DNA of 64,000 nucleotides. Origin: an uncultured virus (IMG/VR IMGVR_UViG_3300022822_000015) (Duplodnaviria > Heunggongvirae > Uroviricota > Caudoviricetes). The stretch lies in IMG/VR virus record IMGVR_UViG_3300022822_000015, one strand, 5' to 3'. Of the stretch, positions 1 to 64,000 are shown piece after piece; positions within the stretch are counted from its first letter, which is position 1; every line of letters begins with the position of its first letter. The notes below the pieces were generated by a model that was given only the letters and a program-made list of their open reading frames with translations, was not told the DNA's origin and made no database searches. The position numbers and the translations under genes were made by a program.

Positions 1-65
1 TAATATTTGGCATATTTCGACCATCCTATAACATAAGTATAAGGTTTATAACTAATGGTAGACAT
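1..65 (-). CDS. GIY-YIG (Seg-like) homing endonuclease, N-terminal fragment running off the window
   Basis: ATG at 65 after a GAGG RBS; translates MSTISYKPYTYVIGWSKYAKY..., resembling the PYTYxIGW..YYG start of phage GIY-YIG nucleases. Confidence 0.55.
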   Translation of the reverse strand, partial: MSTISYKPYTYVIGWSKYAKY

Positions 66-131
66 GATAGCTAATACCTCATTTGAGTTTATAGTAAGAT
101 TCATAATACGATTATCTTCAATTTACCATTA

Positions 132-139
132 TATTTATA
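132..139 (-). promoter_or_regulatory. T4-type late promoter TATAAATA
   Basis: Exact TATAAATA on the minus strand just after the gp17 stop. Confidence 0.7.
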
Positions 140-143
140 ATAA

Positions 144-1766
144 TTACCAACTTGAAGATTTCATCGTTGTTGAATCGTCTATACCATATCCTCCGTCATC
201 GATTCCGTCATCAACAAACCCAAAAGGTATAACATCATTTTCTATCATCTTCATATTTTCCGCGTGAATCATATCTCTAAGATTTATATCTGTAATCGAT
301 TGAAAGAATGGAGTTGAAGCAAACCAACCAAATAATACAAGATTCATTACTAAATCGTCGTGATGGCCGTTGGTTGCTTCATAAGAAGAACCTCTTGCTT
401 CAAACGTGGACATTTCTATTATTGTATTTTCATCGCAAATCTCTAGTTTATTTTCTTCTATCAGATCTTTGAAGTTGGAACAGCCGATTCTTTTTATCTT
501 CTTGGTCATTTTTACACCAAGTGCATCCGCTTTTACTGCAGATTCCATATAAACATTTTCGTATTCTAGCTCGTAATATAATCCATTACATACCAGCGTG
601 CCTTGATCGTTGCTTTCAATTACAGCGTACGCTTCGTTATAAGTTTTGCAATATTTATAGATCACATCTGGAAACAATAACGGGGAAATCATATTATCTC
701 TGAACACGCAAACCTGCTTCATAGGTCGCGAAGTTATGTCTATGATTATAAAAGTTGAATAATCCTGTCCTCTACCATGAGCAACATCTACAAAACACAT
801 ATATTCATGATCGATTTCTGGTTTATAATATACGCTAGCATTACCTTGAGTATAAACAGGTTCTGTCTTTCTAAGACTAAGTAATTTGTTGCCATCAATA
901 AGAGTAAGGCCATAACCAATGAACTCGTTACCAAACTCTTGTCTAAATTGAAGTGCACTAGTATTTTGAATTGTTTCTTGCTTCCACGCCTCGTCTCTAC
1001 CTGGGACGTCCCACCAATCAACTCGAAAATTGTTATATGAATTTACTTCCTGAACTGACCCTTCCCATAACTTGTGGAATGAATTGCCAAGACCGTTTGC
1101 GGTTGAGGTAATAATAACTCTAGAAGTTTTTCCCGAGGTTATTACAGGGTAGGTTGAAGTGTAGAATTGAACATCATTTTCAACAAAGGCAAACTCGTCA
1201 AGATACAAAAGCGAAATAGATAAACCACGAATAGAACTTCCACTTGTAGCGGCGGCAACTATACGAGAATTATTATCGAATTCAATTGAACCTTTGTTTA
1301 ACGCTTTACACCCAGGTTGTAAAAAGAAAGGTACATTTTCTAACATTAGAGTAATACGAGAAAGCATCTCTCTCGAAGTAGCACCTTTGTTTGCCAATAT
1401 AGCAACTACCTTTGTTGCATGGAACAAAACATACCAAAGCAAATACGCGCAAGACGAAATGGACTTACCTGACTGTCTACATGCCAGAACAATGGAAAAT
1501 CTGTTTGAATTAAAATGATCAAACATATCTTCTTGGTAATCATATAAATCGAAATCGACGAGACCTCTATCTAGATGAATTACTTTAAGATAGTTTCGTG
1601 CAAAATATGCAGGGTCTGCCATACATTTCTTGTATTCAACAACCTGATGCTCTGTAAACTGTGTTACAACCCCTGCGCGCTTTACCTGTGAGTTGCCAAG
1701 ATATGTTTGTTCAGACGCTGGTGTTACTTGGGTCTTTTGGTTTATGCTCAAGAGCTTCTCCATCAT
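144..1766 (-). CDS. 17: T4-like terminase large subunit (gp17)
   Basis: Walker A RQSGKS, Walker B LLYLDEFAF, nuclease motifs DVAHGRGQDYS and HDDLVM; follows gp16. Confidence 0.95.
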   Translation of the reverse strand: MMEKLLSINQKTQVTPASEQTYLGNSQVKRAGVVTQFTEHQVVEYKKCMADPAYFARNYLKVIHLDRGLVDFDLYDYQEDMFDHFNSNRFSIVLACRQSGKSISSCAYLLWYVLFHATKVVAILANKGATSREMLSRITLMLENVPFFLQPGCKALNKGSIEFDNNSRIVAAATSGSSIRGLSISLLYLDEFAFVENDVQFYTSTYPVITSGKTSRVIITSTANGLGNSFHKLWEGSVQEVNSYNNFRVDWWDVPGRDEAWKQETIQNTSALQFRQEFGNEFIGYGLTLIDGNKLLSLRKTEPVYTQGNASVYYKPEIDHEYMCFVDVAHGRGQDYSTFIIIDITSRPMKQVCVFRDNMISPLLFPDVIYKYCKTYNEAYAVIESNDQGTLVCNGLYYELEYENVYMESAVKADALGVKMTKKIKRIGCSNFKDLIEENKLEICDENTIIEMSTFEARGSSYEATNGHHDDLVMNLVLFGWFASTPFFQSITDINLRDMIHAENMKMIENDVIPFGFVDDGIDDGGYGIDDSTTMKSSSW

Positions 1767-2091
1767 TAATTTGTTTTAACGCCTGTTGTAAATCCGCGGT
1801 GCTGCCAATAAACAAATTATTTGTTGTGGTGCCGTTCGGTGCATCCAAGCCAGGCTGTGAAACTTTTGTATCTATGTCTTTCTTCTTCTTTTGCAGTTCA
1901 ATTAATTTTTCCGCCACTTCTGAATTTTGCTTCATAAGTGTACCCAACACTTCAAACGCTCGAGGGTGTTCAAGATTTTTCGCAAGTTCCATCATTAGAT
2001 CAATTGCTTCTGCACCTTTTTCTGCTAATTCATAATATTGCTTTCGGGCAAATTCATAATCATCACGTAAATCTTTTTCATCAATAGCCAT
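1711..2091 (-). CDS. 16: T4-like terminase small subunit (gp16)
   Basis: DDYEFAR, HPRAFEV, NNLFIGSTADLQ motifs; synteny. Confidence 0.9.
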   Translation of the reverse strand: MAIDEKDLRDDYEFARKQYYELAEKGAEAIDLMMELAKNLEHPRAFEVLGTLMKQNSEVAEKLIELQKKKKDIDTKVSQPGLDAPNGTTTNNLFIGSTADLQQALKQINDGEALEHKPKDPSNTSV

Positions 2092-2097
2092 TATTTA

Positions 2098-3075
2098 TTA
2101 CCAATTTTCAGTTACACTTGTTAGCACATCGGTAACAACGGTGTTTTGGATTGTTATAGTTTCTCCTGCCACGAAAAGTTCACTTGGAGAAGAAACCAGC
2201 AAAGTATTACTATTTATTTGTGTTATTTGACCCACACTTGCAGTTGTGGTCCCAACAATAATATCACCTACATTAAACAAAGAAACAGTGCTAACTGCAA
2301 GTGAGATTGTTTCTGGTACATTACCAAGGTTGGTCTTAACGTTTACAGTATGTTCTTCATCAGGTCCGGTAAGAAAAGGGTTTAACATAACGATTTGTTT
2401 TTCAAATACCTGATTTGAGGTTGAATCGATAAAGTCCGTTACGGTCTTTCGGATAACTGCGCCGTTACTAACTTCTCCATAAAATCTTACCCTTGTCTCG
2501 AAGTCGAGAGTATACACAATAGTTCGTCTGGTATTGAAATCACCTTCATAATCGTCGGCTATTCCTACTCCATTCAATACAAATGGCATATCAGTTTTTA
2601 TGCTGTCGTTAACCTGTTTAACCGTGACCGTATAGTCTGGTTGAAAAAACGGCAAAATCTGTTCGATGATTTGTAAAGCATCGTCTTGATTCTTGGACAT
2701 TATATTTAATTGAATTCCCATTCTATAACCAACAGGTCCCAGTATTCTTTTCTTGGTGTATGTTGAAGAAGATGTATTTGTCAGAGTCTGTTTGGTCCCT
2801 TTCTGCATTTTGGTGTTTGGGTCATAACTTAAGCTAGTCAACTCAAAAGACATGCGAGGCAATTTGATCGCAATTTTAGGATCGTTTAAATCCGCCTGTT
2901 GATCAATTCGAGCAAGAAACTTCTTTTTAGGTCCGTACGATAAAGGTACTTTTGTTATATTTTTAACTGTGCCTGCGTTGTCAGTTCGTAGTATAGTAAT
3001 GTCATTGAATAAAGTACCGAACACCGCTACTGATCTTCTTATAGTCTCATGATAAAAATGTATTCCGTTAAACAT
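2098..3075 (-). CDS. 15: T4-like tail completion / sheath stabiliser (gp15)
   Basis: HFYHETIRR..FGTLFN, KVPLSYGPK, LPRMSFE, QIIEQILPFFQP. Confidence 0.92.
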   Translation of the reverse strand: MFNGIHFYHETIRRSVAVFGTLFNDITILRTDNAGTVKNITKVPLSYGPKKKFLARIDQQADLNDPKIAIKLPRMSFELTSLSYDPNTKMQKGTKQTLTNTSSSTYTKKRILGPVGYRMGIQLNIMSKNQDDALQIIEQILPFFQPDYTVTVKQVNDSIKTDMPFVLNGVGIADDYEGDFNTRRTIVYTLDFETRVRFYGEVSNGAVIRKTVTDFIDSTSNQVFEKQIVMLNPFLTGPDEEHTVNVKTNLGNVPETISLAVSTVSLFNVGDIIVGTTTASVGQITQINSNTLLVSSPSELFVAGETITIQNTVVTDVLTSVTENW

Positions 3076-3995
3076 TATAAAGTACCTTCAGAGAATGGAT
3101 TGCTTTCTGTAAAATCAATTATTTCATTGGCCTCAGTTTCAAAGTCGAAGTTTTGTGAGTCCTCTGTATTTGGAAAAACACTACCAACTGTAGAAGTAGA
3201 AATATCAAACACTTCTGTTATGTTGGCCGTTGCGCCAGATACTGAACCTAAAATCATATTTGCGTTGACTTCTCCAGTTATGAATGAATGAAAGAGACCA
3301 TCATTTGTTTCAATGTCTATTACTTGCATAACCGCTTCTGGATGATTGATATTGACTACTTCTGCTTTTATGTTAATAAGAGGTTCGTCTTGAATAATCT
3401 GTGTTATAGTTTCGCCTTGTATGAATGTACCGGTAATCAGACCTAATTGGAATCTAGTAGTATAAGCATTAACTTCGATTGCATCTATTTCTGCTACACC
3501 GGTATTAAAGTCTTCATCATTCATTTCGAATAGTCGTGCCTGCATCTTATATACAGGAAGATTCGATAGTTGATAAAAAGGCATTTCATGTTCAACAAAC
3601 GATATCTCGAAGAAACTGTTAGACATAGGCAAATAAATAAGGTCGCCTTCATTAGGTCTATTTTGAAATTCATCATTTTCAAAAGATCCAACCATCTGTT
3701 CCCATCTACGTTTAGCAACTATAAAGGTCGCTTCGTCTCTAATTTCAAGGCCAAATTTAGACATAAGATTGCCTTCACCTTCAAAGCCTTCGTTGCCTTC
3801 GATATAAACTTCGATCATGTATGCATCATCGAATTGAGACTCTACATCTTCATTTAATATAGAATCTCGGGTAACAATATTACGAGGAAGGTAGTAAATA
3901 TCTTGTCCAGCCCACTTAACAGATTCGATGATTAAATCCTCAAAAAGAATCTGTTCAGAACGAACCTTGGTTGATAAGTATAAATTAGTTGGCAT
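3075..3995 (-). CDS. 14: T4-like neck protein (gp14)
   Basis: EQILFEDLIIES, YYLPR, SKFGLEIRDE, RPNEGDLIYLP, PFYQL, C-terminal DFTESNPF. Confidence 0.92.
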   Translation of the reverse strand: MPTNLYLSTKVRSEQILFEDLIIESVKWAGQDIYYLPRNIVTRDSILNEDVESQFDDAYMIEVYIEGNEGFEGEGNLMSKFGLEIRDEATFIVAKRRWEQMVGSFENDEFQNRPNEGDLIYLPMSNSFFEISFVEHEMPFYQLSNLPVYKMQARLFEMNDEDFNTGVAEIDAIEVNAYTTRFQLGLITGTFIQGETITQIIQDEPLINIKAEVVNINHPEAVMQVIDIETNDGLFHSFITGEVNANMILGSVSGATANITEVFDISTSTVGSVFPNTEDSQNFDFETEANEIIDFTESNPFSEGTL

Positions 3996-4039
3996 TTGAA
4001 CCTGCTTTGTATTTAGTTGTGGTTTCTATAAAGTATGTG

Positions 4040-4795
4040 TTAACCAATGAAAAAATCTAAAGGAGCCTCCCAGTTAATTTGCATATCAGTTTCTAGTTTT
4101 TCAACCTCAGCATTCGCTTCTTCCCACATTATCTGTCCGTTCATAGTAACACCACCTGGGAGAAGCATGCCTTCAAATTTCTTCAAATTTGTTCCCCATT
4201 GGCGCTTAATTAATGCTGTTATGTAACGTTTCAGAAACATATCATTATAGACTGAAACGTAAGTTTCTGGGTTAATTATAACAGATGCATCTAATATGAT
4301 CCAATCATTTTCCTTTATGTCAGTACCCCACTGAATGTAAAGGTGTAACTTATTCTGGTGACGACTAAATCGTACTTGACTTGAAGTATTGAACATATCA
4401 CGAGCTTGAGTTAATTGCCCTTGCATTTGAGAATAATATGCCATGCCTTGAAATCCACCCGATCTTAAATCGTAGACGTCATTATACGCCATTTGATAAT
4501 CGATATTAAAGATGCCGCCGCCGCTTCCAGCGCCAGATGTGTTGAGTGGAACAATTCTAGTAATAACTGATATGTCTGAAGGCAGGGTTACAAATTCATT
4601 AGAGATGTCTGCCGCGGTAATTTGTATTTTGTAGTATGAATTTAAAATAGCGTCTGAATGATACATCTGATAAAATTCAATACCTTCGTCTACTCGGTCA
4701 GAAACTTGATCATCATCTACATTGATCTCAAGCACTGGCGCGCCTAATTGTCTTAGACAATAATCAATAAGCTCGTTTCGTGTTGTGACTACCAT
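4040..4795 (-). CDS. 13: T4-like neck protein (gp13)
   Basis: YCLRQLGAPVLEINV, KRQWGTNLKKFEG.LPGGVT.NG. Confidence 0.93.
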   Translation of the reverse strand: MVVTTRNELIDYCLRQLGAPVLEINVDDDQVSDRVDEGIEFYQMYHSDAILNSYYKIQITAADISNEFVTLPSDISVITRIVPLNTSGAGSGGGIFNIDYQMAYNDVYDLRSGGFQGMAYYSQMQGQLTQARDMFNTSSQVRFSRHQNKLHLYIQWGTDIKENDWIILDASVIINPETYVSVYNDMFLKRYITALIKRQWGTNLKKFEGMLLPGGVTMNGQIMWEEANAEVEKLETDMQINWEAPLDFFIG

Positions 4796-4823
4796 TTCAG
4801 TACCTGTATATTTCTGTTTATGT

Positions 4824-4831
4824 TATTTATA
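4824..4831 (-). promoter_or_regulatory. T4-type late promoter TATAAATA upstream of gp13
   Basis: Exact consensus about 29 nt upstream of the gp13 ATG. Confidence 0.75.
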
Positions 4832-4839
4832 ACTTTATA

Positions 4840-5361
4840 TTATTTAATATACCAAACAAGTTGAAGGCCTAATCCGTCATAACCGTTACGGTCTTTTCCT
4901 AACACGCAACTATGATGAGTCAACTGTCCGTTGATTGCAATAGCTTTATTACTTGACAACCAAAAATTTTGATTAATGCCTAGGTTTGATGTACCGTGTT
5001 CATCTGTGCTTCCTGAGACGCACTGAGGAGATATCTTTTTAGTATAATCAATTCCAATAAAAACATATGTATGGTTAAAATACGTTCCATTATCAAATAT
5101 ACTATCGGCGTGTGCAGGTTTAATAATTGAGGAAAGAATCCATAGTACTCCAGCAATTATTATAATAGTACCGATACCCAATGCGGCTGATGCCACGGCT
5201 CCTTTTCCTTCATTTGCCCGCCATGAAGCAAATGAAGCCTTTTTTATAATAAAAATGTAAACGCTATATGCAATAACTAAAAGCAGTATAAGTGCTAAAA
5301 ATGATAATGCCTGGGTCATAAAAGAAATCATAATCTTAAGTCCTTTGTTATAATAGATCAA
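4840..5361 (-). CDS. Membrane protein with two hydrophobic segments and a beta-rich C-terminus; start uncertain
   Basis: Two TM-like stretches, AHA-D signal-like site, aromatic C-terminus. Confidence 0.6.
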   Translation of the reverse strand: MIYYNKGLKIMISFMTQALSFLALILLLVIAYSVYIFIIKKASFASWRANEGKGAVASAALGIGTIIIIAGVLWILSSIIKPAHADSIFDNGTYFNHTYVFIGIDYTKKISPQCVSGSTDEHGTSNLGINQNFWLSSNKAIAINGQLTHHSCVLGKDRNGYDGLGLQLVWYIK

Positions 5362-5713
5362 GCAATTCTTGCTCGGTTGTTGTGGAATCTATATCAATTT
5401 GCATTTTGTCGTCATTGTCTCGAATAACTTTTCTATCGGATTCTGCTTGTGTTGCGTCTTGGCTCGGTATCTGCTTCATTATGATTGCATCATGTGGTGC
5501 AAAGTCCTTCTCTCGTTTTGCTCTGCGTAACTCATGTGCAACCTCCTTCGCTAAAGGTAAATCAGTTACCACCGCGTCACCTACAATTCTCCACGCACCA
5601 CGAAAGACCTTATCAGGGACTGACACAACTTCAAGCCATGTTGCACCTTCAGGTATTGAGGACTGCTTTGAGCAAATCGCAACGGTGTTATCTTCTTGTT
5701 GATATGCGTACAT
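5348..5713 (-). CDS. Tail-fibre-associated (assembly chaperone-like) protein
   Basis: FRGAW...AKEVAHELRRAKR..FAPHD pattern typical of small genes after marine phage fibre genes. Confidence 0.6.
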   Translation of the reverse strand: MYAYQQEDNTVAICSKQSSIPEGATWLEVVSVPDKVFRGAWRIVGDAVVTDLPLAKEVAHELRRAKREKDFAPHDAIIMKQIPSQDATQAESDRKVIRDNDDKMQIDIDSTTTEQELLDLL

Positions 5714-6180
5714 TAATGCTTCCTCAAATAGTTAATAGCCTTCTCAAGAAGCCCTATATCATCTTTAAAATGGCCTAAAGCAAAGTTACAGCTTATACAT
5801 AACAAGCCTCTAACCTCACCTGTTATGTGGTCATGGTCTACGTTTAAGCTCTTAGTGCAGTCATCTTCATGTACATTACATATTAAACATGAGTAATCCT
5901 GACTTACCAGCATACTCGTATAGTCATCGTAGGTTATGCCATAGTTTTTCTTTAACCTAGTATTAGCTACTTGCCTTGGGTTAGCTTTATACCATGCCTT
6001 AGCCCTGCTGCTGACCTTATCTTTTCTACTGTCGTCATAGGCGATATACTGATAGTTGCGACAAGGAATGCATATATTCCTATATCCATGCTTTGATCCC
6101 TTATTAATAACAAAGCCTTTAAGATCTTCCGCAGTATGAGCCGACTTATCACAAGAAGGGCAGGTTCTTAGTGCTTCCAT
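5713..6180 (-). CDS. Endonuclease VII-family HNH endonuclease
   Basis: CxxC pairs, YGIT..Y..M...Q...C.IC, VDHDH.TG.VRGLLC..CN..LG; likely start MEALRT at 6180. Confidence 0.9.
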   Translation of the reverse strand: MEALRTCPSCDKSAHTAEDLKGFVINKGSKHGYRNICIPCRNYQYIAYDDSRKDKVSSRAKAWYKANPRQVANTRLKKNYGITYDDYTSMLVSQDYSCLICNVHEDDCTKSLNVDHDHITGEVRGLLCISCNFALGHFKDDIGLLEKAINYLRKH

Positions 6181-6181
6181 A

Positions 6182-9100
6182 TTATTCTTTACCTCCGAAA
6201 ATGTTAAGGCATAACTGAAAAGGATCGCTAGGAGAAAAACCACTATTCCAGTGATTTAAAATAATAGACCTAGTTTCTGGACTTTGTGTACCTGTAACAG
6301 AGGGTGAGTTATTGTCTTCCAACCTATTCGCCTCACAGGAGTAAGAGTAAGTAGCAGTAAAAGGTACTTCGAAGATAACTTGGTATTTCCCAGTTCCCAA
6401 ATCAACAACATCAGACACATTATAACTAGCGAGAATCAACGGTGGATTCTGAGTACCATCAAAGTTGACCCAAGCGGTTGCAACACCAGTGTTCTTAATC
6501 TCACCATGAACTGTCAAGTCACCATGCGCTTCAACATTATTAAACCGTTGCTTGGCAACAGGCATATTGACGAGTGTAGAGTTGATTACATCACCTTCGC
6601 TGTCAGTTCTAAACTCAGCTAAGTATGTCCGTTCAATAGCGGTGTCACTAGAGTTGTACATTCTACCAGCGTCGATTAAGTAGTAGTCTGACGGGAGGAT
6701 TGTGTTAAATTCTAGTTCTGCTATTCCAGTGTATGTAGCGGCTCCATTATTAGCGGTGTTGTTAATTCTGTGGTAAATATACGCAGTGGTGTTACCTGCA
6801 GTAGTGTATAGATCGCCCCACAACTTTACCCCATTTCCAGAGTAATCGGACGAGGTGAAAGTAGAATCAATAGCTGTCCAAGTAAATCCGTCATTAGAGC
6901 CTTCAATAGTAAACCTTTTAGGTAATCTAGTATTGTCTGCAGGAGCACGTAATCTCCATGATTTAAGCACCCTAGCTTCAGTACCTTTATACTGAAGTTG
7001 CGAGTTTGTTGTAGACGTGCCTAACCATAGGTCCGAACTGCCAACAACTTGATCATTAGCGTTTTTATTAAACGCATTCCAAGCTGGGTACAGACTAACA
7101 CTAGCGCTGGCAGCACCCGTAGAACTCTCGTAACCAAAGTGCCTAGCGGTAGTTCTCAATGATGCATCTAACGGACTAACAACACCCCATTTATCAGCGT
7201 CATTACGAGTAATACCTTCTAGTGGTCTGTTCTCAGTTACACCATACGAACCACCTAAGTCTTTATAGATGTAGTAGTGCTTGCTCTCATGTCCAGCACC
7301 TAATGCATACGTTACACCAGAACCTACGTTCTCTTTGCTGTCCACTTGACCATTCGCATCAAAACCTTGAGCAAATGATATGAGTGTATTCTGAGCGATT
7401 GAGAGAGTATCTGCCGTAGTTGGGTAGGTGTAGTCACTGTTGGTATACGTGTTTGTACCAGCACCTCCTGTTGATGACTCTGCATAAGCCATGAAGAGGT
7501 ATTCATCGTTTAGGTCGTTACCATTACCATTATCATCTCCAATATAAAATCCATTATCATCTAATCTAGTTCTAGTAGTTTGTGACACTTGCGCTCCTGA
7601 GTTTTCTAAACGCAAATAATTATCTAGTATCTGAGAATCTACTGTTTCCCAGCTACCAATATTAGTTAAATTTTTAACCATTACAAAAGCAGGTTTAAAA
7701 CCACAGTCTACATAATTACCAGCAGCACCAGTGCCAATGTACTTGCCTATTTTTGATACGTTGGGGACTGATGTGAAGTGGTAGGATACATAATTTTTAT
7801 CAGCTTGATTACTGGCTAAATTTGAACCAATGCTTACAGTCAATTCGTTTACAAGATAGTTTACAGCGGCAATGTTGATAACAGTACCCGTTGTATTAAG
7901 GATTATGGTGTTGTGAGAATCACCTAAAAGTTTACTCTGCACTAACCAATCAAACCCTGTGTCTCGTCCTTTAGTAATAGTTAAATCAGGCTCAACACCT
8001 AAATGATGAGGTATTTCATGTCCTGCTGCACCATCACCTTCGTAACCAACAATACTGAAACCAAGGTCGGGGTTGTAGTGTGATGTATACGCTTTGTTGC
8101 GGTTAGTTGTACCAGTAACTTTCTTAGTTGTCTGCCATGACCATGAAGCGTAAGTTTCTGCGTTCCCATTTATTACATCTGACGTTCCCACTGTAAAACC
8201 AGTGGGGGTGAAACTTTGGTGGGTTGTTGCAACAGTACCTTCTTCGTCGGTTGTATCACTTCGCAATCTAACTGAGTTACCCCTAATTGTGTCAAATAGG
8301 TGATGACTATCAGCACTACGACTTTTAGCCCAAACAAGCCCACCAAAGTCACCAGTGGACATATCAAGACCAGTGTTAATAGCTCGACCATCTGCACCAT
8401 CACCTGTGTATATTGCAGCACTAAAACCTGATCTTTCTGATTTGCCTTGAGTTACTGCTTCTTGGTTCAAAGTTGAATTACGAGCAATAGTATTAGATAC
8501 AGCAGTATCTTTATCATCAATTTGTGTCTGAGTATAACCACTAACTATGTCTCCCCATAAAGAACCTGAGTAAGCTTGCATTTTATTACTAACACTATTG
8601 AAATATAGTGCTCCTATAACTAAAGCGTCACCATCATTATCTAATGTAGGATCTGAAGATTTTGCTCCTAAATACCTATCATCAAAGTTATCGTAAGCCA
8701 ATTCTGCAGCATCTCTAGCATTTTCTGCTAATGATCGTTCATAAGTTGCTGTTACTACATCAGCATTAGTAGCTACTACATCAGCATTAGTAGCTGATAA
8801 GTCTAAAGCAGTATCGATTGTGTCTTGATGTGTAAGTACGAGATAAGCAGCTACAGCTATTCGATCTAAACCTGTCTGCACTTTGTCTGCTTCTGATAAT
8901 ATAACGTTGTTATTAGTTGTTACAACATCATTGTTAGTTGCCACAACATCAGCAGCAGTATCAATAGTATCTTGGTTAGTACTTACTAAGTCATTTGCAA
9001 CAGCTGTTCTGTCTAAACCTGTCTGGTTTTTATCTGCTTCAACAAGTATGACGTTATTATTAGTAGTAACAACATCAGCTGCTGTATCTATCGTATCTTG

Positions 9101-9370
9101 GTTTGTTTCAACTAAGTCAGAAGCCGTATCGATTGTGTCTTGATTAGTAGCAACTAAATCTGCTGCAGTGTCTATAGTATCTTGATTAGTAGCAACTAAA
9201 TTAGAAGAAGTTTGTTCTGCATTATCAGATATGTTATCAATTTCTGACTCTAATCTAGTAATTTCTGTAAGTTTATCAGCTACTGACTTTACAATATCAT
9301 AACCAGTAGTAGCCAATTCTCTGTCTATAGCAACTTTATTTGATGTTAGCGAACTAAATTTTCTAGCCAT
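6182..9370 (-). CDS. Tail fibre / receptor-binding protein, 1062 aa, mosaic
   Basis: N-terminal coiled-coil repeats, FDDRYLGAK module, repeated YTGxG modules, discoidin-like segment, C-terminal AWVNFDG..SYNVS.V.D.GTG.Y. Confidence 0.85.
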   Translation of the reverse strand: MARKFSSLTSNKVAIDRELATTGYDIVKSVADKLTEITRLESEIDNISDNAEQTSSNLVATNQDTIDTAADLVATNQDTIDTASDLVETNQDTIDTAADVVTTNNNVILVEADKNQTGLDRTAVANDLVSTNQDTIDTAADVVATNNDVVTTNNNVILSEADKVQTGLDRIAVAAYLVLTHQDTIDTALDLSATNADVVATNADVVTATYERSLAENARDAAELAYDNFDDRYLGAKSSDPTLDNDGDALVIGALYFNSVSNKMQAYSGSLWGDIVSGYTQTQIDDKDTAVSNTIARNSTLNQEAVTQGKSERSGFSAAIYTGDGADGRAINTGLDMSTGDFGGLVWAKSRSADSHHLFDTIRGNSVRLRSDTTDEEGTVATTHQSFTPTGFTVGTSDVINGNAETYASWSWQTTKKVTGTTNRNKAYTSHYNPDLGFSIVGYEGDGAAGHEIPHHLGVEPDLTITKGRDTGFDWLVQSKLLGDSHNTIILNTTGTVINIAAVNYLVNELTVSIGSNLASNQADKNYVSYHFTSVPNVSKIGKYIGTGAAGNYVDCGFKPAFVMVKNLTNIGSWETVDSQILDNYLRLENSGAQVSQTTRTRLDDNGFYIGDDNGNGNDLNDEYLFMAYAESSTGGAGTNTYTNSDYTYPTTADTLSIAQNTLISFAQGFDANGQVDSKENVGSGVTYALGAGHESKHYYIYKDLGGSYGVTENRPLEGITRNDADKWGVVSPLDASLRTTARHFGYESSTGAASASVSLYPAWNAFNKNANDQVVGSSDLWLGTSTTNSQLQYKGTEARVLKSWRLRAPADNTRLPKRFTIEGSNDGFTWTAIDSTFTSSDYSGNGVKLWGDLYTTAGNTTAYIYHRINNTANNGAATYTGIAELEFNTILPSDYYLIDAGRMYNSSDTAIERTYLAEFRTDSEGDVINSTLVNMPVAKQRFNNVEAHGDLTVHGEIKNTGVATAWVNFDGTQNPPLILASYNVSDVVDLGTGKYQVIFEVPFTATYSYSCEANRLEDNNSPSVTGTQSPETRSIILNHWNSGFSPSDPFQLCLNIFGGKE
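8760..9200 (-). repeat. Degenerate 42-bp / 14-aa tandem repeats (TNQDTIDTAADLVA) in the fibre stalk
   Basis: Five QDTIDTA units plus two VVTTNNNVIL.EADK.QTGLDR units in the translation. Confidence 0.85.
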
Positions 9371-9987
9371 TATACAAAACCTCTTTGATCAAATTTATAA
9401 GATTCCATATCGTCAGGAAGCAGTAAACCTTGGTCTACTACTCTTTTACAGCTTTGGTCAAACCTTATATAGTGTGTATTATTTTCTGCTTTTATGTCAG
9501 AAGATATAGTTGAATTACCTCTATAGCCTATGTAATGCAACAAAGCTTCTAGTAGTTGTGGAGGTAATGCTAAACTATCAGTAGTGTAATTAACAAAAGG
9601 AATAGACCCTCTATATATAATACTTAATTTTTCATCTTGTGCTACATTAGGAACTTCTACTGTGTTATACGTGGGAGTCATTATACCTAGAGGATCTTTT
9701 TCATCATTTACAGAAACTAGTTCTCCTTGTTCGTCATAACACTCTATAACTACAAGGAAATTAGCAGGATTGTTTATACTAACATCTGTGTCGGTACCGT
9801 CTAGAGTATACGTTGTTTTACCTGTTTGAAGAGTAATAATAGCTTCTTCAGCTTTAAGTGTGAACCTTTTATGAAGTTCCAACATACCAAGATTTATAAA
9901 TCCAATTACTGCTTCTTCATTATCTTTTACAGATAACTGCCTCAGCTCTGAACTTTTAGCTAGACTTATTACTTGGCTGACTAACAT
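9370..9987 (-). CDS. N4 gp67-like head-tail adaptor
   Basis: INLG...LHKRF.L, LEALLHYIGYR; lies between terminase and fibre as in N4-like phages. Confidence 0.7.
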   Translation of the reverse strand: MLVSQVISLAKSSELRQLSVKDNEEAVIGFINLGMLELHKRFTLKAEEAIITLQTGKTTYTLDGTDTDVSINNPANFLVVIECYDEQGELVSVNDEKDPLGIMTPTYNTVEVPNVAQDEKLSIIYRGSIPFVNYTTDSLALPPQLLEALLHYIGYRGNSTISSDIKAENNTHYIRFDQSCKRVVDQGLLLPDDMESYKFDQRGFV

Positions 9988-10028
9988 TTGTTAACCCTTA
10001 AATTTTCATTATACTACCATACTATACA

Positions 10029-11639
10029 CTAAAATATAGTACTGTTATGTAGATTATCCAAATCATCCTCGTCTGGAAAGGTAGCATACGTACCTTCTTC
10101 ATTTTGTACATACTGTGTATTAGTTTCTTCACTAGGTTCAAATGGGCTTAGTTCTGATAGCATAGCAAAAGTATCAGCTACATCATCATGTTTAGATTTA
10201 AACCCTTCTTTTGTAACAAACCTTAGTTCTTCTAAACACTCATTCATGTATTTAGATCCTTTCATTTCTTCAGGAAGTAATACTTTTTTAGCTATTATCT
10301 TAGGAAGAAAAAGCATAAATCTAGATATTTTCTTTTTAGTAGGTCTTATACCTTCTTTAACGTTATCAAAACCTTTAGCTAGATTAAAGAATACACTTTT
10401 TCTTATCATCTCAGCTTTAATCCAAGCTATAAAACCACCTTGTTGACCACTTACCTCAATTCCAACTTCTAAAGGCTTGTACATAGCTACGTACTTAAAC
10501 AGATCTGCTAAAGTTTTATCCATCAGTTGTTGTGCAATTTTACCGTCTACTAAAAGCCAATCTCCGTTATTGTTATAAGCCCACACAGAAATTACGCTGT
10601 AGTCAGCTGTTTTTTCTTCACTAGTAGCAAAGTCAGTTGTTATGTACCAGTTGTAGTTGCCTTTGTTTTTTAGAACATCTTTTCTGCTGTACCAAACTAA
10701 ATCGTCACTGTTAACTAGTCTGTCTTCGTCACTTGTTATTCTAAGCATAAGCTCTTGGTCAAATGCAGCTAACTCGCCACTTTCTTTAAGACTGTGGTAC
10801 TCGTGGTTAATAAAAGAAAAAGGAAATCTATCTTCCCACGCACCAACAAATTCTTCTTCTGTACACGGAAATTTTTCACATAGAGGATAAAGCTTTGTTA
10901 GCCATGATTTAGACTCAGCTGCTTCGTATAGAGGATCTTGCTTATTAAACGGTGTACCTGTCCAATTGATCATACGTTTTTTAGGATGTAAGCACTGTCT
11001 TGCTGCTCTATACAGAACTTTTTTAATGTCTTCTACAATAGTTGCAGATTCTGCGTTTTTGTCTGACATGAGATCGTCTAGCCCTAGCCATGTAGGACGC
11101 TTACCATATTTCTTAAATCCACGAACACCTGTGTTAGCACCAAAACCTTTAACGAAAAACATTTTACCGTCAGCGTTTTGAAACTCCCATTCAGAATCTA
11201 TAAACTTTGTGTAAGGAACATATTTCTGTAAAAATTGTGAATGGTCCCATCTGTACTGCAGGTTTTGCCTCATAGACTTAACACCGTTGTCTATTGTGTC
11301 AGCTACGTACATGGCTACGTCAACTTCACCAAAACCGTCAACTTCACCGTAAACAGCTATGTACAAAAACATGTACTCATGTATTACTGAAGTTTTAGCA
11401 CCACCACGAAAACAGACAAACAAGTTCTGCCTAGATTCAGTTATTGTGTCCAACATGTCATAGTGAAACAGAGGTGAAGTATTTTCTTCACCCATAGATC
11501 CGTTAACTAGTTTAATAAATGCTATAAACTTTAAAGCAAATCTAGTAGGTACGTAATCTTTAGAAAATTTGGAGTAATCAATTTCTTTCAGCTTTTCTTC
11601 AAGATCTTTTTTAGCTTCTTCTACTATTACTTCTGTCAT
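10029..11639 (-). CDS. N4-like terminase large subunit (gp68-like)
   Basis: FRGGAKT, GLDDL, WTGTPFN, TDFATSE..ADYSVI, HDD; start probably MTEV, coupled to the upstream stop. Confidence 0.92.
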   Translation of the reverse strand: MTEVIVEEAKKDLEEKLKEIDYSKFSKDYVPTRFALKFIAFIKLVNGSMGEENTSPLFHYDMLDTITESRQNLFVCFRGGAKTSVIHEYMFLYIAVYGEVDGFGEVDVAMYVADTIDNGVKSMRQNLQYRWDHSQFLQKYVPYTKFIDSEWEFQNADGKMFFVKGFGANTGVRGFKKYGKRPTWLGLDDLMSDKNAESATIVEDIKKVLYRAARQCLHPKKRMINWTGTPFNKQDPLYEAAESKSWLTKLYPLCEKFPCTEEEFVGAWEDRFPFSFINHEYHSLKESGELAAFDQELMLRITSDEDRLVNSDDLVWYSRKDVLKNKGNYNWYITTDFATSEEKTADYSVISVWAYNNNGDWLLVDGKIAQQLMDKTLADLFKYVAMYKPLEVGIEVSGQQGGFIAWIKAEMIRKSVFFNLAKGFDNVKEGIRPTKKKISRFMLFLPKIIAKKVLLPEEMKGSKYMNECLEELRFVTKEGFKSKHDDVADTFAMLSELSPFEPSEETNTQYVQNEEGTYATFPDEDDLDNLHNSTIF

Positions 11640-12511
11640 TAAAATTTCCAAGGCTTATCAGGTGTAGAAGATTTACCAGTATTTGGTATATCCCATACGT
11701 CTTCTTCAGGATCAGGTACTTCTACAAAAGTATTACTTTTACTTGGTATAGGTTTATCCCTGATTTCTTCAGTAAACTCAGCTTCTTCAATATCATCTGT
11801 TTCTATTTCTTTACTTACTATTTTAGATTCAATAATTGTTTTAATAGGTACACCAGCTTGAATACTTTGTTGTTCTTTTATAATTAATTTTTCTGTAGCT
11901 TCTCTTAAAGACGCTATAGCAGATTTAGCACCATCCTCAACTTGTATACTGATAACATTGTCATCAGAAGGTTTAAGCTCTTTAATTAATGTTTCACCTG
12001 CCTTTTGTCTAACGATTTCTGATTTAGCATTACGCATTAACTCAGCTTGGTTAGTTATTGATTCGTACAGCAGATGTCTAAAAATTAGTTGTACAGGGGT
12101 AGTAGCTACTTTTCGTATTTCACTAACTAAAGCAGTAGCGTTATATCTAGATGCTTCGCCTGTTATTGCACTTTTAGTTTGGCCTCTGTCAGTTCTAGCT
12201 TTAAGTCTTTCTGGAAAAACAAGAATATAAGACTCAGTTAAACTGTTACCAGATTCAACTAAAGAAAAAAACTTAACAGCACACAAGTACCCTCTTGAAG
12301 TGTATTTGCTGTTACTGCTCAGTATATTTAAATGGTCCCTGTAAACGTCTAAAAATTCTTCACCGTAGTCAGGATTTTGAGCTAGCTTGTTAAGCTCATA
12401 CACAGTATTCTCATCAATCATGTGTTTTTGTTTAGCAGACAGCTGAGACTGTAAAACTTTTAAATCAAGTTTAGCTTGTTTGGATTGTTCTGATGTTACT
12501 GTTGTTCCCAT
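11639..12511 (-). CDS. N4 gp69-like protein (putative terminase small subunit)
   Basis: Y..AVKF.S, Y...FPER, A.SE.VR motifs; directly upstream of the large terminase. Confidence 0.7.
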   Translation of the reverse strand: MGTTVTSEQSKQAKLDLKVLQSQLSAKQKHMIDENTVYELNKLAQNPDYGEEFLDVYRDHLNILSSNSKYTSRGYLCAVKFFSLVESGNSLTESYILVFPERLKARTDRGQTKSAITGEASRYNATALVSEIRKVATTPVQLIFRHLLYESITNQAELMRNAKSEIVRQKAGETLIKELKPSDDNVISIQVEDGAKSAIASLREATEKLIIKEQQSIQAGVPIKTIIESKIVSKEIETDDIEEAEFTEEIRDKPIPSKSNTFVEVPDPEEDVWDIPNTGKSSTPDKPWKF

Positions 12512-12520
12512 TTCTATAGC

Positions 12521-12976
12521 CTAATAAGGTATGTCTTGTTCTACAAATTCTACTGCTGATTTACTTAGTATGTAGTTGTAGTCTTCTGTGCTGATAGGCT
12601 TACTACCTTTTGGTAGCAGTACTTTATAATTAATATTTTTTATGTAACTTATTACTTCTTCAACATCAATGTCTTTAAATAACTCTGTGTGTCCATCAGT
12701 TTTCTTTTCAGGAACCCATTTCCACTCTGCTAGCAGTTCATGTAAATGCTGTTCTAATAAATAAGGTACACCTGTTTCAAAATCTAACTTTGATCTAGTG
12801 AAAGGAATATACCTGTACGCCATAAACCAAGACCTTAGTATTTCCATCATACGGTCAGTAGATCTAGGGGCGAAGCACATTCCAATTTTATAGACAACTT
12901 CCATGTCATCTAAGGTAAGTTCCAGTATGTAGACTCTACCTACTGAAACTTCTGGTACTTTCCTAGTAGCAAACAT
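12521..12976 (-). CDS. GIY-YIG-like (T5orf172-type) nuclease domain protein
   Basis: VYIL...YKIG....R..E, LEQHLH, DGHTELF. Confidence 0.6.
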   Translation of the reverse strand: MFATRKVPEVSVGRVYILELTLDDMEVVYKIGMCFAPRSTDRMMEILRSWFMAYRYIPFTRSKLDFETGVPYLLEQHLHELLAEWKWVPEKKTDGHTELFKDIDVEEVISYIKNINYKVLLPKGSKPISTEDYNYILSKSAVEFVEQDIPY

Positions 12977-12979
12977 TTA

Positions 12980-13432
12980 TTAATCTACAACACACCAATC
13001 TTCAGACATTATATCTATTACTGTACTGGCATAGGGTATTTTTCTTGTGCCTTCTTCACAATCAGGAATAACAAAATAAGGATAAGAAACAGTCATTTCA
13101 GAGTTTGTAGAGTTACGAAGTACTAAGTACATACCTTTTCCATTCCAACCTGCTCTACATACTTTAGAACCACGTTTAAGTAATTCTATTGCGTGACCAA
13201 ACGTTAAATTACCACTAGTTTTATATGAAGTTTCAAACACATCTTTAGGTGACCAACTGATGTAACCATCGTAAGCAGCTGTATTAGGAAACCCTGTTTC
13301 AAGATACTCAACTAAATAACCTTCATCAGTACCATCTTCGTCATCAGGTAATACCCAACCTCGAAATTCGTTGTAATCTAAACGACTCATAGGTTTTGCA
13401 GACACTAATTTTGTTCCTACAAAAATTTCCAT
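12980..13432 (-). CDS. tad2: Tad2-family (DUF2829) nucleotide-signal sponge with an extra N-terminal domain
   Basis: TFGHAIELLKRGSKVCRAGWNGKGMYL and D.MSEDW; N-terminal GYLVEY...YISWSPKDVFE. Confidence 0.8.
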   Translation of the reverse strand: MEIFVGTKLVSAKPMSRLDYNEFRGWVLPDDEDGTDEGYLVEYLETGFPNTAAYDGYISWSPKDVFETSYKTSGNLTFGHAIELLKRGSKVCRAGWNGKGMYLVLRNSTNSEMTVSYPYFVIPDCEEGTRKIPYASTVIDIMSEDWCVVD

Positions 13433-13710
13433 TAGAAAAATTCCGGCTGCGCTACTGCTCTGGTTGCGTACATTAAACCGGTCTGTAAATCTGTTTTAGC
13501 TAGTGCCAAGAATCGTTCAGGTGTTGAATTTTTAATGTGGTCTTTTTCTTTTTTAGTCATGTCTGGACTGTATTGACTAGATACGTGTTTAGAAATTTCA
13601 ATAAGTACTTCTTCCATTTTAGGACCAAGTGCTTTAATTTTGTTCATTAAGTCGATTTCGGTCTGTGAGAGTTCACGGTATCCAGTAATTTTGCGGTGCT
13701 GGTTGTCCAT
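13432..13710 (-). CDS. acb2: Acb2-family anti-CBASS cyclic-nucleotide sponge
   Basis: MDNQHRKITGYRELSQTEIDLMNKIK and LALAKTDLQTGLM...RAVAQP closely match my recollection of Pseudomonas phage Acb2. Confidence 0.88.
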   Translation of the reverse strand: MDNQHRKITGYRELSQTEIDLMNKIKALGPKMEEVLIEISKHVSSQYSPDMTKKEKDHIKNSTPERFLALAKTDLQTGLMYATRAVAQPEFF

Positions 13711-13743
13711 CTTTAAATCCTGTATAGGTTGTTTAAAAATTAA

Positions 13744-13772
13744 AATATACACTATGTACTTTTTGTAGTCAA
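13744..13772 (-). promoter_or_regulatory. Sigma70-like promoter for acb2-tad2
   Basis: TTGACT-17 nt-TATATT, about 34 nt upstream of the acb2 ATG. Confidence 0.65.
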
Positions 13773-13818
13773 TAATAAACGGATCTTAGGCTGGTACGTA
13801 GAACTAGGGGGTACTGTC

Positions 13819-13908
13819 TGGCAGAAAGAGAGAGATTTGAACTCTCGGCCCCATTTCTGGGACTTTCCCTTAGCAGGGGAACGCCTTAAACCACTCAGCC
13901 ATCTTTCT
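13819..13908 (-). tRNA. tRNA-Ser(GCT)
   Basis: Cloverleaf with long variable arm, anticodon loop CT-GCT-AA, encoded CCA. Confidence 0.92.
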
Positions 13909-13914
13909 TTAATT

Positions 13915-13992
13915 TGGGGCTTTACACAAGTTTTTACACTTACTGGTTAAAACACGTTAACCATCCACAGCTATCAAACTGTGGGATAAAGC
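13915..13992 (-). ncRNA. Non-canonical tRNA-like RNA ending in CCA
   Basis: 7-bp acceptor-like stem, three internal hairpins and C-CCA, but no D-loop GG or TTCRA. Confidence 0.5.
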
Positions 13993-13994
13993 AT

Positions 13995-14069
13995 TGGTAG
14001 CGATAACGGGATTCGAACCCGTGATTTCTAGGTTATGAGCCTAACGCCTTACCACTTGGCTATATCGCA
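13995..14069 (-). tRNA. tRNA-Met(CAT); initiator versus Ile2 identity uncertain
   Basis: Cloverleaf, CT-CAT-AA loop, 1:72 mismatch, CCA. Confidence 0.9.
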
Positions 14070-14099
14070 AACTGCACAGTACTATATTATTTATACTAA

Positions 14100-14173
14100 T
14101 GGAAGACCTGTCTGGAATCGAACCAGAATAAAAAGATTCAAAGTCTTTCGCATCACCATTCTGCCACAGGTCT
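14100..14173 (-). tRNA. tRNA-Gln(TTG)
   Basis: Cloverleaf, CT-TTG-AA loop, GGTTCGATTCC, CCA. Confidence 0.92.
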
Positions 14174-14177
14174 AAAT

Positions 14178-14252
14178 TGGCTCCAAAGGTCGGACTCGAA
14201 CCTACAACCTTTCCGTTAACAGCGGAATGCTCTACCATTGAGCTACTCTGGA
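14178..14252 (-). tRNA. tRNA-Asn(GTT)
   Basis: Cloverleaf, CT-GTT-AA loop, GGTTCGAGTCC, CCA. Confidence 0.93.
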
Positions 14253-14294
14253 ATAATAAAATGTAAGTGCTAGGCGCTAACACTATTCGCACAT

Positions 14295-14330
14295 AAAAAA
14301 ACCCCCAGTACTTTCGTAGTGGAGGTTTTT
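14295..14330 (-). terminator. Intrinsic terminator (attenuator) upstream of the tRNA cluster
   Basis: AAAAACCTCCACTAC-GAAA-GTACTGGGGGTTTTTTT: GC stem, GNRA loop, U7 tract. Confidence 0.8.
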
Positions 14331-14366
14331 GTCTTCTAGGTTTTTCTTTACTTTTAGGTATAGATA

Positions 14367-14435
14367 CTACTGAAGATCACCTCCACGGTGCTGTTTGAAA
14401 TTCGGTTGATGTTTATTGTTAAAGTAAGTTTTCAT
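14367..14435 (-). CDS. Putative attenuator leader peptide MKTYFNNKHQPNFKQHRGGDLQ (22 aa)
   Basis: Short ORF whose 3' part (GTGGAGGT) is the exact complement of the terminator's left arm. Confidence 0.6.
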   Translation of the reverse strand: MKTYFNNKHQPNFKQHRGGDLQ

Positions 14436-14484
14436 TTTTGTACTCTATCAAGTATTTATTGTTTAGTACAGTACTTATAGCAGT

Positions 14485-14727
14485 TTATTTTATCCACACG
14501 TAATTTGTTATTTGAGTACTATATTTAAAATCTTTATGTAGTACTCCTTCAGTAACTTCTATTTTACCAAATTTTACTACTACTGCAGGAATCCCTTCAG
14601 CCCTTAGTTTGTCTGCTAACCAATGAAGATAAGGTCCATTTTCTATTACGCTGTGTGCATAGTTTCTGCTTGGAGCAGGACCATTGTACTCACATTCATT
14701 TATTTCTACTTTTACACTTTTAGCCAT
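14485..14727 (-). CDS. Hypothetical protein
   Basis: 80-aa ORF packed in the minus-strand operon. Confidence 0.6.
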   Translation of the reverse strand: MAKSVKVEINECEYNGPAPSRNYAHSVIENGPYLHWLADKLRAEGIPAVVVKFGKIEVTEGVLHKDFKYSTQITNYVWIK

Positions 14728-14730
14728 TAT

Positions 14731-14997
14731 TTACACAGCTTTAATTATTACTAAATTTGATTCAGCTGCTGTAGTGCCTTTTGGTACGTACAATCTGCAT
14801 TTTACGTTATTATAGTCTACTGTATAAAAATCAGTTAACACGTAAGTTTTCTTTTCTTTTTGTACATCACCATGAACTACGTACTTTTCTATTTCTTGGT
14901 GTAATTCTTTAGCATAACCTAATGGGCCACACCAATTACCATAACCACTAGGTTCGTGTACGTAAGTGTAGATATCATAACCTTCTATCATTAACAA
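14731..14997 (-). CDS. Hypothetical protein
   Basis: 88-aa ORF overlapping the upstream stop. Confidence 0.6.
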   Translation of the reverse strand: MLMIEGYDIYTYVHEPSGYGNWCGPLGYAKELHQEIEKYVVHGDVQKEKKTYVLTDFYTVDYNNVKCRLYVPKGTTAAESNLVIIKAV

Positions 14998-15392
14998 TCA
15001 CCCCAACGTTTAAATAAGATAGCACCTTTGTTTTGATTACCATGTCGAAGTAAACTAGGGGATAGCATGTACACACCGTTATGCACTTTTTTAAGTAAAT
15101 TTTTCTTGTACAGTTTTTGGAACAAAGTAGAAACAGTAGGTACTGTTGTATCACATTCTTTAGCAATAAAAGCAAATGTTCCTATGATACGGTTATTACT
15201 ATCTTTGTTTTTAATAAGCCACGCCAAAACAGTATTAGTAGCGGTACCAGCTACACCAATGTATTCAGCTAATAACTTAGCATAAGACCTTTCCCAATAA
15301 GCTTTAGGAATCTTTTCAATAAACATATCAACAGGCATTATTTCACCTGTACGATCATTTACCATTGTGTACGTGTCTTCATCTATATTCAT
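14991..15392 (-). CDS. RepL-like winged-helix DNA-binding protein
   Basis: IIGT...IAKE...TVPTVS..FQKL...NLL.K..NGVYMLSP. Confidence 0.65.
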   Translation of the reverse strand: MNIDEDTYTMVNDRTGEIMPVDMFIEKIPKAYWERSYAKLLAEYIGVAGTATNTVLAWLIKNKDSNNRIIGTFAFIAKECDTTVPTVSTLFQKLYKKNLLKKVHNGVYMLSPSLLRHGNQNKGAILFKRWGDC

Positions 15393-15500
15393 ACTTAAAT
15401 ATTCTTTAGTACTTATTAAAATCGTATTTTAGCAGTTATATAAGTTGTTGTCTACATTATTATAGTGTTTACTAAAATACGATTCTACTAATGGGTGTAT

Positions 15501-16175
15501 TTAATCTACGTACTCTTGTATTTTGTACGGAAGTTTAAAAAATAATATCCATTCATTTCTATGAGCTACTGCATCTTTTAACTTTACAAATCTGTCAGAC
15601 GCTACTAACTTTCCTTCATGTTTTAGTACAGAAGACCATTTTCCTGTTTTTTTAACTAGTGTTATGCCTACGTACCCACTAGAACTATTTTTATACACTC
15701 TTTTGTTAACTGCTTGTTCTTGTCTTGTAGCCCACGTACAGTTGCCGGGGTTATAACCACCATTGTTGTCAATACGCTCTATAGTCAGTTTTTCTTTGTA
15801 CCCACTGTTTTTAGCCCACTCTATAAATGTCTCCATTGAGTTTGCCCATTCAGAACACATATCTATTCCTCTATTACCATAGTCAATATAGCTTTTATTT
15901 TTTGGGTTAGTACATCTGTGAACCATCGCGTACCAGACTGCTGATATTTTGCTTGTTGAAAGTCCGTGAGTAGTTCTTACTTTTGATACAGCTTCTTTAG
16001 CAAAGCAACCACAAGATGTAGATAGACCTGATTTTAAATTACTACCTCTTATAGTTTTTTCATTACCACACTGACATTCACATAACCAGTAATGAGTGTT
16101 CTTTACATCTTCTGCTCTACTAACAACAGTTAGTCTTGAGTATACGTTTCCTACAATGTCTTTAGTGTTTACCAT
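15501..16175 (-). mobile_element. HNH homing endonuclease with AP2-like C-terminus
   Basis: WLCECQCG, M..RC.N...Y..YG.RGI, IERIDNNGGYNPGNC.W, SSGY.G; start MVNTK after AGGAG. Confidence 0.88.
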
Positions 16176-16619
16176 TACGAATCTCCTGTTAAAGCAGTAG
16201 CATAACATACTAAACAATGTTTATCACTACATTTACTAAAGTCTAATGCCACATACCCCTTAACTTATACAAATATTCTTTAGTAGACACTATTAAATAT
16301 TATAGTGCCGTAGGGCTAAGAGCTAGGTGTGTCAAGGGGTACCTACCTTCTGCTTATATACTCTATGGTCCTTCGTTCCGCTTTGCTACTAACAGCTAGT
16401 TTTCCTCAACTACTTTATCGTAAACAAAGTGCCTTATCATACCCGTTAACAACCACTACATTACTAAACGTAAATTTAGAAGACATTCCAAACTCCTACA
16501 CAAATAAAATTATATTATATATTAAAATAATTTTTTATTAAATATTAAAATAAAATTTATAAAAAATTTAAATAGGGTCGGAACAAATACTAAATTTTTA
16601 ATATAACTTCTAAAGCAGT

Positions 16620-16668
16620 ATATAGCATTCCGCTATATGTACCGCTGGGTACCCCCCGCATTCCGTGG
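16620..16668 (+). promoter_or_regulatory. Candidate hairpin promoter(s) for the virion RNAP
   Basis: Two hairpins with the same ATTCC loop (template strand C-GGAAT-G) just upstream of the first early gene, after an AT-rich tract. Confidence 0.45.
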
Positions 16669-16701
16669 ATGGGACCCATTCAAACCAAAAGGTAAATAAC
16701 C

Positions 16702-17085
16702 ATGAACGTAATCAAAACTGTAGTAAAAGACATCTACACAATCACAGGCACACTGCTAGGAGCAACAGGTGAGATAGTAACCACACTATCAGGTGAGGCA
16801 GCTAACGCTACTAAGTTAGTGACATCAGCTATCACTGCAACACCGGGTGTCATACGTGAGGTAATCAACGCACCTATCACTGCGACAGCTGCTTACCAAG
16901 CAGAGGACAAGGGCATCTCATACGACGAAGCAGAGGCAGCACTAATAGCTATGCTACCAAGCACTGCTAGCCAAGCAGTGAAGGACTCTATGATAGCAGC
17001 AGGTAGGCTATCAGCGTCTCTCATGAAGGAAGAGGAAGCTGCGGAAGCTAAGGTAGCTACTTCAGTCACTACAACTGTAGGTTAG
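16702..17085 (+). CDS. First early gene, Ala/Thr-rich hypothetical protein
   Basis: 127-aa ORF with AAGGT RBS; begins the plus-strand block. Confidence 0.75.
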   Translation: MNVIKTVVKDIYTITGTLLGATGEIVTTLSGEAANATKLVTSAITATPGVIREVINAPITATAAYQAEDKGISYDEAEAALIAMLPSTASQAVKDSMIAAGRLSASLMKEEEAAEAKVATSVTTTVG

Positions 17086-17231
17086 TACACACTCACACTA
17101 ACTACACTCACCAGCTCTAGGCAAGCTATATAATACTGCCTACTTACCACCATGCATACTGTGTACATGCAGTATGTATGCTAGTAAGTGTTACGTACTA
17201 CTCAGTACGGCTTACAAACAGGAGAAATGTG

Positions 17232-17318
17232 ATGAAAGAATCCACCAAGCAAACTATCGTTGAAACTGTGCTGTATGTAGCATTAATGGTAGCAATACCA
17301 TGTATGTTTATTCTTTAG
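17232..17318 (+). CDS. Small membrane peptide (28 aa)
   Basis: AGGAG RBS; MKESTKQTIVETVLYVALMVAIPCMFIL. Confidence 0.5.
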   Translation: MKESTKQTIVETVLYVALMVAIPCMFIL

Positions 17319-17338
17319 GACACTTTAGGAGTATTATT

Positions 17339-17617
17339 ATGTCAGTAAAATCTAAGTACACTCATGGGTGCGGTGTGTGTAGTCTTATAAGTAACTGTGG
17401 GTGTGCAGCAGTATTACAAGTACCTGATTTAACAGGTTATAAATACTCTCATGAGTATGATTCTTGTGACTATCATCAGATTGTTAAACATGATATTTAT
17501 GACAATCGTGATCTTGGTGTGGATAGTTTTGTTGAAACTATTTTAGTGACTTATAAAGCTTCTTTAGTGCTATCTGAAGATAGATTAAATGCTTATTTAG
17601 CTGATGATAGTAGATAG
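17339..17617 (+). CDS. Hypothetical Cys-containing early protein
   Basis: AGGAG RBS before MSVKSKY; CGVC..CGC. Confidence 0.6.
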   Translation: MSVKSKYTHGCGVCSLISNCGCAAVLQVPDLTGYKYSHEYDSCDYHQIVKHDIYDNRDLGVDSFVETILVTYKASLVLSEDRLNAYLADDSR

Positions 17618-17686
17618 GTTTTAAGTTAGTTTATTTAGATAGGTGTTGCTACCACATTGAGTAGCAGTCTATTAATGGAGAATATT

Positions 17687-17974
17687 ATGAACACATTATT
17701 AATAAACAGTACACTTACTGTTTTAAGTATTGACGAAATAGTGGCGAATCATGCTCAAGCAGTATCTTTAGTATTAGTTGGTTTGTATGACATGCATGTT
17801 CAGGTAACTAAGGAAAATAACTCTTTATTCTTTAAGTACATGACAGATCAAGAGATGGATTACGCATTGAGTGATGTTGATGCTGGTACTTCAAGCCAGT
17901 TTAATTACCACAACCCTAATTGGCACTTTGTATCATCATTACGAATAGCTATCAGAGATAGTTTAGAAGGTTAA
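17687..17974 (+). CDS. Hypothetical early protein
   Basis: GGAG RBS before MNTLL. Confidence 0.6.
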   Translation: MNTLLINSTLTVLSIDEIVANHAQAVSLVLVGLYDMHVQVTKENNSLFFKYMTDQEMDYALSDVDAGTSSQFNYHNPNWHFVSSLRIAIRDSLEG

Positions 17975-18072
17975 ATAATGACCACCTAGCTCTACGGAAA
18001 GGGTTAGGAAATGTTAAGGAGCAGTACAGTACCGTGTATACATTCGTATACATGTCATGTTTGGAGAACATT

Positions 18073-20079
18073 ATGAAAAACTTACAACCAGCAGTGTCAG
18101 AAAAAGCAGCAATAGATCACACAAATGACAGCTTGAAAACTGCTATGTATTTGATGCTTAGCAACTCTGATTTGGTTACAAAGACAGCATTTTACGCTAA
18201 TGAAGAGTTATACGATGATTGGACAGCTATGGTACACGAATACGTGTTTGATACTTTATTACCGAACAGACTGAAGCATGTAATAGCAGCAGTAACTAGC
18301 GTAACAAACAGTTGCGATAAGGTATTGCTGAGCACTTTTGTAGGCATGTTGAAGTATAAAAACATGGTTGGGCCATTAAAGGTTAAGCAAACTGAGGGAC
18401 AGCTTAAACGTTTTAATATACTGGTGGCTGAATTAGTTACTAGTATACTAATTGACGAAGGCTTGCTTGAAGTACAAGTAGAAAAAGTTACAACAGCATT
18501 AGGTGTTAGAACACATAAGTATGTGACGTTTACTAAACATAATGTCAAAGATGTGTATAAAGGCATTATGGATAAAGCTGGTGTTGTGCTGCAGAAAGAT
18601 ATTGCTGGGCGTAAGCCTAATAATGCGCAGAAAACTTGTCTTGCATTGTTATCTAGTCAGGCGTATGAACTTCATACTGCTCTTAGTCAGGCAGTACTGC
18701 ACAAGTTTTATACACTTAAACCTGATTGGAACAAGACTCACGATAAGAATGGTAATGAAATTAAATGGGTTGGTGCTTATAAACGTAAGCATTACAAAGA
18801 TATGGCAGCGGAAGTAATGGAACTGCAAGATTGCATTTACTATATTGCGCATAAGTTTGACAATCGTTTACGTGTCGGTCCTGAGGCAAATAGGCTTGAA
18901 GGTATTAATCTTCATGGAAAGTCTTTTGAAACTGGACAGCATTGTGCTGCAAACTATAAAGATATAAATGATCAGGCTTATAGAATGATTGAGCAGCAGT
19001 TGTATTCAGCTAGGCATAACCGTGTGACTGTTCAGCAAGCAGTAGATAATTTGTCATCTAATGACTATTTACCTGTTACTGAGGACATTATGCTTGCAGC
19101 TACTAGCCAGAAGGAAATGGCTAACTTGCACACTGCTAAGAAAGCATTAAAGTCAATGCAACGACACGCTGAAGGCAAGCCTTGCGGTAATTTATTCGGC
19201 TGGGACTTCACGTTCTCAGGTGGCATTATGGCAGGTCTGTTGTTCAAGAGTCCTGAGTTCTTACAGTCAGGTAATCTTTATGGTGAGGATAAGGTAACTG
19301 ATGCACATGCTAGGTTTGGTGAGTTATTTGGTCTTAGTGGTATTGATAGAGATACTGTTAAGGATATGCAGCAACCAGTTATGCATGGTGGTCACATTTC
19401 AGGTTTGCTGAAAGTACTAGCAGATCATGGATTTGAGATGTCAGAAGCAGAGGTAAAGAGAGGTCTTACAGGTGTATACGGTGAATGTGTTGGTAATGTA
19501 AATATCATTGCTGAGTGGGGTCAAGCGTTAGCATGCAGTGAGTATGCAACAATGACTTGGACTATGCCTGATAACATGATTTCAGCACACAAAGCTTACC
19601 AAAGTGGTATTGCTGTTGAGAATTATGTTGCATCAGCTACTAGTAAGCGTGGTTATACTCATAATGTACAGCTTAGTAATTTGCCTTATGAGACTACTAA
19701 TACTGGTAAACCTTTGTATGCTAAGGAGATGACTATTGGTCATACTAACTATAAAGTTACTACTCATCTGAGAGGATTATTTGCCGATATTCTTCATAGT
19801 GTAGATGCTTATGTGTTACGTAGAGTAGTGAAAGCTGTTACTGATCAGGGCTATACTATATTGGTTAAGCATGACAACTTTTATATTCAACCAGCAGCTT
19901 ATCCTACTTTAATTAAAGCAGCTAAGAAGGTGTTTAGAGAGTTGCTTCATAGTAATTTGCTGCACAATATACTCACTGAAATTAGTGAACGGTCACATAA
20001 AGAATCTAATGTGCCAGAAATAGTTTATGGCGAAGCTCAAGATTTGATTGAAGAAAGCCATAATTTCTTACTACCATAG
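18073..20079 (+). CDS. Single-subunit T7-type RNA polymerase (unsplit N4 RNAP II counterpart)
   Basis: FDNRLR, motif A WDFTFSG, motif B RDTVK..HGG, ILHSVDA, motif C KHDNF; start MKNLQ after GGAG. Confidence 0.85.
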   Translation: MKNLQPAVSEKAAIDHTNDSLKTAMYLMLSNSDLVTKTAFYANEELYDDWTAMVHEYVFDTLLPNRLKHVIAAVTSVTNSCDKVLLSTFVGMLKYKNMVGPLKVKQTEGQLKRFNILVAELVTSILIDEGLLEVQVEKVTTALGVRTHKYVTFTKHNVKDVYKGIMDKAGVVLQKDIAGRKPNNAQKTCLALLSSQAYELHTALSQAVLHKFYTLKPDWNKTHDKNGNEIKWVGAYKRKHYKDMAAEVMELQDCIYYIAHKFDNRLRVGPEANRLEGINLHGKSFETGQHCAANYKDINDQAYRMIEQQLYSARHNRVTVQQAVDNLSSNDYLPVTEDIMLAATSQKEMANLHTAKKALKSMQRHAEGKPCGNLFGWDFTFSGGIMAGLLFKSPEFLQSGNLYGEDKVTDAHARFGELFGLSGIDRDTVKDMQQPVMHGGHISGLLKVLADHGFEMSEAEVKRGLTGVYGECVGNVNIIAEWGQALACSEYATMTWTMPDNMISAHKAYQSGIAVENYVASATSKRGYTHNVQLSNLPYETTNTGKPLYAKEMTIGHTNYKVTTHLRGLFADILHSVDAYVLRRVVKAVTDQGYTILVKHDNFYIQPAAYPTLIKAAKKVFRELLHSNLLHNILTEISERSHKESNVPEIVYGEAQDLIEESHNFLLP

Positions 20080-20803
20080 TAGGTAGTTAATGCACAAGGA
20101 TGTGCCAATATACTATTAAGGATTTTTATGTAGTGTACAACAAGGTATTACATTAACCGCACCAGTTGTGGGTTTACTTTAGTGTATACGAATATGTATT
20201 GATCTTTATTTATTATTTCCCTTATTACACCCCTAGATTCGACAGTTTTTTTCCTGCTCGCATTCGCTCCCTATAGTGAAAAAAGACGGTATGTTCTTTT
20301 TTACAGCAGCTAATGACGTACTGGCAATACGCAATCTGTAAATATATAGCTGTTTTAATATGTATAGCAATCTCGCATTAATTTAAATAGGAGATGTGTA
20401 ATGGATATACTGTGCCGTTAGAAGCGGCTTAAATAGACTTGTAATAAACCAACTCAAGTCTTTTACCAGAACTACCAATAAGATACTAAGTATCTATGTA
20501 CGATCTCACAGATGTAGCCATAGGCACACAGCTGAGTGAAACAAACTAGTAGAGTAAACTGCTTGACTAAATCTAACCAAATTTAACACCGTAAGTGTGT
20601 AACGGCTATTGTGCTAGCTGTAAAGTTTAGCTATTCGCTCTGAAGTAGTCTGAGGCAAATTTACACATTTGTACAACGACACGGTTGCCTTGAACAAGCA
20701 ACACTGGAGACGTAACCAGTATAAATTATGTTAGTAAATTTTTAGTTAAGGTAACGTATTACACCTATTTTAAAGTAATACAAAATTTAAGAGGATTTAT
20801 ATC

Positions 20804-21124
20804 ATGTCTATCATGAAAGATACGCCTGAAATGCGGTCAGCTGCATATAAAGAGGCGTTACAACGTAAGCAGCAAATGAAGTTGCACAATATAACTGCAG
20901 ACATGACTCAAGAACAGTCTGACGCAAAAATCATTCAACTTTCGGAAGCAAAGGCAGAATTAACAGGCAAGCCTGTGTCATCTGTTGCCGCAGGGCAGGA
21001 ATGGTACGTTAACGAGTTAATTGAGTTTGCTGGAATGTCTCCTACAGAACGTTATCAATGGGGTAGAGACCAGTCATTTCCTGATACTGCTTCTGATGCA
21101 GAACTGCTATCCGCACTAGCTTAA
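20804..21124 (+). CDS. Hypothetical protein
   Basis: 106-aa ORF with GAGG RBS. Confidence 0.7.
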   Translation: MSIMKDTPEMRSAAYKEALQRKQQMKLHNITADMTQEQSDAKIIQLSEAKAELTGKPVSSVAAGQEWYVNELIEFAGMSPTERYQWGRDQSFPDTASDAELLSALA

Positions 21125-21225
21125 CTGTTAGTGCTCACGTGCCAGTACGTGTACCCAACTGGCAATTAACCAGCGTAATTTATAGGCTTATTCTTAAACT
21201 TCTTAATATAAAAGGTTAATTAACT

Positions 21226-21600
21226 ATGACTAATTTACTAAAAAATCAAGTTGAAGCTGTAAAACTTTGGTGTCAAGCACTTGAGTCTGAAGAATACTTA
21301 CAAGGAGTGAATACTTTACAAGAAAATGATAATAGTTTTTGTTGTTTAGGTGTTGCTTGTTTAGTAGCTGAAAAAAATGGTGTACATGTAATTCGTGATG
21401 AGTTTGGAATTATAAAAGGCAATAATCTTGCTACACAAGCAGCAGTTATGGACTGGTTAGGATTACGTGATCCATCTGGTGCGTATAGCTATACTGATAT
21501 AAATATACCTAGTTTAACTTCGCTTAATGATAGGGAAGTATCGTTTAAAAAGATTTCTAAAATTATACAAAGTAACCCAGAAGGTCTATTTATTTCTTAA
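21226..21600 (+). CDS. Conserved phage protein, CCLGV family (copy 1)
   Basis: AL.S..Y.QG...L...FCCLGVAC, L..LND...F..I. Confidence 0.7.
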   Translation: MTNLLKNQVEAVKLWCQALESEEYLQGVNTLQENDNSFCCLGVACLVAEKNGVHVIRDEFGIIKGNNLATQAAVMDWLGLRDPSGAYSYTDINIPSLTSLNDREVSFKKISKIIQSNPEGLFIS

Positions 21601-21639
21601 AAAGATAATTTAGGCTAATTACAAATTTTAGGTGTAGCT

Positions 21640-21837
21640 ATGAAAATAGATAACAAACATTGGTTATGTTTATGCTTAGTTAAAATGTCTGAAGAGAATA
21701 AAAAAGTTAAACATAACCACAGTACGTCTATTACTGATAACAGTTTTGAACATTTAACTAAGTCTGTATTTAGTATAGATCTTAATGGTGGTATTACTGA
21801 AGAAGGTTTAACTCTAGTAGAACGTAATTTTCCTTAA
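21640..21837 (+). CDS. Hypothetical protein
   Basis: 65-aa ORF with AGGTG RBS. Confidence 0.5.
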   Translation: MKIDNKHWLCLCLVKMSEENKKVKHNHSTSITDNSFEHLTKSVFSIDLNGGITEEGLTLVERNFP

Positions 21838-21858
21838 AGTAACTTTTAAGAGGTTATT

Positions 21859-22260
21859 ATGATTAGTAAATATCCGGGTAAGTACTGTAGTAAGAAAGTT
21901 GCTGATATGTCTCCTGAAGAGCATAAGCAACATAGAATACATTCTAACGCTTACAACAAATCTAAAAGTCCTGAACAAAATAAAAGAGATTTGGATTCAC
22001 AAAATAGATGGAGATCTAAGAATACTGAAAAAGTACTAATTTACTCTAAACGTTGGAGAGACAAAAATACTACTAAAGTAAAAGTGTGCTCACGTGATTA
22101 CTATAGAAGATCGTCTAAAAACTTAACTGATGTGTATATAAGAAATCTTGTACATATCAGTACAGGATTACAGAAAAATTTAATAACTCAGGAAATGATA
22201 AATATTCATCGTTCAACCCTCGCAATAAAGCGAATTATTAAAACAACCAGAGAGAAATAA
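21859..22260 (+). CDS. Basic hypothetical protein, possibly nucleic-acid binding
   Basis: Repeated RWR.KN; GAGG RBS. Confidence 0.6.
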   Translation: MISKYPGKYCSKKVADMSPEEHKQHRIHSNAYNKSKSPEQNKRDLDSQNRWRSKNTEKVLIYSKRWRDKNTTKVKVCSRDYYRRSSKNLTDVYIRNLVHISTGLQKNLITQEMINIHRSTLAIKRIIKTTREK

Positions 22261-22262
22261 AA

Positions 22263-22799
22263 ATGAAAGATCAAAATTTTAAAGTTATTGTAGATACTAT
22301 TAAAAAACTTAGTTTTAATAGTGATTCACAAAAGTATGACCTAGCTAAAGTATTACATCAAGCTCGTATTGTTAATTGGTCACAGACTAAGTACAAGACA
22401 TTTGACAACATGATTAAAGTAGAGATTAATGACACTAATCGTGAAGTTTATACTTTAATTTATGGTTATTCTTGTATGCAGAAGTTTAAATGGTCTGATG
22501 CAGCTATTAAGACAGTGTTAAAACAATTAGGGTGGTCTAGATTTGTAGCTGCTATACAAAAAGAATTTGTTATTAAAACAAAATATGATTTTATTAATAA
22601 GTATTACAAAATGCCTATGAATAAGTTAATACCTGTACGTGCAGTAGATCCTGAAGGTGATAGAGCTTACGGTTTTAATTTACCTGCAGAACATGCTAAT
22701 AAATGGGATGGTATTCTTACACAACACGGTATGACTATTATCAATGGTCGTAGACATGGTGTAAGAGACTCTGTTATATCATTGATTAACACACTTTAA
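22263..22799 (+). CDS. Hypothetical protein
   Basis: 178-aa ORF adjacent to the upstream gene. Confidence 0.65.
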   Translation: MKDQNFKVIVDTIKKLSFNSDSQKYDLAKVLHQARIVNWSQTKYKTFDNMIKVEINDTNREVYTLIYGYSCMQKFKWSDAAIKTVLKQLGWSRFVAAIQKEFVIKTKYDFINKYYKMPMNKLIPVRAVDPEGDRAYGFNLPAEHANKWDGILTQHGMTIINGRRHGVRDSVISLINTL

Positions 22800-23040
22800 T
22801 ATAATTCGAATAGGTAGCTGATGCTCTCTGCTGTTAATTACACGATGTTTCTGTTGACAACCAACATGTTCTGAAAAGAAATGTGCAGGGGATTAGAGTA
22901 AGAGTGATAGAGTACCTCCTACGAGAAATCTAGGTGTGCCTGAAGCACAGTAAAAAGCAGTATTAAATTATAACCCTAGCTAGAGGGTAAAGTCGGTATT
23001 CGTGTTTCTAGTGAAGCGTCTAATTAACGTATGCGAATAA

Positions 23041-23110
23041 GCATTAGTGGTGTAATGGTTGCACACCTTCATTGCGAGGGAGTGTAGAGTTCGATTCTCT
23101 GCCTAATGTC
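23041..23110 (+). ncRNA. Degenerate tRNA-like element
   Basis: Acceptor, D arm (AATGGTT) and T arm (GTTCGATTC) present; 5-nt anticodon loop, no CCA. Confidence 0.55.
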
Positions 23111-23142
23111 GGCACTTATTTTTAATCAACTAGGTAAATATT

Positions 23143-23349
23143 ATGTCTACAATTCAAGTAAATAAAGAAGCTCACAGAGCTAAAGCACAACTATTTCGTA
23201 CTGGACACATTGTACGTGAATTGTCAGGAAACGTTGTGTGTGATGGAAGTGTAACAGTTAAAAACTACCCTTGGTGTAATAACGTCAGTGGTATTAATGT
23301 TGCAAAGAAATTTGTTCGTAAGTCAGGTCAAGTTTCTGTTAATAATTGA
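23143..23349 (+). CDS. Hypothetical protein
   Basis: 68-aa ORF with AGGT RBS. Confidence 0.6.
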   Translation: MSTIQVNKEAHRAKAQLFRTGHIVRELSGNVVCDGSVTVKNYPWCNNVSGINVAKKFVRKSGQVSVNN

Positions 23350-23356
23350 TAAGTTT

Positions 23357-23416
23357 TGCCTTTCCACGGTTGGCAGTAAAGTAACTGGCAGGTTCGACTC
23401 CTCGCTTTAGGCACCA
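23357..23416 (+). ncRNA. Truncated tRNA-like element ending in CCA
   Basis: TGCCT/AGGCA ends, GGTTCGACTCC T arm, terminal CCA, only about 60 nt. Confidence 0.4.
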
Positions 23417-23446
23417 TTTACTATTTTTAAACTTACAGAGGCAGTT

Positions 23447-23848
23447 ATGAAAATTGATTTCAGTAACCCATTGTTTGGAACATCAAAACCAAATCCTTGT
23501 GAGTATGCATTTCGTTATTGTGATAGTAGTAACATGCTTGGGTATTGGGATATTTATTCAGAAGAATTTACAGCTACTGGAAGAGAAACTAATATTTACT
23601 TAGAGTACTGGAAAATACTTAGATTTACTCCTAAAGGCATTGTTATTGAATGTTACAGAGTTGGAAAGTTTAAGGAAAAATTTATAGCCCATAAATGGCT
23701 AAAGAAATTTGCTCACTTAAATCTAGAGGAAGCTCAAACAGCTTTCTTGTATCGTAAAAGTAAACAAATAGGGTTACTTAAAGGACAACTAGTAAACGCA
23801 AATGCTGCTTATAACCTAGCTAAAAACAAAAAATGGGGACATGACTAA
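23447..23848 (+). CDS. Hypothetical protein
   Basis: 133-aa ORF with GAGG RBS. Confidence 0.65.
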   Translation: MKIDFSNPLFGTSKPNPCEYAFRYCDSSNMLGYWDIYSEEFTATGRETNIYLEYWKILRFTPKGIVIECYRVGKFKEKFIAHKWLKKFAHLNLEEAQTAFLYRKSKQIGLLKGQLVNANAAYNLAKNKKWGHD

Positions 23849-24294
23849 TGAAACCACTTTATATTTTCGATATTGATGGAACACTAGCTGATCTTAGGCA
23901 TCGTCTTCATTTAATTAAACAAAAAAGTCCTGATTGGGATGCGTTTCACTCTAGCGTAATGAGTGACGCACCAATTCCTAGCACGATAAGTACATTGCAA
24001 ATGTTGGCTGAGTTTTGTGATATTTGGTATTTTACAGGACGTATGGAGACTTGCCGAGACTACACTGAGATGTGGTTAAAAGCACACGTACAAGGTTGGA
24101 GTAACCCTAATGTGACAATGAGAGCTAAAGACGACACTAGGCCAGATTACGTAATTAAGCAGGAGATGTTAGATAATATGCTAGATGTTGATCGTCGTAG
24201 ATTAGTTGCTGTATTTGATGATCGTCAAAAAGTTGTTCAGATGTGGAGAGCAAATAATATTACTTGCTACCAAGTAGATAACGGAAACTTTTGA
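23848..24294 (+). CDS. HAD phosphatase, T4 Pnk 3'-phosphatase-like
   Basis: FDIDGTLAD, FTGR, D.RPD..IK, FDDR. Confidence 0.88.
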   Translation: MKPLYIFDIDGTLADLRHRLHLIKQKSPDWDAFHSSVMSDAPIPSTISTLQMLAEFCDIWYFTGRMETCRDYTEMWLKAHVQGWSNPNVTMRAKDDTRPDYVIKQEMLDNMLDVDRRRLVAVFDDRQKVVQMWRANNITCYQVDNGNF

Positions 24295-24304
24295 GGATAG
24301 TTTA

Positions 24305-24688
24305 ATGAAATTAACAAGTGAAAATGTAGAAAAAGTTTTTAGATCGTGTTTGTTTGAAGACAATGAAGAACAGATAGATATTGTTAACTCTGCTGGAGTA
24401 GTTATAGATGCAGAATTTAAAAAACAAAAACTAGAAGAAAACAAAGAAAACATTATTGCTATGTTAGATCAGCTACCTGATGACTTTAATCAAGAACTCG
24501 GAGGAGGTATGCATTTTACTAATGCTGCTTATAGAAATGACAACTATTTATGGGGTGAACACTGCCATGTTGATTTTCTTATTTGTTTAGGTATAGCTGT
24601 AGGTTATGTCAGATTTTGTTTAGCAAGGGAATTTTGGGCAGTATTGCCACAAAAACTTCCTTATTTTGTAACAGGAAAAATTAATTAG
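24305..24688 (+). CDS. Hypothetical conserved phage protein
   Basis: 127-aa ORF; LP..F....GGG..F, WG, LPY motifs. Confidence 0.65.
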   Translation: MKLTSENVEKVFRSCLFEDNEEQIDIVNSAGVVIDAEFKKQKLEENKENIIAMLDQLPDDFNQELGGGMHFTNAAYRNDNYLWGEHCHVDFLICLGIAVGYVRFCLAREFWAVLPQKLPYFVTGKIN

Positions 24689-24699
24689 GTAATAATATT

Positions 24700-25101
24700 A
24701 TGACTAATAAAGAAGAATACAAAAGAAGAAGAAAACTTTTAACAGACGCTTTGCGTTCTGGTGACTACAATCAAGGTTTTGGAGCTTTAGAAACTAAAGC
24801 AGGGTTCTGTTGTTTGGGTGTAGCTTGTGTAGTTGCTGAAAAAAATGGTGTAAAAGTTAACCGTGTTAGTGGAATACAAACTCTTGAAGGAAATACTTTT
24901 TTATCTCAAAAAAATGTTATTGATTGGTACGGTTTTCGTAGTTTTTCAGCTAAATTTACATTAGCAGGCGATACAAGCGAACTTTCTTTGATAAATTTAA
25001 ACGATGTATACAAATTTTCATTTGACCAAATAGCAGACATTATTGAAAATGAGACTGGCAATCTTTTTGTAGAAAGTGATGATCACCATGTTAAACTCTA
25101 A
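24700..25101 (+). CDS. Conserved phage protein, CCLGV family (copy 2)
   Basis: ALRSGDYNQG, FCCLGVACVVAEKNGV, LINLND...SFDQIADII. Confidence 0.7.
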   Translation: MTNKEEYKRRRKLLTDALRSGDYNQGFGALETKAGFCCLGVACVVAEKNGVKVNRVSGIQTLEGNTFLSQKNVIDWYGFRSFSAKFTLAGDTSELSLINLNDVYKFSFDQIADIIENETGNLFVESDDHHVKL

Positions 25102-25348
25102 TCATCCCTTACATATATGTACTGACTGCACTTATTATGATGCTCACAGAGACAACTACGGAAAAATTATAGCTAGGTGGTGTAAAAAACACACTGCTAT
25201 TTGTGAAGACGCTGTAAAAGTTTGCGATTACCAAGTTGTACAAAAGCAAACAAATTTTGTTTTATATACGTGTGATTTTCATAATAAACATTTTATTAAC
25301 AGGTTTGCTCTTGAAACACAAGATACTGAGTATAACCTCCACTTGTAG
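25076..25348 (+). CDS. Hypothetical Cys-rich protein
   Basis: CTDC, WCKKH, CDY. Confidence 0.5.
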   Translation: MMITMLNSNHPLHICTDCTYYDAHRDNYGKIIARWCKKHTAICEDAVKVCDYQVVQKQTNFVLYTCDFHNKHFINRFALETQDTEYNLHL

Positions 25349-25502
25349 GTTTAAATTATGAAAATGGTTTGTTATTTATTAGTAGTATTAATAATTGTAA
25401 TCGTAGCTGTTTTTGCAGATCCAAGAACAGAACTAGGGAGTAAAAAACACTTACCGGGAAGTTCTTTTTGTGTAACGTTTTATTAACAACAGGAGTAAAA
25501 AT

Positions 25503-25793
25503 ATGACTACTTTTGAATCTTGGATACAAAATATTAAAAGCATTATGTGGACTAAAGACAAAGTAGCTTGTGCTACAGTTGCTTGGCATTATCAACAAAA
25601 AATAATTAACAAACTTAATGCAAAATTAAGTTTAATTGAAAATAACAACCATACTTTAAAAGAAGATACTAAAAAGCAATCTGGGTTATTAAAAGAAGCT
25701 GTTACAAGGCTAGAATGGTTCATAAACACATTTCCTGAAGGATGTAGTTATAATGACCACAATTTGATAGCTAGAGTTAAAGAAGTTATATAA
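25503..25793 (+). CDS. Hypothetical protein
   Basis: AGGAG RBS, 96 aa. Confidence 0.6.
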   Translation: MTTFESWIQNIKSIMWTKDKVACATVAWHYQQKIINKLNAKLSLIENNNHTLKEDTKKQSGLLKEAVTRLEWFINTFPEGCSYNDHNLIARVKEVI

Positions 25794-26159
25794 TGATAAT
25801 GAAAAAACCTATGAATATTTTATTTATTGCTATATGACAAGCACAAACAATAACTAATTGTGTACTAGTAGTTACTATTAGTATATGTAACCCAGTAGCT
25901 AAATACCACAGTGTTGATGTATTTTCTACGTTAATCCAGCCACAACCAGTACCGCCATTCTTTGGGAGTGGTACGGACTATTAAAATGAAATAACTAATA
26001 CAGCGTAAATAAAGCTAAATTAAAGTGGAATTACAAACTACGTACAAATGGTAAAGTAGTGAGTAAAAGTGGTTATTTGACTGCTAAAAACGCTTCTACA
26101 GAAAAAGATTTGTATATATTGGAAAACAACTTAATTAATCAATTATCAGGTATAGAAAC

Positions 26160-26354
26160 ATGGATATAAAACCCTGCCAATTTTGTAATTCAACAGATAC
26201 ACAATTAGGAGTTTATAAAAATCGTGTGTTTATTATATGTATAGGATGTGAAGCAAAAGGACCAACTGTTTATGTAGATGATACAGAAAAACTAGGGGAA
26301 TCTAAAAAACTAGCTATTAGTAATTTTAACAACCGAGAATACAAAAATGATTAG
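26160..26354 (+). CDS. Lar-like (restriction alleviation) zinc-ribbon protein
   Basis: IKPCQFC, ICIGCEAKGP, A...FN.R. Confidence 0.6.
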   Translation: MDIKPCQFCNSTDTQLGVYKNRVFIICIGCEAKGPTVYVDDTEKLGESKKLAISNFNNREYKND

Positions 26355-27336
26355 GTATCCAAGTATTGAACAATTTAGAAGAGTAATTAAAGAAGTAGAA
26401 ATGACTTTTAAAAATGAAATTCAGCCTACATTAAAATTTAAAGGTACTGTAAAAGTACATGGTACTAACGCTTCAGTAGTTATTGAACCTAACGGAACTA
26501 TAACAACACAGTCTAGAAACAACGTAATAACTGTTGAAAATGATAATGCTGGTTTTGCTAAATGGATTGAAGAACGAAAAAGCTGGTTTTATGAATACAA
26601 AAAACAACTAGAACACCAACTAATAGCTTGGGGAAGTGACACTGTAGTTATTTACGGTGAGTTTGCTGGTGGCAATATTCAAAAAAATGTTGCAGTGACA
26701 GGTATTGATAAATTCTTTTACGTATTTGGTATTAAAATTATTAATGAAAAAGAAAATGAAGATTACTGGTCTTCAGAAATTCCTGAATTTACACGAATGG
26801 ATAATTATAACTTTGACAGAATTTTTATGGCTAACAAAATTTGGAAAAGAAATATACTTATCGATTTTAACAAGCCACAAGAATTGCAAAATCAAATGAT
26901 TCAGCTAACTGAAGAAATTGAAGCTAACTGCCCTGTAGGAGCATTATTAGGCTCTACTGAGTGTACTGTTGGTGAAGGAGTAGTGTGGGAACACATTGAC
27001 TGTAATGGCAACAGATTAGCGTTTAAAGTTAAAGGGAAAAAACATAGCTCATCTAAAGTTAAAGTTATGGCTGCTGTTGACGTAGAAAAAATGAAATCAA
27101 TAGATGAATTTGTTGATTATGTATTAACTGAAGCTAGGTTAGAACAAGGCTTTAAAGAAATATGTGATTGTAATGCAGACAGAAAATACTTAGGTAACTT
27201 TATTAAATGGGTTTGTTCTGATGTGTTTAAAGAAGAAACTGATACTCTTTTAGCTAGTGGTTTAACAACAAAAGAAGTATCTAGTACTTTAAGCAAAACA
27301 ATTAGAAATTGGTTTTTCAATAAGGAGTTATTATAA
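26347..27336 (+). CDS. RNA ligase, Rnl2-like family
   Basis: KVHGTN adenylation motif, YGEF, FGI, GEGVV, FKVK. Confidence 0.88.
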   Translation: MIRYPSIEQFRRVIKEVEMTFKNEIQPTLKFKGTVKVHGTNASVVIEPNGTITTQSRNNVITVENDNAGFAKWIEERKSWFYEYKKQLEHQLIAWGSDTVVIYGEFAGGNIQKNVAVTGIDKFFYVFGIKIINEKENEDYWSSEIPEFTRMDNYNFDRIFMANKIWKRNILIDFNKPQELQNQMIQLTEEIEANCPVGALLGSTECTVGEGVVWEHIDCNGNRLAFKVKGKKHSSSKVKVMAAVDVEKMKSIDEFVDYVLTEARLEQGFKEICDCNADRKYLGNFIKWVCSDVFKEETDTLLASGLTTKEVSSTLSKTIRNWFFNKELL

Positions 27337-27338
27337 AA

Positions 27339-27647
27339 ATGTATTTAAAAGAAGAAATTGAAAAATGGGCAACAGCTGTAGGAATAATTAAAGATGGTAC
27401 TTTTATAGGACAACTTAAAGGTTTAAGTACGGAAGTAGTAGAAGCTACTGAAGCATACACTATGTTTAAAACACAGAATGCAAATGTAGCAGAAATAGAA
27501 ATGGAAATGGGTGATATTTATATTTACTGGATGAATGCCTGTACAAAACTAGGGTTAGATCCAGAAAAATGTGTAGATAAAGCTTTTAATAAAGTAATTA
27601 AAAGAACTGGAACAATAGTATCAGGAAGGTATAAAAAAGATGATTAG
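27339..27647 (+). CDS. MazG-like NTP pyrophosphohydrolase
   Basis: EVVEATE ... EMGD, C...AFNK...R.G. Confidence 0.7.
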   Translation: MYLKEEIEKWATAVGIIKDGTFIGQLKGLSTEVVEATEAYTMFKTQNANVAEIEMEMGDIYIYWMNACTKLGLDPEKCVDKAFNKVIKRTGTIVSGRYKKDD

Positions 27648-27942
27648 AAAACCATTAGTAAATAACTATATGCGTAGAATTAAAACTATTAAAGTCGGAA
27701 TGAAAAAAATTAACGGCAAAATGATTCCTGCATATCGTGATGTTTACGTAGATGTTTATGACGTTATCAGAGCATTTAATGTTACAGATCCTGCTATGGC
27801 ACATGCAATTAAAAAGTGTTTAGCTGCAGGACAACGTGGAGCTAAAGACAGTATTAAAGATAAAAATGAATCTATACAAGCTATTGAAAGGTCAATAGTA
27901 ATAGAAGAGGAAGAAGAAATTTACTCTTCATTAGTACCTTAA
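27640..27942 (+). CDS. Conserved phage protein (DUF3310-like)
   Basis: DVYDV..AF.VT.PA..HAIKK.L.AG.RG.KD. Confidence 0.6.
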   Translation: MIRKPLVNNYMRRIKTIKVGMKKINGKMIPAYRDVYVDVYDVIRAFNVTDPAMAHAIKKCLAAGQRGAKDSIKDKNESIQAIERSIVIEEEEEIYSSLVP

Positions 27943-28072
27943 TTTAACAACAATAACAAATTACAGAACTTATGGAAAAATTAAAGATACATGTCCTGTA
28001 TGTAACAAGTTAATTGCTGCTACAGGTTTGGATCAACACATGAAAGCAAAACACGTATAAAGGAACATACTA

Positions 28073-28183
28073 ATGTCAGAAAGTAACTTATTCGAAGAAG
28101 CAAGCCGTTATAAATGGACTTTTAAAACAGCAAAATAAACTATTTCAGTTCAAGATCTGGATGCGTTAAACTCTACTCTTTAA
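28073..28183 (+). pseudogene. Interrupted remnant of a conserved phage gene
   Basis: AGGA RBS; MSESNLFEEASRYKWTFKTAK*TISVQDLDAL with an in-frame TAA. Confidence 0.45.
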
Positions 28184-28371
28184 AAAATATAGGTTGCTGC
28201 AATTTCTCCATCGTTAACTTTTATACAAAGTTTAACGGTAAAAAGACCACGACCGAAAGTGTCGTCAAAAATAACAATGTGCAAACACTAAAGATCCTAA
28301 ATTTGTATAATTTTATGTTTGTATTAAAACTGGCAGCGTAATCATATACAGTAAATTGTTTTACTTGAATT

Positions 28372-28401
28372 AAGGTCGGTATTTAAGTACCGGCCTTTTT
28401 T
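28372..28401 (+). terminator. Intrinsic terminator
   Basis: AAGGTCGGTAT-TTAA-GTACCGGCC followed by T6. Confidence 0.8.
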
Positions 28402-28429
28402 CTACATTAACCTAATAGAAACTAATACT

Positions 28430-28594
28430 ATGAAAAGAACTAGAGAAGAGTTAACCAAATACATAGACCACGTAATTAAAGATATTCATGAAGACTGTAA
28501 CAAAACAAAAAATAGAGAAGAAATAAACTATAGTAATGATCTTCTTTTAGTGGCTTTCAAGATTAAAGAATTGTTAGTGAGCAGCAGCCCGTAA
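28430..28594 (+). CDS. Small hypothetical protein (54 aa)
   Basis: ORF between two terminators. Confidence 0.4.
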   Translation: MKRTREELTKYIDHVIKDIHEDCNKTKNREEINYSNDLLLVAFKIKELLVSSSP

Positions 28595-28619
28595 TTTAGT
28601 AAATAATCAATAAACTAGT

Positions 28620-28648
28620 ATGCCTGTACTTGTTACAGGTATTTTTTT
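28620..28648 (+). terminator. Intrinsic terminator
   Basis: ATGCCTGTA-CTTGT-TACAGGTA followed by T7. Confidence 0.75.
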
Positions 28649-28665
28649 GCCTGAAGGAAAGTAAT

Positions 28666-28914
28666 ATGTTAAACATAAAAAAGTACATAAGAGATTTAGT
28701 CAATGAACAAGTAAGTTTACTAAACAGAGAAAAAGAAAAAGAAGTAAAAAATGACACCGTTAAAGAAGTAACGTACTTAATGAGAGATAAAATTAATAGT
28801 TACATCAGAGATAAACAGCAAAATGAAATACGACAAGAAACTAGCAGGTATACAGAAAGTGAAGAATTTCTTTCTAAAATAGTTCAAAGGATAATTAACC
28901 TTCAGGTGAAATAA
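28666..28914 (+). CDS. Hypothetical coiled-coil protein
   Basis: AAGGA RBS before MLNIKK; TAATG coupling to the helicase. Confidence 0.6.
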   Translation: MLNIKKYIRDLVNEQVSLLNREKEKEVKNDTVKEVTYLMRDKINSYIRDKQQNEIRQETSRYTESEEFLSKIVQRIINLQVK

Positions 28915-30320
28915 TGGAGTTTACAACAGAACAACATAACATTATCGATCATGTAATAAATAACCCAGTAACTCCTGACAAATATGGAAATATAACACTT
29001 GTACCAGCTAGTGCTGGCTGTGGTAAGACGTTTATAGGTAAAGAGATAGTATCACGGCTTAACCCACGTAAAGGTCTTTACACAGCATTTAATAAAGCCA
29101 TAGTGCTTGAATCCGAAGAGAAATTCAGCAACTACGATGTGGAGTGTAAAACATTTCATGCACTAGCTTATAAATTTGTAAAACCAAAAAGAGGTATGCA
29201 AGAACTTAGCTACAATGACATAAAAGAAAAAATTACTTACCCTGACAAAGCACTTGTACTGGAAGTTATAAACTTATTTTTTGTTTCTAGTTCATTAGAT
29301 ATGTATGACTTTTTTGAAGAGTATTTTTTTAAAAGAGATGATCTTATACCTATAGCAAGTAAATATGTTAACTTGATGATAGATAGAAAAATACCTATGA
29401 GTTTTAATTTTCTACTAAAGTACTTACATTTAATGCTAGTAGAAGGAACTTCATGTAAATACGATATAGTTATTCTTGATGAAATTAATGATGTTACTGC
29501 AGTTCAATTAGAAATATTCAAATTAATTGAATCACCTATAAAAATAGGTCTTGGAGAATCTAACCAAGCTATTTATAAATTCTTGAATCTTAAAGATGGT
29601 TTTGATGAACTACATGAAGCAGTCCAACTACCTCTAACAAATTCTTTTAGGTGTAGTATTGATATTGCAAAAAATATTGAAAAGTTTATGAAAACTTACG
29701 TAAAACATGATTTCCTGTTTACAGGTACATCTAACCCTGTGAAAAATGGAAATACACTTTACGTTACAATGACAAATGCGGCTATTATATTTTTAATAAA
29801 AGAGTTTATTAGTATAAACAAAGGGTTTACGTTACTAAGAAAAATATCAGATATATTTGCTTATCCTTTAGCTATTGTAAGTGCTTCATCAGGTAAAGAA
29901 GTATACCAATATAAATATAAGTTTTTAGAAAAAGAGTATAAAAAATATAAAAAAGACCAATCAGATAAAACATCATTTTTTTCTTATTTAATAGAAGAAA
30001 TCGGTGATCAAGAAACAGAATCTGCAATCTCTTTACTATCCACTTTAGCTGCAAATAAAACAAATATATTTGATTTGTATAAAAAAGCTAAGTTTGTTAA
30101 AGCAGATTCAAAATATACTATTGCAACTGTGTTTACTTCTAAAGGTTTAGAATTTGAAACAGTTAACATTAATAATGATATGAACAGTGCTGTTGGCAGA
30201 GTAATTGAGAATGGTGGTGTACAGTCAGAAGATGACTTAGTTATTATGAGAGCATATTATGTTGCTACTAGCCGGGCTGGAGTCAACCTAAATAACGCAA
30301 TATTCTTAAAAATACAGTAG
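28914..30320 (+). CDS. SF1 (UvrD-like) DNA helicase
   Basis: ASAGCGKT, LDEIND, Q.IY.F, SFRC, SKGLEF, YVATSRA. Confidence 0.88.
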   Translation: MEFTTEQHNIIDHVINNPVTPDKYGNITLVPASAGCGKTFIGKEIVSRLNPRKGLYTAFNKAIVLESEEKFSNYDVECKTFHALAYKFVKPKRGMQELSYNDIKEKITYPDKALVLEVINLFFVSSSLDMYDFFEEYFFKRDDLIPIASKYVNLMIDRKIPMSFNFLLKYLHLMLVEGTSCKYDIVILDEINDVTAVQLEIFKLIESPIKIGLGESNQAIYKFLNLKDGFDELHEAVQLPLTNSFRCSIDIAKNIEKFMKTYVKHDFLFTGTSNPVKNGNTLYVTMTNAAIIFLIKEFISINKGFTLLRKISDIFAYPLAIVSASSGKEVYQYKYKFLEKEYKKYKKDQSDKTSFFSYLIEEIGDQETESAISLLSTLAANKTNIFDLYKKAKFVKADSKYTIATVFTSKGLEFETVNINNDMNSAVGRVIENGGVQSEDDLVIMRAYYVATSRAGVNLNNAIFLKIQ

Positions 30321-30330
30321 GCTAAAATCT

Positions 30331-30576
30331 ATGAATAACGCAAAAAATATGAACTTAGGATCATTATCAACATACGAAATACAAGGATTAGCATTAGATA
30401 ACACATCCTTTCTTGAGGAGCTTGGTAGAAGATGTTTGAAACTAAACCTAGATTGTTATGATAAGGATTCAACTTGTTATCATGAAGAAGAATGTAACGA
30501 GCTTAAAGATGAGATAAGCAACCTACAACAAGAATCAGCACTGTGTGCGGAATGTGGAGAAGACCTTGATACATAA
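30331..30576 (+). CDS. Hypothetical protein
   Basis: 81 aa, C-terminal CAEC. Confidence 0.55.
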   Translation: MNNAKNMNLGSLSTYEIQGLALDNTSFLEELGRRCLKLNLDCYDKDSTCYHEEECNELKDEISNLQQESALCAECGEDLDT

Positions 30577-30667
30577 AACAATATTATTTACTTAAAATAA
30601 AAATTACGCAGTCACTCACTCTGCATAATAACTTAAATTTAGTGAGTACCTTTAAAGGAAAATAAAA

Positions 30668-31018
30668 ATGTCAATTAGTAATATTTTAGAACAGAAAAAA
30701 GAAGATCTTTCAGATGCTGAGAAAATTAAAGCAATTGCTGAAATTGTAAGTCAAGCACGTAAAAGTTATGGAAATTCAGATGCAGTTGTTACTTCACCTG
30801 AAATTAACACAACTGATGGTGTTGTAGAATTACAGTTTGTTTCGGTTGAGACAAAACTATCTCTGGTTAAACAAGAAGTAGTAGCTATCAAAATGGCTGC
30901 AATCGAGTTTGAAAAAAGTAATGAAGGTGTTAACCGTGACAAAATGGTAGAGCAATTGCTTGCTACATCACCCATTATGGTAAACCTTGCTGACACAGCT
31001 AAGTTTTCTTACTTGTAA
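30668..31018 (+). CDS. Hypothetical protein
   Basis: AAGGA RBS, 116 aa. Confidence 0.7.
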   Translation: MSISNILEQKKEDLSDAEKIKAIAEIVSQARKSYGNSDAVVTSPEINTTDGVVELQFVSVETKLSLVKQEVVAIKMAAIEFEKSNEGVNRDKMVEQLLATSPIMVNLADTAKFSYL

Positions 31019-31051
31019 GCTTTAACTAAATAATATTAAGAGGTAGTAGTA

Positions 31052-31816
31052 ATGTTTTTATCATTTGTAAAAAAAGATGCTTCTGAGCTAGAAGTAGTAG
31101 CAAAGATTCGTGGTAAGTACAAAACACTGCCTTTTGATATTATTTTAAGATTGTTACTGATTTATAAAACTATAGGTTTAAAAGAATTAAACCTAAAAAT
31201 AGACGAATTTGCTAATAAAATAACTAACCAGTCTTTATCTAACTACTGTGACAGTTACGGTAATGAAGAACAGGATCTTTATTTTAATATAACTAAAGTG
31301 CTGCCTTTTTATGAGCATTTTTATTTTAGAGATGATTTAAAAAATTTGTTAATAAAAGACGCTTTGCGTTTTGTTTTTGCTATAAAACAAAACACTTTAG
31401 GTTTATTTGACACAAAAGTAAATGATATATTTGATGTACAAAAAAATTTACATATTTCTATAGCTTGGATAATACAAGAACAAGATGCTGTATTTGCTCA
31501 TTTACCTAATCATATAAATCTAAGCAGCAATAACTTTGATCAAATTGTTGAATTCAGTAATCTTAGCAATTTAAAAATTCAAATAATTAATACAATAATT
31601 TTAGATGCTGCACGAGAAAAAAAGTACAAGTTTGTGTTTAACGAAAATTATAAAAAATCTTTTCCTGACGTTACCAGTGAGTTAGAAAAAACTACAAAAT
31701 ATAAAACTGAATCAGGTCAAGTAACAGAAACAACATCAGCAAGTGCACCGGGAAGCCAAGATGCAATACTGCCAGATGGGTCAATTTATGATTATAAAAC
31801 TGTGGAAAAACCTTAA
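31052..31816 (+). CDS. Hypothetical protein; frame stays open past its TAA to 31948
   Basis: GAGG RBS; 43-codon in-frame extension ending DDIPF. Confidence 0.65.
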   Translation: MFLSFVKKDASELEVVAKIRGKYKTLPFDIILRLLLIYKTIGLKELNLKIDEFANKITNQSLSNYCDSYGNEEQDLYFNITKVLPFYEHFYFRDDLKNLLIKDALRFVFAIKQNTLGLFDTKVNDIFDVQKNLHISIAWIIQEQDAVFAHLPNHINLSSNNFDQIVEFSNLSNLKIQIINTIILDAAREKKYKFVFNENYKKSFPDVTSELEKTTKYKTESGQVTETTSASAPGSQDAILPDGSIYDYKTVEKP

Positions 31817-31959
31817 TTACCAAGACCTGAATTAAAATTTGGTAAAGGATACGATGATGTAAAAAAATATAATTCTCCTGAATCAGTAGTAAAAATTGCT
31901 AAAAAGAAATCACAAATTATTTACGACAACGACGACATACCTTTTTAAGAGAAACAATA

Positions 31960-32739
31960 ATGAAACACCCTAAATATGATGAAGTTAAATTACTGGTTGA
32001 TAATGACATAGCTGTTTTGCTAGTAGGTCCAGCTGGTAGTGGTAAAACAACTATTATAGAAACAATATCAAAAGAAAGAGATATGGAGTTTTATGTTATA
32101 TCTATGACAAGACAAACTACGTTATCTGCACTAATAGGTTTTAAAAATATTAATGGTGACTATACATCTACTGAACTTAGGAAAGCTGTTGAATTTGGAC
32201 ACTTATTATTAATTGATGAAATAGATGGAGGTGATCCAAATGTCCTACTATGTCTTAATACGTTAGAAAATGGGTTTATGTCATTTCCTGACGGCGTTGT
32301 CAAAAAACATAAAAATTTCAGATTGTGTGCAACAGCTAACCCAAAAGAAAAACAATACACTGGTAGAGCAGTATTAGATGAATCTACGTTAGACAGGTTT
32401 GACAATATTTTTATAGATACAGACGCAAACCTAGAAAAAGAAATTGTTGGTGCAACTATTCATGATTGTATGAATGATGTACGAAAAGTACTAAAAAACT
32501 GGAATCACCAAAAAACAATTTCTATGCGTGATGCAATCCGTTTTAAAAAACGTCATGACATAAAATTGATAGACGGATTTGTAGAAAAACTTCTCGATAA
32601 TGAAGATAGTATGATAGATAAATATAACACTTTAAGAGAAGTTAAAACTTTTATAGTACAAGAGTTATGTCCTACAGTAGAAATTTTGTACAAAAATATA
32701 ATGAAATCACAAGGAATATTCAATGAAAACACTACCTAA
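31960..32739 (+). CDS. MoxR/CbbQ-like AAA+ ATPase
   Basis: GPAGSGKT, LIDEID, ATAN, LDRF. Confidence 0.85.
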   Translation: MKHPKYDEVKLLVDNDIAVLLVGPAGSGKTTIIETISKERDMEFYVISMTRQTTLSALIGFKNINGDYTSTELRKAVEFGHLLLIDEIDGGDPNVLLCLNTLENGFMSFPDGVVKKHKNFRLCATANPKEKQYTGRAVLDESTLDRFDNIFIDTDANLEKEIVGATIHDCMNDVRKVLKNWNHQKTISMRDAIRFKKRHDIKLIDGFVEKLLDNEDSMIDKYNTLREVKTFIVQELCPTVEILYKNIMKSQGIFNENTT

Positions 32740-33523
32740 TATATACCCTGACGTATGGAAAAAAGAGCTAAAGATAGAAACTTTAGACTATTTACCTTTT
32801 CGTAACTTAATGCATTTTAAACATTTTGTATCAAATATTACACAAATTGAAGATAACAAATGTGATGTTTCTTATTCTGATGCGTTATCTGATTTAATGC
32901 TGGGAAAATACGAAAAAGATGATAGTAGATATGAAAGCGTTAGAAACTTAGTGAGAAAAAATCTATTAAAACGTGGACTTATTACTCAAGAAATTTATGA
33001 AAACTTTAAATACTCTACTGATGGTATTGTAGTTGACTATGATGTAGGAAAATATGCAGCTGGTGAACCTGATTGTGTTATTACACCTTCAGTACAATAT
33101 GTAGATTTTTTTCATGAACTTTATATAAATATATCTTATAGATATGATATTAGTGATATTGATATTTCTAAAAATATTAATAAATTGTTGGCTACTATCG
33201 AAGAACTAGAGCGTCAACATATATTCATTAAAATTACTTTAATACTAGCTTGTAGAGAAATTAACAACAAAAACAATTTCCTGTCTGTAATACCTTTATT
33301 TTCTCATAGAGAATTTAAAACAGTAGAAATTATGTCTTCAGTTTTAAATAATAGACTGTTGAGAAAATTCTTTTTTGCTATATTTGAAAATAAGTATGGT
33401 GATGAATTATCAGATTTTTATGGAAGAGTACTAAAAGTATCTGACTCTTTATCATTAAATGATGAATTTAATGAAATAGAATTCTTTACTGAAATTAAAG
33501 ACACTGTTGAAAGGAGATTATAA
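32723..33523 (+). CDS. AAA+ partner protein (vWA-like, tentative)
   Basis: Overlaps the AAA gene; DVGKY..GEPDC, INIS, LLRKFFF. Confidence 0.5.
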   Translation: MKTLPNIYPDVWKKELKIETLDYLPFRNLMHFKHFVSNITQIEDNKCDVSYSDALSDLMLGKYEKDDSRYESVRNLVRKNLLKRGLITQEIYENFKYSTDGIVVDYDVGKYAAGEPDCVITPSVQYVDFFHELYINISYRYDISDIDISKNINKLLATIEELERQHIFIKITLILACREINNKNNFLSVIPLFSHREFKTVEIMSSVLNNRLLRKFFFAIFENKYGDELSDFYGRVLKVSDSLSLNDEFNEIEFFTEIKDTVERRL

Positions 33524-34941
33524 TGAGTACTATTGATATGCTTGAAAGTTATGTAAAAAGCAAAACTTCATCTTTATCAAATTTTCCTATTATTGTTAAA
33601 AAAGGTATAAACACTATATCTGGTGAAGCTCCTTTTAAACTAAAATTAGCTATTGTTCTTTCTGAACTAGTTACTTTATCTTCACACCTAAGAAAACCTA
33701 TAGTGTTGTTTGACGGCACATTAGTTCCTACTAATGCTATTACGTTTGCTTTGTGTGGTTCTGGCGAAGGTAAAGATAAAGCAGTAAATGCTGTAAGAAA
33801 ATCTTTAAAAGAAGCTTATTATAAACTAGAAGAAAAACGTAAAGAGTATGCTGAAGAAAAAGCTAAGAATGACGCTATAATACATGGTGAGTCACGAGAA
33901 GATTGGCAAAAATATTACTCAGCACCTAAGCCTTTACAAGCTGGTCTTGGCACTGTTGAAGGGCTAACAAGCCATTTTGCTAGTATAGAGTCAAACCCTT
34001 TAGGTGCAGGAAGTATCATGAGCACTGAAATTGGTAGTGAGTTACAAACTAATGGATCTATTATGGAAATTTTTAAAGTAATTTCTGTTGCTTATGATCT
34101 AGGTGCTATAGCAGCAAAAATAATTAAATCTTCAGAAAATCAAACAGCTTCAATATTAAGTTTACCTGTAAACGCTTTACTGTTTGGCTCACAAGAAGCT
34201 TTACTATTTAATAATGATGTAAAATCAAAGTTTAAGCTTGTGTTTAATACACAATTAGCTAGAAGATCAATATTCTCGTTTACACCCGGAACTTCTCCAA
34301 GAAAACAAATAAACTCTGTAGAAGAGTTATATAAAATAAGAGAAAAAGAACGTGATCGTGTAGTAGCTAGTCAAGAAGAGTTAAACAACTTTACTTCAAA
34401 TTTAGTAGATGTAACAAATCAAGAACCTTTAACTGTGAGCAAAGACGCTAATAAACTATTTGATGTTTATATGGAATACAACTCTATGAAATCTGATGAG
34501 TTATCAAATAAGTACCCAATATCAAAACTTAGCCGTAGGCACAAACAATGGCTAGCTTTAAAGTTAGCTGGTAGTTATGCAATACTAAATCATGAAGATC
34601 ATGTATCAGAACAAACTTATGCTTACGCTATAAATACTGTTGAATTTTTATCAGATGACTTAAAACTATTTGAAATAGAGTTAATTAAAGAACCTTATGA
34701 GCAATTAGCTGATTTATGTGCAACTAATGCAGAAGATGGCAAGTTTACTATGTCACTTCACGATTTACGTAAAATGGGGTATATAACTGGTACAGGCTCA
34801 TCTAAGAATAAAATATTAGATTTAGCAACATTAGTTAACAGTTACGACCAAGAAGCCAGTTACACAGGTAACCCAGATTCAATCAGTTATCAGCAAACTA
34901 TGAAAACTGATGTAATCGGAGTTTCTTATATTATATTTTAG
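33523..34941 (+). CDS. P-loop ATPase/helicase part of an N4 gp43-like primase-helicase (DUF3987-like)
   Basis: GSGEGKD, TVEGL, EIGSEL, YD.G, LARR, ALKLAG.YA. Confidence 0.7.
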   Translation: MSTIDMLESYVKSKTSSLSNFPIIVKKGINTISGEAPFKLKLAIVLSELVTLSSHLRKPIVLFDGTLVPTNAITFALCGSGEGKDKAVNAVRKSLKEAYYKLEEKRKEYAEEKAKNDAIIHGESREDWQKYYSAPKPLQAGLGTVEGLTSHFASIESNPLGAGSIMSTEIGSELQTNGSIMEIFKVISVAYDLGAIAAKIIKSSENQTASILSLPVNALLFGSQEALLFNNDVKSKFKLVFNTQLARRSIFSFTPGTSPRKQINSVEELYKIREKERDRVVASQEELNNFTSNLVDVTNQEPLTVSKDANKLFDVYMEYNSMKSDELSNKYPISKLSRRHKQWLALKLAGSYAILNHEDHVSEQTYAYAINTVEFLSDDLKLFEIELIKEPYEQLADLCATNAEDGKFTMSLHDLRKMGYITGTGSSKNKILDLATLVNSYDQEASYTGNPDSISYQQTMKTDVIGVSYIIF

Positions 34942-34950
34942 GAAAATAAA

Positions 34951-35148
34951 ATGTCACTATTTTTAATTTGGACTTTATCAATAACTGTATTAATACCTTT
35001 GTGTGTATTATGCCATATAATAATTTTTCCTATATGGTTTATAGCAACAACAATAGCAACAACAGTTTCTATTACTACTTATCGTGAATCTTTCAGATAT
35101 TTTTTAAAAGATTTTGTTGTTGAATTGAAAGGATGTTTACCAAAATAA
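34951..35148 (+). CDS. Small membrane protein
   Basis: Long hydrophobic N-terminal half. Confidence 0.5.
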   Translation: MSLFLIWTLSITVLIPLCVLCHIIIFPIWFIATTIATTVSITTYRESFRYFLKDFVVELKGCLPK

Positions 35149-35171
35149 AATTAATTAAACTAGGAATAAAA

Positions 35172-35435
35172 ATGAGTATTGTATCAGCACAACATGTTAA
35201 AGATGTAATAATAGGGTACATTAATGGTAAAACTATTCAAATGTTAAATGTTAATAATATTTGGAGAGATTTAAGTCATGCCCCTAATTGGGATTTTTCT
35301 AAAGAAAACTACAGAATTAAGCCAGTACCTAAAAAAATTTGGGTACATGATAACCATGAGTATGATTGGTTTGAACCTAAAAATGACGAAGACTTTAAAC
35401 CTTTAGGATATAAGTTATTCGAGCAGGTGCTGTAA
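35172..35435 (+). CDS. Hypothetical protein
   Basis: GKTIQ...W.D....P.WDF....YRIKP pattern common in phages. Confidence 0.6.
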   Translation: MSIVSAQHVKDVIIGYINGKTIQMLNVNNIWRDLSHAPNWDFSKENYRIKPVPKKIWVHDNHEYDWFEPKNDEDFKPLGYKLFEQVL

Positions 35436-35437
35436 TC

Positions 35438-36214
35438 ATGACACAAGACATGAAAGAGTACATGAAGGTAAACTGCTCAAAAGGGTATACTTATGAAGAA
35501 GCTAAGTTTGAAGAATTACCTTCTGGTATTCTAGAATCTAACGCTGCTTATAGTCCTTTTAGGTTTGCAGGTGGTATTAGGTCAAAGTCTAATATTGAAG
35601 GTGGTGCCAAGTTTGTTGTACTTGATATTGATAAATCTATGTTAACTGATTTAGAAACGCATACATTATTAAACGAGTATAATCATCATATTGCTAGAAC
35701 TAGTGATCCAGATAACGAATATAAATTTCGTGTGCTTATAGAGCTAGATTCTATAGTAGATGTTGAAGATCGTATGTGGTCTGTATTTATTGAAGAAATA
35801 GGTATTGAGCTAGGTATTGTTATAGATAATCTACCTAAAAGTTCTATATTCTTTTCTTACGAAAATCGTGAAATACACAGTCAAACAGAAGGTACTCCTT
35901 TACCTGTTAAGCCATTATTAGATCGTGCTGCTATTCGTTTACGTGATAAACCAAAGCCAGCTAGAGAGTTACCTACTGCTAGCAAGAAAGCATTATTAGA
36001 TGATCCACGTACTACTTTTGAATTTGCGTTTAACGCAGAAAAAGGTGAACGTAGTAGATTTCTTTATAGAGCACTAGCTTACGCAATTGACGTTGGTGCT
36101 ACTGAAGAATACATCATAGATTTAGCTAATGAAATTAATGATTATTGGACTGATAGTATGGATACAGATAGGTTAGAAAATACTTTAATTACACCAGCGT
36201 TACGTAGGATATAA
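35438..36214 (+). CDS. Primase (AEP-like) domain with helical PriCT-like C-terminus
   Basis: VVLDID, HHIARTS, KFRVLI, GERS..LY.A. Confidence 0.7.
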   Translation: MTQDMKEYMKVNCSKGYTYEEAKFEELPSGILESNAAYSPFRFAGGIRSKSNIEGGAKFVVLDIDKSMLTDLETHTLLNEYNHHIARTSDPDNEYKFRVLIELDSIVDVEDRMWSVFIEEIGIELGIVIDNLPKSSIFFSYENREIHSQTEGTPLPVKPLLDRAAIRLRDKPKPARELPTASKKALLDDPRTTFEFAFNAEKGERSRFLYRALAYAIDVGATEEYIIDLANEINDYWTDSMDTDRLENTLITPALRRI

Positions 36215-36216
36215 TT

Positions 36217-36450
36217 ATGTCTATTTACTCTCACCCAACTCAAATTACAGAATTAGAAGGTATTTACGTTGTAAAAAATAATCAAAAAAATAAGTACGTT
36301 TATTTAAGTGTTGTATTTTTTGGTATGAAAAAAGAAATTTTTAAAAGTCATTTAGATATTGTAAATTATTTAGAAGCAGCAGATGTTTCCGAAGATGATT
36401 TATTTTTTAATAAAAATGAAACTTTAGATTCTGTATTTTTAGAAGCATAA
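36217..36450 (+). CDS. Hypothetical protein
   Basis: 77-aa ORF in operon. Confidence 0.5.
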   Translation: MSIYSHPTQITELEGIYVVKNNQKNKYVYLSVVFFGMKKEIFKSHLDIVNYLEAADVSEDDLFFNKNETLDSVFLEA

Positions 36451-36470
36451 AATAAAAATGGAGAATAACA

Positions 36471-37052
36471 ATGTTTGCAAAACGTGTAATCAAAAAAATA
36501 AAACCTACAGATGTGAGTATTCTTACTCAATCTAATGTTCCTAAACCTTTACATGGGTTAAATCCTAGAACACTTTTAGGAAAAATTTGGTGGGATAAAA
36601 CTAGGTTTAAAGCACAAGAATGCTATGGCTATAAATGTGCTGCATGTGGTGTAGATAAAGAAAACGCTAAAGAACATCAATGGTTAGAAGGACATGAAGC
36701 TTGGAATATAAATTATCAAACAGGTATTTGTGAAGTAACAGAAATACTGCCTTTATGCCACTACTGTCATAACTTTATTCATAGCGGTAGGTTAGTTGTT
36801 ACAGCAAGTAGAAAAAAAGCTGTTGACGTTATTACTCATGGAATTGCATTGCTAGCTGAAACTAAACTTAAAGTATTCCCCGGGACGCTTATAGTTGCAA
36901 ACAGATTAGGCATTGACACAAAAGAATTAAGATCTTACGCTCTGCCGTCAAATCTTTATTGGTCAGATTATAAAATGAAGTTAAACGGAAAACTGTACGA
37001 CAGTTTGTACAAAAATTACGAAGAATGGGAAAATCATTATGTGGGAATATGA
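36471..37052 (+). CDS. HNH-type zinc nuclease
   Basis: CAACG, LEGHE.W, LCHYCH.FIH. Confidence 0.7.
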   Translation: MFAKRVIKKIKPTDVSILTQSNVPKPLHGLNPRTLLGKIWWDKTRFKAQECYGYKCAACGVDKENAKEHQWLEGHEAWNINYQTGICEVTEILPLCHYCHNFIHSGRLVVTASRKKAVDVITHGIALLAETKLKVFPGTLIVANRLGIDTKELRSYALPSNLYWSDYKMKLNGKLYDSLYKNYEEWENHYVGI

Positions 37053-37692
37053 AGGAACACCAATTAATTTTCACGAAGATTTACACGAGTACTGTGTAGC
37101 AATTGTCTACGAAATAACATTTAAAGGTGGCAAGAAATACATAGGTAAAAAGCAAGTAAGATCTTTGCGTAGATTAAAAGCAACTAAAAAACAATTAGCT
37201 ATTCGTAAAAACTATAAACGTGTAGAAATGAAAAACATACCTTTTATAGATTACGCAGGTACGTCTGAATTTACTGAAAATTTAGTGCCTGTAAAAAAAG
37301 AAATACTTCATCAATGCAGCAACAAAAAAACAGCAACTTACTTAGAAGCTGGTGAAATGTTTCATGTAAATGCAATATTTAACACAGACTATTTAAACAA
37401 AAATATTCAAGGTTGTTATTTTGATAATTCACTAGATGGTTTGATTGATATAGAAGCTGAAATAGAAATGCTAACAGTAGAAAAATTTACAAGAAAAACA
37501 GCAATAATTGAACATAATATTGAGTACTCTGTACCAAAAGACGAATGGTACGCTTTAATAGATGCAGGTGTAGATCCAGAAGAAGCATTCCAACAATTAA
37601 ACCAAATAGTAGATACTAAAATACGTTTTGTAGACTGTAAAACTGATTTAGTTGAGTCAATACAAATTCACAGCACTGAATTTATCTGGTAG
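37039..37692 (+). CDS. GIY-YIG-like protein
   Basis: VYEITF...KKYIGKK, Y.G.S, YLE, YLNKNI. Confidence 0.6.
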   Translation: MWEYEGTPINFHEDLHEYCVAIVYEITFKGGKKYIGKKQVRSLRRLKATKKQLAIRKNYKRVEMKNIPFIDYAGTSEFTENLVPVKKEILHQCSNKKTATYLEAGEMFHVNAIFNTDYLNKNIQGCYFDNSLDGLIDIEAEIEMLTVEKFTRKTAIIEHNIEYSVPKDEWYALIDAGVDPEEAFQQLNQIVDTKIRFVDCKTDLVESIQIHSTEFIW

Positions 37693-37734
37693 CAACTATT
37701 CCTTAAAACTAGGGGGTATAAATAGGAAGTTAAA

Positions 37735-37965
37735 ATGAATATAAAAGAAATAAGTAAAGATATAGAAATTCTTCTAAGTGCAATGTATGACGCAATGATA
37801 ACAAAATCACTTGCACCAGAAGAATACGATATTAATAATTACGAAGAAAAACACCGCAGTTTCATAAATAACTATGTAGAAAAAAGCTCTGGTATGACTT
37901 GTGCTGAAGTGTTAATCAGCTATTTACAATTTAATAATCTTTTAATTGAAGGTATTGCAGAATGA
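37735..37965 (+). CDS. Hypothetical protein
   Basis: 76 aa, AGGA RBS. Confidence 0.55.
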   Translation: MNIKEISKDIEILLSAMYDAMITKSLAPEEYDINNYEEKHRSFINNYVEKSSGMTCAEVLISYLQFNNLLIEGIAE

Positions 37966-38378
37966 AAACAGTTCATCAAATAACTTTACAACTTTTACGT
38001 AACAAAAATTCAGTATTGTTTGGATCTCAATCTTTAGAGCTAGACAACTGCGATGATACTGACATAGCAATAATGCTTAGTGACTTGCCTGAAGAATTAA
38101 AACATTTACAAGTTTTTAGTCCAGAAAACTATTTTACTGTTCTTCCATTTGGTTGTATTGGTTTTATACGCATTACTGATCAAATAAAAGATTTTTACGA
38201 AAAACCAAATCATATTGATATATTGTTATTCAATAACAAACTAGGTCTTAGTGTTATTTCAGGTGTTGTAAGAGATTTAAAAAGTATTCCTAAATTTTAC
38301 GTAACAGAAAAAAAAGTTAGAATAAAACTGTACGAAATAGGTATAACTTACTATAACAAAATGGTGGAAAACATCTAA
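37962..38378 (+). CDS. Minimal Pol-beta-type nucleotidyltransferase (tentative)
   Basis: LFGS-x9-DTDI and a later IDIL. Confidence 0.45.
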   Translation: MKTVHQITLQLLRNKNSVLFGSQSLELDNCDDTDIAIMLSDLPEELKHLQVFSPENYFTVLPFGCIGFIRITDQIKDFYEKPNHIDILLFNNKLGLSVISGVVRDLKSIPKFYVTEKKVRIKLYEIGITYYNKMVENI

Positions 38379-39043
38379 TGTCCTATAATACAGTAAATTA
38401 TCAAGTCTATAACACACTGTATAGTATTAACAAAATTTTACGAGTTCTTAACGAGCACAAAATACTAGGATTTGATGTAGAAACTAGATCAATTTACACT
38501 GCAGAACAAGTAAAAGAAGCTAAAGAGCTTCTTAAACATCCTAAAAATATTAATCCTTGTTTTTTAATTAATGTTAAAAAAGTGGCTAAGTCTTCTGGAT
38601 TAAGCCACCCAACTCTTATAAGAACTACACATTTTATATTTGGCATAACTAGTACTGAGAGTGTTATTTTGATAGCTCATGATGAAAAAACAGAAATGGC
38701 AATTTGGAATTGGATTGTAAAATACAAAGGCAAATTTCTTATACACAACTCAGGTTTTGATTTAAAAATATGCTATCAAAGAACAGGAAAACTTCCTGTA
38801 AATTTTGAAGACACTCAGTTAATTGCTAAATGTTACATAAACAATGCAGATAACTGGAAAGCTAAAGTAGGACTTAAAGTGCTCATGGGTGGTTATTACA
38901 ATCCAAAGTGGAGCATGTATGAGGATTACAATATCAAGAATATCAATGATACAGACTTCTTGGAATATTGTGCAATTGACGGAAGCTCTGTGGTAATGCT
39001 TTATAGGTTGCTGCAAGAGCATAAAGAGAGTATGCTACCATAG
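38378..39043 (+). CDS. 3'-5' exonuclease half of a split family A DNA polymerase
   Basis: ExoI FDVET, ExoII HNSGFD, ExoIII YCAID. Confidence 0.85.
   Translation: MSYNTVNYQVYNTLYSINKILRVLNEHKILGFDVETRSIYTAEQVKEAKELLKHPKNINPCFLINVKKVAKSSGLSHPTLIRTTHFIFGITSTESVILIAHDEKTEMAIWNWIVKYKGKFLIHNSGFDLKICYQRTGKLPVNFEDTQLIAKCYINNADNWKAKVGLKVLMGGYYNPKWSMYEDYNIKNINDTDFLEYCAIDGSSVVMLYRLLQEHKESMLP
39008..39036 (+). promoter_or_regulatory. Sigma70-like promoter for the HNH gene, inside the exonuclease 3' end
   Basis: TTGCTG-17 nt-TATGCT. Confidence 0.45.
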
Positions 39044-39069
39044 ACGTTTAGCAAACAAGGTTTAAAGTT

Positions 39070-39771
39070 ATGGAAAAGTCTAGTGTACGACTTAAAAGAA
39101 TACTGGTAGGTATGAAGTGCAGATGCAACGGAACAGCAGGAGAGCACTCACTAGTTAACTATAAAAACAGAGGAATAACAGTCTGTGATTTGTGGTTAAA
39201 CTCAACAAAAGACTTCATGTTATGGGCAATGGAAAATGGTTACACACCAGAGTTGTCTATAGACCGTATAAATAATGACAAAGGATACTCTCCAGATAAC
39301 TGTAGGTGGACAGATCAATCAGTACAATCTGCTAATACAAGAGTTCTTTATAAACATAACGTGTCTGGTTTCCGTGGGGTAAGTTGGAATAAGCAGTATG
39401 GTAAATGGGAAGTGTCTATAAGTGTTGACCGAAAAACAGTAAAGGTTGGCTACTACGACACTACCTTGGAGTCAGCTATGGCTTACGACACTTATATAAG
39501 GGATAACAATTTACCACATACAACAAATAACACTGTTGGAAGGGTAGAGTCCAGCAAAGGAAAGTTATTGTTGTCTAGTAACGTATCAGGTTACGTAGGT
39601 GTATCAGCACCTAAACGTATAGCTCACTTAAAAAATTGCTGGTTCACTCAAATACAAGTAAAAGGTGAAAGAGTGTTTAGTAAGTATACTGATTCGGCAA
39701 TGAACGCAGCAATTTTACGTGAACAATACATAAAAGATAACAACTTACCTAACAAGTTGAACTTCCAGTGA
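39070..39771 (+). mobile_element. HNH homing endonuclease with two AP2-like repeats
   Basis: RGITVC..W, SIDRINNDKGYSPDNCRW, NVSGFRGV and NVSGYVGV. Confidence 0.88.
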
Positions 39772-39810
39772 TGGTTGTAAAACTGTGGTACCAATTAAAG
39801 GAATTTAAAC

Positions 39811-40011
39811 ATGACTGAACATGACAATGAGATAAGAACTATTTATTGTGACTGTGGTGAATGGGAAATGTTTCCTTCTGATATGCCAAGACGAAAATCA
39901 CAAAACTTTGAACATGTACAAAACACTGAAAACAACGAAGCTATTTATAAATGCAATTGTGGTTTAACTACTACTAGTGTTTGTGAAATTTCAGATAGTT
40001 CTGAGGAATAA
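39811..40011 (+). CDS. Small zinc-ribbon protein
   Basis: CDCG ... CNCG. Confidence 0.55.
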   Translation: MTEHDNEIRTIYCDCGEWEMFPSDMPRRKSQNFEHVQNTENNEAIYKCNCGLTTTSVCEISDSSEE

Positions 40012-40014
40012 AAC

Positions 40015-40197
40015 ATGACTGAATACACAGTTAAATGGGAAATTCAGTTAGAAGCTGAAAGCCATAGGGAAGCAGCTAAACTAGCTAGAGGAATACATCT
40101 AGACCAAAACTCAGAAGCTTTAAATTTTAAAGTAACTAAAGATGACGATGGTACTATAAAGTTTATTAACTTAATGGACTATAACGGAGAAATCTAA
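40015..40197 (+). CDS. Hypothetical protein
   Basis: Y.V.WEI...A.S..EAA..A; GAGG RBS. Confidence 0.6.
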   Translation: MTEYTVKWEIQLEAESHREAAKLARGIHLDQNSEALNFKVTKDDDGTIKFINLMDYNGEI

Positions 40198-40487
40198 TGG
40201 TTTACAAAAATCTTAGAGATCTGGCTGCTGCACTTGACGTTGTGGTAGGAAGGTACATGTTACTCAACTACCGTATAACGGACACAGAAAACCAACATAC
40301 ACTGATGGTATTTCGTTTAGTACGGGAAGGTTACAAACTTCATGGCAAAAGCTCTGGTGGTGGTATTAAATCAGTCAACATAAAGCTAGACGATATTTTT
40401 GGTGTTGATGAACACTTACAAGAACTTGATGAGTTATGTCGTAACTCAATAGATAACAGTAAAAGGTATATGGTGCACTATGAGTAA
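40197..40487 (+). CDS. Hypothetical protein
   Basis: Coupled to both neighbours. Confidence 0.55.
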   Translation: MVYKNLRDLAAALDVVVGRYMLLNYRITDTENQHTLMVFRLVREGYKLHGKSSGGGIKSVNIKLDDIFGVDEHLQELDELCRNSIDNSKRYMVHYE

Positions 40488-42291
40488 CACACAGCTAAGA
40501 CCTTGGCAATTACTGCCTGTACCTTACCCAGCAGAATTTGATCCATCAGATGATGATCCTGATTATTTTTACAAAAACGTTGTAAAGCAGTTAATACCTG
40601 ACATTATTAAAATGACTCTAGAAGGTATCCCTATAGACCAAGAAGCAGTTGAAAAACTGAGATTAACTATCGATAATGTTTTAACTTCTGTAACAGAAAG
40701 ATTAAATAAAAATCCACTTATAGAGCAATACAAAGAACATGTATACCCTGCATTAGTTAAAGAATACAAAGATAAAGTACTTGTTTCTGTAAGAACATAT
40801 CATTATTATTTAAAAGAATTTAATACTAAAAATATTACTCATAGAACTTATGTTGTAAATGCTTTTTTAATAAATCAAAAACTTAATGATAAATGTAAAG
40901 AAAAATGGACAATACCAGAGCTTAAAAAAACAAACCAATTTTTAAAAAGTAGGTTTTTAACTAATGCAATTGACGGAACTCTTTCTCCTGTAAATCTTAC
41001 TGTTGAAACTGGAATGATTAATCTAGCAAAAGAACAAGCAAGACTGTGGAATAAACCTAGATACAAAAAATCTGATATACCTGTAATAGTTCCTGACATT
41101 AATCCTGCAAGTGCTAAACAACTTCAAACGTTTTTTAATATGCTGGAAATAGAACCTATTACGTTATCAAGTAAAACAGGTGATGCCAGTTGGAACCGTA
41201 AAAACATAGAAATGTTATTTAATACTGAAACAGATGAAGATCTTTTAGATGTACTACAAGCGTTTATTGACCATTCATTTAGTGGAATTATAAAAAATAA
41301 CTTTTTAGCAGCATTTGATAGTTTTACAATTGACGGTGTACTGTACGGTAACATTAAATTGTTCGGTGCTAAGAGCTTCAGACCAACCTCTAACTCGCCT
41401 AACCTGCTTAACATGCCTAGTTCTAAGTCTATATACGCAAAGCCCTTAAAAGAGTGTTTTATATCTCCTGAAGGCAAAGTTATATATGCAGTAGACTTAG
41501 GTGCTTTAGAAGACAGAGGCATTGCAAATCTGTCAGGTGATAAAAACAAACAAAATATTTTTCTAGAAAACTTAGATGGTCACTCTCTCAACGCTTGTGG
41601 TTACTTTAAAAAAGAAATAGAAAAGTATATGGGTGTAAATACTGACAACGTAGCTTATGTAAAAGAATTTTTTAGGTTAACTGATGAAGAAAAACATCCT
41701 GAACTTATTAAAATTAGATTTAATTCTAAAGCTCCTACTTTTAAACTAGCTTATGGCGGTTTTCCAGATGACACCAAAGGTGGAGTAATTACCGAAGAAA
41801 TATTTAACAACTACCATACTGTTTTATACCCGGGTATTACTGATTACCGGGAAAACTATGTACTTCCGTTTGCTCAAGAAAATGGCTACATACATCTAGG
41901 TTTAGGTTGCAGAATATACACAGATGACGCTGAAGGTAAAATTAGATCTATAAATAATGCAACAGTACAATTTTGGAGCATATTAACTCTAATAGCAGTT
42001 AACGAAATTAATTTTAGAATTTCAGAACTGGGTTATGAAAATAACATAAAAGCAATTTCAACTATTTACGACAGTATTTACTTTATAGTAGATGCAGACA
42101 CCGAAATGATTAAATGGCTTAACGACAATATTATTCCAATACTTTGTACTAAATGGCTTGAAGAAGAAGTTGTTTGTAACGTTGCTGAAGGTGAAATAGG
42201 TCTTAATTGGGCTAATTTACATAAAGTTAAAAACAACGCACCGCTAGAAGACATATACAAAATTTTGGAGAAAATTCATGATAAAAAATAA
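40480..42291 (+). CDS. Polymerase half of a split family A DNA polymerase
   Basis: R.TS..PNL.N.P, motif A VDLGALEDR, motif B R..SKAPTFKLAYGG, motif C IYDS. Confidence 0.9.
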   Translation: MSNTQLRPWQLLPVPYPAEFDPSDDDPDYFYKNVVKQLIPDIIKMTLEGIPIDQEAVEKLRLTIDNVLTSVTERLNKNPLIEQYKEHVYPALVKEYKDKVLVSVRTYHYYLKEFNTKNITHRTYVVNAFLINQKLNDKCKEKWTIPELKKTNQFLKSRFLTNAIDGTLSPVNLTVETGMINLAKEQARLWNKPRYKKSDIPVIVPDINPASAKQLQTFFNMLEIEPITLSSKTGDASWNRKNIEMLFNTETDEDLLDVLQAFIDHSFSGIIKNNFLAAFDSFTIDGVLYGNIKLFGAKSFRPTSNSPNLLNMPSSKSIYAKPLKECFISPEGKVIYAVDLGALEDRGIANLSGDKNKQNIFLENLDGHSLNACGYFKKEIEKYMGVNTDNVAYVKEFFRLTDEEKHPELIKIRFNSKAPTFKLAYGGFPDDTKGGVITEEIFNNYHTVLYPGITDYRENYVLPFAQENGYIHLGLGCRIYTDDAEGKIRSINNATVQFWSILTLIAVNEINFRISELGYENNIKAISTIYDSIYFIVDADTEMIKWLNDNIIPILCTKWLEEEVVCNVAEGEIGLNWANLHKVKNNAPLEDIYKILEKIHDKK

Positions 42292-42466
42292 AGAACAACT
42301 TATAAAAAATATATCAGAAAAAGCAGTAGATGAAATGGACCTATCTACTCTTATGGAAATAGTTTTTGAAACTATTTGTAAAAATTTAAATAATTTAACT
42401 GATAAGGAACTTGTAGAAAATATAAAAGAATTCTACGAAGAATTTACTAACGATATTGAATACTAG
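42278..42466 (+). CDS. Hypothetical acidic protein
   Basis: 62 aa, GGAG RBS. Confidence 0.5.
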   Translation: MIKNKEQLIKNISEKAVDEMDLSTLMEIVFETICKNLNNLTDKELVENIKEFYEEFTNDIEY

Positions 42467-42474
42467 GAAAAAAC

Positions 42475-42684
42475 ATGCAAAACATAGGAAAATTAAGAGA
42501 AAATGGTTGGCTTGATACTAAAGCACCAAATTCTCCACGTAAGGTACTTTTAAACATGAAGTTAGCTGTAGCTGTTGAAGAAAATAATGATGGTACTTGT
42601 AAAGTTTTATTTCCATCAAGATCTTGTAAAAATACAATTACATCTTTTGAGGCTGTAGAAACTTTTTTATCGGAGATGAAATAA
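42475..42684 (+). CDS. Hypothetical protein
   Basis: 69 aa, AGGA RBS. Confidence 0.5.
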   Translation: MQNIGKLRENGWLDTKAPNSPRKVLLNMKLAVAVEENNDGTCKVLFPSRSCKNTITSFEAVETFLSEMK

Positions 42685-42685
42685 C

Positions 42686-43495
42686 ATGTCAAATCCATTA
42701 GATTATGACCACAGTACTGACTATCTACCAAAAGACTGTGTACTAAAAATAAGTCCAAGCAAATTTAGTACTTTTATTGAAAAGCCTCATAACTGGTTTA
42801 GACAAGTTATACTTGGAGAAAACCAATTTACTTATAGTACGTCATCAGTACTTGGTACAGTAGTGCATTACTTATCTGAAATGGTAGCTAAAAAACAAGA
42901 TATAAGTAAAGACGCTATTTTTGAATACATAAATAAACATGAAGATAATGATGATTACTGTGCTCAAACAGTAATTGATAATTTTGAACAAATGGCAGGG
43001 GTACTTATTAATGAATACGTACTTCCTAATATGGATAACTACCTAGAAATTGAATCTAGGCATTTTGTAGAAATACTAAAAGGCTTTTATGCTAGTGGTA
43101 GTTTAGATGTGTTAGAAGGCACTAAAGACGATTGTATGGTATCTGATTATAAAACTTACCATTCAAAAACTAAACCTAAGTCAATACCTTACTATTACAA
43201 ATACCAACTGCTTGTTTATGCTTACATTCTTACAAAGCTAAAGTACAAACCAACACGTATAAGACTTATATATGTAAGCAGAAATATTGAAGGTCTTATG
43301 AGTCCTACTGGTAACGGTAAACAATTAAAGTCATACCCTCCTGAATTAACAGTTCTTACAGAAATGATTACTGATGAAGATATGCAATTTATTACCGGGC
43401 AGTTAGAAATGTGTGTTGATGCATGTCTCGCTACTGATGAACATCCTGAATTAACGCATGTAATTTGGCATGATCCGCGCCTTCGTGGTTTATAA
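42686..43495 (+). CDS. PD-(D/E)XK (Cas4/RecB-like) exonuclease
   Basis: ISPS, GT.VH, G..D, SDYKT, Y..QL..YA. Confidence 0.82.
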   Translation: MSNPLDYDHSTDYLPKDCVLKISPSKFSTFIEKPHNWFRQVILGENQFTYSTSSVLGTVVHYLSEMVAKKQDISKDAIFEYINKHEDNDDYCAQTVIDNFEQMAGVLINEYVLPNMDNYLEIESRHFVEILKGFYASGSLDVLEGTKDDCMVSDYKTYHSKTKPKSIPYYYKYQLLVYAYILTKLKYKPTRIRLIYVSRNIEGLMSPTGNGKQLKSYPPELTVLTEMITDEDMQFITGQLEMCVDACLATDEHPELTHVIWHDPRLRGL

Positions 43496-43498
43496 TAG

Positions 43499-43527
43499 TA
43501 GACAAACGTGCCACAACAAGGTAGTAT
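43499..43527 (+). promoter_or_regulatory. Sigma70-like promoter for the HNH gene
   Basis: TAGACA-17 nt-TAGTAT, then AAGGAG RBS. Confidence 0.55.
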
Positions 43528-43550
43528 TTGTTTTTTAAGGAGTAAAGAAC

Positions 43551-44051
43551 ATGGCACAAAGACAGTCAAGATTTGGAAGAAGTACAGGAAAAAATAACGC
43601 TACTGACTCACCTAACTACACAAGATGGAGTCACATGAGACATCGTTGTTATGTTGAGTCAGATAATAACTATTTTAACTATGGTAAAAAAGGAATCATT
43701 GTTTATAAAGAATGGATTACTGATTTTTTTGCTTATGAAAAATACATAATGTCTTTACCTAATGCAGGAAAAGAAACCTACACAATAGACAGAATAGATT
43801 CATCTAAAAACTATGAACCTGAAAATTTACGTTGGGCTTCTAAAGTAACGCAATCAAGAAACTGTAGAATTTCTTCTAACAACAAGTCAGGAGTTACAGG
43901 TGTGTCTTGGGATAAAAGAAATAACAAATGGAGAGCAGTGATAGCTATTAACTACAAAACAGTATCACTAGGAAGATTTGATTTACTTGAAGATGCTATT
44001 TCAGCAAGAAAACAAAAAGAAAATGAAATTAAATTTTATAAGCAGGCTTAA
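43551..44051 (+). mobile_element. HNH homing endonuclease with AP2-like domain
   Basis: TIDRIDS.KNYEP.NLRWA, NKSGVTGVSW, LGRF...EDA..AR. Confidence 0.88.
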
Positions 44052-44063
44052 AGGTGCGTAATT

Positions 44064-44288
44064 GTGACTTGGACAAAAGAAGAATACGGAGTTCTTTCAG
44101 ATAAAAGAGGTGGTCGTTGGACAATAACTAATGGTCATTTAAGATTTGATGTGCATGTTATGTACGACGGTAGTGGACGAAAAGAAAAATATCCTGATGG
44201 TGTAATAATATCAGTTGACCAAGCTGACGAGTATGTAGATAAAATTATCAATGCTTTAAATGAAGCTAATGTAAAACTAGAAAGGTAA
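44064..44288 (+). CDS. Hypothetical protein
   Basis: GTG start after AAGGTG. Confidence 0.5.
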   Translation: MTWTKEEYGVLSDKRGGRWTITNGHLRFDVHVMYDGSGRKEKYPDGVIISVDQADEYVDKIINALNEANVKLER

Positions 44289-44292
44289 AATA

Positions 44293-44595
44293 ATGATACA
44301 ATCATTACAAGAAATTATATCAAAAAAAGCTCAATCTGAACTAAACACAAAATACATAAATGTATGCAACAAATTTTTAACTGACTTAAAGATGGTCGGT
44401 GAAAGAGTTGATTTAGAAATAGATGGCAAAGTAATATTTGTTCCTTCCAGAAAAATTATAGAAGCTTTTATTTATTCAGCTTACAAAATCAACGCAGAAA
44501 CACACGTAGAAAAAGAAACTATAAAGTTTATGCAAAGTGTACAACAAGCAAAAGTTAGATTAGAAGAACTTGGAGAATGGAATTATGATGAGTAA
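44293..44595 (+). CDS. Hypothetical protein
   Basis: 100 aa in operon. Confidence 0.55.
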   Translation: MIQSLQEIISKKAQSELNTKYINVCNKFLTDLKMVGERVDLEIDGKVIFVPSRKIIEAFIYSAYKINAETHVEKETIKFMQSVQQAKVRLEELGEWNYDE

Positions 44596-44764
44596 TGTAC
44601 CAGATGACTATTGGAGTCACACAGACAATCCATTACATCCAGACTTTGATGACAAACAAGGAATGTTGGATGAAAAAGAGTATGAAAAGCAAAGGGAAAT
44701 TGCTATAGACGCTGAAGCTGAAAGACGAGCTGAAGAAAAAACTGACGCATTTTTATTTGAGTAA
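44588..44764 (+). CDS. Small acidic hypothetical protein
   Basis: Overlapping start MSNVPDDYW. Confidence 0.5.
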   Translation: MSNVPDDYWSHTDNPLHPDFDDKQGMLDEKEYEKQREIAIDAEAERRAEEKTDAFLFE

Positions 44765-44777
44765 CAAAGGTTAGATT

Positions 44778-45515
44778 ATGAGCGCAAAAATATTAGTAAA
44801 CGGTAAATCAGGTTCTGGTAAAACTAACCTGTTAAAAACATTAACAGACGCATTTGTTATATCTAGAGACGGTAAACAATTTCCTTTTAGTATACCTCAC
44901 ATGATGGTACCAACATTTTATGATATGCAAATACTGACACAAGGAGGTCAAGTTGTAATAGACGGTTTAGAAGTTGACGTTGAAGGATTTTTTGATAAAG
45001 TTGAAAAATACAATGACAAAATGGGATTTTACCCTAAAACAATTGTAATTGACTCAGTTTCTAAAATCATGCAAGACATAATCGATTACGCAAACATAAA
45101 CTTTGTTAACTTTGATATCCATTCTTATATAAATAAAGAAACAGCAGTGCTTACTAAATTTGTACAAGAAGATTTAGTAGCAGAAGGCATGAACGTAGTT
45201 ATTATTAATCACGTTATGGACAATGACAAAAAAGGTCTTATACCGATCGGTCAAGGCAAGTTTAAAGACAAAGGTGGTTTTTACGGTGAAGTAGATCACT
45301 CTATACTCGTAGAAAATTTAAAAGTTGTTCATCGTGGCGTAGAGAATCAAGCTAGAACTACTATTGCAACACTGCCTGATAGACAGCATATTGAAAATGA
45401 CGTTAACCCTGCTAAAAGTAAAAAACTAGCAGAAGGTGAAGTTTATTACAATTTGCAAGAACACATTGACATGATTTTGAAAACAGAAAATGACAATGCT
45501 GAATGGTGCTTTTAA
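44778..45515 (+). CDS. AAA_24 / Sak4-like NTPase (N4 gp44-like)
   Basis: GKSGSGKT, IVIDSVS, IINH. Confidence 0.78.
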   Translation: MSAKILVNGKSGSGKTNLLKTLTDAFVISRDGKQFPFSIPHMMVPTFYDMQILTQGGQVVIDGLEVDVEGFFDKVEKYNDKMGFYPKTIVIDSVSKIMQDIIDYANINFVNFDIHSYINKETAVLTKFVQEDLVAEGMNVVIINHVMDNDKKGLIPIGQGKFKDKGGFYGEVDHSILVENLKVVHRGVENQARTTIATLPDRQHIENDVNPAKSKKLAEGEVYYNLQEHIDMILKTENDNAEWCF

Positions 45516-45958
45516 TGAATAAACAGCTATTACATTCTTCTGGCAAAATTTCTTACCTTTTAGGTATAGACAAAGATAATGCAAAAGTTTGGCTAGAAGA
45601 CGCTGTGTGGGATTGTAGTTGGTATTGGGGATTTGGTTACATGGTAACTTACAATATATCAAAAACAGACATTACTTCACATACTCATTTTAACAGTTTG
45701 TTTAAAGAAGGCAAAATTACACTATCAGATAACGGTATTAAAACACCTCTTTCAGCAAAAGAAGAATGGGAACTAGCTGAACTTATGAAAAGTTTTTACA
45801 TACTAAGGGAAGCAGCAGATCTTTTACACCGTGGTGGAACACACATATCAAACAATCCTGCTTCAAAAGTTCTTAAATTACCAAAGTACTCAAATCATAT
45901 AAATAAAGTACTACTGCCAGCTATTTTTAAATCAGTTTTTAAAATACTGCAACCATAA
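45515..45958 (+). CDS. Hypothetical conserved phage protein
   Basis: YLLG, WDCSWYWGFGY, SHTHF, LMKSFY. Confidence 0.6.
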   Translation: MNKQLLHSSGKISYLLGIDKDNAKVWLEDAVWDCSWYWGFGYMVTYNISKTDITSHTHFNSLFKEGKITLSDNGIKTPLSAKEEWELAELMKSFYILREAADLLHRGGTHISNNPASKVLKLPKYSNHINKVLLPAIFKSVFKILQP

Positions 45959-46006
45959 TTACCAACAAGGGCTGACACCCTTTACTAACCCATGAGGGAC
46001 TAAAAC

Positions 46007-46711
46007 ATGTCATTTGCAAAGAAAAGCACAAATAAAGAAGACGTTAAAGCGTCAGCCAGTAACTACATTTCAGCATCTGGTTTTTACAACGTATCTGTAT
46101 TAGCAGCTTTTGTTGATACGTCAGAAAAAGGATCTAATGTTGTTAACTTTTTCGTAAACAATGAAGGTCAAGAACAAGTTCTGTACGGTAACTTACGTGT
46201 TACTAACAGTAACGATGACAATGGCGATTCAGTAGAAAACAAAATAGGTATGAAAGTTTTTAACCATATACTAGTTGTTGCTGACATTGATACTGTTGCT
46301 GACCCTGTTGAAGGCGATTTGCCTATTGGAAAAGAAGGTATAGACAAAACTGTAGCAATTCTCGAAGACCTACAAGATATTGACCTTGTTATGCGTATTC
46401 AACTTGAGTACACAAAATATATGGGCAAGATCCAAGAAAAGAAAGTGTTAAAAGCTGTCTATCGTGCTGGTGATAACGCAACTGCAGAAGAAATTGTTAA
46501 TGATGGTAACTTTGGTGCTGGTTTTGAAAAAGATCAAAAATATAAAGACAACATCACATACAAAGATGACCTTACTGCTGAAGATATTGAAAAATGGGTA
46601 TCTGGTGGACGTAAAAATACTGGTAGTAGTGGTGGTGGTGGAAAATCTTCAACTTCAAAAACACCTTCATTCGGTAATTCTGAAAAGCGTTTCGGCAATA
46701 AAAAAGCGTAA
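46007..46711 (+). CDS. Single-stranded DNA-binding protein (N4 gp45-like)
   Basis: Position after the AAA_24 gene; SG.Y...AF..S..G, flexible Gly/Ser tail. Confidence 0.65.
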   Translation: MSFAKKSTNKEDVKASASNYISASGFYNVSVLAAFVDTSEKGSNVVNFFVNNEGQEQVLYGNLRVTNSNDDNGDSVENKIGMKVFNHILVVADIDTVADPVEGDLPIGKEGIDKTVAILEDLQDIDLVMRIQLEYTKYMGKIQEKKVLKAVYRAGDNATAEEIVNDGNFGAGFEKDQKYKDNITYKDDLTAEDIEKWVSGGRKNTGSSGGGGKSSTSKTPSFGNSEKRFGNKKA

Positions 46712-46899
46712 TGTGGAGTAGACTAGTTATTGGCTTTAAAACATTAATAACTGCCATACTAATTGGAGGCACAGTTGTTGCCTCTTTTTACGTAGGGTAT
46801 TTGTTGTTAGTTTTAGTAACATTGCTGATTATAGTTGGAATAGCTTATCTGTTTTTTAACAGAGATAAGGTAGTCGAGTGGTTTAACTCAGATGATTAA
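46711..46899 (+). CDS. Small two-TM membrane protein
   Basis: Hydrophobic 62-aa ORF. Confidence 0.55.
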   Translation: MWSRLVIGFKTLITAILIGGTVVASFYVGYLLLVLVTLLIIVGIAYLFFNRDKVVEWFNSDD

Positions 46900-46905
46900 A
46901 ATATT

Positions 46906-46927
46906 GGGGAGGTAACTCCCCTTTATT
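46906..46927. terminator. Terminator at the convergence of middle and late transcription
   Basis: GGGGAG-GTAA-CTCCCC then TTTATT, between convergent stops. Confidence 0.7.
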
Positions 46928-46929
46928 CA

Positions 46930-49900
46930 TTAGTAAAAAACACCCTTAAAAACATTCTCAGGAACTACGCTTCCAACTCCAACAGACTCTAACGGCATGT
47001 GTGCAATACCACCGTAACGAGTACTCATGTTAAGAACGTTAGCACTAAAGATAGTGTTCATGTTTCCTGTTACATACTCTTGTATAACCATTTCAGTAGA
47101 CAAGTTAACAGGTTTATCTTTAACCATTCTGTAAATAGCTTTCTGTATACGTAACCAGTAAGAAGGAAACATTAGTATACCTACGTCGCTTAGCTGTTTA
47201 ACAGCCATAGGCAAGTTTTCTTTGTAATCAGGAAAAGAGTCAAGTACGTGTATTCGTGCTTGTGAAGGTGTCATTTTCTCATTCTGAATAGCATGTCTGT
47301 ACAGAGTTTCTTTAGCAAACACATCAATCCTATCCGTTACACTAGAACCTAATCTTACAATTTCACTATTTGGGCTAGTAGTAAACTGAGATACATAACC
47401 TACAACATCCTCGTCCGTCTTCAATTCCTTAATACGATCAGTAACCATATCAAGTTGCTGTTGAGCACCTTTACCATAACCAGATTTACCAACTATCCCG
47501 CCAATATGACTTAAGAAGTCCTCACCTTGAAAACCAATCTTATTTAACGTTTTAATAAAATGAGCTACAACATTCTTATTACCTTTTCTGTCTGTAAGCA
47601 TGTACTCAAGTGCTGTTTGAACATCAGCTTGGAATCCAGAAGAAGCATCAGAATTTTTAGCTACAAGATCAGAACCTAGAGAGTTAATAAAACCTTTGTT
47701 ACCTAAGTTACCTACAGAAGTATTATCAATCTGAGTTTTTAACGCAGTTATTCTATCCTTTATAGCTTGATTGTCTTTAGTACCTACTAACCTAACTTTT
47801 AGCTGAATAATTTCATTAGTTATATTTTGATACTTATCATAGTCTTTAGATATTTCTAAAAAGTTTTTACCTATAAACAATGGTGAAGCACCTGCAACAC
47901 TTAAGTAAGCTACGTTAGACATAACATCAATAGCCCATTTAGCAGGGTTTACAACAACCATACCTATTTTAGAACCAGCTGTAAGGTCTTTTACTATTCT
48001 CATTGCCCACTTCATGTGGTGATTATCAATAAGCGATTTAGAAAATCCACCTATAAGTAAATGAGACATGTCTTTTCTTACTAGCGTAATTTGGTCACTA
48101 AATTTTACACCGCTAGTTCCTTTTACATCAGAAATTCTACCACCAACTGGTTTGTATCTAGCTCTAATAGACTTGTCTAATGTGTTGTAAGCTTTGCCAT
48201 CATCTAGCTTAACAAACCAAGGGTTGTCCATGTTATCAGAATCAACTACTTCTTTTAACTTACCTAGATCTGTATCGTTTGTAGCAAGAAATCTATTTTC
48301 AGACATAACTATGTTATTTCGTATTATCTGAGAATCCTTAATAGCCATGCTGTGTGCTGCACCTCTAACAAGAGTATTTACAAAGTCAGTCTCTATACCT
48401 AAAGTTTCTTTTTCAGCAGGACTAAGTACTACTTTAAATTTGTTACTTTCAGCTTTAACAACGTTAGAGTAGTTTATTTGACTAGCACTAGTTACGTCTA
48501 CGTCTGTAGAACTCAACTTTATGTCAGTGTATGCTCCACGAAGTTCTGTAGAATCAATAAGCTTTTTGTAAACAATACCTAAATTGTCTTTAGTTGGATT
48601 TCTTAATACTTTCCAACCTGTTTCTTCACCTATTTCATAAGATCTTAAATCTTTAAGTTCTATAGCTTTTGTTTGATGAGATTCTTTGTAGTACTCAGGC
48701 AACATACTGTCTCTTAAACCTTCAGTACCTTCTACACCTAGCATAGTAACTCTATTAGCAATACTATTGTCTTTAACTAGGTTAACTAAATCAGTTTTAG
48801 CTAGGAATGACTCAAATTCTTTATTACCTATTTTTTGTATGGACTTAAGAGCTAATAACTTTCTAATGTCTACACTAAATGTAGCACTATCTGACATAGC
48901 ATAAGTAGAAGCTAAGTTGTACAATTTGCCACCTTCTTTAGTACCTGCCTCAGTTTCTACAGTACGTTCTACGTTACGTTCAATTAAGTGATCTACATCT
49001 CTAATAGCAGACTTACTAACTTTTTTTATTTCAGTCTCTAACCGGGTTACTTCAGCGTCTATTTGACTGCTTGTAGTAATGTCACTAGCAAACACAAAGT
49101 AATCATGTAGCGGTAATTGAGTTACAAACCTGCCTATAGTACTAACCTCATCTTTAGACACACCAGTAAGTGCTTTTTTAAACTCACTTTTTTGAAAAGC
49201 AATAGAAGAAATTTGCTGACCTTCCAGTAAAGCTGAATCAGCTAACAAATCTGCCTTGTTAACTTTATTAGTACCTTCACCAGTAATAGTTTGAACTAAA
49301 CCTTGAAGTGCTTCAGACCCTTCGTAAATGCCGGATAATTTATCAGCAGCATCACTATAAAGAGGAAACAACCTTTTCATGTTTTTGTCTAAAGTGTTTA
49401 ATAAACGTTTACCTTTTCTTTCAATTTTACTGTTAAGCATACTAGATACAGCAGCATTTAAATAACGAAGTGAAGCTTTGTCTTGCATATCAGCAGCACT
49501 AGTTGTTTGTCTATTTTTTCCAGAAAACAAAACTGTTTCAAATTGTTTTTGCATATCTGTAATAAAGTTTATGTCTTCTTCTCTTTTACTTTTTCCTGAA
49601 ACAATAACACCATTAATAGCAGAAAATAACTTTTCAGCATTAGGATCACCAATTTTAAAATCAGCGTAAGTAACATTATTAATAATAGTTATTACTTTAT
49701 TTTTGACAAATTCTAATACTTTAGCTAATTTATTTTTAGAAGTGTTATTTAGTGAACTGTACACTTCAGCAGCTACATCAGGTTCTGAATTCATAATAGC
49801 AATAAATTCAGATAACATAGTTTCTTGTGAAGAATTTATATCAATGTAATCCATTCGTTCTTGAGTTTTATTACTAAAAGTTTTTCTTAAAACATGATTC

Positions 49901-52900
49901 ATAGTTTTATCTATGTAAGCCATGTTTAAGTCTAATTGAGTACTGGTACCACTAGTTTTATTAGCAAATCTTTTAACCCAATCAATTACAACTCCTGCTG
50001 TAAAACTGTGAACTATTTCATGTTCAATAAGTTCTATTCTAGTTTTACGATCAGTAGAATTTTCTGAAATAACTACAGTATCAGTTTCAGTATCAAATTC
50101 AAATTCTTCACCTATTCTTACATTAGAACTGTTAGATCCTTCAAGAAAACTTTTAATAATAGGTGATTCTTCTTTGTACTGCTCTAATATAGTTTCTACG
50201 TCTGTAAGTGACTCAGTAGCTGTTTCTGGCTCACTAGCAGTTGTAGTAGTATTAGGAGCAGCATTATCAAATGCGTCCTTCATAGCTGAATTAGAAGGGT
50301 TAGCAGTAGCAGGTTCAGCATTAGGAACAGTAGCAGTCTCAACTTCTGTATTAGCATCAGCACCAGCAAACTCTCTGGCTTTTATACTGTTACCAATAAG
50401 AGCGTTAGTCTTCATGTTCATTCTTTCACTGTTAGCTATTTTAGCTTTAGCAGCTACTCTTGCATCAATCTTTGCTTTAAGTTTAGTAAACTTATCTGAC
50501 TTAGCTAGTGCAGGATCATAAAACTCAATAGAGTTTAGTACTTGTTGATGAGTGTCATACTCACCTAAAAGTCTTTTATTTAATCTTACGTAAGCTTCTT
50601 CTACAAGGCGTACAGTCTCTGTTGTGCCAATTATCTGATCGTGTACGACAATTGCACCGCTATCACCTAGGACTTCGTTTATAGCGTGATACATAAGCCC
50701 AGAGTCTATTCCGTGTATAACAGACACATCCATTATAGATTGAAACAGTTCTTGTTTACGTGTTAGTACTGTGTGGCCACCTTCTTTAGCTAGGTCACTA
50801 TCTCCGGTTAAAGGACTAGATACTTCAACAATTTTTGTAAGAGGCATACCATAAGTTTTAACTTGGTCAATACCAATACCATCTAATACAGCTCCAAAAG
50901 GAAGTACTTTCATTCTATGGTTATCTTTAACTTGAGTAGCTAAATTATAAATGTCAGCACCATCTTTTCTAAAGTCTTTTAGGTAAGCTTCGTAAATTTC
51001 TGCCTGCATTATTTCATACAGTTGTTTAGGAACACCTTTAGTAATAAGAGCAGATTTAATATTAGAGTACAGACCTGATATGTCTTTTAAATCTTTACTG
51101 TCAGCATTTTTAAGACTTGGTGAATCCATTAGGTCACCTAAGTAATCTCTAATGTTTTCGTCAGCTAGGTTGTCTATAATACGTTTAGCTAGGGTGTCAG
51201 CCATAGATTTAACAGCTCCTTTAGGTCCCTGTCCGTATATAAATACCATAGTAGGATCTTTAGCAAAGGCTCTTTCACCTTCTTTAGTACCACCAAATAA
51301 CAAGTTTAAAGTAGTTTGTAATAATTCTCTTACGTTGCCTTGGCCTATGTCTGGTGACATAACTAAACTGTCTTTTTTATTAATAAACCTGCTAGTAGCA
51401 TCTGACATAAGTGCGTAAACGTCATCTATTTTATTTTCGTCTAGTACTAAATTTCCATCTGCATCTGTAATAATACCTATGCTTTCCATAAACGTTTCTA
51501 CATTGGCGTTAGTTCCTAATGCTTGTTGAAATGTTAATGTACCACCCTGTGCTGTAGCGTCAGCTGAATCCATAAGCTCAGTTTGTAAAGTGTCACCAGT
51601 ATTATCTCTAATATCTTGAACACCTTTTAAAGTTACTAACAATGCTGCGTAGTCTACGCCTTGAAATCTTTCAGGTAGGTTACTTAAAGCTACTATTTTA
51701 CGTTGCAGAGTTTTTGCATTTTCGTAACTTTTAAAGTCTTGTAAAGCAGCATCTAGATTAGCATTGCCACCTTCTACAATTTCTTTATAAGTCAGTTCTT
51801 TATCATCTAGTGTTTCTTTAATGCTGTACACAAGACGGTTAAAATCAAAAGACTTTACTTTAACTGACTGAGTACCACTAGTAAGCATGTGTCTGCTTTG
51901 TTTAGATGCATGAGCGTTTAACACACTGTTATCGTAGTAAAGTCTTATGTTTCTACCACCTTTCATTATCATGTGCAGTTCTTCAGGATTACCTTCAGAA
52001 TTAACAAGCTGGTTATAAGTTTCTATAATATCGTCTAAAGGTACTGTTTTAGATAAGTTTTGACCACTAACACTTTCTTGCCTATCAACAGAGTGATCAT
52101 CAGAAGTTTTAATTCCAAATAAAGACTTAATCATTAAAGGTTTATTTTTAAACTTGTCAGTTAAAAGTTTTGTAGCTGACTCACCTGTTTTGTCAGTTTC
52201 TTCTTTAATAAGTGCAAATAAATCATGTACTGTGTTATTTACGTAAAGAGGATTATCAAATAATTTCTGTCTAGCACTTTGTGTACTAGGAGATTGAACA
52301 TTACCATCAGGATCACTTTGAGCTACATCAACTGAACCGTCCTGTTTACCTGTGTAAGGCATAGTAATATTAGATGGCTGTGTCACATGTCTTACAACAG
52401 ATAACGTGTCTACTATGGTACCTAGTTCGGTACCGCTTAAGTCAGCTGCAGTTCTATTAAGAAAATGAGATGACTCCTGAGACAAAGTATCAGTAAGTTT
52501 ACCGGAAGAACTAACTTTGTATTTAGAAATGCCTAGTTTACTTGTATTTAAAGAAACACTTTTAGCATTTGTTGTTGTAATTTTCTTTGACTCAAAAGTT
52601 TGTGTTATAGCTTCACTGTCAGTGTAATCACGAATAGTAGTTACATCATCATGAAAATTTACATAGCCTTTTTCTTCAAGTAGCTCTAGTGCTGCTATAC
52701 CTTGAGTGTAATAAAGTTGCTCAATTTCTGCTGCAGTCTTAGGACTTTCTTCCATAGACTTGTATCTAGCTTGGTTTTTGTACATCCATTTACGACCAAT
52801 ACTAGCAGCTAGCCTAGACAATGGTAGTACTGGAAGTATTCCATCTACAGACAATTGACTCATTTGTACGTCATTATTACGTGCTTTGTCAGACTCACCT

Positions 52901-53241
52901 TTAACTGCTTCCATAACTTCATGAAGTGCTATAGCTTTTGAAATACTGTCTTGATCTACATTATCGTTGTCTATACCAATAATATCTTCTTTAAAAGTAT
53001 CAGCTTTTTGACCAGAATTTAATATTCTTGTAAGAGCATTCTCTATTTTTAAAAGAGTAGGTTTAGATTCATCTTTACCCGGAAGTCCTTCAACACTATT
53101 AGTATTTACAAGTCTGTGAACATCTTCAGGTGTAATATTCCATACATTAAAACGCATGTTTTTTTCTGTATTAGGATCTATTTCTACACCATTAAATTCT
53201 TGAATGTATTTTAAATATAGTTCTGGTGAAGGACAGGACAT
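46930..53241 (-). CDS. Virion RNA polymerase: catalytic domain, zincin motif and C-terminal domain (N4 gp50-like, lacking the N-terminal domain)
   Basis: GRNIRLY, motif A SADATAQG, motif B RAFAKDPTMVFIYGQG, VIHGID, motif C VVHDQ, HEIVH; one Cys in 2103 aa. Confidence 0.88.
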   Translation of the reverse strand: MSCPSPELYLKYIQEFNGVEIDPNTEKNMRFNVWNITPEDVHRLVNTNSVEGLPGKDESKPTLLKIENALTRILNSGQKADTFKEDIIGIDNDNVDQDSISKAIALHEVMEAVKGESDKARNNDVQMSQLSVDGILPVLPLSRLAASIGRKWMYKNQARYKSMEESPKTAAEIEQLYYTQGIAALELLEEKGYVNFHDDVTTIRDYTDSEAITQTFESKKITTTNAKSVSLNTSKLGISKYKVSSSGKLTDTLSQESSHFLNRTAADLSGTELGTIVDTLSVVRHVTQPSNITMPYTGKQDGSVDVAQSDPDGNVQSPSTQSARQKLFDNPLYVNNTVHDLFALIKEETDKTGESATKLLTDKFKNKPLMIKSLFGIKTSDDHSVDRQESVSGQNLSKTVPLDDIIETYNQLVNSEGNPEELHMIMKGGRNIRLYYDNSVLNAHASKQSRHMLTSGTQSVKVKSFDFNRLVYSIKETLDDKELTYKEIVEGGNANLDAALQDFKSYENAKTLQRKIVALSNLPERFQGVDYAALLVTLKGVQDIRDNTGDTLQTELMDSADATAQGGTLTFQQALGTNANVETFMESIGIITDADGNLVLDENKIDDVYALMSDATSRFINKKDSLVMSPDIGQGNVRELLQTTLNLLFGGTKEGERAFAKDPTMVFIYGQGPKGAVKSMADTLAKRIIDNLADENIRDYLGDLMDSPSLKNADSKDLKDISGLYSNIKSALITKGVPKQLYEIMQAEIYEAYLKDFRKDGADIYNLATQVKDNHRMKVLPFGAVLDGIGIDQVKTYGMPLTKIVEVSSPLTGDSDLAKEGGHTVLTRKQELFQSIMDVSVIHGIDSGLMYHAINEVLGDSGAIVVHDQIIGTTETVRLVEEAYVRLNKRLLGEYDTHQQVLNSIEFYDPALAKSDKFTKLKAKIDARVAAKAKIANSERMNMKTNALIGNSIKAREFAGADANTEVETATVPNAEPATANPSNSAMKDAFDNAAPNTTTTASEPETATESLTDVETILEQYKEESPIIKSFLEGSNSSNVRIGEEFEFDTETDTVVISENSTDRKTRIELIEHEIVHSFTAGVVIDWVKRFANKTSGTSTQLDLNMAYIDKTMNHVLRKTFSNKTQERMDYIDINSSQETMLSEFIAIMNSEPDVAAEVYSSLNNTSKNKLAKVLEFVKNKVITIINNVTYADFKIGDPNAEKLFSAINGVIVSGKSKREEDINFITDMQKQFETVLFSGKNRQTTSAADMQDKASLRYLNAAVSSMLNSKIERKGKRLLNTLDKNMKRLFPLYSDAADKLSGIYEGSEALQGLVQTITGEGTNKVNKADLLADSALLEGQQISSIAFQKSEFKKALTGVSKDEVSTIGRFVTQLPLHDYFVFASDITTSSQIDAEVTRLETEIKKVSKSAIRDVDHLIERNVERTVETEAGTKEGGKLYNLASTYAMSDSATFSVDIRKLLALKSIQKIGNKEFESFLAKTDLVNLVKDNSIANRVTMLGVEGTEGLRDSMLPEYYKESHQTKAIELKDLRSYEIGEETGWKVLRNPTKDNLGIVYKKLIDSTELRGAYTDIKLSSTDVDVTSASQINYSNVVKAESNKFKVVLSPAEKETLGIETDFVNTLVRGAAHSMAIKDSQIIRNNIVMSENRFLATNDTDLGKLKEVVDSDNMDNPWFVKLDDGKAYNTLDKSIRARYKPVGGRISDVKGTSGVKFSDQITLVRKDMSHLLIGGFSKSLIDNHHMKWAMRIVKDLTAGSKIGMVVVNPAKWAIDVMSNVAYLSVAGASPLFIGKNFLEISKDYDKYQNITNEIIQLKVRLVGTKDNQAIKDRITALKTQIDNTSVGNLGNKGFINSLGSDLVAKNSDASSGFQADVQTALEYMLTDRKGNKNVVAHFIKTLNKIGFQGEDFLSHIGGIVGKSGYGKGAQQQLDMVTDRIKELKTDEDVVGYVSQFTTSPNSEIVRLGSSVTDRIDVFAKETLYRHAIQNEKMTPSQARIHVLDSFPDYKENLPMAVKQLSDVGILMFPSYWLRIQKAIYRMVKDKPVNLSTEMVIQEYVTGNMNTIFSANVLNMSTRYGGIAHMPLESVGVGSVVPENVFKGVFY

Positions 53242-56200
53242 TAAATTTTACACCTTGGATTTAGTTTAGTATAAAGAGCTTCAGCTTTTTTCTTGTCAGA
53301 AATAACTTGTGAAGGTTCATTATCAAATGATTCTGTCATAACTACCTCTGTTTGTACATCAGGAAAAGCTTGTTCAAATGCACTAAGTATTTCAGGGTAC
53401 TTATCTAAAGAAGTAAAATTTCTTAGTAAGTTTTTAACTTCAGCAATATTAGTATAACCAGCTTCTTTAAGTTTTGTAATTATTTTAGGTAACGTAGGAG
53501 TAATTGTAGTAGAAACAATTGCTTGTTTAGAAGGACTATCTTCAACAGAAGCAATTATACTATCAAATGAACTTAGTTGTTTATTTATAGTGTCACGTTT
53601 CTTTTGTACTTCTGGTGTTACTTCAACAGTTTTTATTTCTTCAACAGCAGCTTCCTGTTTTGTAGAAGGAGTAGGTTTAGGACTAGGAGCAGCAGGTCTT
53701 TTAGGACCTACAACATTTTCTTTCTTTTCTGGTCCAACAACTAATTCTTTAGCAGCAGTAGCAGTATCTGTAACTGTTTTAGCAACTGAGTTGTAAGCAT
53801 TTTCTAACTGTTTATCAAATTTAGCCATACCTTCTTCAGTTTCAAGATTAGGCATATCAGGCATATTAGGTAAGTCAGGTAAAAATTCCTTAACTTTTTT
53901 TGTAAAATCTTTAGAACTTTCTGAGTCTAAAAGACTTATCAATTCTTTTGTTGATTCAGCATTTTTAAAATACTCAACTAAACCTTTAGATTTAATATTT
54001 TTAGACAACTCAGCTATTTTAGCTTTAGCTTCTGTTCTAACAGGTTTACGTATTTTATTTGATTCTAGTTTTAACTTGTTAGTAAGTACACCTAGACTAA
54101 CTTTGTTTTTGCCTTTTTTAACTGAATCAAGTTCTTTGTATTTATCTAGGGCAGCCTCAACAATTTCTAAAGAAGGTAAATCTGCTACTTTGCCATTTAT
54201 TGTATCTGAAACAAGTTTAAATACAGAGTCTGCTCCATTTTCTGAAAGAGCTGGACCTTTAGCAATATCTTTTAGCTCTGGCTTAATATTGTCTATAGTT
54301 GTTAAAGTATCGTTACTTTGACCTATATTTTTTAAAGCTTGTTTTTTATTAGCAAGAGTTTTCTGTAATTTCTTGGCTAGGTCCGGGTGTTTTTTATCAA
54401 TAACAGATATTACTTTTGTAAGATCGTTTATTTCCATATCTTTAACAGCAGCTAAAACAGTATTAGAAGACTTAATTCCGTTTCTAAGACCTAACTCTAT
54501 AACACCTCTAGCAGTACTAGATTCTAGATTTTTAACAATTTCTACACTTGCTGTACCAAGTGCAGTAACAGTTTTAACTAAGTTTTCTACAGGAACATTT
54601 TTTAGAAGTTTTTTAGCTTTTTCAGTACTTTTGTTTACAACATTAGTACCTACTTTGCTTACAACTCTTCCTACACTAGTTGCCATTAACTCTGTTTTTA
54701 CAAGAGCTTGATCACTTCTAAATTGACTAATTAACTTAGTTTTTATAGAGTTAAATTGTTTTGGATCAGCAGCAGCTTCAGTAGTTATGTTCCCATTAGT
54801 TTGTATTTTTATGGTTTCTACACCTACTACGTCATCAGCTAGTAAGTCATCAATAGTTTTAGCATTTAAAACAGTGTCAATATTTTTTTCTTTGCCTGCT
54901 ATTTCTTTATCTGCTATAGCTGTTCTTGCTGTTTCAGATTCAGACAATACTGCACGATCTGTTTCAGACAATAGTTCAAAACTTGCTTTAGTAAGTGCAT
55001 CTTGACTTATTTCTTTAACTTTTTTACCACCTCTTACAGCAACACCTGCAGTTCCTACAACAGTGTCTAAAGCTGCACCAGCAACAACTCCCGGAGCAAC
55101 AGTAGCACCTTTAACACCACCGCCTACCATAGCACCTACTAAAGCAGAGTAGTTGGCTTCATCTATATTACCTTCTTCATTAAGTTCATCTAAAGCAGAC
55201 CTAATAGAAAAGTCATCCATCTTAGCTTGTAGTATTGAATGCCAAGTTTGTAAATATTCTAGTGTTGCTTCTAATCCGCCAACAGCAGACACTTTTACAG
55301 CAGCTTTTAGTACTCTTTTAGCAACTTCTACACTGTATTTTTTAGGTATAGGAGACAATGCTTTTGAAATGTCTTTTGCATATTGTTTAGTAGCGTTTTT
55401 AGCAACTGTAACACCTGCTATAGATGGCAAAGCACTCATAAATATAGCTCTATCAAACATCATAAGTGCTAAAGCAGCAGGAGCATTAACTAATTTGTGC
55501 ATAACTGAAGACGCTTCACCATTTTCTTTAATGTAAGCTTCTTCATTTTGTTGTAATACAGCAGCAGTTGATAAACTTACTTGACTAGCTTTTTTACCAA
55601 CAGACTTAGTAGCAGCTAGTGCTTTTTGTAATACGTTTAATTTTACACCTGCATCTTTAGCAGCTACTGCATCAGTAACAGCATCTGATATATCACCTAT
55701 TGCATTAGCACCACGAAAAAGCTTTTTACCAAGCATAGGTAAACCACCAATACCAGCAGTACCAAGAGTACCAGCAATGCCTGACGCTATTGTTCCAGTT
55801 AAACTGTCTACAGCTAGTTCTGGAAGTACTTTTGCAGTTGTACTTATAGCGTCTATTACATTACCTGCTGCGTCTAAATACTCACCTTCTCTTAAACTTA
55901 TTCTAGCGTTAGCTAAACTGTTTATGCCTGAAGATGCTGCTTCATTAAGCTCTTGCCTTACCGTGGCTCTAACGTTACTTCTAACGTCAGCTTCTTCCAT
56001 TAGATTAGGGTTAGATTCTCCTGAAGCAATATTTTTTATGTTGTTAAATTCTCTATCAACAGCAGCAGTACCTAATGAGTACAAGTCATTAGCAAAACTA
56101 GTACTATTTGCAAGACCACCATTAAATCTGTCTATGTTGTTAGCTTGTTCTTCAGACACAGGAGTAACTTTAGGTTCAGGTGTAAGCTTTTGTTGCTTAC

Positions 56201-56300
56201 TTGCTATTTTGTCTTTTAAAGAATCAATTTTCATGTCCAATAAAGAAGACGAGTAGTCTACCTGATAAGCATTTCCAGCATTTCTAAATATTTCAGACAT
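53241..56300 (-). CDS. Ejected virion protein, probably the detached N-terminal domain of the vRNAP
   Basis: 1019 aa, Gly/Ala hydrophobic segments, one Cys; TAATG-coupled to the polymerase ORF. Confidence 0.65.
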   Translation of the reverse strand: MSEIFRNAGNAYQVDYSSSLLDMKIDSLKDKIASKQQKLTPEPKVTPVSEEQANNIDRFNGGLANSTSFANDLYSLGTAAVDREFNNIKNIASGESNPNLMEEADVRSNVRATVRQELNEAASSGINSLANARISLREGEYLDAAGNVIDAISTTAKVLPELAVDSLTGTIASGIAGTLGTAGIGGLPMLGKKLFRGANAIGDISDAVTDAVAAKDAGVKLNVLQKALAATKSVGKKASQVSLSTAAVLQQNEEAYIKENGEASSVMHKLVNAPAALALMMFDRAIFMSALPSIAGVTVAKNATKQYAKDISKALSPIPKKYSVEVAKRVLKAAVKVSAVGGLEATLEYLQTWHSILQAKMDDFSIRSALDELNEEGNIDEANYSALVGAMVGGGVKGATVAPGVVAGAALDTVVGTAGVAVRGGKKVKEISQDALTKASFELLSETDRAVLSESETARTAIADKEIAGKEKNIDTVLNAKTIDDLLADDVVGVETIKIQTNGNITTEAAADPKQFNSIKTKLISQFRSDQALVKTELMATSVGRVVSKVGTNVVNKSTEKAKKLLKNVPVENLVKTVTALGTASVEIVKNLESSTARGVIELGLRNGIKSSNTVLAAVKDMEINDLTKVISVIDKKHPDLAKKLQKTLANKKQALKNIGQSNDTLTTIDNIKPELKDIAKGPALSENGADSVFKLVSDTINGKVADLPSLEIVEAALDKYKELDSVKKGKNKVSLGVLTNKLKLESNKIRKPVRTEAKAKIAELSKNIKSKGLVEYFKNAESTKELISLLDSESSKDFTKKVKEFLPDLPNMPDMPNLETEEGMAKFDKQLENAYNSVAKTVTDTATAAKELVVGPEKKENVVGPKRPAAPSPKPTPSTKQEAAVEEIKTVEVTPEVQKKRDTINKQLSSFDSIIASVEDSPSKQAIVSTTITPTLPKIITKLKEAGYTNIAEVKNLLRNFTSLDKYPEILSAFEQAFPDVQTEVVMTESFDNEPSQVISDKKKAEALYTKLNPRCKI

Positions 56301-56306
56301 AGTTAG

Positions 56307-58313
56307 TTACTTACCTTGTTCTTCTAATAAAAGTTTCAAGTATTCTGCTTGTTGTTTTTCAGCTCCTGATTTAGGTTTAAAATCTTTTAGTTTTTGATCA
56401 CCTGTTCTAAGAGCTTCTAATAACTGTTTAATTTTATCTTCATCAACTTTACTTTTTAAATCTCGAAGTTTTTGGAGTTTTACATTGCTTGCAGTTTTTT
56501 CAGCTTTTTCTTGAGCTTGTTCAAAATTAAAATTTTGTAGTCTAAAATCAGTACCATTAGGGTTAGTTCTTTCAGGTCGATCTCCAGCACTGTAGTTAAA
56601 AATAGAAGTATCTTTATACTTAGGATTTTTTGCGTCTACTTCACTTAAACCTTTTTGAGCTGCAGCTTTTTCTGCTTCAGTACTATTAGGGTCTAATGCT
56701 ATAGCTATAAAACCTCTTTTATCAGCAGCAACTTTTTGAGATTTAACTTTTGCTCTAGCCTCTAATTCTTTAGCTTTTGTAGTTATTTCTTTAGTTTTAA
56801 GTTCAGGTGTGTACGTATTACCGGGACCAGAAAGTATTCTATTTTCAGCAGGTGTAATATCTCTTTCTTTTGTGCTAATAGGAGCTTCTACAGGTTCTTC
56901 AACATCATCACTAGTATCTATTTCATCTTCAGAAATTATAGGCTTAAGCTTAATTTTAGGCTTAGTTTTAGGTTTATTTCCACCTAGTTTAAAGTCTCTA
57001 CTAACTCCTGTTTGTTCTTCAATAAACTTTTGAGCTTGTTTTTGTCTTTCTTCAGAAGTAGTAGCTTGCTGTATAGAATTTTTTAATATTTTGTTAATAG
57101 AGTCATCGTACTGAGAAATTAAACTATTATATAGAGACTGTTGTTGTTGAAATTTTTGATCATTACTTTCACTACCACCAATTTTTCTACTGCTAGAAGC
57201 TTCTTGGTTTTGTTGAGCACCTAGTGCAATAGCAGCCATAGTATCATCGTTAGACATCATATCTGATATGTCTTTGCTAAACGTACCATCACCATTTATT
57301 AATTTTAAAGCTCTCATAGCTCTAATAGTGGCTGCTGGTCCAACTTTAGATTGAGACTGACTAGCAGCAACTATAGTTTGTAAATCATCTATAGACATAT
57401 CAGGAGAATTTAAAGGAAATAAACCAAAAAATGTTTCAGGAGTAAGTGCTTCACTGATCCATTTTATAGCACCTTTACTTTGAGGAACATTTAATGTTTC
57501 TGAAATATCTTTAAAAGCATCAGCATTTTCTTTTTGACTTATAGAACCAGTTTTAAATGCGTTAGTTCCAATATTAGTAGTATTACTATTTCCTGAGTTG
57601 CTAAATATTTTGCCAGCAAAATTTAATCTATTTTCAGCATTTTTACTTAATCTTTCTTGACTTTTAACATCTAACACACTGTAATTTTCAGTAGCTGTTT
57701 GTTGCATTTGTGCTATTTCTGTTTCACTTAGACCAGCTTCTCTTGCTAAAGCAGCTACATCTGATTTTATTTTAGCAGGGTCTTGATACAGTCTAGGGTT
57801 ATCAATCATATTTTGGATAAACCCATCCATAAGATCATCTTTTCTTTTATAACCATCTACTTGATTTAGATTTATAGAAGTATTTCTTCCACCGTCACTA
57901 ATAGTTCTTGTACCAGAAGTTTGTGTTTGGTAACCCGGAGAATTAAATATAGCTTGTTTTGTGCCTTGTTCCATCTCAAAAGAAGGCTGCATATCTTTAG
58001 CTTGTTGAATTAAATTGCTCATAGCTAAATTTTTATCTATACCTCTTTGTTTTTCTAAATCAAAAATACGTTGTTCTTCAACTACAGCTCTTTGACCTTC
58101 GTTTTCACGAAAATTTTGTTGTCTTTCAAAATTGGCTTGTTGTTGCATAACAGCATTTTGCTCAAGCTGTGCATTTCTAGCTTCTTGCATTTGTGCATTT
58201 ATACTAGCAAGACCTTTTTGAGAACTCTCAATAGAACGTGCAGCGTTAGCAAAAGCTTGGTTAGAGCCACTAAAGTTAGGATTTATTCTAGATCTAAAAA
58301 GTTCACCAGCCAT
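56307..58313 (-). CDS. N4 gp51-like ejection protein
   Basis: 668 aa, Gln-rich, no Cys; synteny. Confidence 0.6.
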   Translation of the reverse strand: MAGELFRSRINPNFSGSNQAFANAARSIESSQKGLASINAQMQEARNAQLEQNAVMQQQANFERQQNFRENEGQRAVVEEQRIFDLEKQRGIDKNLAMSNLIQQAKDMQPSFEMEQGTKQAIFNSPGYQTQTSGTRTISDGGRNTSINLNQVDGYKRKDDLMDGFIQNMIDNPRLYQDPAKIKSDVAALAREAGLSETEIAQMQQTATENYSVLDVKSQERLSKNAENRLNFAGKIFSNSGNSNTTNIGTNAFKTGSISQKENADAFKDISETLNVPQSKGAIKWISEALTPETFFGLFPLNSPDMSIDDLQTIVAASQSQSKVGPAATIRAMRALKLINGDGTFSKDISDMMSNDDTMAAIALGAQQNQEASSSRKIGGSESNDQKFQQQQSLYNSLISQYDDSINKILKNSIQQATTSEERQKQAQKFIEEQTGVSRDFKLGGNKPKTKPKIKLKPIISEDEIDTSDDVEEPVEAPISTKERDITPAENRILSGPGNTYTPELKTKEITTKAKELEARAKVKSQKVAADKRGFIAIALDPNSTEAEKAAAQKGLSEVDAKNPKYKDTSIFNYSAGDRPERTNPNGTDFRLQNFNFEQAQEKAEKTASNVKLQKLRDLKSKVDEDKIKQLLEALRTGDQKLKDFKPKSGAEKQQAEYLKLLLEEQGK

Positions 58314-58320
58314 TATATTA

Positions 58321-58785
58321 TTACCCTATTGCACTACCATCTACATTAGCTGCTTTAGCTCTTGCCATTCGGTCTATATATTCTTGACTACCAGCTTCCA
58401 CACTATTTAATGCTAAACCATTACGAGTTCTTTCCATAAGATCTGCATTATAAGAAGTTGCATTATTAGCAAGACTTCTATTCATACCAGCTAGCTCAAT
58501 ACCAAACTGTTTTTTTCCTTGCTTACGCATTTGGTGAGCATTATACATACCATATAGGCTACCTAAACCTTGAGCAGCTAACCCAAAGTTTTGAAATCCA
58601 TTTAAAGATTCTGGTGCTTTTGGGTAATTTTGATCACCCATTAAAACACCATTACCTGCATTCATTCTGTAGTCTTGTGGTTTATAACTAAAATCGTCAT
58701 AGGAAGCTGCTAAACTAAATTCTTTAGCAGGGTCGTATATTTGTGTTGTTGTAGGAATTTTGAAATTACTGTAAGTTTCACCCAT
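58321..58785 (-). CDS. N4 gp52-like small ejection protein
   Basis: 154 aa, GLAAQGLGSLYG hydrophobic segment; synteny. Confidence 0.6.
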   Translation of the reverse strand: MGETYSNFKIPTTTQIYDPAKEFSLAASYDDFSYKPQDYRMNAGNGVLMGDQNYPKAPESLNGFQNFGLAAQGLGSLYGMYNAHQMRKQGKKQFGIELAGMNRSLANNATSYNADLMERTRNGLALNSVEAGSQEYIDRMARAKAANVDGSAIG

Positions 58786-58802
58786 AATTCTGTACCTTTT
58801 TG

Positions 58803-61544
58803 TTAAACTACACCTAAAGTTAAGGCGTTTTTATGATAGTTGCCCACTACTGTACCATAATCATACATGCTAGAATAGTTGTATTGTATTGGTCCAGCCA
58901 TAAACCTATATGTGTCAGGACTATTAAGAAAAGCTAGGTAGGTTGGGTCTAATCCATTTTCTTGTGCTTCTATTAATCTAGCTAGTTCTTGTGACCTAAT
59001 ATCAAATTGATTATTTATTTCTAGCATCTCTGCTTGAAGCTCTAGTATATCTGCATTTATATCAGCTACTATCATATTACTAAACTGTGTGACGCTTTGT
59101 GTAATAACAGCAGGATCACTCATACCTGTTGAACCTGAACCAGTTTGGCTAGTTAAGTAAGCAGCACCAGCAGCAACAACTACTTTTAAAAATTCACTAT
59201 CTATACTAGATATTATAGCAATTGCTATAGAAATAATAACATAATTAGCTAATGCAACCTGAAAAAAAGCAGCTAAAGATAGTTTTGTAGGGTCAAAAGT
59301 TATCAGAGTGTAAACTATTAGTACTATTTCTAGTAAATCTGCAAACGCTGAAGTTTCATACCAAGCCACTTCAGTTATCTGTACAGAATAAAAATTCATC
59401 CTTAAAGCTAGGGTGTACAACTGTAGTTGTTCAACTGGAGTTAAACTATCAATAGAAAAATGAGACAACAGTATAGAAAAGTTATCATCCCCTAGTTTAC
59501 TAAGGCTCATGTTTTCTTGCCCATTACCTAAAATAAACTCTATACCAGACATGTTTGTTAATACAATTGTAGAACAAGAAGTAGTAGACACCTGTTTTCT
59601 CATAGTAAGAGTGTTTACGTTAGTTACAGTATGGCTGTAAGTACCAATTGGACCTGAATCAAATATGGTAGTAGAAGCATTTTGTGTAGACCATACTACA
59701 GCTCGTTTTACATTTTGTTCTAAAAACGTAGCATAATACCCTTGGTTGTCTACTGTTGTATTAAAATCAACAGCTTCTGTAATTACTAATGTATAAAACA
59801 TCTCATAAAGAATTTTAGAAACTACTGTTGCTGTATCAGTAGGGTTTACAGCGAAGGATAAAAATCCTTCTGATATACCAGCAATATTAGGGTTAGCTTC
59901 TATTTGTTGTATTATGTCGTTAAACTCTAAGTCTAAAGTACCTAATAGCCCTACTATACCATCATAGTTTTCTTGTCCTACACTAACTACACTGGCAGAA
60001 ACTGTGTTAGACCTAAGTATACCAATAGGCATAAACTCTAAGTTACTTAAACTACTGCTTACCATTTTAACATCAGGGTAAGTATTACTACTTATGTCAT
60101 ACACCCAATATTTCCATTCAGCAATTTCGTCAATATAGTAAGTAACAATTACATAAGAAATAATTCTATAAGCAGGTCTAGTAATCACACTAGTCAAAGT
60201 TTCTGTTAAAGGAGATGGCATATTAGTGTTATCTGTGTCTACAGGGTTAGCAACACTATAAGTAATAGTAGTTGATATGCTGTGTTTTCCTTCAGCTAAA
60301 GCGGTAGCTTCAAAACTGTCTTGTGTAGAGATACTTTCTATACTTACAACCATAGTAACAGAGGAACTTAACAAGTTTACTGTTTCCGGGGTTATAGTAA
60401 AACCTAAACCTGTACCACTAGAAGAAATTTGGTTTATGGTAGTTCCTGCAGAAGCATCACCACCAGAACTTGTCACTGTAAAAGTTATTACATTTCCGTC
60501 TACATCTACACTATCTACTGTTAACACATCATCATTGTCCAAAGTTATTGTGTCTAATGCACTGTAGAAATTAGTACTGTCGCTTCCAGAACTAGAGTAC
60601 GAACCATTACTGCCAGAATCATCGTAGTTTGCCTCTGTTTGATCTTCTAACAAGGTATATTCATAAGGTAATGAGTTTGCTTCAGTACTAATAGTAAAGT
60701 CTGTGTACGATGTACCAGCTAGCAATACTACAGTATCAACTGAGGTAAAATGGGTACCGTTTGTAGCTGTTCCTGTGTAACTTAAATTAACTGTGACAGT
60801 TTTGTTAGCAGGTATAAGTCTATCGACACTAACTGTGTACATTAGTGTGTTATCTCCTTGAACTACTTCTGAATAACCAGATAAATAAAACGTAGCAGTT
60901 TCTCTTAGTCTCTGTACTGTTAATTGGTAGTTATTAGCTCCTGCATTGTACGTAACAGCAGATAAAAAATAGCTATCGAAAGTACCGTACTCGTCACTAA
61001 AAGTTAATGTATTAAGATGGGGAAGATAACTATAAACATTTTGTAAATAGTGTTTAAAATAAACTTCTTTTGTAGGGTACTTTTGTACTGCACTAGTAAT
61101 ATTAACTGTGTAACCAGTTATAGAAAACAAAGCATTAATAACAGCAGATTGGTCTATAGTATTTTTACGTACATTTGTTGTAGGTAAAGCATAAGGATAC
61201 TCACCTTCTTCTGCGTAATTGTAGTAACCGTCTATTTTTCCTTGAGCAACTTTAGTGTACTTATTAAACGGAGATATTAATGCAATAGCAGAATTTTTTG
61301 TGTACTCAAGTGCTATTTTAACTAACGCATCTTCTTCTAGATCTGTAGTTGAAGGATAAACTTTCTGTGAAACATGTTGTACTTGTACTACGGTCTCATC
61401 TTCGATACCAAATATACCTACTACAAATTCCAGTAAAGGCATAACAATATCATCCCATACTGTTTCTACAGCCTCTACTACTCCTTCAACAACATCTTCT
61501 ACTATGTCTATTATATCTTCAATAATTTCTACAACAGCACCCAT
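58803..61544 (-). CDS. N4 gp53-like virion protein with Calx-beta/Ig-like insertion and C-terminal TM segments
   Basis: 913 aa; synteny; VAWYET.F then hydrophobic helices; MG start with acidic amphipathic helix. Confidence 0.65.
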   Translation of the reverse strand: MGAVVEIIEDIIDIVEDVVEGVVEAVETVWDDIVMPLLEFVVGIFGIEDETVVQVQHVSQKVYPSTTDLEEDALVKIALEYTKNSAIALISPFNKYTKVAQGKIDGYYNYAEEGEYPYALPTTNVRKNTIDQSAVINALFSITGYTVNITSAVQKYPTKEVYFKHYLQNVYSYLPHLNTLTFSDEYGTFDSYFLSAVTYNAGANNYQLTVQRLRETATFYLSGYSEVVQGDNTLMYTVSVDRLIPANKTVTVNLSYTGTATNGTHFTSVDTVVLLAGTSYTDFTISTEANSLPYEYTLLEDQTEANYDDSGSNGSYSSSGSDSTNFYSALDTITLDNDDVLTVDSVDVDGNVITFTVTSSGGDASAGTTINQISSSGTGLGFTITPETVNLLSSSVTMVVSIESISTQDSFEATALAEGKHSISTTITYSVANPVDTDNTNMPSPLTETLTSVITRPAYRIISYVIVTYYIDEIAEWKYWVYDISSNTYPDVKMVSSSLSNLEFMPIGILRSNTVSASVVSVGQENYDGIVGLLGTLDLEFNDIIQQIEANPNIAGISEGFLSFAVNPTDTATVVSKILYEMFYTLVITEAVDFNTTVDNQGYYATFLEQNVKRAVVWSTQNASTTIFDSGPIGTYSHTVTNVNTLTMRKQVSTTSCSTIVLTNMSGIEFILGNGQENMSLSKLGDDNFSILLSHFSIDSLTPVEQLQLYTLALRMNFYSVQITEVAWYETSAFADLLEIVLIVYTLITFDPTKLSLAAFFQVALANYVIISIAIAIISSIDSEFLKVVVAAGAAYLTSQTGSGSTGMSDPAVITQSVTQFSNMIVADINADILELQAEMLEINNQFDIRSQELARLIEAQENGLDPTYLAFLNSPDTYRFMAGPIQYNYSSMYDYGTVVGNYHKNALTLGVV

Positions 61545-61551
61545 AATTAAA

Positions 61552-62031
61552 CTACCTAGAATTATGTAAAATTTTATCCAATTTCTGTTTTATTAGACTA
61601 ATGTTTATGATAACAGGGGTACCAAACTCATACCATTTTTTAATACTTTTAACTGTTAGTAAACTTTTTAAGTTAATAACTCCTTCTTTTTTATGGGGAA
61701 TAAAACTAAGAGTCTTTACAGGTGAATAAGCATTTCCATAGAATATACTTATAAGAAGTGTTAGTGTACCTACAGGATTTCCTTTACCATAAAACAAAAC
61801 TCCTTCAGTTTTGTAAGGACTTAGTTTCTTAAAATACAAAAAACAAGACCCATCAATTAAACAATACGCTGTGTTCTCAGCTATACACTTTAACATACGT
61901 TTTTTGTGTATATTAGTGTCACTATCAGAAACTAAGGATTCTACAACAGAGTAGTGGTTATCTATATCTTGTTCATTACATTTACGGATGTAGTTATCAT
62001 TCTGCAGTAAATTAATAAGTTTGTATTTCAC
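61552..62031 (-). CDS. Putative GNAT-fold acyltransferase
   Basis: 159 aa; YIRKCNEQDID resembles the GNAT beta1-alpha1 start; adjacent to the ACP gene. Confidence 0.45.
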   Translation of the reverse strand: MKYKLINLLQNDNYIRKCNEQDIDNHYSVVESLVSDSDTNIHKKRMLKCIAENTAYCLIDGSCFLYFKKLSPYKTEGVLFYGKGNPVGTLTLLISIFYGNAYSPVKTLSFIPHKKEGVINLKSLLTVKSIKKWYEFGTPVIINISLIKQKLDKILHNSR

Positions 62032-62032
62032 A

Positions 62033-62272
62033 TTATACAGAAGTAGTTGAGTGGCAGATAGAAACTAACATTTTTACGGACAAAGCATCTACATCTATAT
62101 CATCAAATTCTGCTGTGTCAATATCATAATCATTGGCTATTGTAAGCAGTACTATTACTACTCCTAAACTATCAAGCTCGCTATCCATAAACATACCGTC
62201 CATGAGAACAGGCAACCCATTCTCATAGACAATACAACTATTTATGTTAGCTAGTGTTTCTTCTTTAGTCAT
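62033..62272 (-). CDS. Acyl carrier protein
   Basis: 79 aa, acidic; DSELDSL with Ser35 at the phosphopantetheine position, then helix II and DYDI. Confidence 0.8.
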   Translation of the reverse strand: MTKEETLANINSCIVYENGLPVLMDGMFMDSELDSLGVVIVLLTIANDYDIDTAEFDDIDVDALSVKMLVSICHSTTSV

Positions 62273-62802
62273 TAGGCTGGCAAATCATTTAGTATATCTT
62301 CATATAGTGCAGAAGTTTTAGCTTCATTAACAATAGTTGGAGCAGCACCTGTTTTATTAACAGAATAGTAAATAGCCCAAGTTTCTAGTGTTTTAGCTAG
62401 TACTTTTTGTTTAGCATCTACTTTAAACCCTAGTGTTTGAGCTGTAATTAGGTCGTCTTTTTTATCTTCCGTAGTTTTTTGTGCTTCAAGAAGTAAATTT
62501 TTACTAATACTTTCTATGACCTGTTTATCAACTAAAAGTTTTTGTGCTTGCAGTAAAGCAGAAGTATCTATCTGTATTTGTGTCTCTAGATAAATTTTTG
62601 CAGCTGTTTGAATTACTGACTGCATAGCTCCAAGATACACTTTAGCGTAGTCAACACCATTAATAGCACCTGAATCGTACTGAGACTTAATGTGAGCAGT
62701 AATACTCTCCATCATATCATCAAAAATACCATCTCCTTGTACTTTATAAGTAGAGGAGTCAGTAGTTACGTTATTTGTAAACTCAGTAAAAGCTAAGGTC
62801 AT
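62272..62802 (-). CDS. N4 gp54-like virion protein
   Basis: G.GIFD.MM....HI..QYD.G.I.G.DYAKVYLG. Confidence 0.7.
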   Translation of the reverse strand: MTLAFTEFTNNVTTDSSTYKVQGDGIFDDMMESITAHIKSQYDSGAINGVDYAKVYLGAMQSVIQTAAKIYLETQIQIDTSALLQAQKLLVDKQVIESISKNLLLEAQKTTEDKKDDLITAQTLGFKVDAKQKVLAKTLETWAIYYSVNKTGAAPTIVNEAKTSALYEDILNDLPA

Positions 62803-62804
62803 TT

Positions 62805-63287
62805 TTATTCACCTTCACCATAACTAATAGCGTATTTTTTTACTCTTATAGTAATCATATTACCTGTGTCTTTTCCATCAACAAATTCACGTTTATGTAG
62901 AGGCATAAGAGTAGAAGCTGCAATTTTAATTAGTGCTACTTCTAGCTCTACAGGAATATCTAACGGTACATTTTTAGCTAATCCGAAGTAGTTATTCTCA
63001 AAACTCAAATGTGCAGTATTAGCTACAGCAGAATCACGAGGATCTTTATTTGTAATAGTTACTACTCTTGTTTTGAAAGCCGCTTTACGTTTTTCATTAA
63101 TTTTTTGTCTTTTAGTTAGCGGTTTTTTAGAATGTTTTTCAGAAACAACTACTGGTTCTACATCTTGTGTTTCTACTTTTCCGTTAGCTTCATCAACTTT
63201 AGCTTGTAGTTTTTTAGTAGGAATATTAGCTTGAAACTCTAAACCTAGCTCATTAGCTTCCAGTATTAGGTCATCTCGATCTGACAT
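62805..63287 (-). CDS. N4 gp55-like protein
   Basis: A.ELGL.F..NI...KL..KV, RVV.ITN.DP; follows the capsid gene. Confidence 0.65.
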   Translation of the reverse strand: MSDRDDLILEANELGLEFQANIPTKKLQAKVDEANGKVETQDVEPVVVSEKHSKKPLTKRQKINEKRKAAFKTRVVTITNKDPRDSAVANTAHLSFENNYFGLAKNVPLDIPVELEVALIKIAASTLMPLHKREFVDGKDTGNMITIRVKKYAISYGEGE

Positions 63288-63317
63288 GTGTTAAATCCTT
63301 TCAGTTGTTTAACAAAT

Positions 63318-63350
63318 TAATAATAGCCGGGACTTTTTCAAGTCCCAGCT
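63318..63350 (-). terminator. Terminator after the major capsid gene
   Basis: AGCTGGGACTT-GAAA-AAGTCCCGGCT then ATTATT. Confidence 0.65.
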
Positions 63351-63366
63351 GGTTAATACTTATTGG

Positions 63367-64000
63367 TTATTTGCTAGCGCAAACATACCCTTTAAGTAAA
63401 CGTTCTTCTCGCAAGATAAGACCTGCGTACCAAAAATTGTAACTAAAGAAACCTTGAGTTGCATAAGGATTACTAAGTTCAATCTTACCGGGAGACTGAC
63501 TGTTAAACTTAATTTTTCCTTTACCTTTTAGTCCTACAATAGCAAAAGAGCCTTTTGTTGGAAACAAGATAGGGAAAACATCAAAGTTATCACGATCACC
63601 AGCAGTACCAGAAGTATTATCAGTACCACCACTAGAAGATAGATCACCTACGTAGTTCTGAGGTACAACACTACCTTGAGCAGCGTAAACTAGAGCAGAC
63701 TCAGATTCGATGAAACGAACATCACCCATAGAACCAACTTCACCTTCAGCTAGGCTAGCTGCTGCTGCATACTTGTATGCAGGGATATAAGCGAACTCTT
63801 CAGCGTTACCTGTACCACGAGTCAAGTTATCAAGATCGTACTTGATTTCTGGACCAATAACAGCGTAGTAAGCTTTATTGATTGCACGAGTATCAACTTT
63901 AGTGTCACCTGAAACAACAGTAGTGTTCTTTTCAGCACGATTACGTACCAATCGACGAGTAATTTTACGGATCATATCGTATGAAATCCGTGAATCATTA
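63367..64000 (-). CDS. N4-like major capsid protein (gp56-like), C-terminal part
   Basis: Frame open to the window edge; YAAA....GEVG....RFI, DVFPIL, SFAIVG, PY...GF.S..FWY..LILR.ER. Confidence 0.88.
   Translation of the reverse strand, partial: NDSRISYDMIRKITRRLVRNRAEKNTTVVSGDTKVDTRAINKAYYAVIGPEIKYDLDNLTRGTGNAEEFAYIPAYKYAAAASLAEGEVGSMGDVRFIESESALVYAAQGSVVPQNYVGDLSSSGGTDNTSGTAGDRDNFDVFPILFPTKGSFAIVGLKGKGKIKFNSQSPGKIELSNPYATQGFFSYNFWYAGLILREERLLKGYVCASK

Follow-up and report, generated by a model that had tools for sequence, protein, structure and literature searches.

Organization of the Locus

The window analyzed here is a stretch of 64,000 nucleotides from an uncultured virus, a large marine phage of the Caudoviricetes (IMG/VR record IMGVR_UViG_3300022822_000015). 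On its minus strand, a short open reading frame (ORF) is followed by an intrinsic terminator and then by a cassette of tRNA genes. The features needed for the discussion are given below in the direction of transcription, the ORF with its 5′ region and the terminator being called module A.

14482–14474, minus strand: degenerate extended −10 TGCTATAAG opening the 5′ UTR of module A; aligns with TGTTATAAT, the extended −10 of modules B1 and B2
14436–14482, minus strand: 5′ UTR of module A; aligns with the 5′ UTRs of the paralogous modules B1 and B2
14367–14435, minus strand: leader ORF of module A, MKTYFNNKHQPNFKQHRGGDLQ, 22 codons, the UAG stop lying within the coordinates (ORF calling)
14378–14390, minus strand: small hairpin CACC-GUGGA-GGUG, candidate weak anti-antiterminator, overlapping the antiterminator strand (minimum-free-energy and terminator-state folds)
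14379–14386, minus strand: antiterminator 5′ strand GUGGAGGU in leader codons 17–19, exact complement of 14326–14319
14332–14376, minus strand: inner hairpin, its 5′ strand formed by the last two sense codons and abutting the stop; present in both alternative folds
14295–14330, minus strand: intrinsic terminator
14319–14326, minus strand: antiterminator 3′ strand ACCUCCAC, identical to the terminator 5′ arm (8-bp complementarity, shuffle controls)
14266–14284, minus strand: second hairpin (8 bp, 3-nt loop) between terminator and tRNA-Asn, flagged as terminator-like
14178–14252, minus strand: tRNA-Asn (GUU), ARAGORN and Rfam
14100–14173, minus strand: tRNA-Gln (UUG), ARAGORN and Rfam
13995–14069, minus strand: tRNA-Met (CAU), ARAGORN and Rfam
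13915–13992, minus strand: cloverleaf tRNA-like RNA with a CCA end and non-canonical arm sizes (folding)
13819–13908, minus strand: tRNA-Ser (GCU), ARAGORN and Rfam
13744–13772, minus strand: promoter-like TTGACT-17-TATATT behind the tRNA cassette, at the downstream end of the unit (promoter scan)

All features that an earlier sequence-only reading of this stretch had named are found where it placed them, among them the four tRNA genes in their order and a tRNA-like RNA between Met and Ser. Although neither ARAGORN nor Rfam calls it, this RNA (13992–13915) does fold into a four-arm cloverleaf (−25 kcal/mol, z −3.67, none of 200 shuffles being as stable). The tRNA-Asn of the cassette is not a recent copy of the other tRNA-Asn of the genome, and the TTGACT-17-TATATT element behind the cassette is kept in four relatives (L009, L010, L020, and L022). 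Between the terminator and tRNA-Asn lies a spacer of 42 nt (14294–14253), in which a scan that sees only sigma-70-type promoters found no promoter-like site; the tRNAs therefore appear to depend on read-through from upstream. The best −10-like hexamers of the spacer were rejected as promoters, since they would start transcription within the tRNA. As for the second hairpin in the spacer, its fold is not unusual (z −1.12, with 28 of 200 shuffles as stable).

Two Mutually Exclusive Structures at the Terminator

The terminator was described in the sequence-only reading as GNRA-capped and followed by U7, and this description holds: it comprises an A-tract, an 11-pair stem with one C.C mismatch, a GAAA loop, and U7, with a predicted energy of −16.0 kcal/mol, of which the core hairpin alone has −10.6 kcal/mol. 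Because of the mismatch, a simple consensus terminator scan does not list it. Its 5′ arm is complementary to the upstream strand in leader codons 17–19 at all eight positions, as had been noticed before, yet pairs imperfectly with its own 3′ arm (G.U, C.C). The arm can thus enter either of two structures, but not both at once. In the competing structure, the antiterminator, the 8-bp helix is closed over the inner hairpin (14376–14332) at −20.0 kcal/mol, and this is the minimum-free-energy fold for every transcript ending short of the terminator 3′ arm. At the decision point the two states come close to one another, with −23.4 kcal/mol for the terminator state versus −21.4 kcal/mol for the antiterminator state.

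Alternative structures had been anticipated around the terminator, and the pairing found by folding is also statistically unusual. Within the 154-nt upstream region, the observed duplex energy is reached in only 1 of 2000 dinucleotide shuffles and an 8-nt Watson–Crick run in 9 of 2000, while a gain as large as that from pairing the terminator 5′ arm appears in none of 300. The other terminators of the same genome provide an internal control for this property. Sequestration of the 5′ arm is significant at all three tRNA-linked terminators (gains of −9.1, −10.1, and −8.8 kcal/mol, matched by 0, 1, and 1 of 300 shuffles, respectively) versus none of the eight others, whose gains of 0 to −7.0 kcal/mol are matched by 29 to 300 of 300 shuffles.

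The antiterminator strand GUGGAGGU sits inside the 10-mer GGAGGUGAUC, which looks like a Shine–Dalgarno sequence, the terminator arm correspondingly resembling an anti-Shine–Dalgarno sequence. The 10-mer has two copies in the genome, the other being the ribosome-binding site of the gene at window position 32227. As a real ribosome-binding site in module A the 10-mer was rejected, there being no ATG, GTG, or TTG at a usable distance downstream. A likeness between this motif and a hairpin in the relative L020 was also followed and led nowhere.

The Leader ORF and Its 5′ Region

The 22-codon ORF has its stop codon 10 nt past the antiterminator strand, a position at which a terminating ribosome would mask that strand. 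By itself, the presence of such an ORF is not exceptional: shuffling yields an ATG ORF of 22 codons or more in 364 of 5000 trials, and one that also ends within 10 nt of the observed stop in 104 of 5000. The sequence-only reading had located this ORF and counted in it three Asn, three Gln, and two His codons, both correctly, and had called its ribosome-binding site weak, which agrees with the purine-rich GAG at −11 to −9 being all that precedes the start. The proposed match between the leader codons of module A and the tRNAs that follow is not significant, with 6 of 21 codons corresponding to the set Asn, Gln, Met, and Ser (binomial P = 0.19). When the set is narrowed post hoc to Asn and Gln, the observed value is reached by 609 of 50,290 proteome windows. 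No leader contains tandem regulatory codons except for one Asn-Asn. As a separate observation, made post hoc and not repeated in B1, 13 of the 21 codons have A in second position.

The first 8 nt of the ORF, ATGAAAAC, are the same as in the B1 and B2 leaders. Upstream, the alignable 5′ UTR opens with the degenerate extended −10, as read from the sequence, with no −35 and with the final T of the −10 hexamer replaced by G; a sigma-70 consensus scan lists no promoter-like site in this UTR. On these grounds, the promoter belonging to the module itself is probably dead or weak. Given this degeneration, the window copy could be a decaying duplicate.

Paralogous Modules in the Same Genome and in a Related Phage

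The 198.8-kb genome (G000) carries a paralogous module, B1, ahead of its main tRNA array (G000 48424–48198, minus strand), which combines a promoter, a 24-codon ORF, a switch, a U7 terminator, and the tRNA array. Its sigma-70 promoter matches the consensus at 12 of 12 positions and has a TG, its leader ORF is MKTLILKLEQLLKHEKLCSGDALS, and its switch is a GCGGG:CCCGC helix closed over an inner hairpin. The array that follows is ordered His-Glu-Leu-Lys-Glu-Leu-Leu, and its first gene, tRNA-His, begins just 21 nt past the terminator. No promoter-like site was found between terminator and array by the scan for sigma-70-type promoters. The sole such site between the B1 promoter and the array, TTGTCT-18-TATAAT inside the inner hairpin, was considered as a bypass and rejected, for it starts transcription upstream of the terminator and cannot skip it; hence, the array needs read-through. 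A third terminator bearing a switch lies ahead of tRNA-Ile in the same genome.

An alignment of the four modules, which takes in the 5′ UTR and ATGAAAAC, has a mean identity of 66%. In A, B1, B2, and B3, an ORF of 22–25 codons has remained open despite indels, and its stop codon comes directly behind the antiterminator strand, inside the 5′ side of the inner hairpin or no more than 3 nt from it. An equivalent inner hairpin of different sequence is present in every paralogous module. In B1, 14 of the 23 leader codons are for Leu, Lys, Glu, or His, namely, the amino acids of the tRNAs downstream (binomial P = 1.4e-4; reached by 37 of 49,922 proteome windows), and in B2 the matching codons are 13 of 24 (P = 1.1e-3; 223 of 49,738 windows). 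In neither case does the enrichment extend to the tRNA set of the other module. The expected correspondence between leader codons and tRNA content is seen in B1 and B2 and is not significant in the window leader (6/21). Ahead of the start codons of the B leaders, nothing purine-rich can be read from the sequence.

Helices that could act as anti-antiterminators, in terminator-state folds, are weak throughout: 4 bp in A (CACC:GGUG) and 4–6 bp in B1, B2, and B3, where the 1:2-type helices are CUCU:GGGG, CUCG:CGGG, and CAACUC:GGGUUG. Per-sequence folds were preferred to an alignment for comparing the modules, because MAFFT misaligned the inner hairpins. The four-sequence MAFFT alignment has two pairs with double changes, as in 126 of 500 shuffles, whereas its percentage of paired cells is reached in 8 of 500 and its covariation score in 36 of 500, all of these values coming from an underpowered comparison.

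A related phage, G001 (loci L028, L110, and L114), keeps module B with its inner hairpin replaced (UAAGCUUC/GAAGCUUA) and its terminator stem replaced as well; the GAAA-capped hairpin shows two double compensatory changes and one change from G.U to G-C. The same architecture also stands ahead of a protein gene (B3) and ahead of a promoter (C), and given these contexts it is not specific to tRNA genes. The C-type switch of G001 does not reach significance (36 of 200 shuffles). Between G000 and G001, conservation of the C-type ORF is seen at the peptide level, so that leader ORFs may be small protein genes.

Distribution among Related Phages

At the orthologous locus, the module is missing. Phages with a terminase 78–86% identical have another tRNA cassette immediately after the RepL-like gene, with no leader or terminator at that place: in L008, L009, and L010, whose sequence reaches the junction, the RepL-like gene leads to the tRNAs in about 50 nt without ORF or terminator. 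In L020 and L022, both the tRNAs and the module are absent. Along with the leader and the terminator, two ORFs of 88 and 80 amino acids are absent from relatives at this locus. Both are ORFans with no PHROGs or Pfam match, and a protein search of the phage collection found no relatives of the 80-aa ORF. The sequence-only reading had made conservation in homologs a touchstone for its proposal: on this point the orthologous loci speak against it, whereas the architecture is kept, among paralogs only.

Scans of IMG/VR with the 80-aa ORF and the terminator sequence found one other copy of the window module, in a contig 100% identical; this being the single further copy, no direct covariation can be measured for module A. 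When the phage collection was searched at the nucleotide level for the window module or B1, only tRNA parts or noise matched, and pattern scans for B-type leaders returned only the known copies and three unrelated matches (L104–L106). A metagenome scan anchored on the phage tRNA-His gave three records, one being this genome, another the identical contig already mentioned, and the third carrying a module identical to B2. Five larger relatives are more remote, with about 50% identity in a neighbouring protein; their 22 tRNA genes are spread over four records, and a scan of seven regions showed no terminator-like site near them. As far as seen, the design is confined to the lineage of G000 and G001.

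A Possible Attenuator of Phage tRNA Genes

An explanation that we consider to have about even prospects is that the element is a leader-peptide-type transcription attenuator, gating read-through into the tRNA gene cassette of the phage. A polymerase coming from upstream would transcribe the ORF, the last codons of which contain GUGGAGGU; this strand, closed over the inner hairpin, would pair with the terminator 5′ arm before the 3′ arm exists, thereby forming the antiterminator and allowing transcription of the tRNA genes. A ribosome reaching the stop would cover the antiterminator strand together with the 5′ side of the inner hairpin; formation of the terminator would follow, and the tRNA genes would stay silent. 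Conversely, a ribosome lagging or stalled at or before about codon 13 would leave the antiterminator strand free, and output would therefore rise when decoding is slow. This scheme presumes, as we infer, that the ORF is translated, that the host RNA polymerase transcribes the stretch, and that the supply of tRNA is the signal; that it might serve as a response to starvation or to a tRNA-cleaving defence is conjecture. Since the 1:2 helix has only 4 bp, the untranslated default of the window module is probably read-through, not super-attenuation.

The ORF might instead be incidental, or encode a small functional peptide, the element being a ribosome-independent RNA switch or a tuned leaky terminator whose antiterminator sets a fixed level of read-through or answers a phage protein, temperature, or polymerase speed. 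We regard this explanation as rather unlikely, although several findings fit it. In A, B1, B2, and C the two states differ by 0–3.3 kcal/mol, and it is the antiterminator that forms first, so partial read-through would need no effector; moreover, the ribosome-binding sites are poor, the architecture recurs upstream of a protein gene and of a promoter, and the match of the window leader to its tRNAs is not significant. Against it, all four diverged copies retain an open ORF in spite of indels, the stop keeping its place in the structure, and the B leaders show strong enrichment for the amino acids of their downstream tRNAs. A peptide function shared by the modules is countered by the very different composition of the A and B peptides.

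A more conservative explanation holds that the terminator is an ordinary one closing an inserted cassette (the 88-aa and 80-aa ORFans), with the ORF a chance product or relic, the 8-bp pairing functionless, and the tRNAs transcribed from an unrecognised phage-specific promoter. This would account for the absence of both ORFans, leader, and terminator from relatives at the locus, for the isolation of these ORFans in the databases, and for the degenerate promoter of the module; ORFs of this size are not rare in shuffles (364/5000), and a gene for a T7-like RNA polymerase (weak PF00940 match), an enzyme with promoters invisible to a sigma-70 scan, is present in the phage. It is improbable, however, in view of how seldom shuffling matches the pairing (1/2000 and 0/300) and of the recurrence of the architecture at tRNA-linked terminators (3/3 versus 0/8 for others). 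Nor does an ordinary terminator account for an arm that complements an upstream strand at eight of eight positions while matching its own 3′ arm imperfectly, or for the homology with B1 and B2, where consensus promoter, ORF, and terminator precede tRNA-His by 21 nt.

If the attenuator interpretation is extended to the lineage, it becomes more tentative: possibly, G000 and its relative run their tRNA arrays under a decoding-speed homeostat, in which leader ORFs written largely in codons of the following tRNAs would decide whether the terminator forms. Viral tRNA output would then go up whenever decoding slows, be it by codon-pool mismatch, starvation, or a tRNA-cleaving host defence. The window copy might also sense how many free ribosomes are available, because its antiterminator looks like a Shine–Dalgarno sequence and the terminator arm like an anti-Shine–Dalgarno sequence.

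The reasons for tRNA genes in phages are under active discussion, with codon compensation and escape from tRNA-targeting defence weighed against each other in PMC10264068 and PMC11464382, whereas the regulation of these genes is hardly addressed. A full-text literature search, the coverage of which excludes most subscription journals and the older T4/T5 work, found no description of an attenuator ahead of phage tRNA genes. Should the attenuator interpretation be true, a leader written in the codons of its own tRNAs would link decoding speed directly with viral tRNA supply in a feedback loop, and the reach of leader-peptide attenuation would extend beyond amino-acid biosynthesis to the translation apparatus. 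The compact design, about 140 nt, is suited to reporter fusions and to coupled in vitro transcription–translation.

Comparison with Known Systems

T-box riboswitches, which control synthetase and amino-acid genes in Gram-positive bacteria, bind uncharged tRNA by means of a long Stem I together with the conserved T-box bulge. The present element shares with them a terminator/antiterminator switch, with a proposed link to tRNA status, but its leader of about 140 nt is too short and no UGGN bulge can be read in the folds; a T-box identity was rejected on account of this short leader and the absence of an Rfam T-box match.

Processive antitermination as in lambda PR′-6S RNA-tR′ with Q, or in HK022 put, where a default stop is overcome once a phage factor or the leader RNA modifies the polymerase, would suit the strong promoter, short terminated transcript, terminator, and genes needing read-through of B1 and B2, their two adjacent stem-loops set 0–1 nt apart directly behind the promoter, which we take to resemble put RNA, and a −10-like TATAAAT that, by reading of the sequence, recurs in the early transcribed region, but it is a very improbable explanation, considering that the Q families PF06530 and PF03589 gave no match in the complete genome while positive controls worked (the control for a third, PF06323, failed, making that result uninformative, and a Q protein of another family may be encoded), that no Rfam family matches either leader, and that such systems neither need nor explain a strand competing directly with the terminator hairpin for its own 5′ arm.

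The tRNA gene cluster of T4 contains stable RNAs of unknown function, to which the structured tRNA-like RNA lying between genuine tRNA genes in the window cassette can be likened.

Leader-peptide attenuators of enterobacteria govern the amino-acid operons trp, his, leu, thr, ilv, and pheA. For pheL, see PMC3082878. The element described here departs from these attenuators in belonging to a phage and in regulating tRNAs instead of biosynthetic enzymes; it also has no consecutive run of regulatory codons, has poor ribosome-binding sites, and finds no Rfam leader match, none of the leader families (His, Trp, Thr, Leu, and others) coming near its gathering score in window 13000–15500 or in L023 4850–7000, where only tRNA models match. 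The sequence-only reading had assigned the trp/his-type layout to module A. With an anti-antiterminator of only 4 bp this is not the full trp/his design, but several elements are shared: a short ORF ahead of an intrinsic terminator, a strand in or just after this ORF that competes for the terminator 5′ arm, and a stop codon so located that the competing strand would be masked by a ribosome terminating there. To these likenesses B1 and B2 add leaders rich in product-related codons and a weak helix of the 1:2 type.

The Alternative Pairing Upstream of the tRNA Genes

The module upstream of the tRNA genes in the window (module A) lies on the minus strand, where every coordinate stated in the sequence-only reading proved correct. 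After the terminator and its spacer the gene order is tRNA-Asn, tRNA-Gln, tRNA-Met, a tRNA-like cloverleaf and tRNA-Ser.

14485, minus: stop of an 80-codon ORF, which a 49-nt spacer separates from the 22-codon ORF
14435-14367, minus: 22-codon leader ORF, MKTYFNNKHQPNFKQHRGGDLQ
14376-14332, minus: inner hairpin, its 5' strand formed by the last two sense codons of the leader ORF and abutting the stop
14330-14295, minus: intrinsic terminator (-16.0 kcal/mol), its GAAA-looped stem broken by one C.C mismatch and followed by seven U
14266-14284, minus: second small hairpin of 8 bp with a 3-nt loop (central G), inside the 42-nt spacer between terminator and tRNA-Asn
13915-13992, minus: 78-nt tRNA-like cloverleaf ending in CCA, between tRNA-Met and tRNA-Ser

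The core of the module is a choice between two pairings. Leader codons 17-19 contain GUGGAGGU, the exact complement of the terminator 5' arm, ACCUCCAC; the resulting antiterminator helix, together with the inner hairpin, amounts to -20.0 kcal/mol and is the minimum-free-energy fold in every transcript that ends before the terminator 3' arm. At the decision point, with the 3' arm freshly emerged, the two states are nearly level (-23.4 kcal/mol for the terminator, -21.4 for the antiterminator). Chance is an unlikely origin for this pairing: when the 154 nt upstream are shuffled with their dinucleotide content kept, the observed duplex energy is matched in 1 of 2000 shuffles and an 8-nt complement appears in 9 of 2000. 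All eight positions of the terminator 5' arm pair with the upstream strand, while pairing with its own 3' arm includes a G.U pair and the C.C mismatch, and a better match to the upstream strand is what selection for the antiterminator pairing would be expected to produce.

The 10-mer GGAGGTGATC has only two copies in the genome, one in this antiterminator strand and the other at window 32227-32244 on the plus strand, where GGAGGTGATCC stands 3 nt upstream of an ATG. The latter 11-mer is complementary to the 3' end of 16S rRNA and would point to Shine-Dalgarno initiation in the host.

Two further structures accompany the module. The small hairpin 13 nt upstream of tRNA-Asn resembles in shape the virion-polymerase promoter hairpins of N4, but its fold is not statistically unusual, being matched by 28 of 200 shuffles. 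The cloverleaf, whose acceptor-like stem has 7 bp and whose three arms are unusually sized, is more stable than any of its 200 shuffles (-25 kcal/mol, z -3.67); neither ARAGORN nor Rfam calls it a tRNA. A tRNA in decay, a processing signal and a decoy are possible readings.

Paralogous and Related Modules

The genome carries 21 tRNA genes, 16 of them in a main cluster (42-48 kb), one at 60.6 kb and four in the window. The main array starts with tRNA-His at genome position 48197 on the minus strand, and is preceded by a second module, B1.

genome 48424, minus: B1 promoter, sigma-70 match at 12 of 12 positions, with TG
genome 48358 (ATG), minus: B1 leader ORF of 24 codons, MKTLILKLEQLLKHEKLCSGDALS

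Beyond the ORF start, B1 has a GAAA-capped hairpin, then GCGGG, an inner hairpin containing the stop codon, and a U7 terminator whose CCCGC arm pairs with GCGGG across the inner hairpin. tRNA-His follows 21 nt after the terminator, succeeded by Glu, Leu, Lys, Glu, Leu and Leu. The sole other promoter-like site lies within the inner hairpin, still upstream of the terminator, and the array is reachable only through that terminator. A and B1 align with 66% mean column identity, and the alignment takes in the 5' UTR, the initial eight ORF bases and a degenerate copy of the extended -10 (TGCTATAAG vs TGTTATAAT). From this we infer that A is a paralogue of B whose promoter has been lost.

A search with the 126-codon protein neighbouring B retrieved 80 loci, four of them with tRNAs in range. 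In a related phage, G001 (L028, L110 and the metagenome record L114), this protein is 88% identical and the whole unit is kept (module B2): promoter, ORF MKTLLLKLEQLEKHEKSCAGMVSFS, switch, U7 terminator, then tRNA-His, Glu, Lys, Lys, Glu, Leu, Leu and Lys. Compared with B1, its inner hairpin and terminator stem differ in sequence, and in its GAAA hairpin two pairs carry compensatory double changes while one G.U has become G-C. A further copy, B3 (L025, L026), keeps a rearranged 24-codon ORF, switch and terminator between two protein genes, without tRNAs. Module C (genome 46611-46440) is a third, non-homologous example in the window's own genome. Its small ORF has UUGGGG, which pairs over an inner hairpin with the CCCCAA of a U8 terminator; next come a consensus promoter and tRNA-Ile. 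The peptide of the C-type ORF is conserved in G001. Among more distant relatives the design was not seen, with no terminator-like site near 22 tRNA genes (seven regions, five relatives).

For each terminator, the 90 nt upstream were folded once with its 5' arm and once without it, and the two energies were compared; 300 shuffles of the upstream sequence were treated in the same way. The gain from pairing the arm is -9.1 kcal/mol for A, -10.1 for B1 and -8.8 for C, values reached by 0, 1 and 1 of 300 shuffles, whereas eight other terminators of the same genome gain 0 to -7.0 kcal/mol, reached by 29, 72, 92, 189, 206, 300, 300 and 300 of 300. Sequestration of the arm therefore marks the tRNA-linked terminators rather than terminators generally. 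In G001 the gain is reached by 2 of 200 shuffles for B2 and by 36 of 200 for the C-type site.

Leader ORF and Proposed Mechanism

Several observations favour a part for the ORF in the mechanism. A frame of 22-25 codons has stayed open in A, B1, B2 and B3, although the copies differ by two codons in length, by one additional codon and by a rebuilt 5' end. Its stop always falls inside the 5' strand of the inner hairpin or at most 3 nt from it, and follows the antiterminator strand by 6-15 nt. Apart from MKT and G-D, the A and B peptides have little in common, which speaks against a conserved function of the peptide. Other observations speak against such a part: an ORF of the kind in A occurs in 364 of 5000 shuffles, and in 104 of 5000 its stop also lies in the right zone; by eye, purine-rich ribosome-binding sequence is scarce or missing at the start sites.

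Do the leader codons correspond to the tRNAs that follow? In B1 the tRNAs that follow are for Leu, Lys, Glu and His, and 14 of 23 codons specify one of these (binomial 1.4e-4), which 37 of 49,922 phage-proteome windows equal; in B2 it is 13 of 24 codons (223 of 49,738 windows). Neither leader is enriched for the tRNA set of the other. On the other side, peptides rich in Leu, Lys and Glu are common, and the leader of A matches its own tRNAs weakly, with Asn, Gln, Met or Ser in 6 of 21 codons (P = 0.19); when the set is narrowed post hoc to Asn and Gln, 609 of 50,290 windows reach the match.

From the general geometry of ribosome footprints, a ribosome with its P site at or before codon 12 would leave nt 50-57 of the ORF free, a stalling range that would include Asn6, Asn7, Gln10 and Asn12 of A. 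One that has reached the stop would mask the antiterminator strand together with the inner hairpin's 5' half. The predicted terminator-state folds of B1, B2 and B3 contain a weak helix between a conserved CAACUC (codons 10-12) and the G-run, a candidate anti-antiterminator of the 1:2 type. In A this part is played only by a 4-bp hairpin, and therefore its untranslated default is likely to be read-through; termination would need a ribosome keeping pace with the polymerase.

The Same Locus in Relatives

The window's tRNA cassette lies behind a RepL-like gene and two ORFans (88 and 80 codons), upstream of a block including genes for the large terminase and for virion structural protein. A related terminase is encoded at ten IMG/VR loci, two of them identical to the window. 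Five of the eight non-identical loci have tRNA genes upstream of the terminase, in cassettes differing from the window's (Pro-Leu-Ser-Met-Tyr, Ser-Met-Tyr-Arg, Met alone, Leu-Arg-Leu); L019-L022 have no tRNAs at the orthologous locus. Where the sequence reaches the junction (L008, L009, L010), the tRNAs start about 50 nt after the RepL-like gene, and ORFans, leader and terminator are all absent. The only other copy of A found is 100% identical over 1601 nt. Conservation of the pairing in homologues, to which the sequence-only reading had looked, thus finds no support at this locus.

Bounded by the RepL-like gene on one side and the conserved promoter on the other, the slot is a hypervariable cassette (window 13819-14990 compared with L007-L010, L014, L020 and L022), holding four different tRNA sets or none among phages with 78-86% identical terminase; the genes on its two sides match an HNH endonuclease family (15501-16217) and an endonuclease family (12521-12976).

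13744-13772, minus: promoter-like TTGACT-17-TATATT with internal palindrome GTACATAGTGTA

This element stands directly behind the variable cassette and is conserved in all relatives seen (L009 ~4118-4150, L010 ~853-885, L020 ~4117-4147). It is likely a late promoter, and the palindrome in its spacer is possibly a regulator site. In L020, a relative without tRNAs here, the slot (3940-4070) is densely structured RNA (-73 kcal/mol over 220 nt), including a UGGAGGUGAUC-bearing hairpin and a U6 terminator.

Genome Setting

The virus record is complete, with terminal repeats, 198,785 bp and 36.4% G+C, and the window is part of it (window position + 125,761 = genome position). Its large terminase is of N4 type, the nearest known phages being about 60% identical, and its genes include a T7-like RNA polymerase (weak match) and a family A DNA polymerase. 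Three very large ORFs of the window lack a Pfam match, and one of them might be an N4-type virion RNA polymerase.

46930-53241, minus: ORF of 2103 codons
53241-56300, minus: ORF of 1019 codons
58803-61544, minus: ORF of 913 codons

A strict sigma-70 pattern with extended -10 has 43 matches in the left part of the genome, all within 23.6-112.5 kb and none inside the window; most have the TGn, and a near-identical ACATGTATAAATTAAT follows many. Such abundance is unusual for a phage with N4-like-looking terminase and polymerase genes. At four genome positions outside the window, 52800(+), 75958(+), 112477(+) and 28479(-), a consensus promoter leads immediately into the same ~27-nt start (AACTAAGTYGTGCCGRGGCAGGTTGGT), with a divergent promoter opposite three of the four; these transcripts are candidate small RNAs.

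Nature of the Module

The sequence-only reading had proposed an attenuator controlled by a leader peptide, and what it observed holds and extends to paralogous tRNA-linked modules of the same genome. The link to host tRNA depletion is attractive only as an inference. No Rfam family besides tRNA matches the leader of A or B1 (window 13000-15500; L023 4850-7000), and a Q-type antiterminator (PF06530, PF03589) was not found in the complete genome. On six module copies in two phage lineages (A, B1, B2, B3, C and the C-type site of G001), the best explanation, to which we would give an even chance, is an attenuator of tRNA genes of the leader-peptide type.

Follow-up and report, generated by a model that had tools for sequence, protein, structure and literature searches.

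A virion RNA polymerase split between two genes in an N4-like podophage, with a lone cysteine at each of the facing termini

In phage N4, gp50, the virion RNA polymerase (vRNAP), is a single chain that, as the earlier note on this DNA had correctly stated, contains no cysteine in its 3500 residues. The locus described here raises the question of how an apparently equivalent enzyme can function when it is encoded by two overlapping genes, and why each product carries exactly one cysteine, placed at the end that faces the other protein. On the basis of comparison with relatives and of a predicted complex, we propose, with a probability of about 0.7, that a tail-to-head inter-chain disulfide stands in for the missing linker in the virion.

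Two genes and their junction

The window, i.e. the whole analysed stretch of 64,000 nucleotides from an uncultured virus (IMG/VR record IMGVR_UViG_3300022822_000015), holds the genome, about 64 kb long, of an N4-like podophage. The features of the locus are the following:

53241..56300, minus strand: NTD protein gene, 1019 aa, ending NPRCKI*; equivalent of the N-terminal, membrane-associated domain of N4 gp50
46930..53241, minus strand: RNAP-CTD protein gene, 2103 aa, starting MSCPSP; polymerase domain and C-terminal domain of the virion RNA polymerase
53239..53243, minus strand: TAATG stop/start overlap joining both genes, read directly from the sequence
53250..53252, minus strand: TGT codon of Cys1017 of the NTD protein, 3 residues from the C-terminus
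53233..53235, minus strand: TGT codon of Cys3 of the RNAP-CTD protein
56307..61544, minus strand: three genes upstream, with products of 668, 154 and 913 aa, placed and ordered by size as N4 gp51, gp52 and gp53

The two ORFs, their TAATG overlap and the single cysteine in each, as described in the earlier note, were confirmed (residue 1017 of the 1019-aa protein and residue 3 of the 2103-aa protein). The stop codon TAA (53243-53241) and the start codon ATG (53241-53239) have one base in common, and a likely ribosome-binding site, AAGGTG, is located upstream at 53256-53251. The remaining 3120 residues of the two proteins are devoid of cysteine. At the rate found in the window (0.76%; 119 of 15,614 residues in 41 ORFs of at least 150 aa), the 1019-aa protein would lack any other cysteine with a probability of 4.3e-4, and the 2103-aa protein with one of 1.1e-7. 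For both to carry a lone cysteine no more than 3 residues away from the facing terminus, the chance is roughly (3/1019)x(3/2103) = 4e-6. The cysteine pattern of both ORFs is far above chance expectation.

Support for the assembly at the junction comes from contigs rather than raw reads. A 484-base contig of another sample (X10; 53085-53568) and a 62,437-base contig, whose run may be the window's own source, both cross it unchanged, with no indel (0 differences and 0 gaps in each). The three upstream genes are counterparts of N4 gp51, gp52 and gp53 (644, 150 and 885 aa) by place and size only; their PHROG matches are solely to families of unknown function, and their products contain 0, 0 and 1 cysteine, respectively.

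Within the RNAP-CTD protein, three parts can be delimited:

50362..53241, minus strand: predicted polymerase (mini-vRNAP-like) domain, residues ~1-960, from a structural model
50212..50358, minus strand: low-complexity, Cys-free internal linker, residues ~962-1010; site of a second gene break in some relatives
46933..50211, minus strand: C-terminal domain (CTD), residues ~1011-2103, from PHROG 2206 and BLASTP to N4 gp50

An AlphaFold2 model of residues 1-1000 of this protein (mean pLDDT 81.8, pTM 0.81) loses confidence abruptly past residue 961, with pLDDT below 50 for residues 962-1000. In a Foldseek search of the PDB, ranks 1-10 were occupied by N4 vRNAP entries only (E 7e-13 to 9e-11, TM 0.46-0.48, ~1100 columns), and mitochondrial and T7 RNAPs ranked after them. 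By its modelled fold, this is an RNAP domain of the T7-like single-subunit class and of the mini-vRNAP type known from N4. At the sequence level, Pfam gave no RNAP domain match in the window polymerase (PF00940 was found in 2 of 14 relatives), and sequence searches of the PDB with this polymerase gave no match. Towards the other end, residues 1773-2072 match positions 3133-3377 of 3406 of PHROG 2206, "virion RNA polymerase" (E 9.4e-21), and residues 1973-2072 match N4 gp50 residues 3371-3471 by BLASTP (E 2e-4), identifying a gp50-type C-terminal domain. As for the intervening linker, the separate CTD genes of relatives match the window protein from residues 1015-1031 on, and their RNAP-only pieces span its first 46-48%.

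The NTD protein is a gp50-type N-terminal domain, as recognized through intermediates only. Profile A4, from a 14-sequence alignment of the upstream family, finds 203 proteins at E<=0.001, full-length fused vRNAPs among them; it matches the N-terminal 286-605 region of fused proteins of 3149-3275 aa (E 4e-18 to 3e-13), which are full-length vRNAPs by PHROG 2206. Directly against N4 gp50, the NTD protein gave a best BLASTP E of 0.054, at a non-colinear place, and an hhalign probability of 1.2%. The mini-vRNAP fold downstream and the reach of A4 into the N-terminal regions of fused vRNAPs support the earlier placing of the split at the NTD/polymerase boundary.

The locus is like that of N4 gp50 in the domain order (NTD, RNAP, CTD), in protein bodies without cysteine, in the mini-vRNAP fold as best structural match, in the CTD match to PHROG 2206 and in adjoining three genes of gp51-, gp52- and gp53-like sizes, whereas sequence similarity to N4 itself is marginal. 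It differs in that a Cys-free single polypeptide of ~3100-3500 residues is replaced by two genes (1019 and 2103 aa) with one cysteine at each broken end. The break falls where N4 has a low-complexity linker of ~100 residues, 907-1006 (PMC13434306).

Conservation of the split and of the terminal cysteines

Conservation of the split and of both cysteines, set in advance as a test that could refute the earlier reading, was very strong. All 19 distinct related loci holding this junction, including those of the cultured Alteromonas phages V19 and R22Y, keep two genes, with a lone cysteine 1-9 residues from the upstream C-terminus and another at polymerase residue 3-6 (in locus L004, the polymerase start was taken as the ATG within TAATG). 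Between the genes, gaps of -4 up to +16 nt are found, in each of the three relative frames, which disposes of the earlier caveat that one extra T would fuse the ORFs. The cysteine codon is TGT or TGC, and its distance to the next start varies between 6 and 35 nt (35 nt in L005). Since both codons are used and the spacing varies, sequence comparison indicates that selection is on the residue and not on the DNA; for the same reason, the concern that the cysteine codon is merely part of the Shine-Dalgarno sequence no longer holds. The split is real.

The rule extends well beyond these loci. Exactly one cysteine, at residue 3-7, was found in 35 of 35 polymerase homologues, the window's own included (1836-2324 aa; 31-100% identical over the first 500 residues), and Cys3 is an invariant column in alignment A7. 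Alignment A4, of 14 sequences, has just 13 invariant columns; Cys1017 is one of these, in the midst of a hypervariable tail. For the upstream family, 150 representatives (of clusters at 50% identity) were listed, and 137 of them, comprising 155,951 residues in all, have exactly one cysteine, placed within the last 8 residues. The 13 off the rule are six short fragments (131-637 aa), four long Cys-free proteins (2761-3275 aa), P0127 (three cysteines, one of them C-terminal), and P0145 and P0183 (1320-1325 aa, no cysteine, outside the rule). A further protein, P0193 (1116 aa), which stops within the CTD and is probably a gene call cut short, has an N-terminal cysteine only. The fused proteins P0159, P0167 and P0176 (3149-3275 aa) each match PHROG 2206 to the profile's end and contain no cysteine. 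P0162 and P0197 (2761 and 2787 aa) are also Cys-free; their PHROG 2206 match is confined to the C-terminal ~115 residues, and the N-terminal part of P0162 also matches profile A4. The positions flanking the terminal cysteine are variable, with no conserved blocks and no conserved His, Cys or Asp ligand beside it.

The same arrangement was observed where the break falls at the RNAP/CTD boundary. The RNAP-only proteins P0192, P0194, P0195 and P0196 (1011-1060 aa) contain two cysteines, one at residue 3-4 and one 3-6 residues from the end. In locus L050 the NTD protein has its cysteine 3 residues from the end, the RNAP protein at residues 3 and 1000 of 1003, and the CTD protein at residue 6, the CTD gene being placed 6.5 kb further on, behind three other genes; in L049, a related locus whose genes stand in the same order, RNAP and CTD are fused and only Cys3 is present. 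In the cultured phage AltAD45-P1, the single cysteine of the 2495-aa NTD-RNAP protein is 3 residues from the end, and the single cysteine of the 1409-aa CTD protein is at residue 4. Likewise, in L057 a 2804-aa protein ends in its only cysteine and that of the next protein is at residue 4. In six further proteins (2054-2804 aa) with a lone C-terminal cysteine, the PHROG 2206 match stops at about position 1900-2050 of 3406. One, two and three genes are accompanied by 0, 1 and 2 cysteine pairs, respectively. In Shigella phage pSb-1, the vRNAP occupies three ORFs without any cysteine; other genes in this record are also split, and the vRNAP split is probably an artefact, serving as a negative control. 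This pattern across well over a hundred distant relatives suggests that a disulfide rejoins the pieces in the virus particle.

A predicted contact and the explanations of the cysteine pair

NTD residues 880-1019 were modelled in complex with residues 1-420 of the polymerase, with our own alignments as input. The median score was 0.76, versus 0.00 for the best of 3 controls; one of the three runs scored only 0.46. Of 157 solved complexes, 116 attain this mark, as do 2 of 215 mismatched pairs; given the use of our own alignments, these counts are only rough. At least 24% of the contacts are shared between the runs, and the partner pLDDT is at least 67. The parts predicted to dock are:

53244..53327, minus strand: NTD protein, C-terminal tail (residues 992-1019); confident interface residues
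53185..53241, minus strand: N-terminal 19 residues of the polymerase; interface residues of the docking partner

Polymerase residues 97-98, 152-161 and 180-183 add to the predicted interface, in which Cys3 and Cys1017 are in contact (expected error 1.3 A). It seems unlikely that the model merely reproduces a structure already solved, because the NTD and this linker are reported as unresolved for N4 (PMC13434306).

The vRNAP, which in N4 is one chain (NTD, linker, RNAP, linker, CTD), is here encoded as two proteins, the break falling at the NTD/RNAP linker, and we envisage that the C-terminal tail of the NTD docks onto the polymerase N-terminus. Once the virion has been released into oxidising surroundings, Cys1017 and Cys3 would form an inter-chain disulfide, restoring a nearly linear tail-to-head chain that could be retained and then threaded from the capsid in the manner of the single-chain enzyme. 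In a further and less certain step, the bond may be reduced in the host cytoplasm, freeing RNAP-CTD from the membrane-associated NTD. The same device would operate at the RNAP/CTD boundary, where a break comes with a second terminal cysteine pair.

The cytoplasm in which virions are made is reducing, which is a point against a disulfide. No member of the thioredoxin, glutaredoxin, Dsb or sulfhydryl-oxidase families was found among the 82 ORFs of the window (Pfam, E<=1e-4). On polyacrylamide gels the AltAD45-P1 virion proteins gave two separate bands, one of 270 kDa and one of 175 kDa (PMC3821669). A term search for gel conditions in the available text of that paper gave 0 occurrences each of "mercaptoethanol" and "SDS-PAGE"; the bands are neutral on a reducible link, because these conditions were not found stated.

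Two other roles for the cysteines are conceivable, both unlikely and to a similar degree. They might be joined via a shared metal ion, e.g. in a zinc-hook-like site of two heterodimers, which would still be a reversible tail-to-head tether. The pairing rule and the predicted Cys3-Cys1017 contact fit such a bridge equally well; however, two thiolates alone make a weak site, the variable flanks contribute no further conserved His, Cys or Asp ligand, and the oxidising conditions met by the extracellular virion favour a disulfide between adjacent thiols. The two vRNAP copies per ejectosome envisioned in the N4 paper (PMC13434306) would suit the metal site. Alternatively, the cysteines might find other partners, through homodimers of each piece, bonds to another virion protein, or disulfides introduced by host Dsb proteins in the periplasm during ejection. 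They are carried on flexible ends within reach of others, and the 913-aa neighbour has one cysteine. Against this, each break always has one C-terminal and one N-terminal cysteine, the neighbouring 668-aa and 154-aa proteins have none, the complex model sets the two cysteines against each other, and in a homotypic scheme an RNAP piece with a cysteine at both ends would polymerise.

Covalent re-ligation of a thioester or trans-splicing-like kind, regenerating one polypeptide, is very improbable. Cysteines on either side of a break do resemble native chemical ligation and split inteins, but their flanks are not conserved, and AltAD45-P1 yields two separate bands (PMC3821669). A split intein was considered and rejected: only 0-8 residues follow the upstream cysteine and 2-8 precede the downstream one, which leaves no room for N- and C-fragments, and conserved blocks are absent. 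Least probable of all is that the split is an artefact or is bypassed (sequencing error, programmed frameshift or read-through), with the cysteines incidental or a translational-coupling signal: RefSeq labels the AltAD45-P1 region "potential frameshift", a survey that joined the ORFs end to end ascribed such splits to read-through or to gene calling (PMC10654107), and the window's cysteine codon overlaps AAGGTG, yet this is already contradicted by the 19 conserved splits with their varied gaps, frames and codons (one of them 35 nt from the start), the distant CTD gene of L050, the independent contig and the AltAD45-P1 stop codon, confirmed by PCR resequencing (PMC3821669).

Known systems and significance

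The proposed disulfide has a parallel in outline, by analogy and not by membership, in the two-chain (AB-type) protein toxins: a single disulfide keeps the membrane-interacting translocation part attached to the catalytic cargo as long as the toxin is outside the cell, and the two come apart in the cytosol, which is reducing. Those are unrelated proteins of other organisms with another delivery route (here, a phage tail and ejectosome), and the window chains differ in coming from separate genes and in being joined, as we propose, tail to head at their extreme termini.

A precedent is the cultured N4-like phage AltAD45-P1, which also has its vRNAP in two genes (ORF126/ORF127) with a terminal cysteine pair; unlike in the window, the break is at the RNAP/CTD and not the NTD/RNAP boundary. 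Garcia-Heredia et al. (2013, PMC3821669) resequenced the stop and saw both products on gels. They noted the cysteines and took them as a sign of a non-injected protein; their terminal position or an inter-chain link is not reported in the available text (PMC3821669). The ejection proteins of Schitoviridae have a near-zero cysteine content, which Lokareddy et al. (2024, PMC11445570) attribute to their route across the periplasm, and cysteine amounts to 0.00075% in the gp71 homologues of 191 schitoviruses according to this paper on phage DEV. Both window protein bodies obey this suppression, and the systematic exception, one cysteine per broken end, is absent from the account as available (PMC11445570). 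Our literature searches found no description of the rejoining of a split vRNAP by terminal cysteines.

A wider rule, which we put forward tentatively and at slightly less than even odds, is that N4-like phages encode the vRNAP in one to three genes and mend each break by a terminal Cys-Cys disulfide acting as a redox fuse. The virion would thereby keep one continuous NTD-RNAP-CTD thread for ejection, and the cytoplasm would cut the polymerase from the membrane-anchored NTD (plus the CTD in three-gene forms), a release impossible for single-chain N4. The logic of two-chain toxins would then have been reached independently, on more than one genetic background.

If the disulfide reading is true, these loci provide natural, replicated evidence that NTD, RNAP and CTD need physical continuity for packaging or ejection; how the 3500-residue enzyme leaves the capsid is an open question according to the N4 paper (PMC13434306). 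A redox-cleavable link would be proposed in a phage ejection protein, and the "no cysteine" rule would be sharpened to none except at chain breaks. Annotation practice would also be corrected, as splits flagged as frameshifts (RefSeq) or concatenated (PMC10654107) are real and have a signature of their own. The feature is present in three cultured Alteromonas phages, AltAD45-P1, R22Y and V19, which makes this reading directly testable.

Separate genes for the NTD and the polymerase

The two large proteins encoded around position 53241 contain one cysteine each, located at the ends which face each other, and their genes overlap by one base (stop and start within TAATG):

53241-56300, minus strand: ORF of the NTD protein, 1019 aa, with the C-terminus NPRCKI followed by the stop codon
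53252-53250, minus strand: codon of the sole cysteine of the NTD protein, residue 1017
46930-53241, minus strand: ORF of the polymerase (RNAP-CTD) protein, 2103 aa, with the N-terminus MSCPSP
53235-53233, minus strand: codon of the sole cysteine of the polymerase, residue 3

Given the cysteine share of the window (0.76%; 119 of 15,614 residues in the 41 ORFs of at least 150 aa), about 8 and 16 cysteines would be expected in the 1019-aa and the 2103-aa protein, respectively. The probability of finding none outside the terminal positions is 4.3e-4 for the former and 1.1e-7 for the latter. ORF translation and cysteine counts thus confirmed the lone facing cysteines described in the earlier note, and also its statement that N4 gp50 (the N4 vRNAP, of the order NTD-linker-RNAP-linker-CTD) is cysteine-free (0 in 3500 aa).

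Sequence comparison alone identified the polymerase only in part. A Pfam search of both proteins returned no family, and the match to PHROG 2206 ("virion RNA polymerase", 3406 positions) was limited to residues 1773-2072 of the polymerase (E 9.4e-21). BLASTP against gp50 gave two weak colinear matches (579-692 with 1611-1702, and 1973-2072 with 3371-3471), while PDB sequence searches with protein P0002 and with A3, the profile used for polymerase relatives, found no match; a profile search with A3 recovered largely the earlier polymerase homologues, plus six new proteins. An AlphaFold2 model of residues 1-1000 (14-sequence alignment; pLDDT 81.8, pTM 0.81) had N4 mini-vRNAP/gp50 structures as all of its top ten PDB structural matches (E 7e-13 to 9e-11, about 1100 columns), with the mitochondrial and T7 RNA polymerases ranking after them. 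The RNAP domain therefore begins directly with the N-terminus of the polymerase protein. Since the N4 RNAP domain comprises residues 1007-2101 and is preceded by a low-complexity linker (907-1006) (PMC13434306), the break sits at the N4 NTD-RNAP linker, that is, at the boundary which the earlier note had proposed.

At the start of the CTD lies an HExxH-like motif, EHEIVH (window 50008-50025, minus strand; polymerase residues 1073-1078), which is invariant among the window and two Alteromonas phages and is aligned with HELVH of N4 gp50. A putative zinc-binding motif has been mentioned for this part of gp71 in the DEV paper (PMC11445570).

The NTD protein gave no match by tblastn against the phage collection, and neither the protein nor its profile matched gp50 significantly by BLASTP or hhalign. 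A homologue search with protein P0001 found only 3 relatives besides itself. The NTD-family profile A4 (14 members), searched against 1.84 billion representatives, matched 203 proteins at E<=0.001. Its matches included the N-terminal 286-605 region of proteins of 3149-3275 aa (E 4e-18 to 3e-13), which are full-length vRNAPs according to PHROG 2206, and the 1019-aa protein is therefore a detached NTD. Searches for related loci in viral contigs with proteins P0192 and P0149 found nothing, so that no partner was seen for the most distant NTD-only proteins. The three genes upstream of the NTD gene (668, 154 and 913 aa) correspond to N4 gp51-53 in place and size order only, and in PHROGs they matched only families of unknown function.

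The two-gene state is kept at all 19 distinct junction loci found in the annotated phage collection and the scanned viral and metagenome contigs (identical copies entered once). The nearest phages in the annotated collection, Alteromonas vB_AmeP_PT11-V19 and vB_AmeP-R22Y (polymerase identity 29.5% over 99%), carry the same gene pair (1000 + 2082 aa and 1008 + 2083 aa, respectively); the R22Y paper names the 2083-aa protein vRNAP, and the available part of its text makes no mention of a detached NTD. The spacing of the two genes differs among relatives (-4 to +16 nt), and the genes occur in each of the three relative frames, which makes fusion by any single frameshift or read-through impossible. 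A conserved frameshift or read-through was accordingly rejected, also in view of a relative (locus L050) whose CTD gene is distant. The window junction itself is covered by a 62,437-base contig, from a run that is possibly the source, and spanned by a 484-base contig from another sample, both with 0 differences and 0 gaps; this support consists of assembled contigs rather than raw reads. Among the sample contigs, the X12 piece begins 21 bases from the junction and is too short for bridging, and X11 gives no cover there. The split claimed in the earlier note thus stands, both here and in the relatives.

The whole record that holds the window (G000:C1, 198,785 bases) has the look of a chimeric assembly. 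ORFs within window positions 147-3995 match a T4-type terminase, the gp15 tail-sheath stabiliser and a neck protein, which sets window positions 1-5565 against the N4-like rest. The last third of the record has a GC content of 0.30-0.34, down from about 0.37. In addition, G000 131326-131961 is repeated at 195436-196070 (96% identity, 64,110 bases apart), with more diverged copies following. Considering these signs, the repeat spacing and the sizes of other assemblies of the same phage (65,148 and 62,437 bases), the N4-like genome is probably about 64 kb rather than 199 kb. The window also encodes an adjacent pair of anti-defence type (Pfam), one gene with a Tad2-like domain (E 1.2e-18) and the other with an Acb2/Tad1 hairpin domain (E 8.7e-15):

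12983-13432, minus strand: first gene of the pair
13435-13752, minus strand: second gene of the pair

The terminal cysteines in relatives

Conservation of the cysteine pair in relatives, a condition which the earlier note had named beforehand, was evident at the junction loci, in the polymerases and in the NTD family. The pair is present at 19 of the 19 loci, 1-9 residues from the end of the upstream protein and at residue 3-6 of the polymerase (for locus L004, the polymerase start was taken as the ATG within TAATG). Each of the 35 polymerase homologues in a large protein collection (the window's own included; 31-100% identity over the first 500 residues) has exactly one cysteine, at residue 3-7, and 5'-truncated polymerase fragments have none. 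Exactly one cysteine, within the last 8 residues, was found in 137 of the 150 listed NTD-family representatives (137 cysteines per 155,951 residues), its distance from the end being 1 (n=32), 2 (32), 3 (49), 4 (16), 5 (3), 6 (4) or 8 (1). It forms one of the 13 invariant columns of A4, within a tail that is otherwise unalignable. Relatives encode this cysteine by either TGT or TGC, at a distance of 6-35 nt from the next start, which indicates selection for the residue and not for a ribosome-binding site; a Shine-Dalgarno or translational-coupling constraint was rejected on these grounds.

The 13 exceptions comprise six fragments (131-637 aa), four cysteine-free proteins of 2761-3275 aa and three others, namely P0127, with three cysteines including the last residue, and the cysteine-free P0145 and P0183 (1320-1325 aa); a PHROGs search of these three and four other proteins found no family. 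A further protein, P0193 (1116 aa), has an N-terminal cysteine only and ends inside the CTD. P0193, P0145 and P0183 may be truncated gene calls.

Fused chains and further breaks

Unbroken chains, N4 gp50 among them, lack cysteine. The three proteins of 3149-3275 aa that match PHROG 2206 over their length have none, nor have two more proteins (2761 and 2787 aa) in which the match is confined to the C-terminal 115 or so residues. In gp71 homologues of 191 schitoviruses the cysteine share was reported as 0.00075%, versus 0.865% in whole proteomes (PMC11445570).

A second break of the chain comes with a second terminal cysteine pair. Four RNAP-only proteins (1011-1060 aa) carry two cysteines, at residue 3-4 and 3-6 residues from the end, and stand-alone CTD genes at two loci encode a lone cysteine at residue 9 or 6. 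At L050, a 912-aa NTD (cysteine 3 from the end) is followed by a 1003-aa RNAP (cysteines at 3 and 1000), and the CTD gene, with its sole cysteine at residue 6, starts 6.5 kb downstream, beyond three cysteine-rich genes. The related locus L049, with the L050 gene order, has a fused RNAP-CTD (1884 aa, Cys3 only); in the three-way alignment A6 the region of the second break is poorly resolved, and A6 served only to show that the L049 linker is without cysteine.

A break at the RNAP/CTD boundary alone obeys the same rule. The cultured phage AltAD45-P1 (L054) has a 2495-aa NTD-RNAP with its sole cysteine 3 from the end, and a 1409-aa CTD with its sole cysteine at residue 4. At L057 the sole cysteine of a 2804-aa protein is the last residue, and that of the next protein is residue 4. 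Six more proteins with a lone C-terminal cysteine (2054-2804 aa) match PHROG 2206 only to about position 1900-2050 of 3406, where the RNAP domain ends. Both vRNAP ORFs of AltAD45-P1 are intact; RefSeq NC_021532 (L054:15624-27306) replaces them by a misc_feature "potential frameshift".

Shigella phage pSb-1 serves as a negative control: its vRNAP is spread over three ORFs, and the pieces contain no cysteine. The same record also splits the RNAP II and SSB genes, and at least the second vRNAP break lies inside a domain; we infer that these breaks are sequencing errors.

A few kb upstream of the 2804-aa NTD-RNAP gene of L057 (112-kb contig), two other ORFs encode terminal cysteines: one of 164 aa (L057:368-862; cysteines only at residues 3 and 161) and one of 768 aa (L057:867-3173; Cys767 among seven). 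This could reflect chance or further terminal-cysteine linking. Terminal cysteines of gp72/gp51-type ejection proteins, taken as errors in one paper (PMC11445570), may likewise mark real splits; the 668-aa window protein in this position has no cysteine.

A possible disulfide between the pieces

NTD residues 880-1019 and polymerase residues 1-420 were co-folded with their own alignments and with controls. The complex scored 0.80, 0.46 and 0.76 (median 0.76), against 0.00 for the best of 3 controls. Of 157 complexes of known structure, 116 attained this mark, as did 2 of 215 mismatched pairs; these counts are approximate, as own alignments were used. Contact agreement between runs was at least 24% and partner pLDDT at least 67. 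The confidently predicted interface joins the C-terminal 28 residues of the NTD protein to polymerase residues 1-19, 97-98, 152-161 and 180-183, with Cys3-Cys1017 among the predicted contacts (expected error 1.3 A). The NTD and linker are unresolved in the N4 structure (PMC13434306), and it therefore seems unlikely that the model passed by recall of a solved structure. The prediction supports docking of the NTD tail on the polymerase N-terminus.

We consider it likely (probability about 0.7) that the two terminal tails dock and that their cysteines form an inter-chain disulfide in the virion, which would restore a tail-to-head, nearly linear NTD-RNAP-CTD thread. In favour of this interpretation are strong comparative evidence and one structure prediction with controls. 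A metal bridge in place of the disulfide seems improbable, and the same can be said of bonds from the terminal cysteines to other disulfide partners. Covalent re-ligation of the two chains is a still weaker candidate which the data contradict, and a split intein was rejected in view of the few residues beyond the terminal cysteine. That the split is an artefact or is bypassed by read-through runs counter to the data and has the least claim of all.

Cysteine-free schitovirus ejection proteins have already been published (PMC11445570). A split vRNAP was reported for AltAD45-P1 in 2013, with the stop verified by resequencing and two gel bands, and its authors read the cysteines as a sign of a non-injected protein (PMC3821669). 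A 2023 survey blamed such splits on faulty gene calling or on read-through, and joined the ORFs by concatenation (PMC10654107). Our full-text literature searches listed no paper on terminal cysteines or on a disulfide between vRNAP pieces, and the words "cysteine" and "disulfide" do not occur in the N4 paper (PMC13434306). The split itself is thus established knowledge; the cysteine rule and its disulfide reading appear new.

A Pfam scan of 82 ORFs in the window (E<=1e-4) revealed no thioredoxin, glutaredoxin, Dsb or sulfhydryl oxidase family. The closest working analogy to the proposed link may be two-chain toxins, which have an inter-chain disulfide. With the cysteines at the extreme termini, the disulfide-joined product would stay thread-like and suited to passage through the tail tube, and a "beads-on-a-string" passage through the ~35 A tube has been discussed for N4, whose enzyme stays anchored by the linker (PMC13434306). 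Later reduction of the bond in the cytoplasm, which is plausible at about even odds, would free the RNAP-CTD from the lipid-binding NTD.
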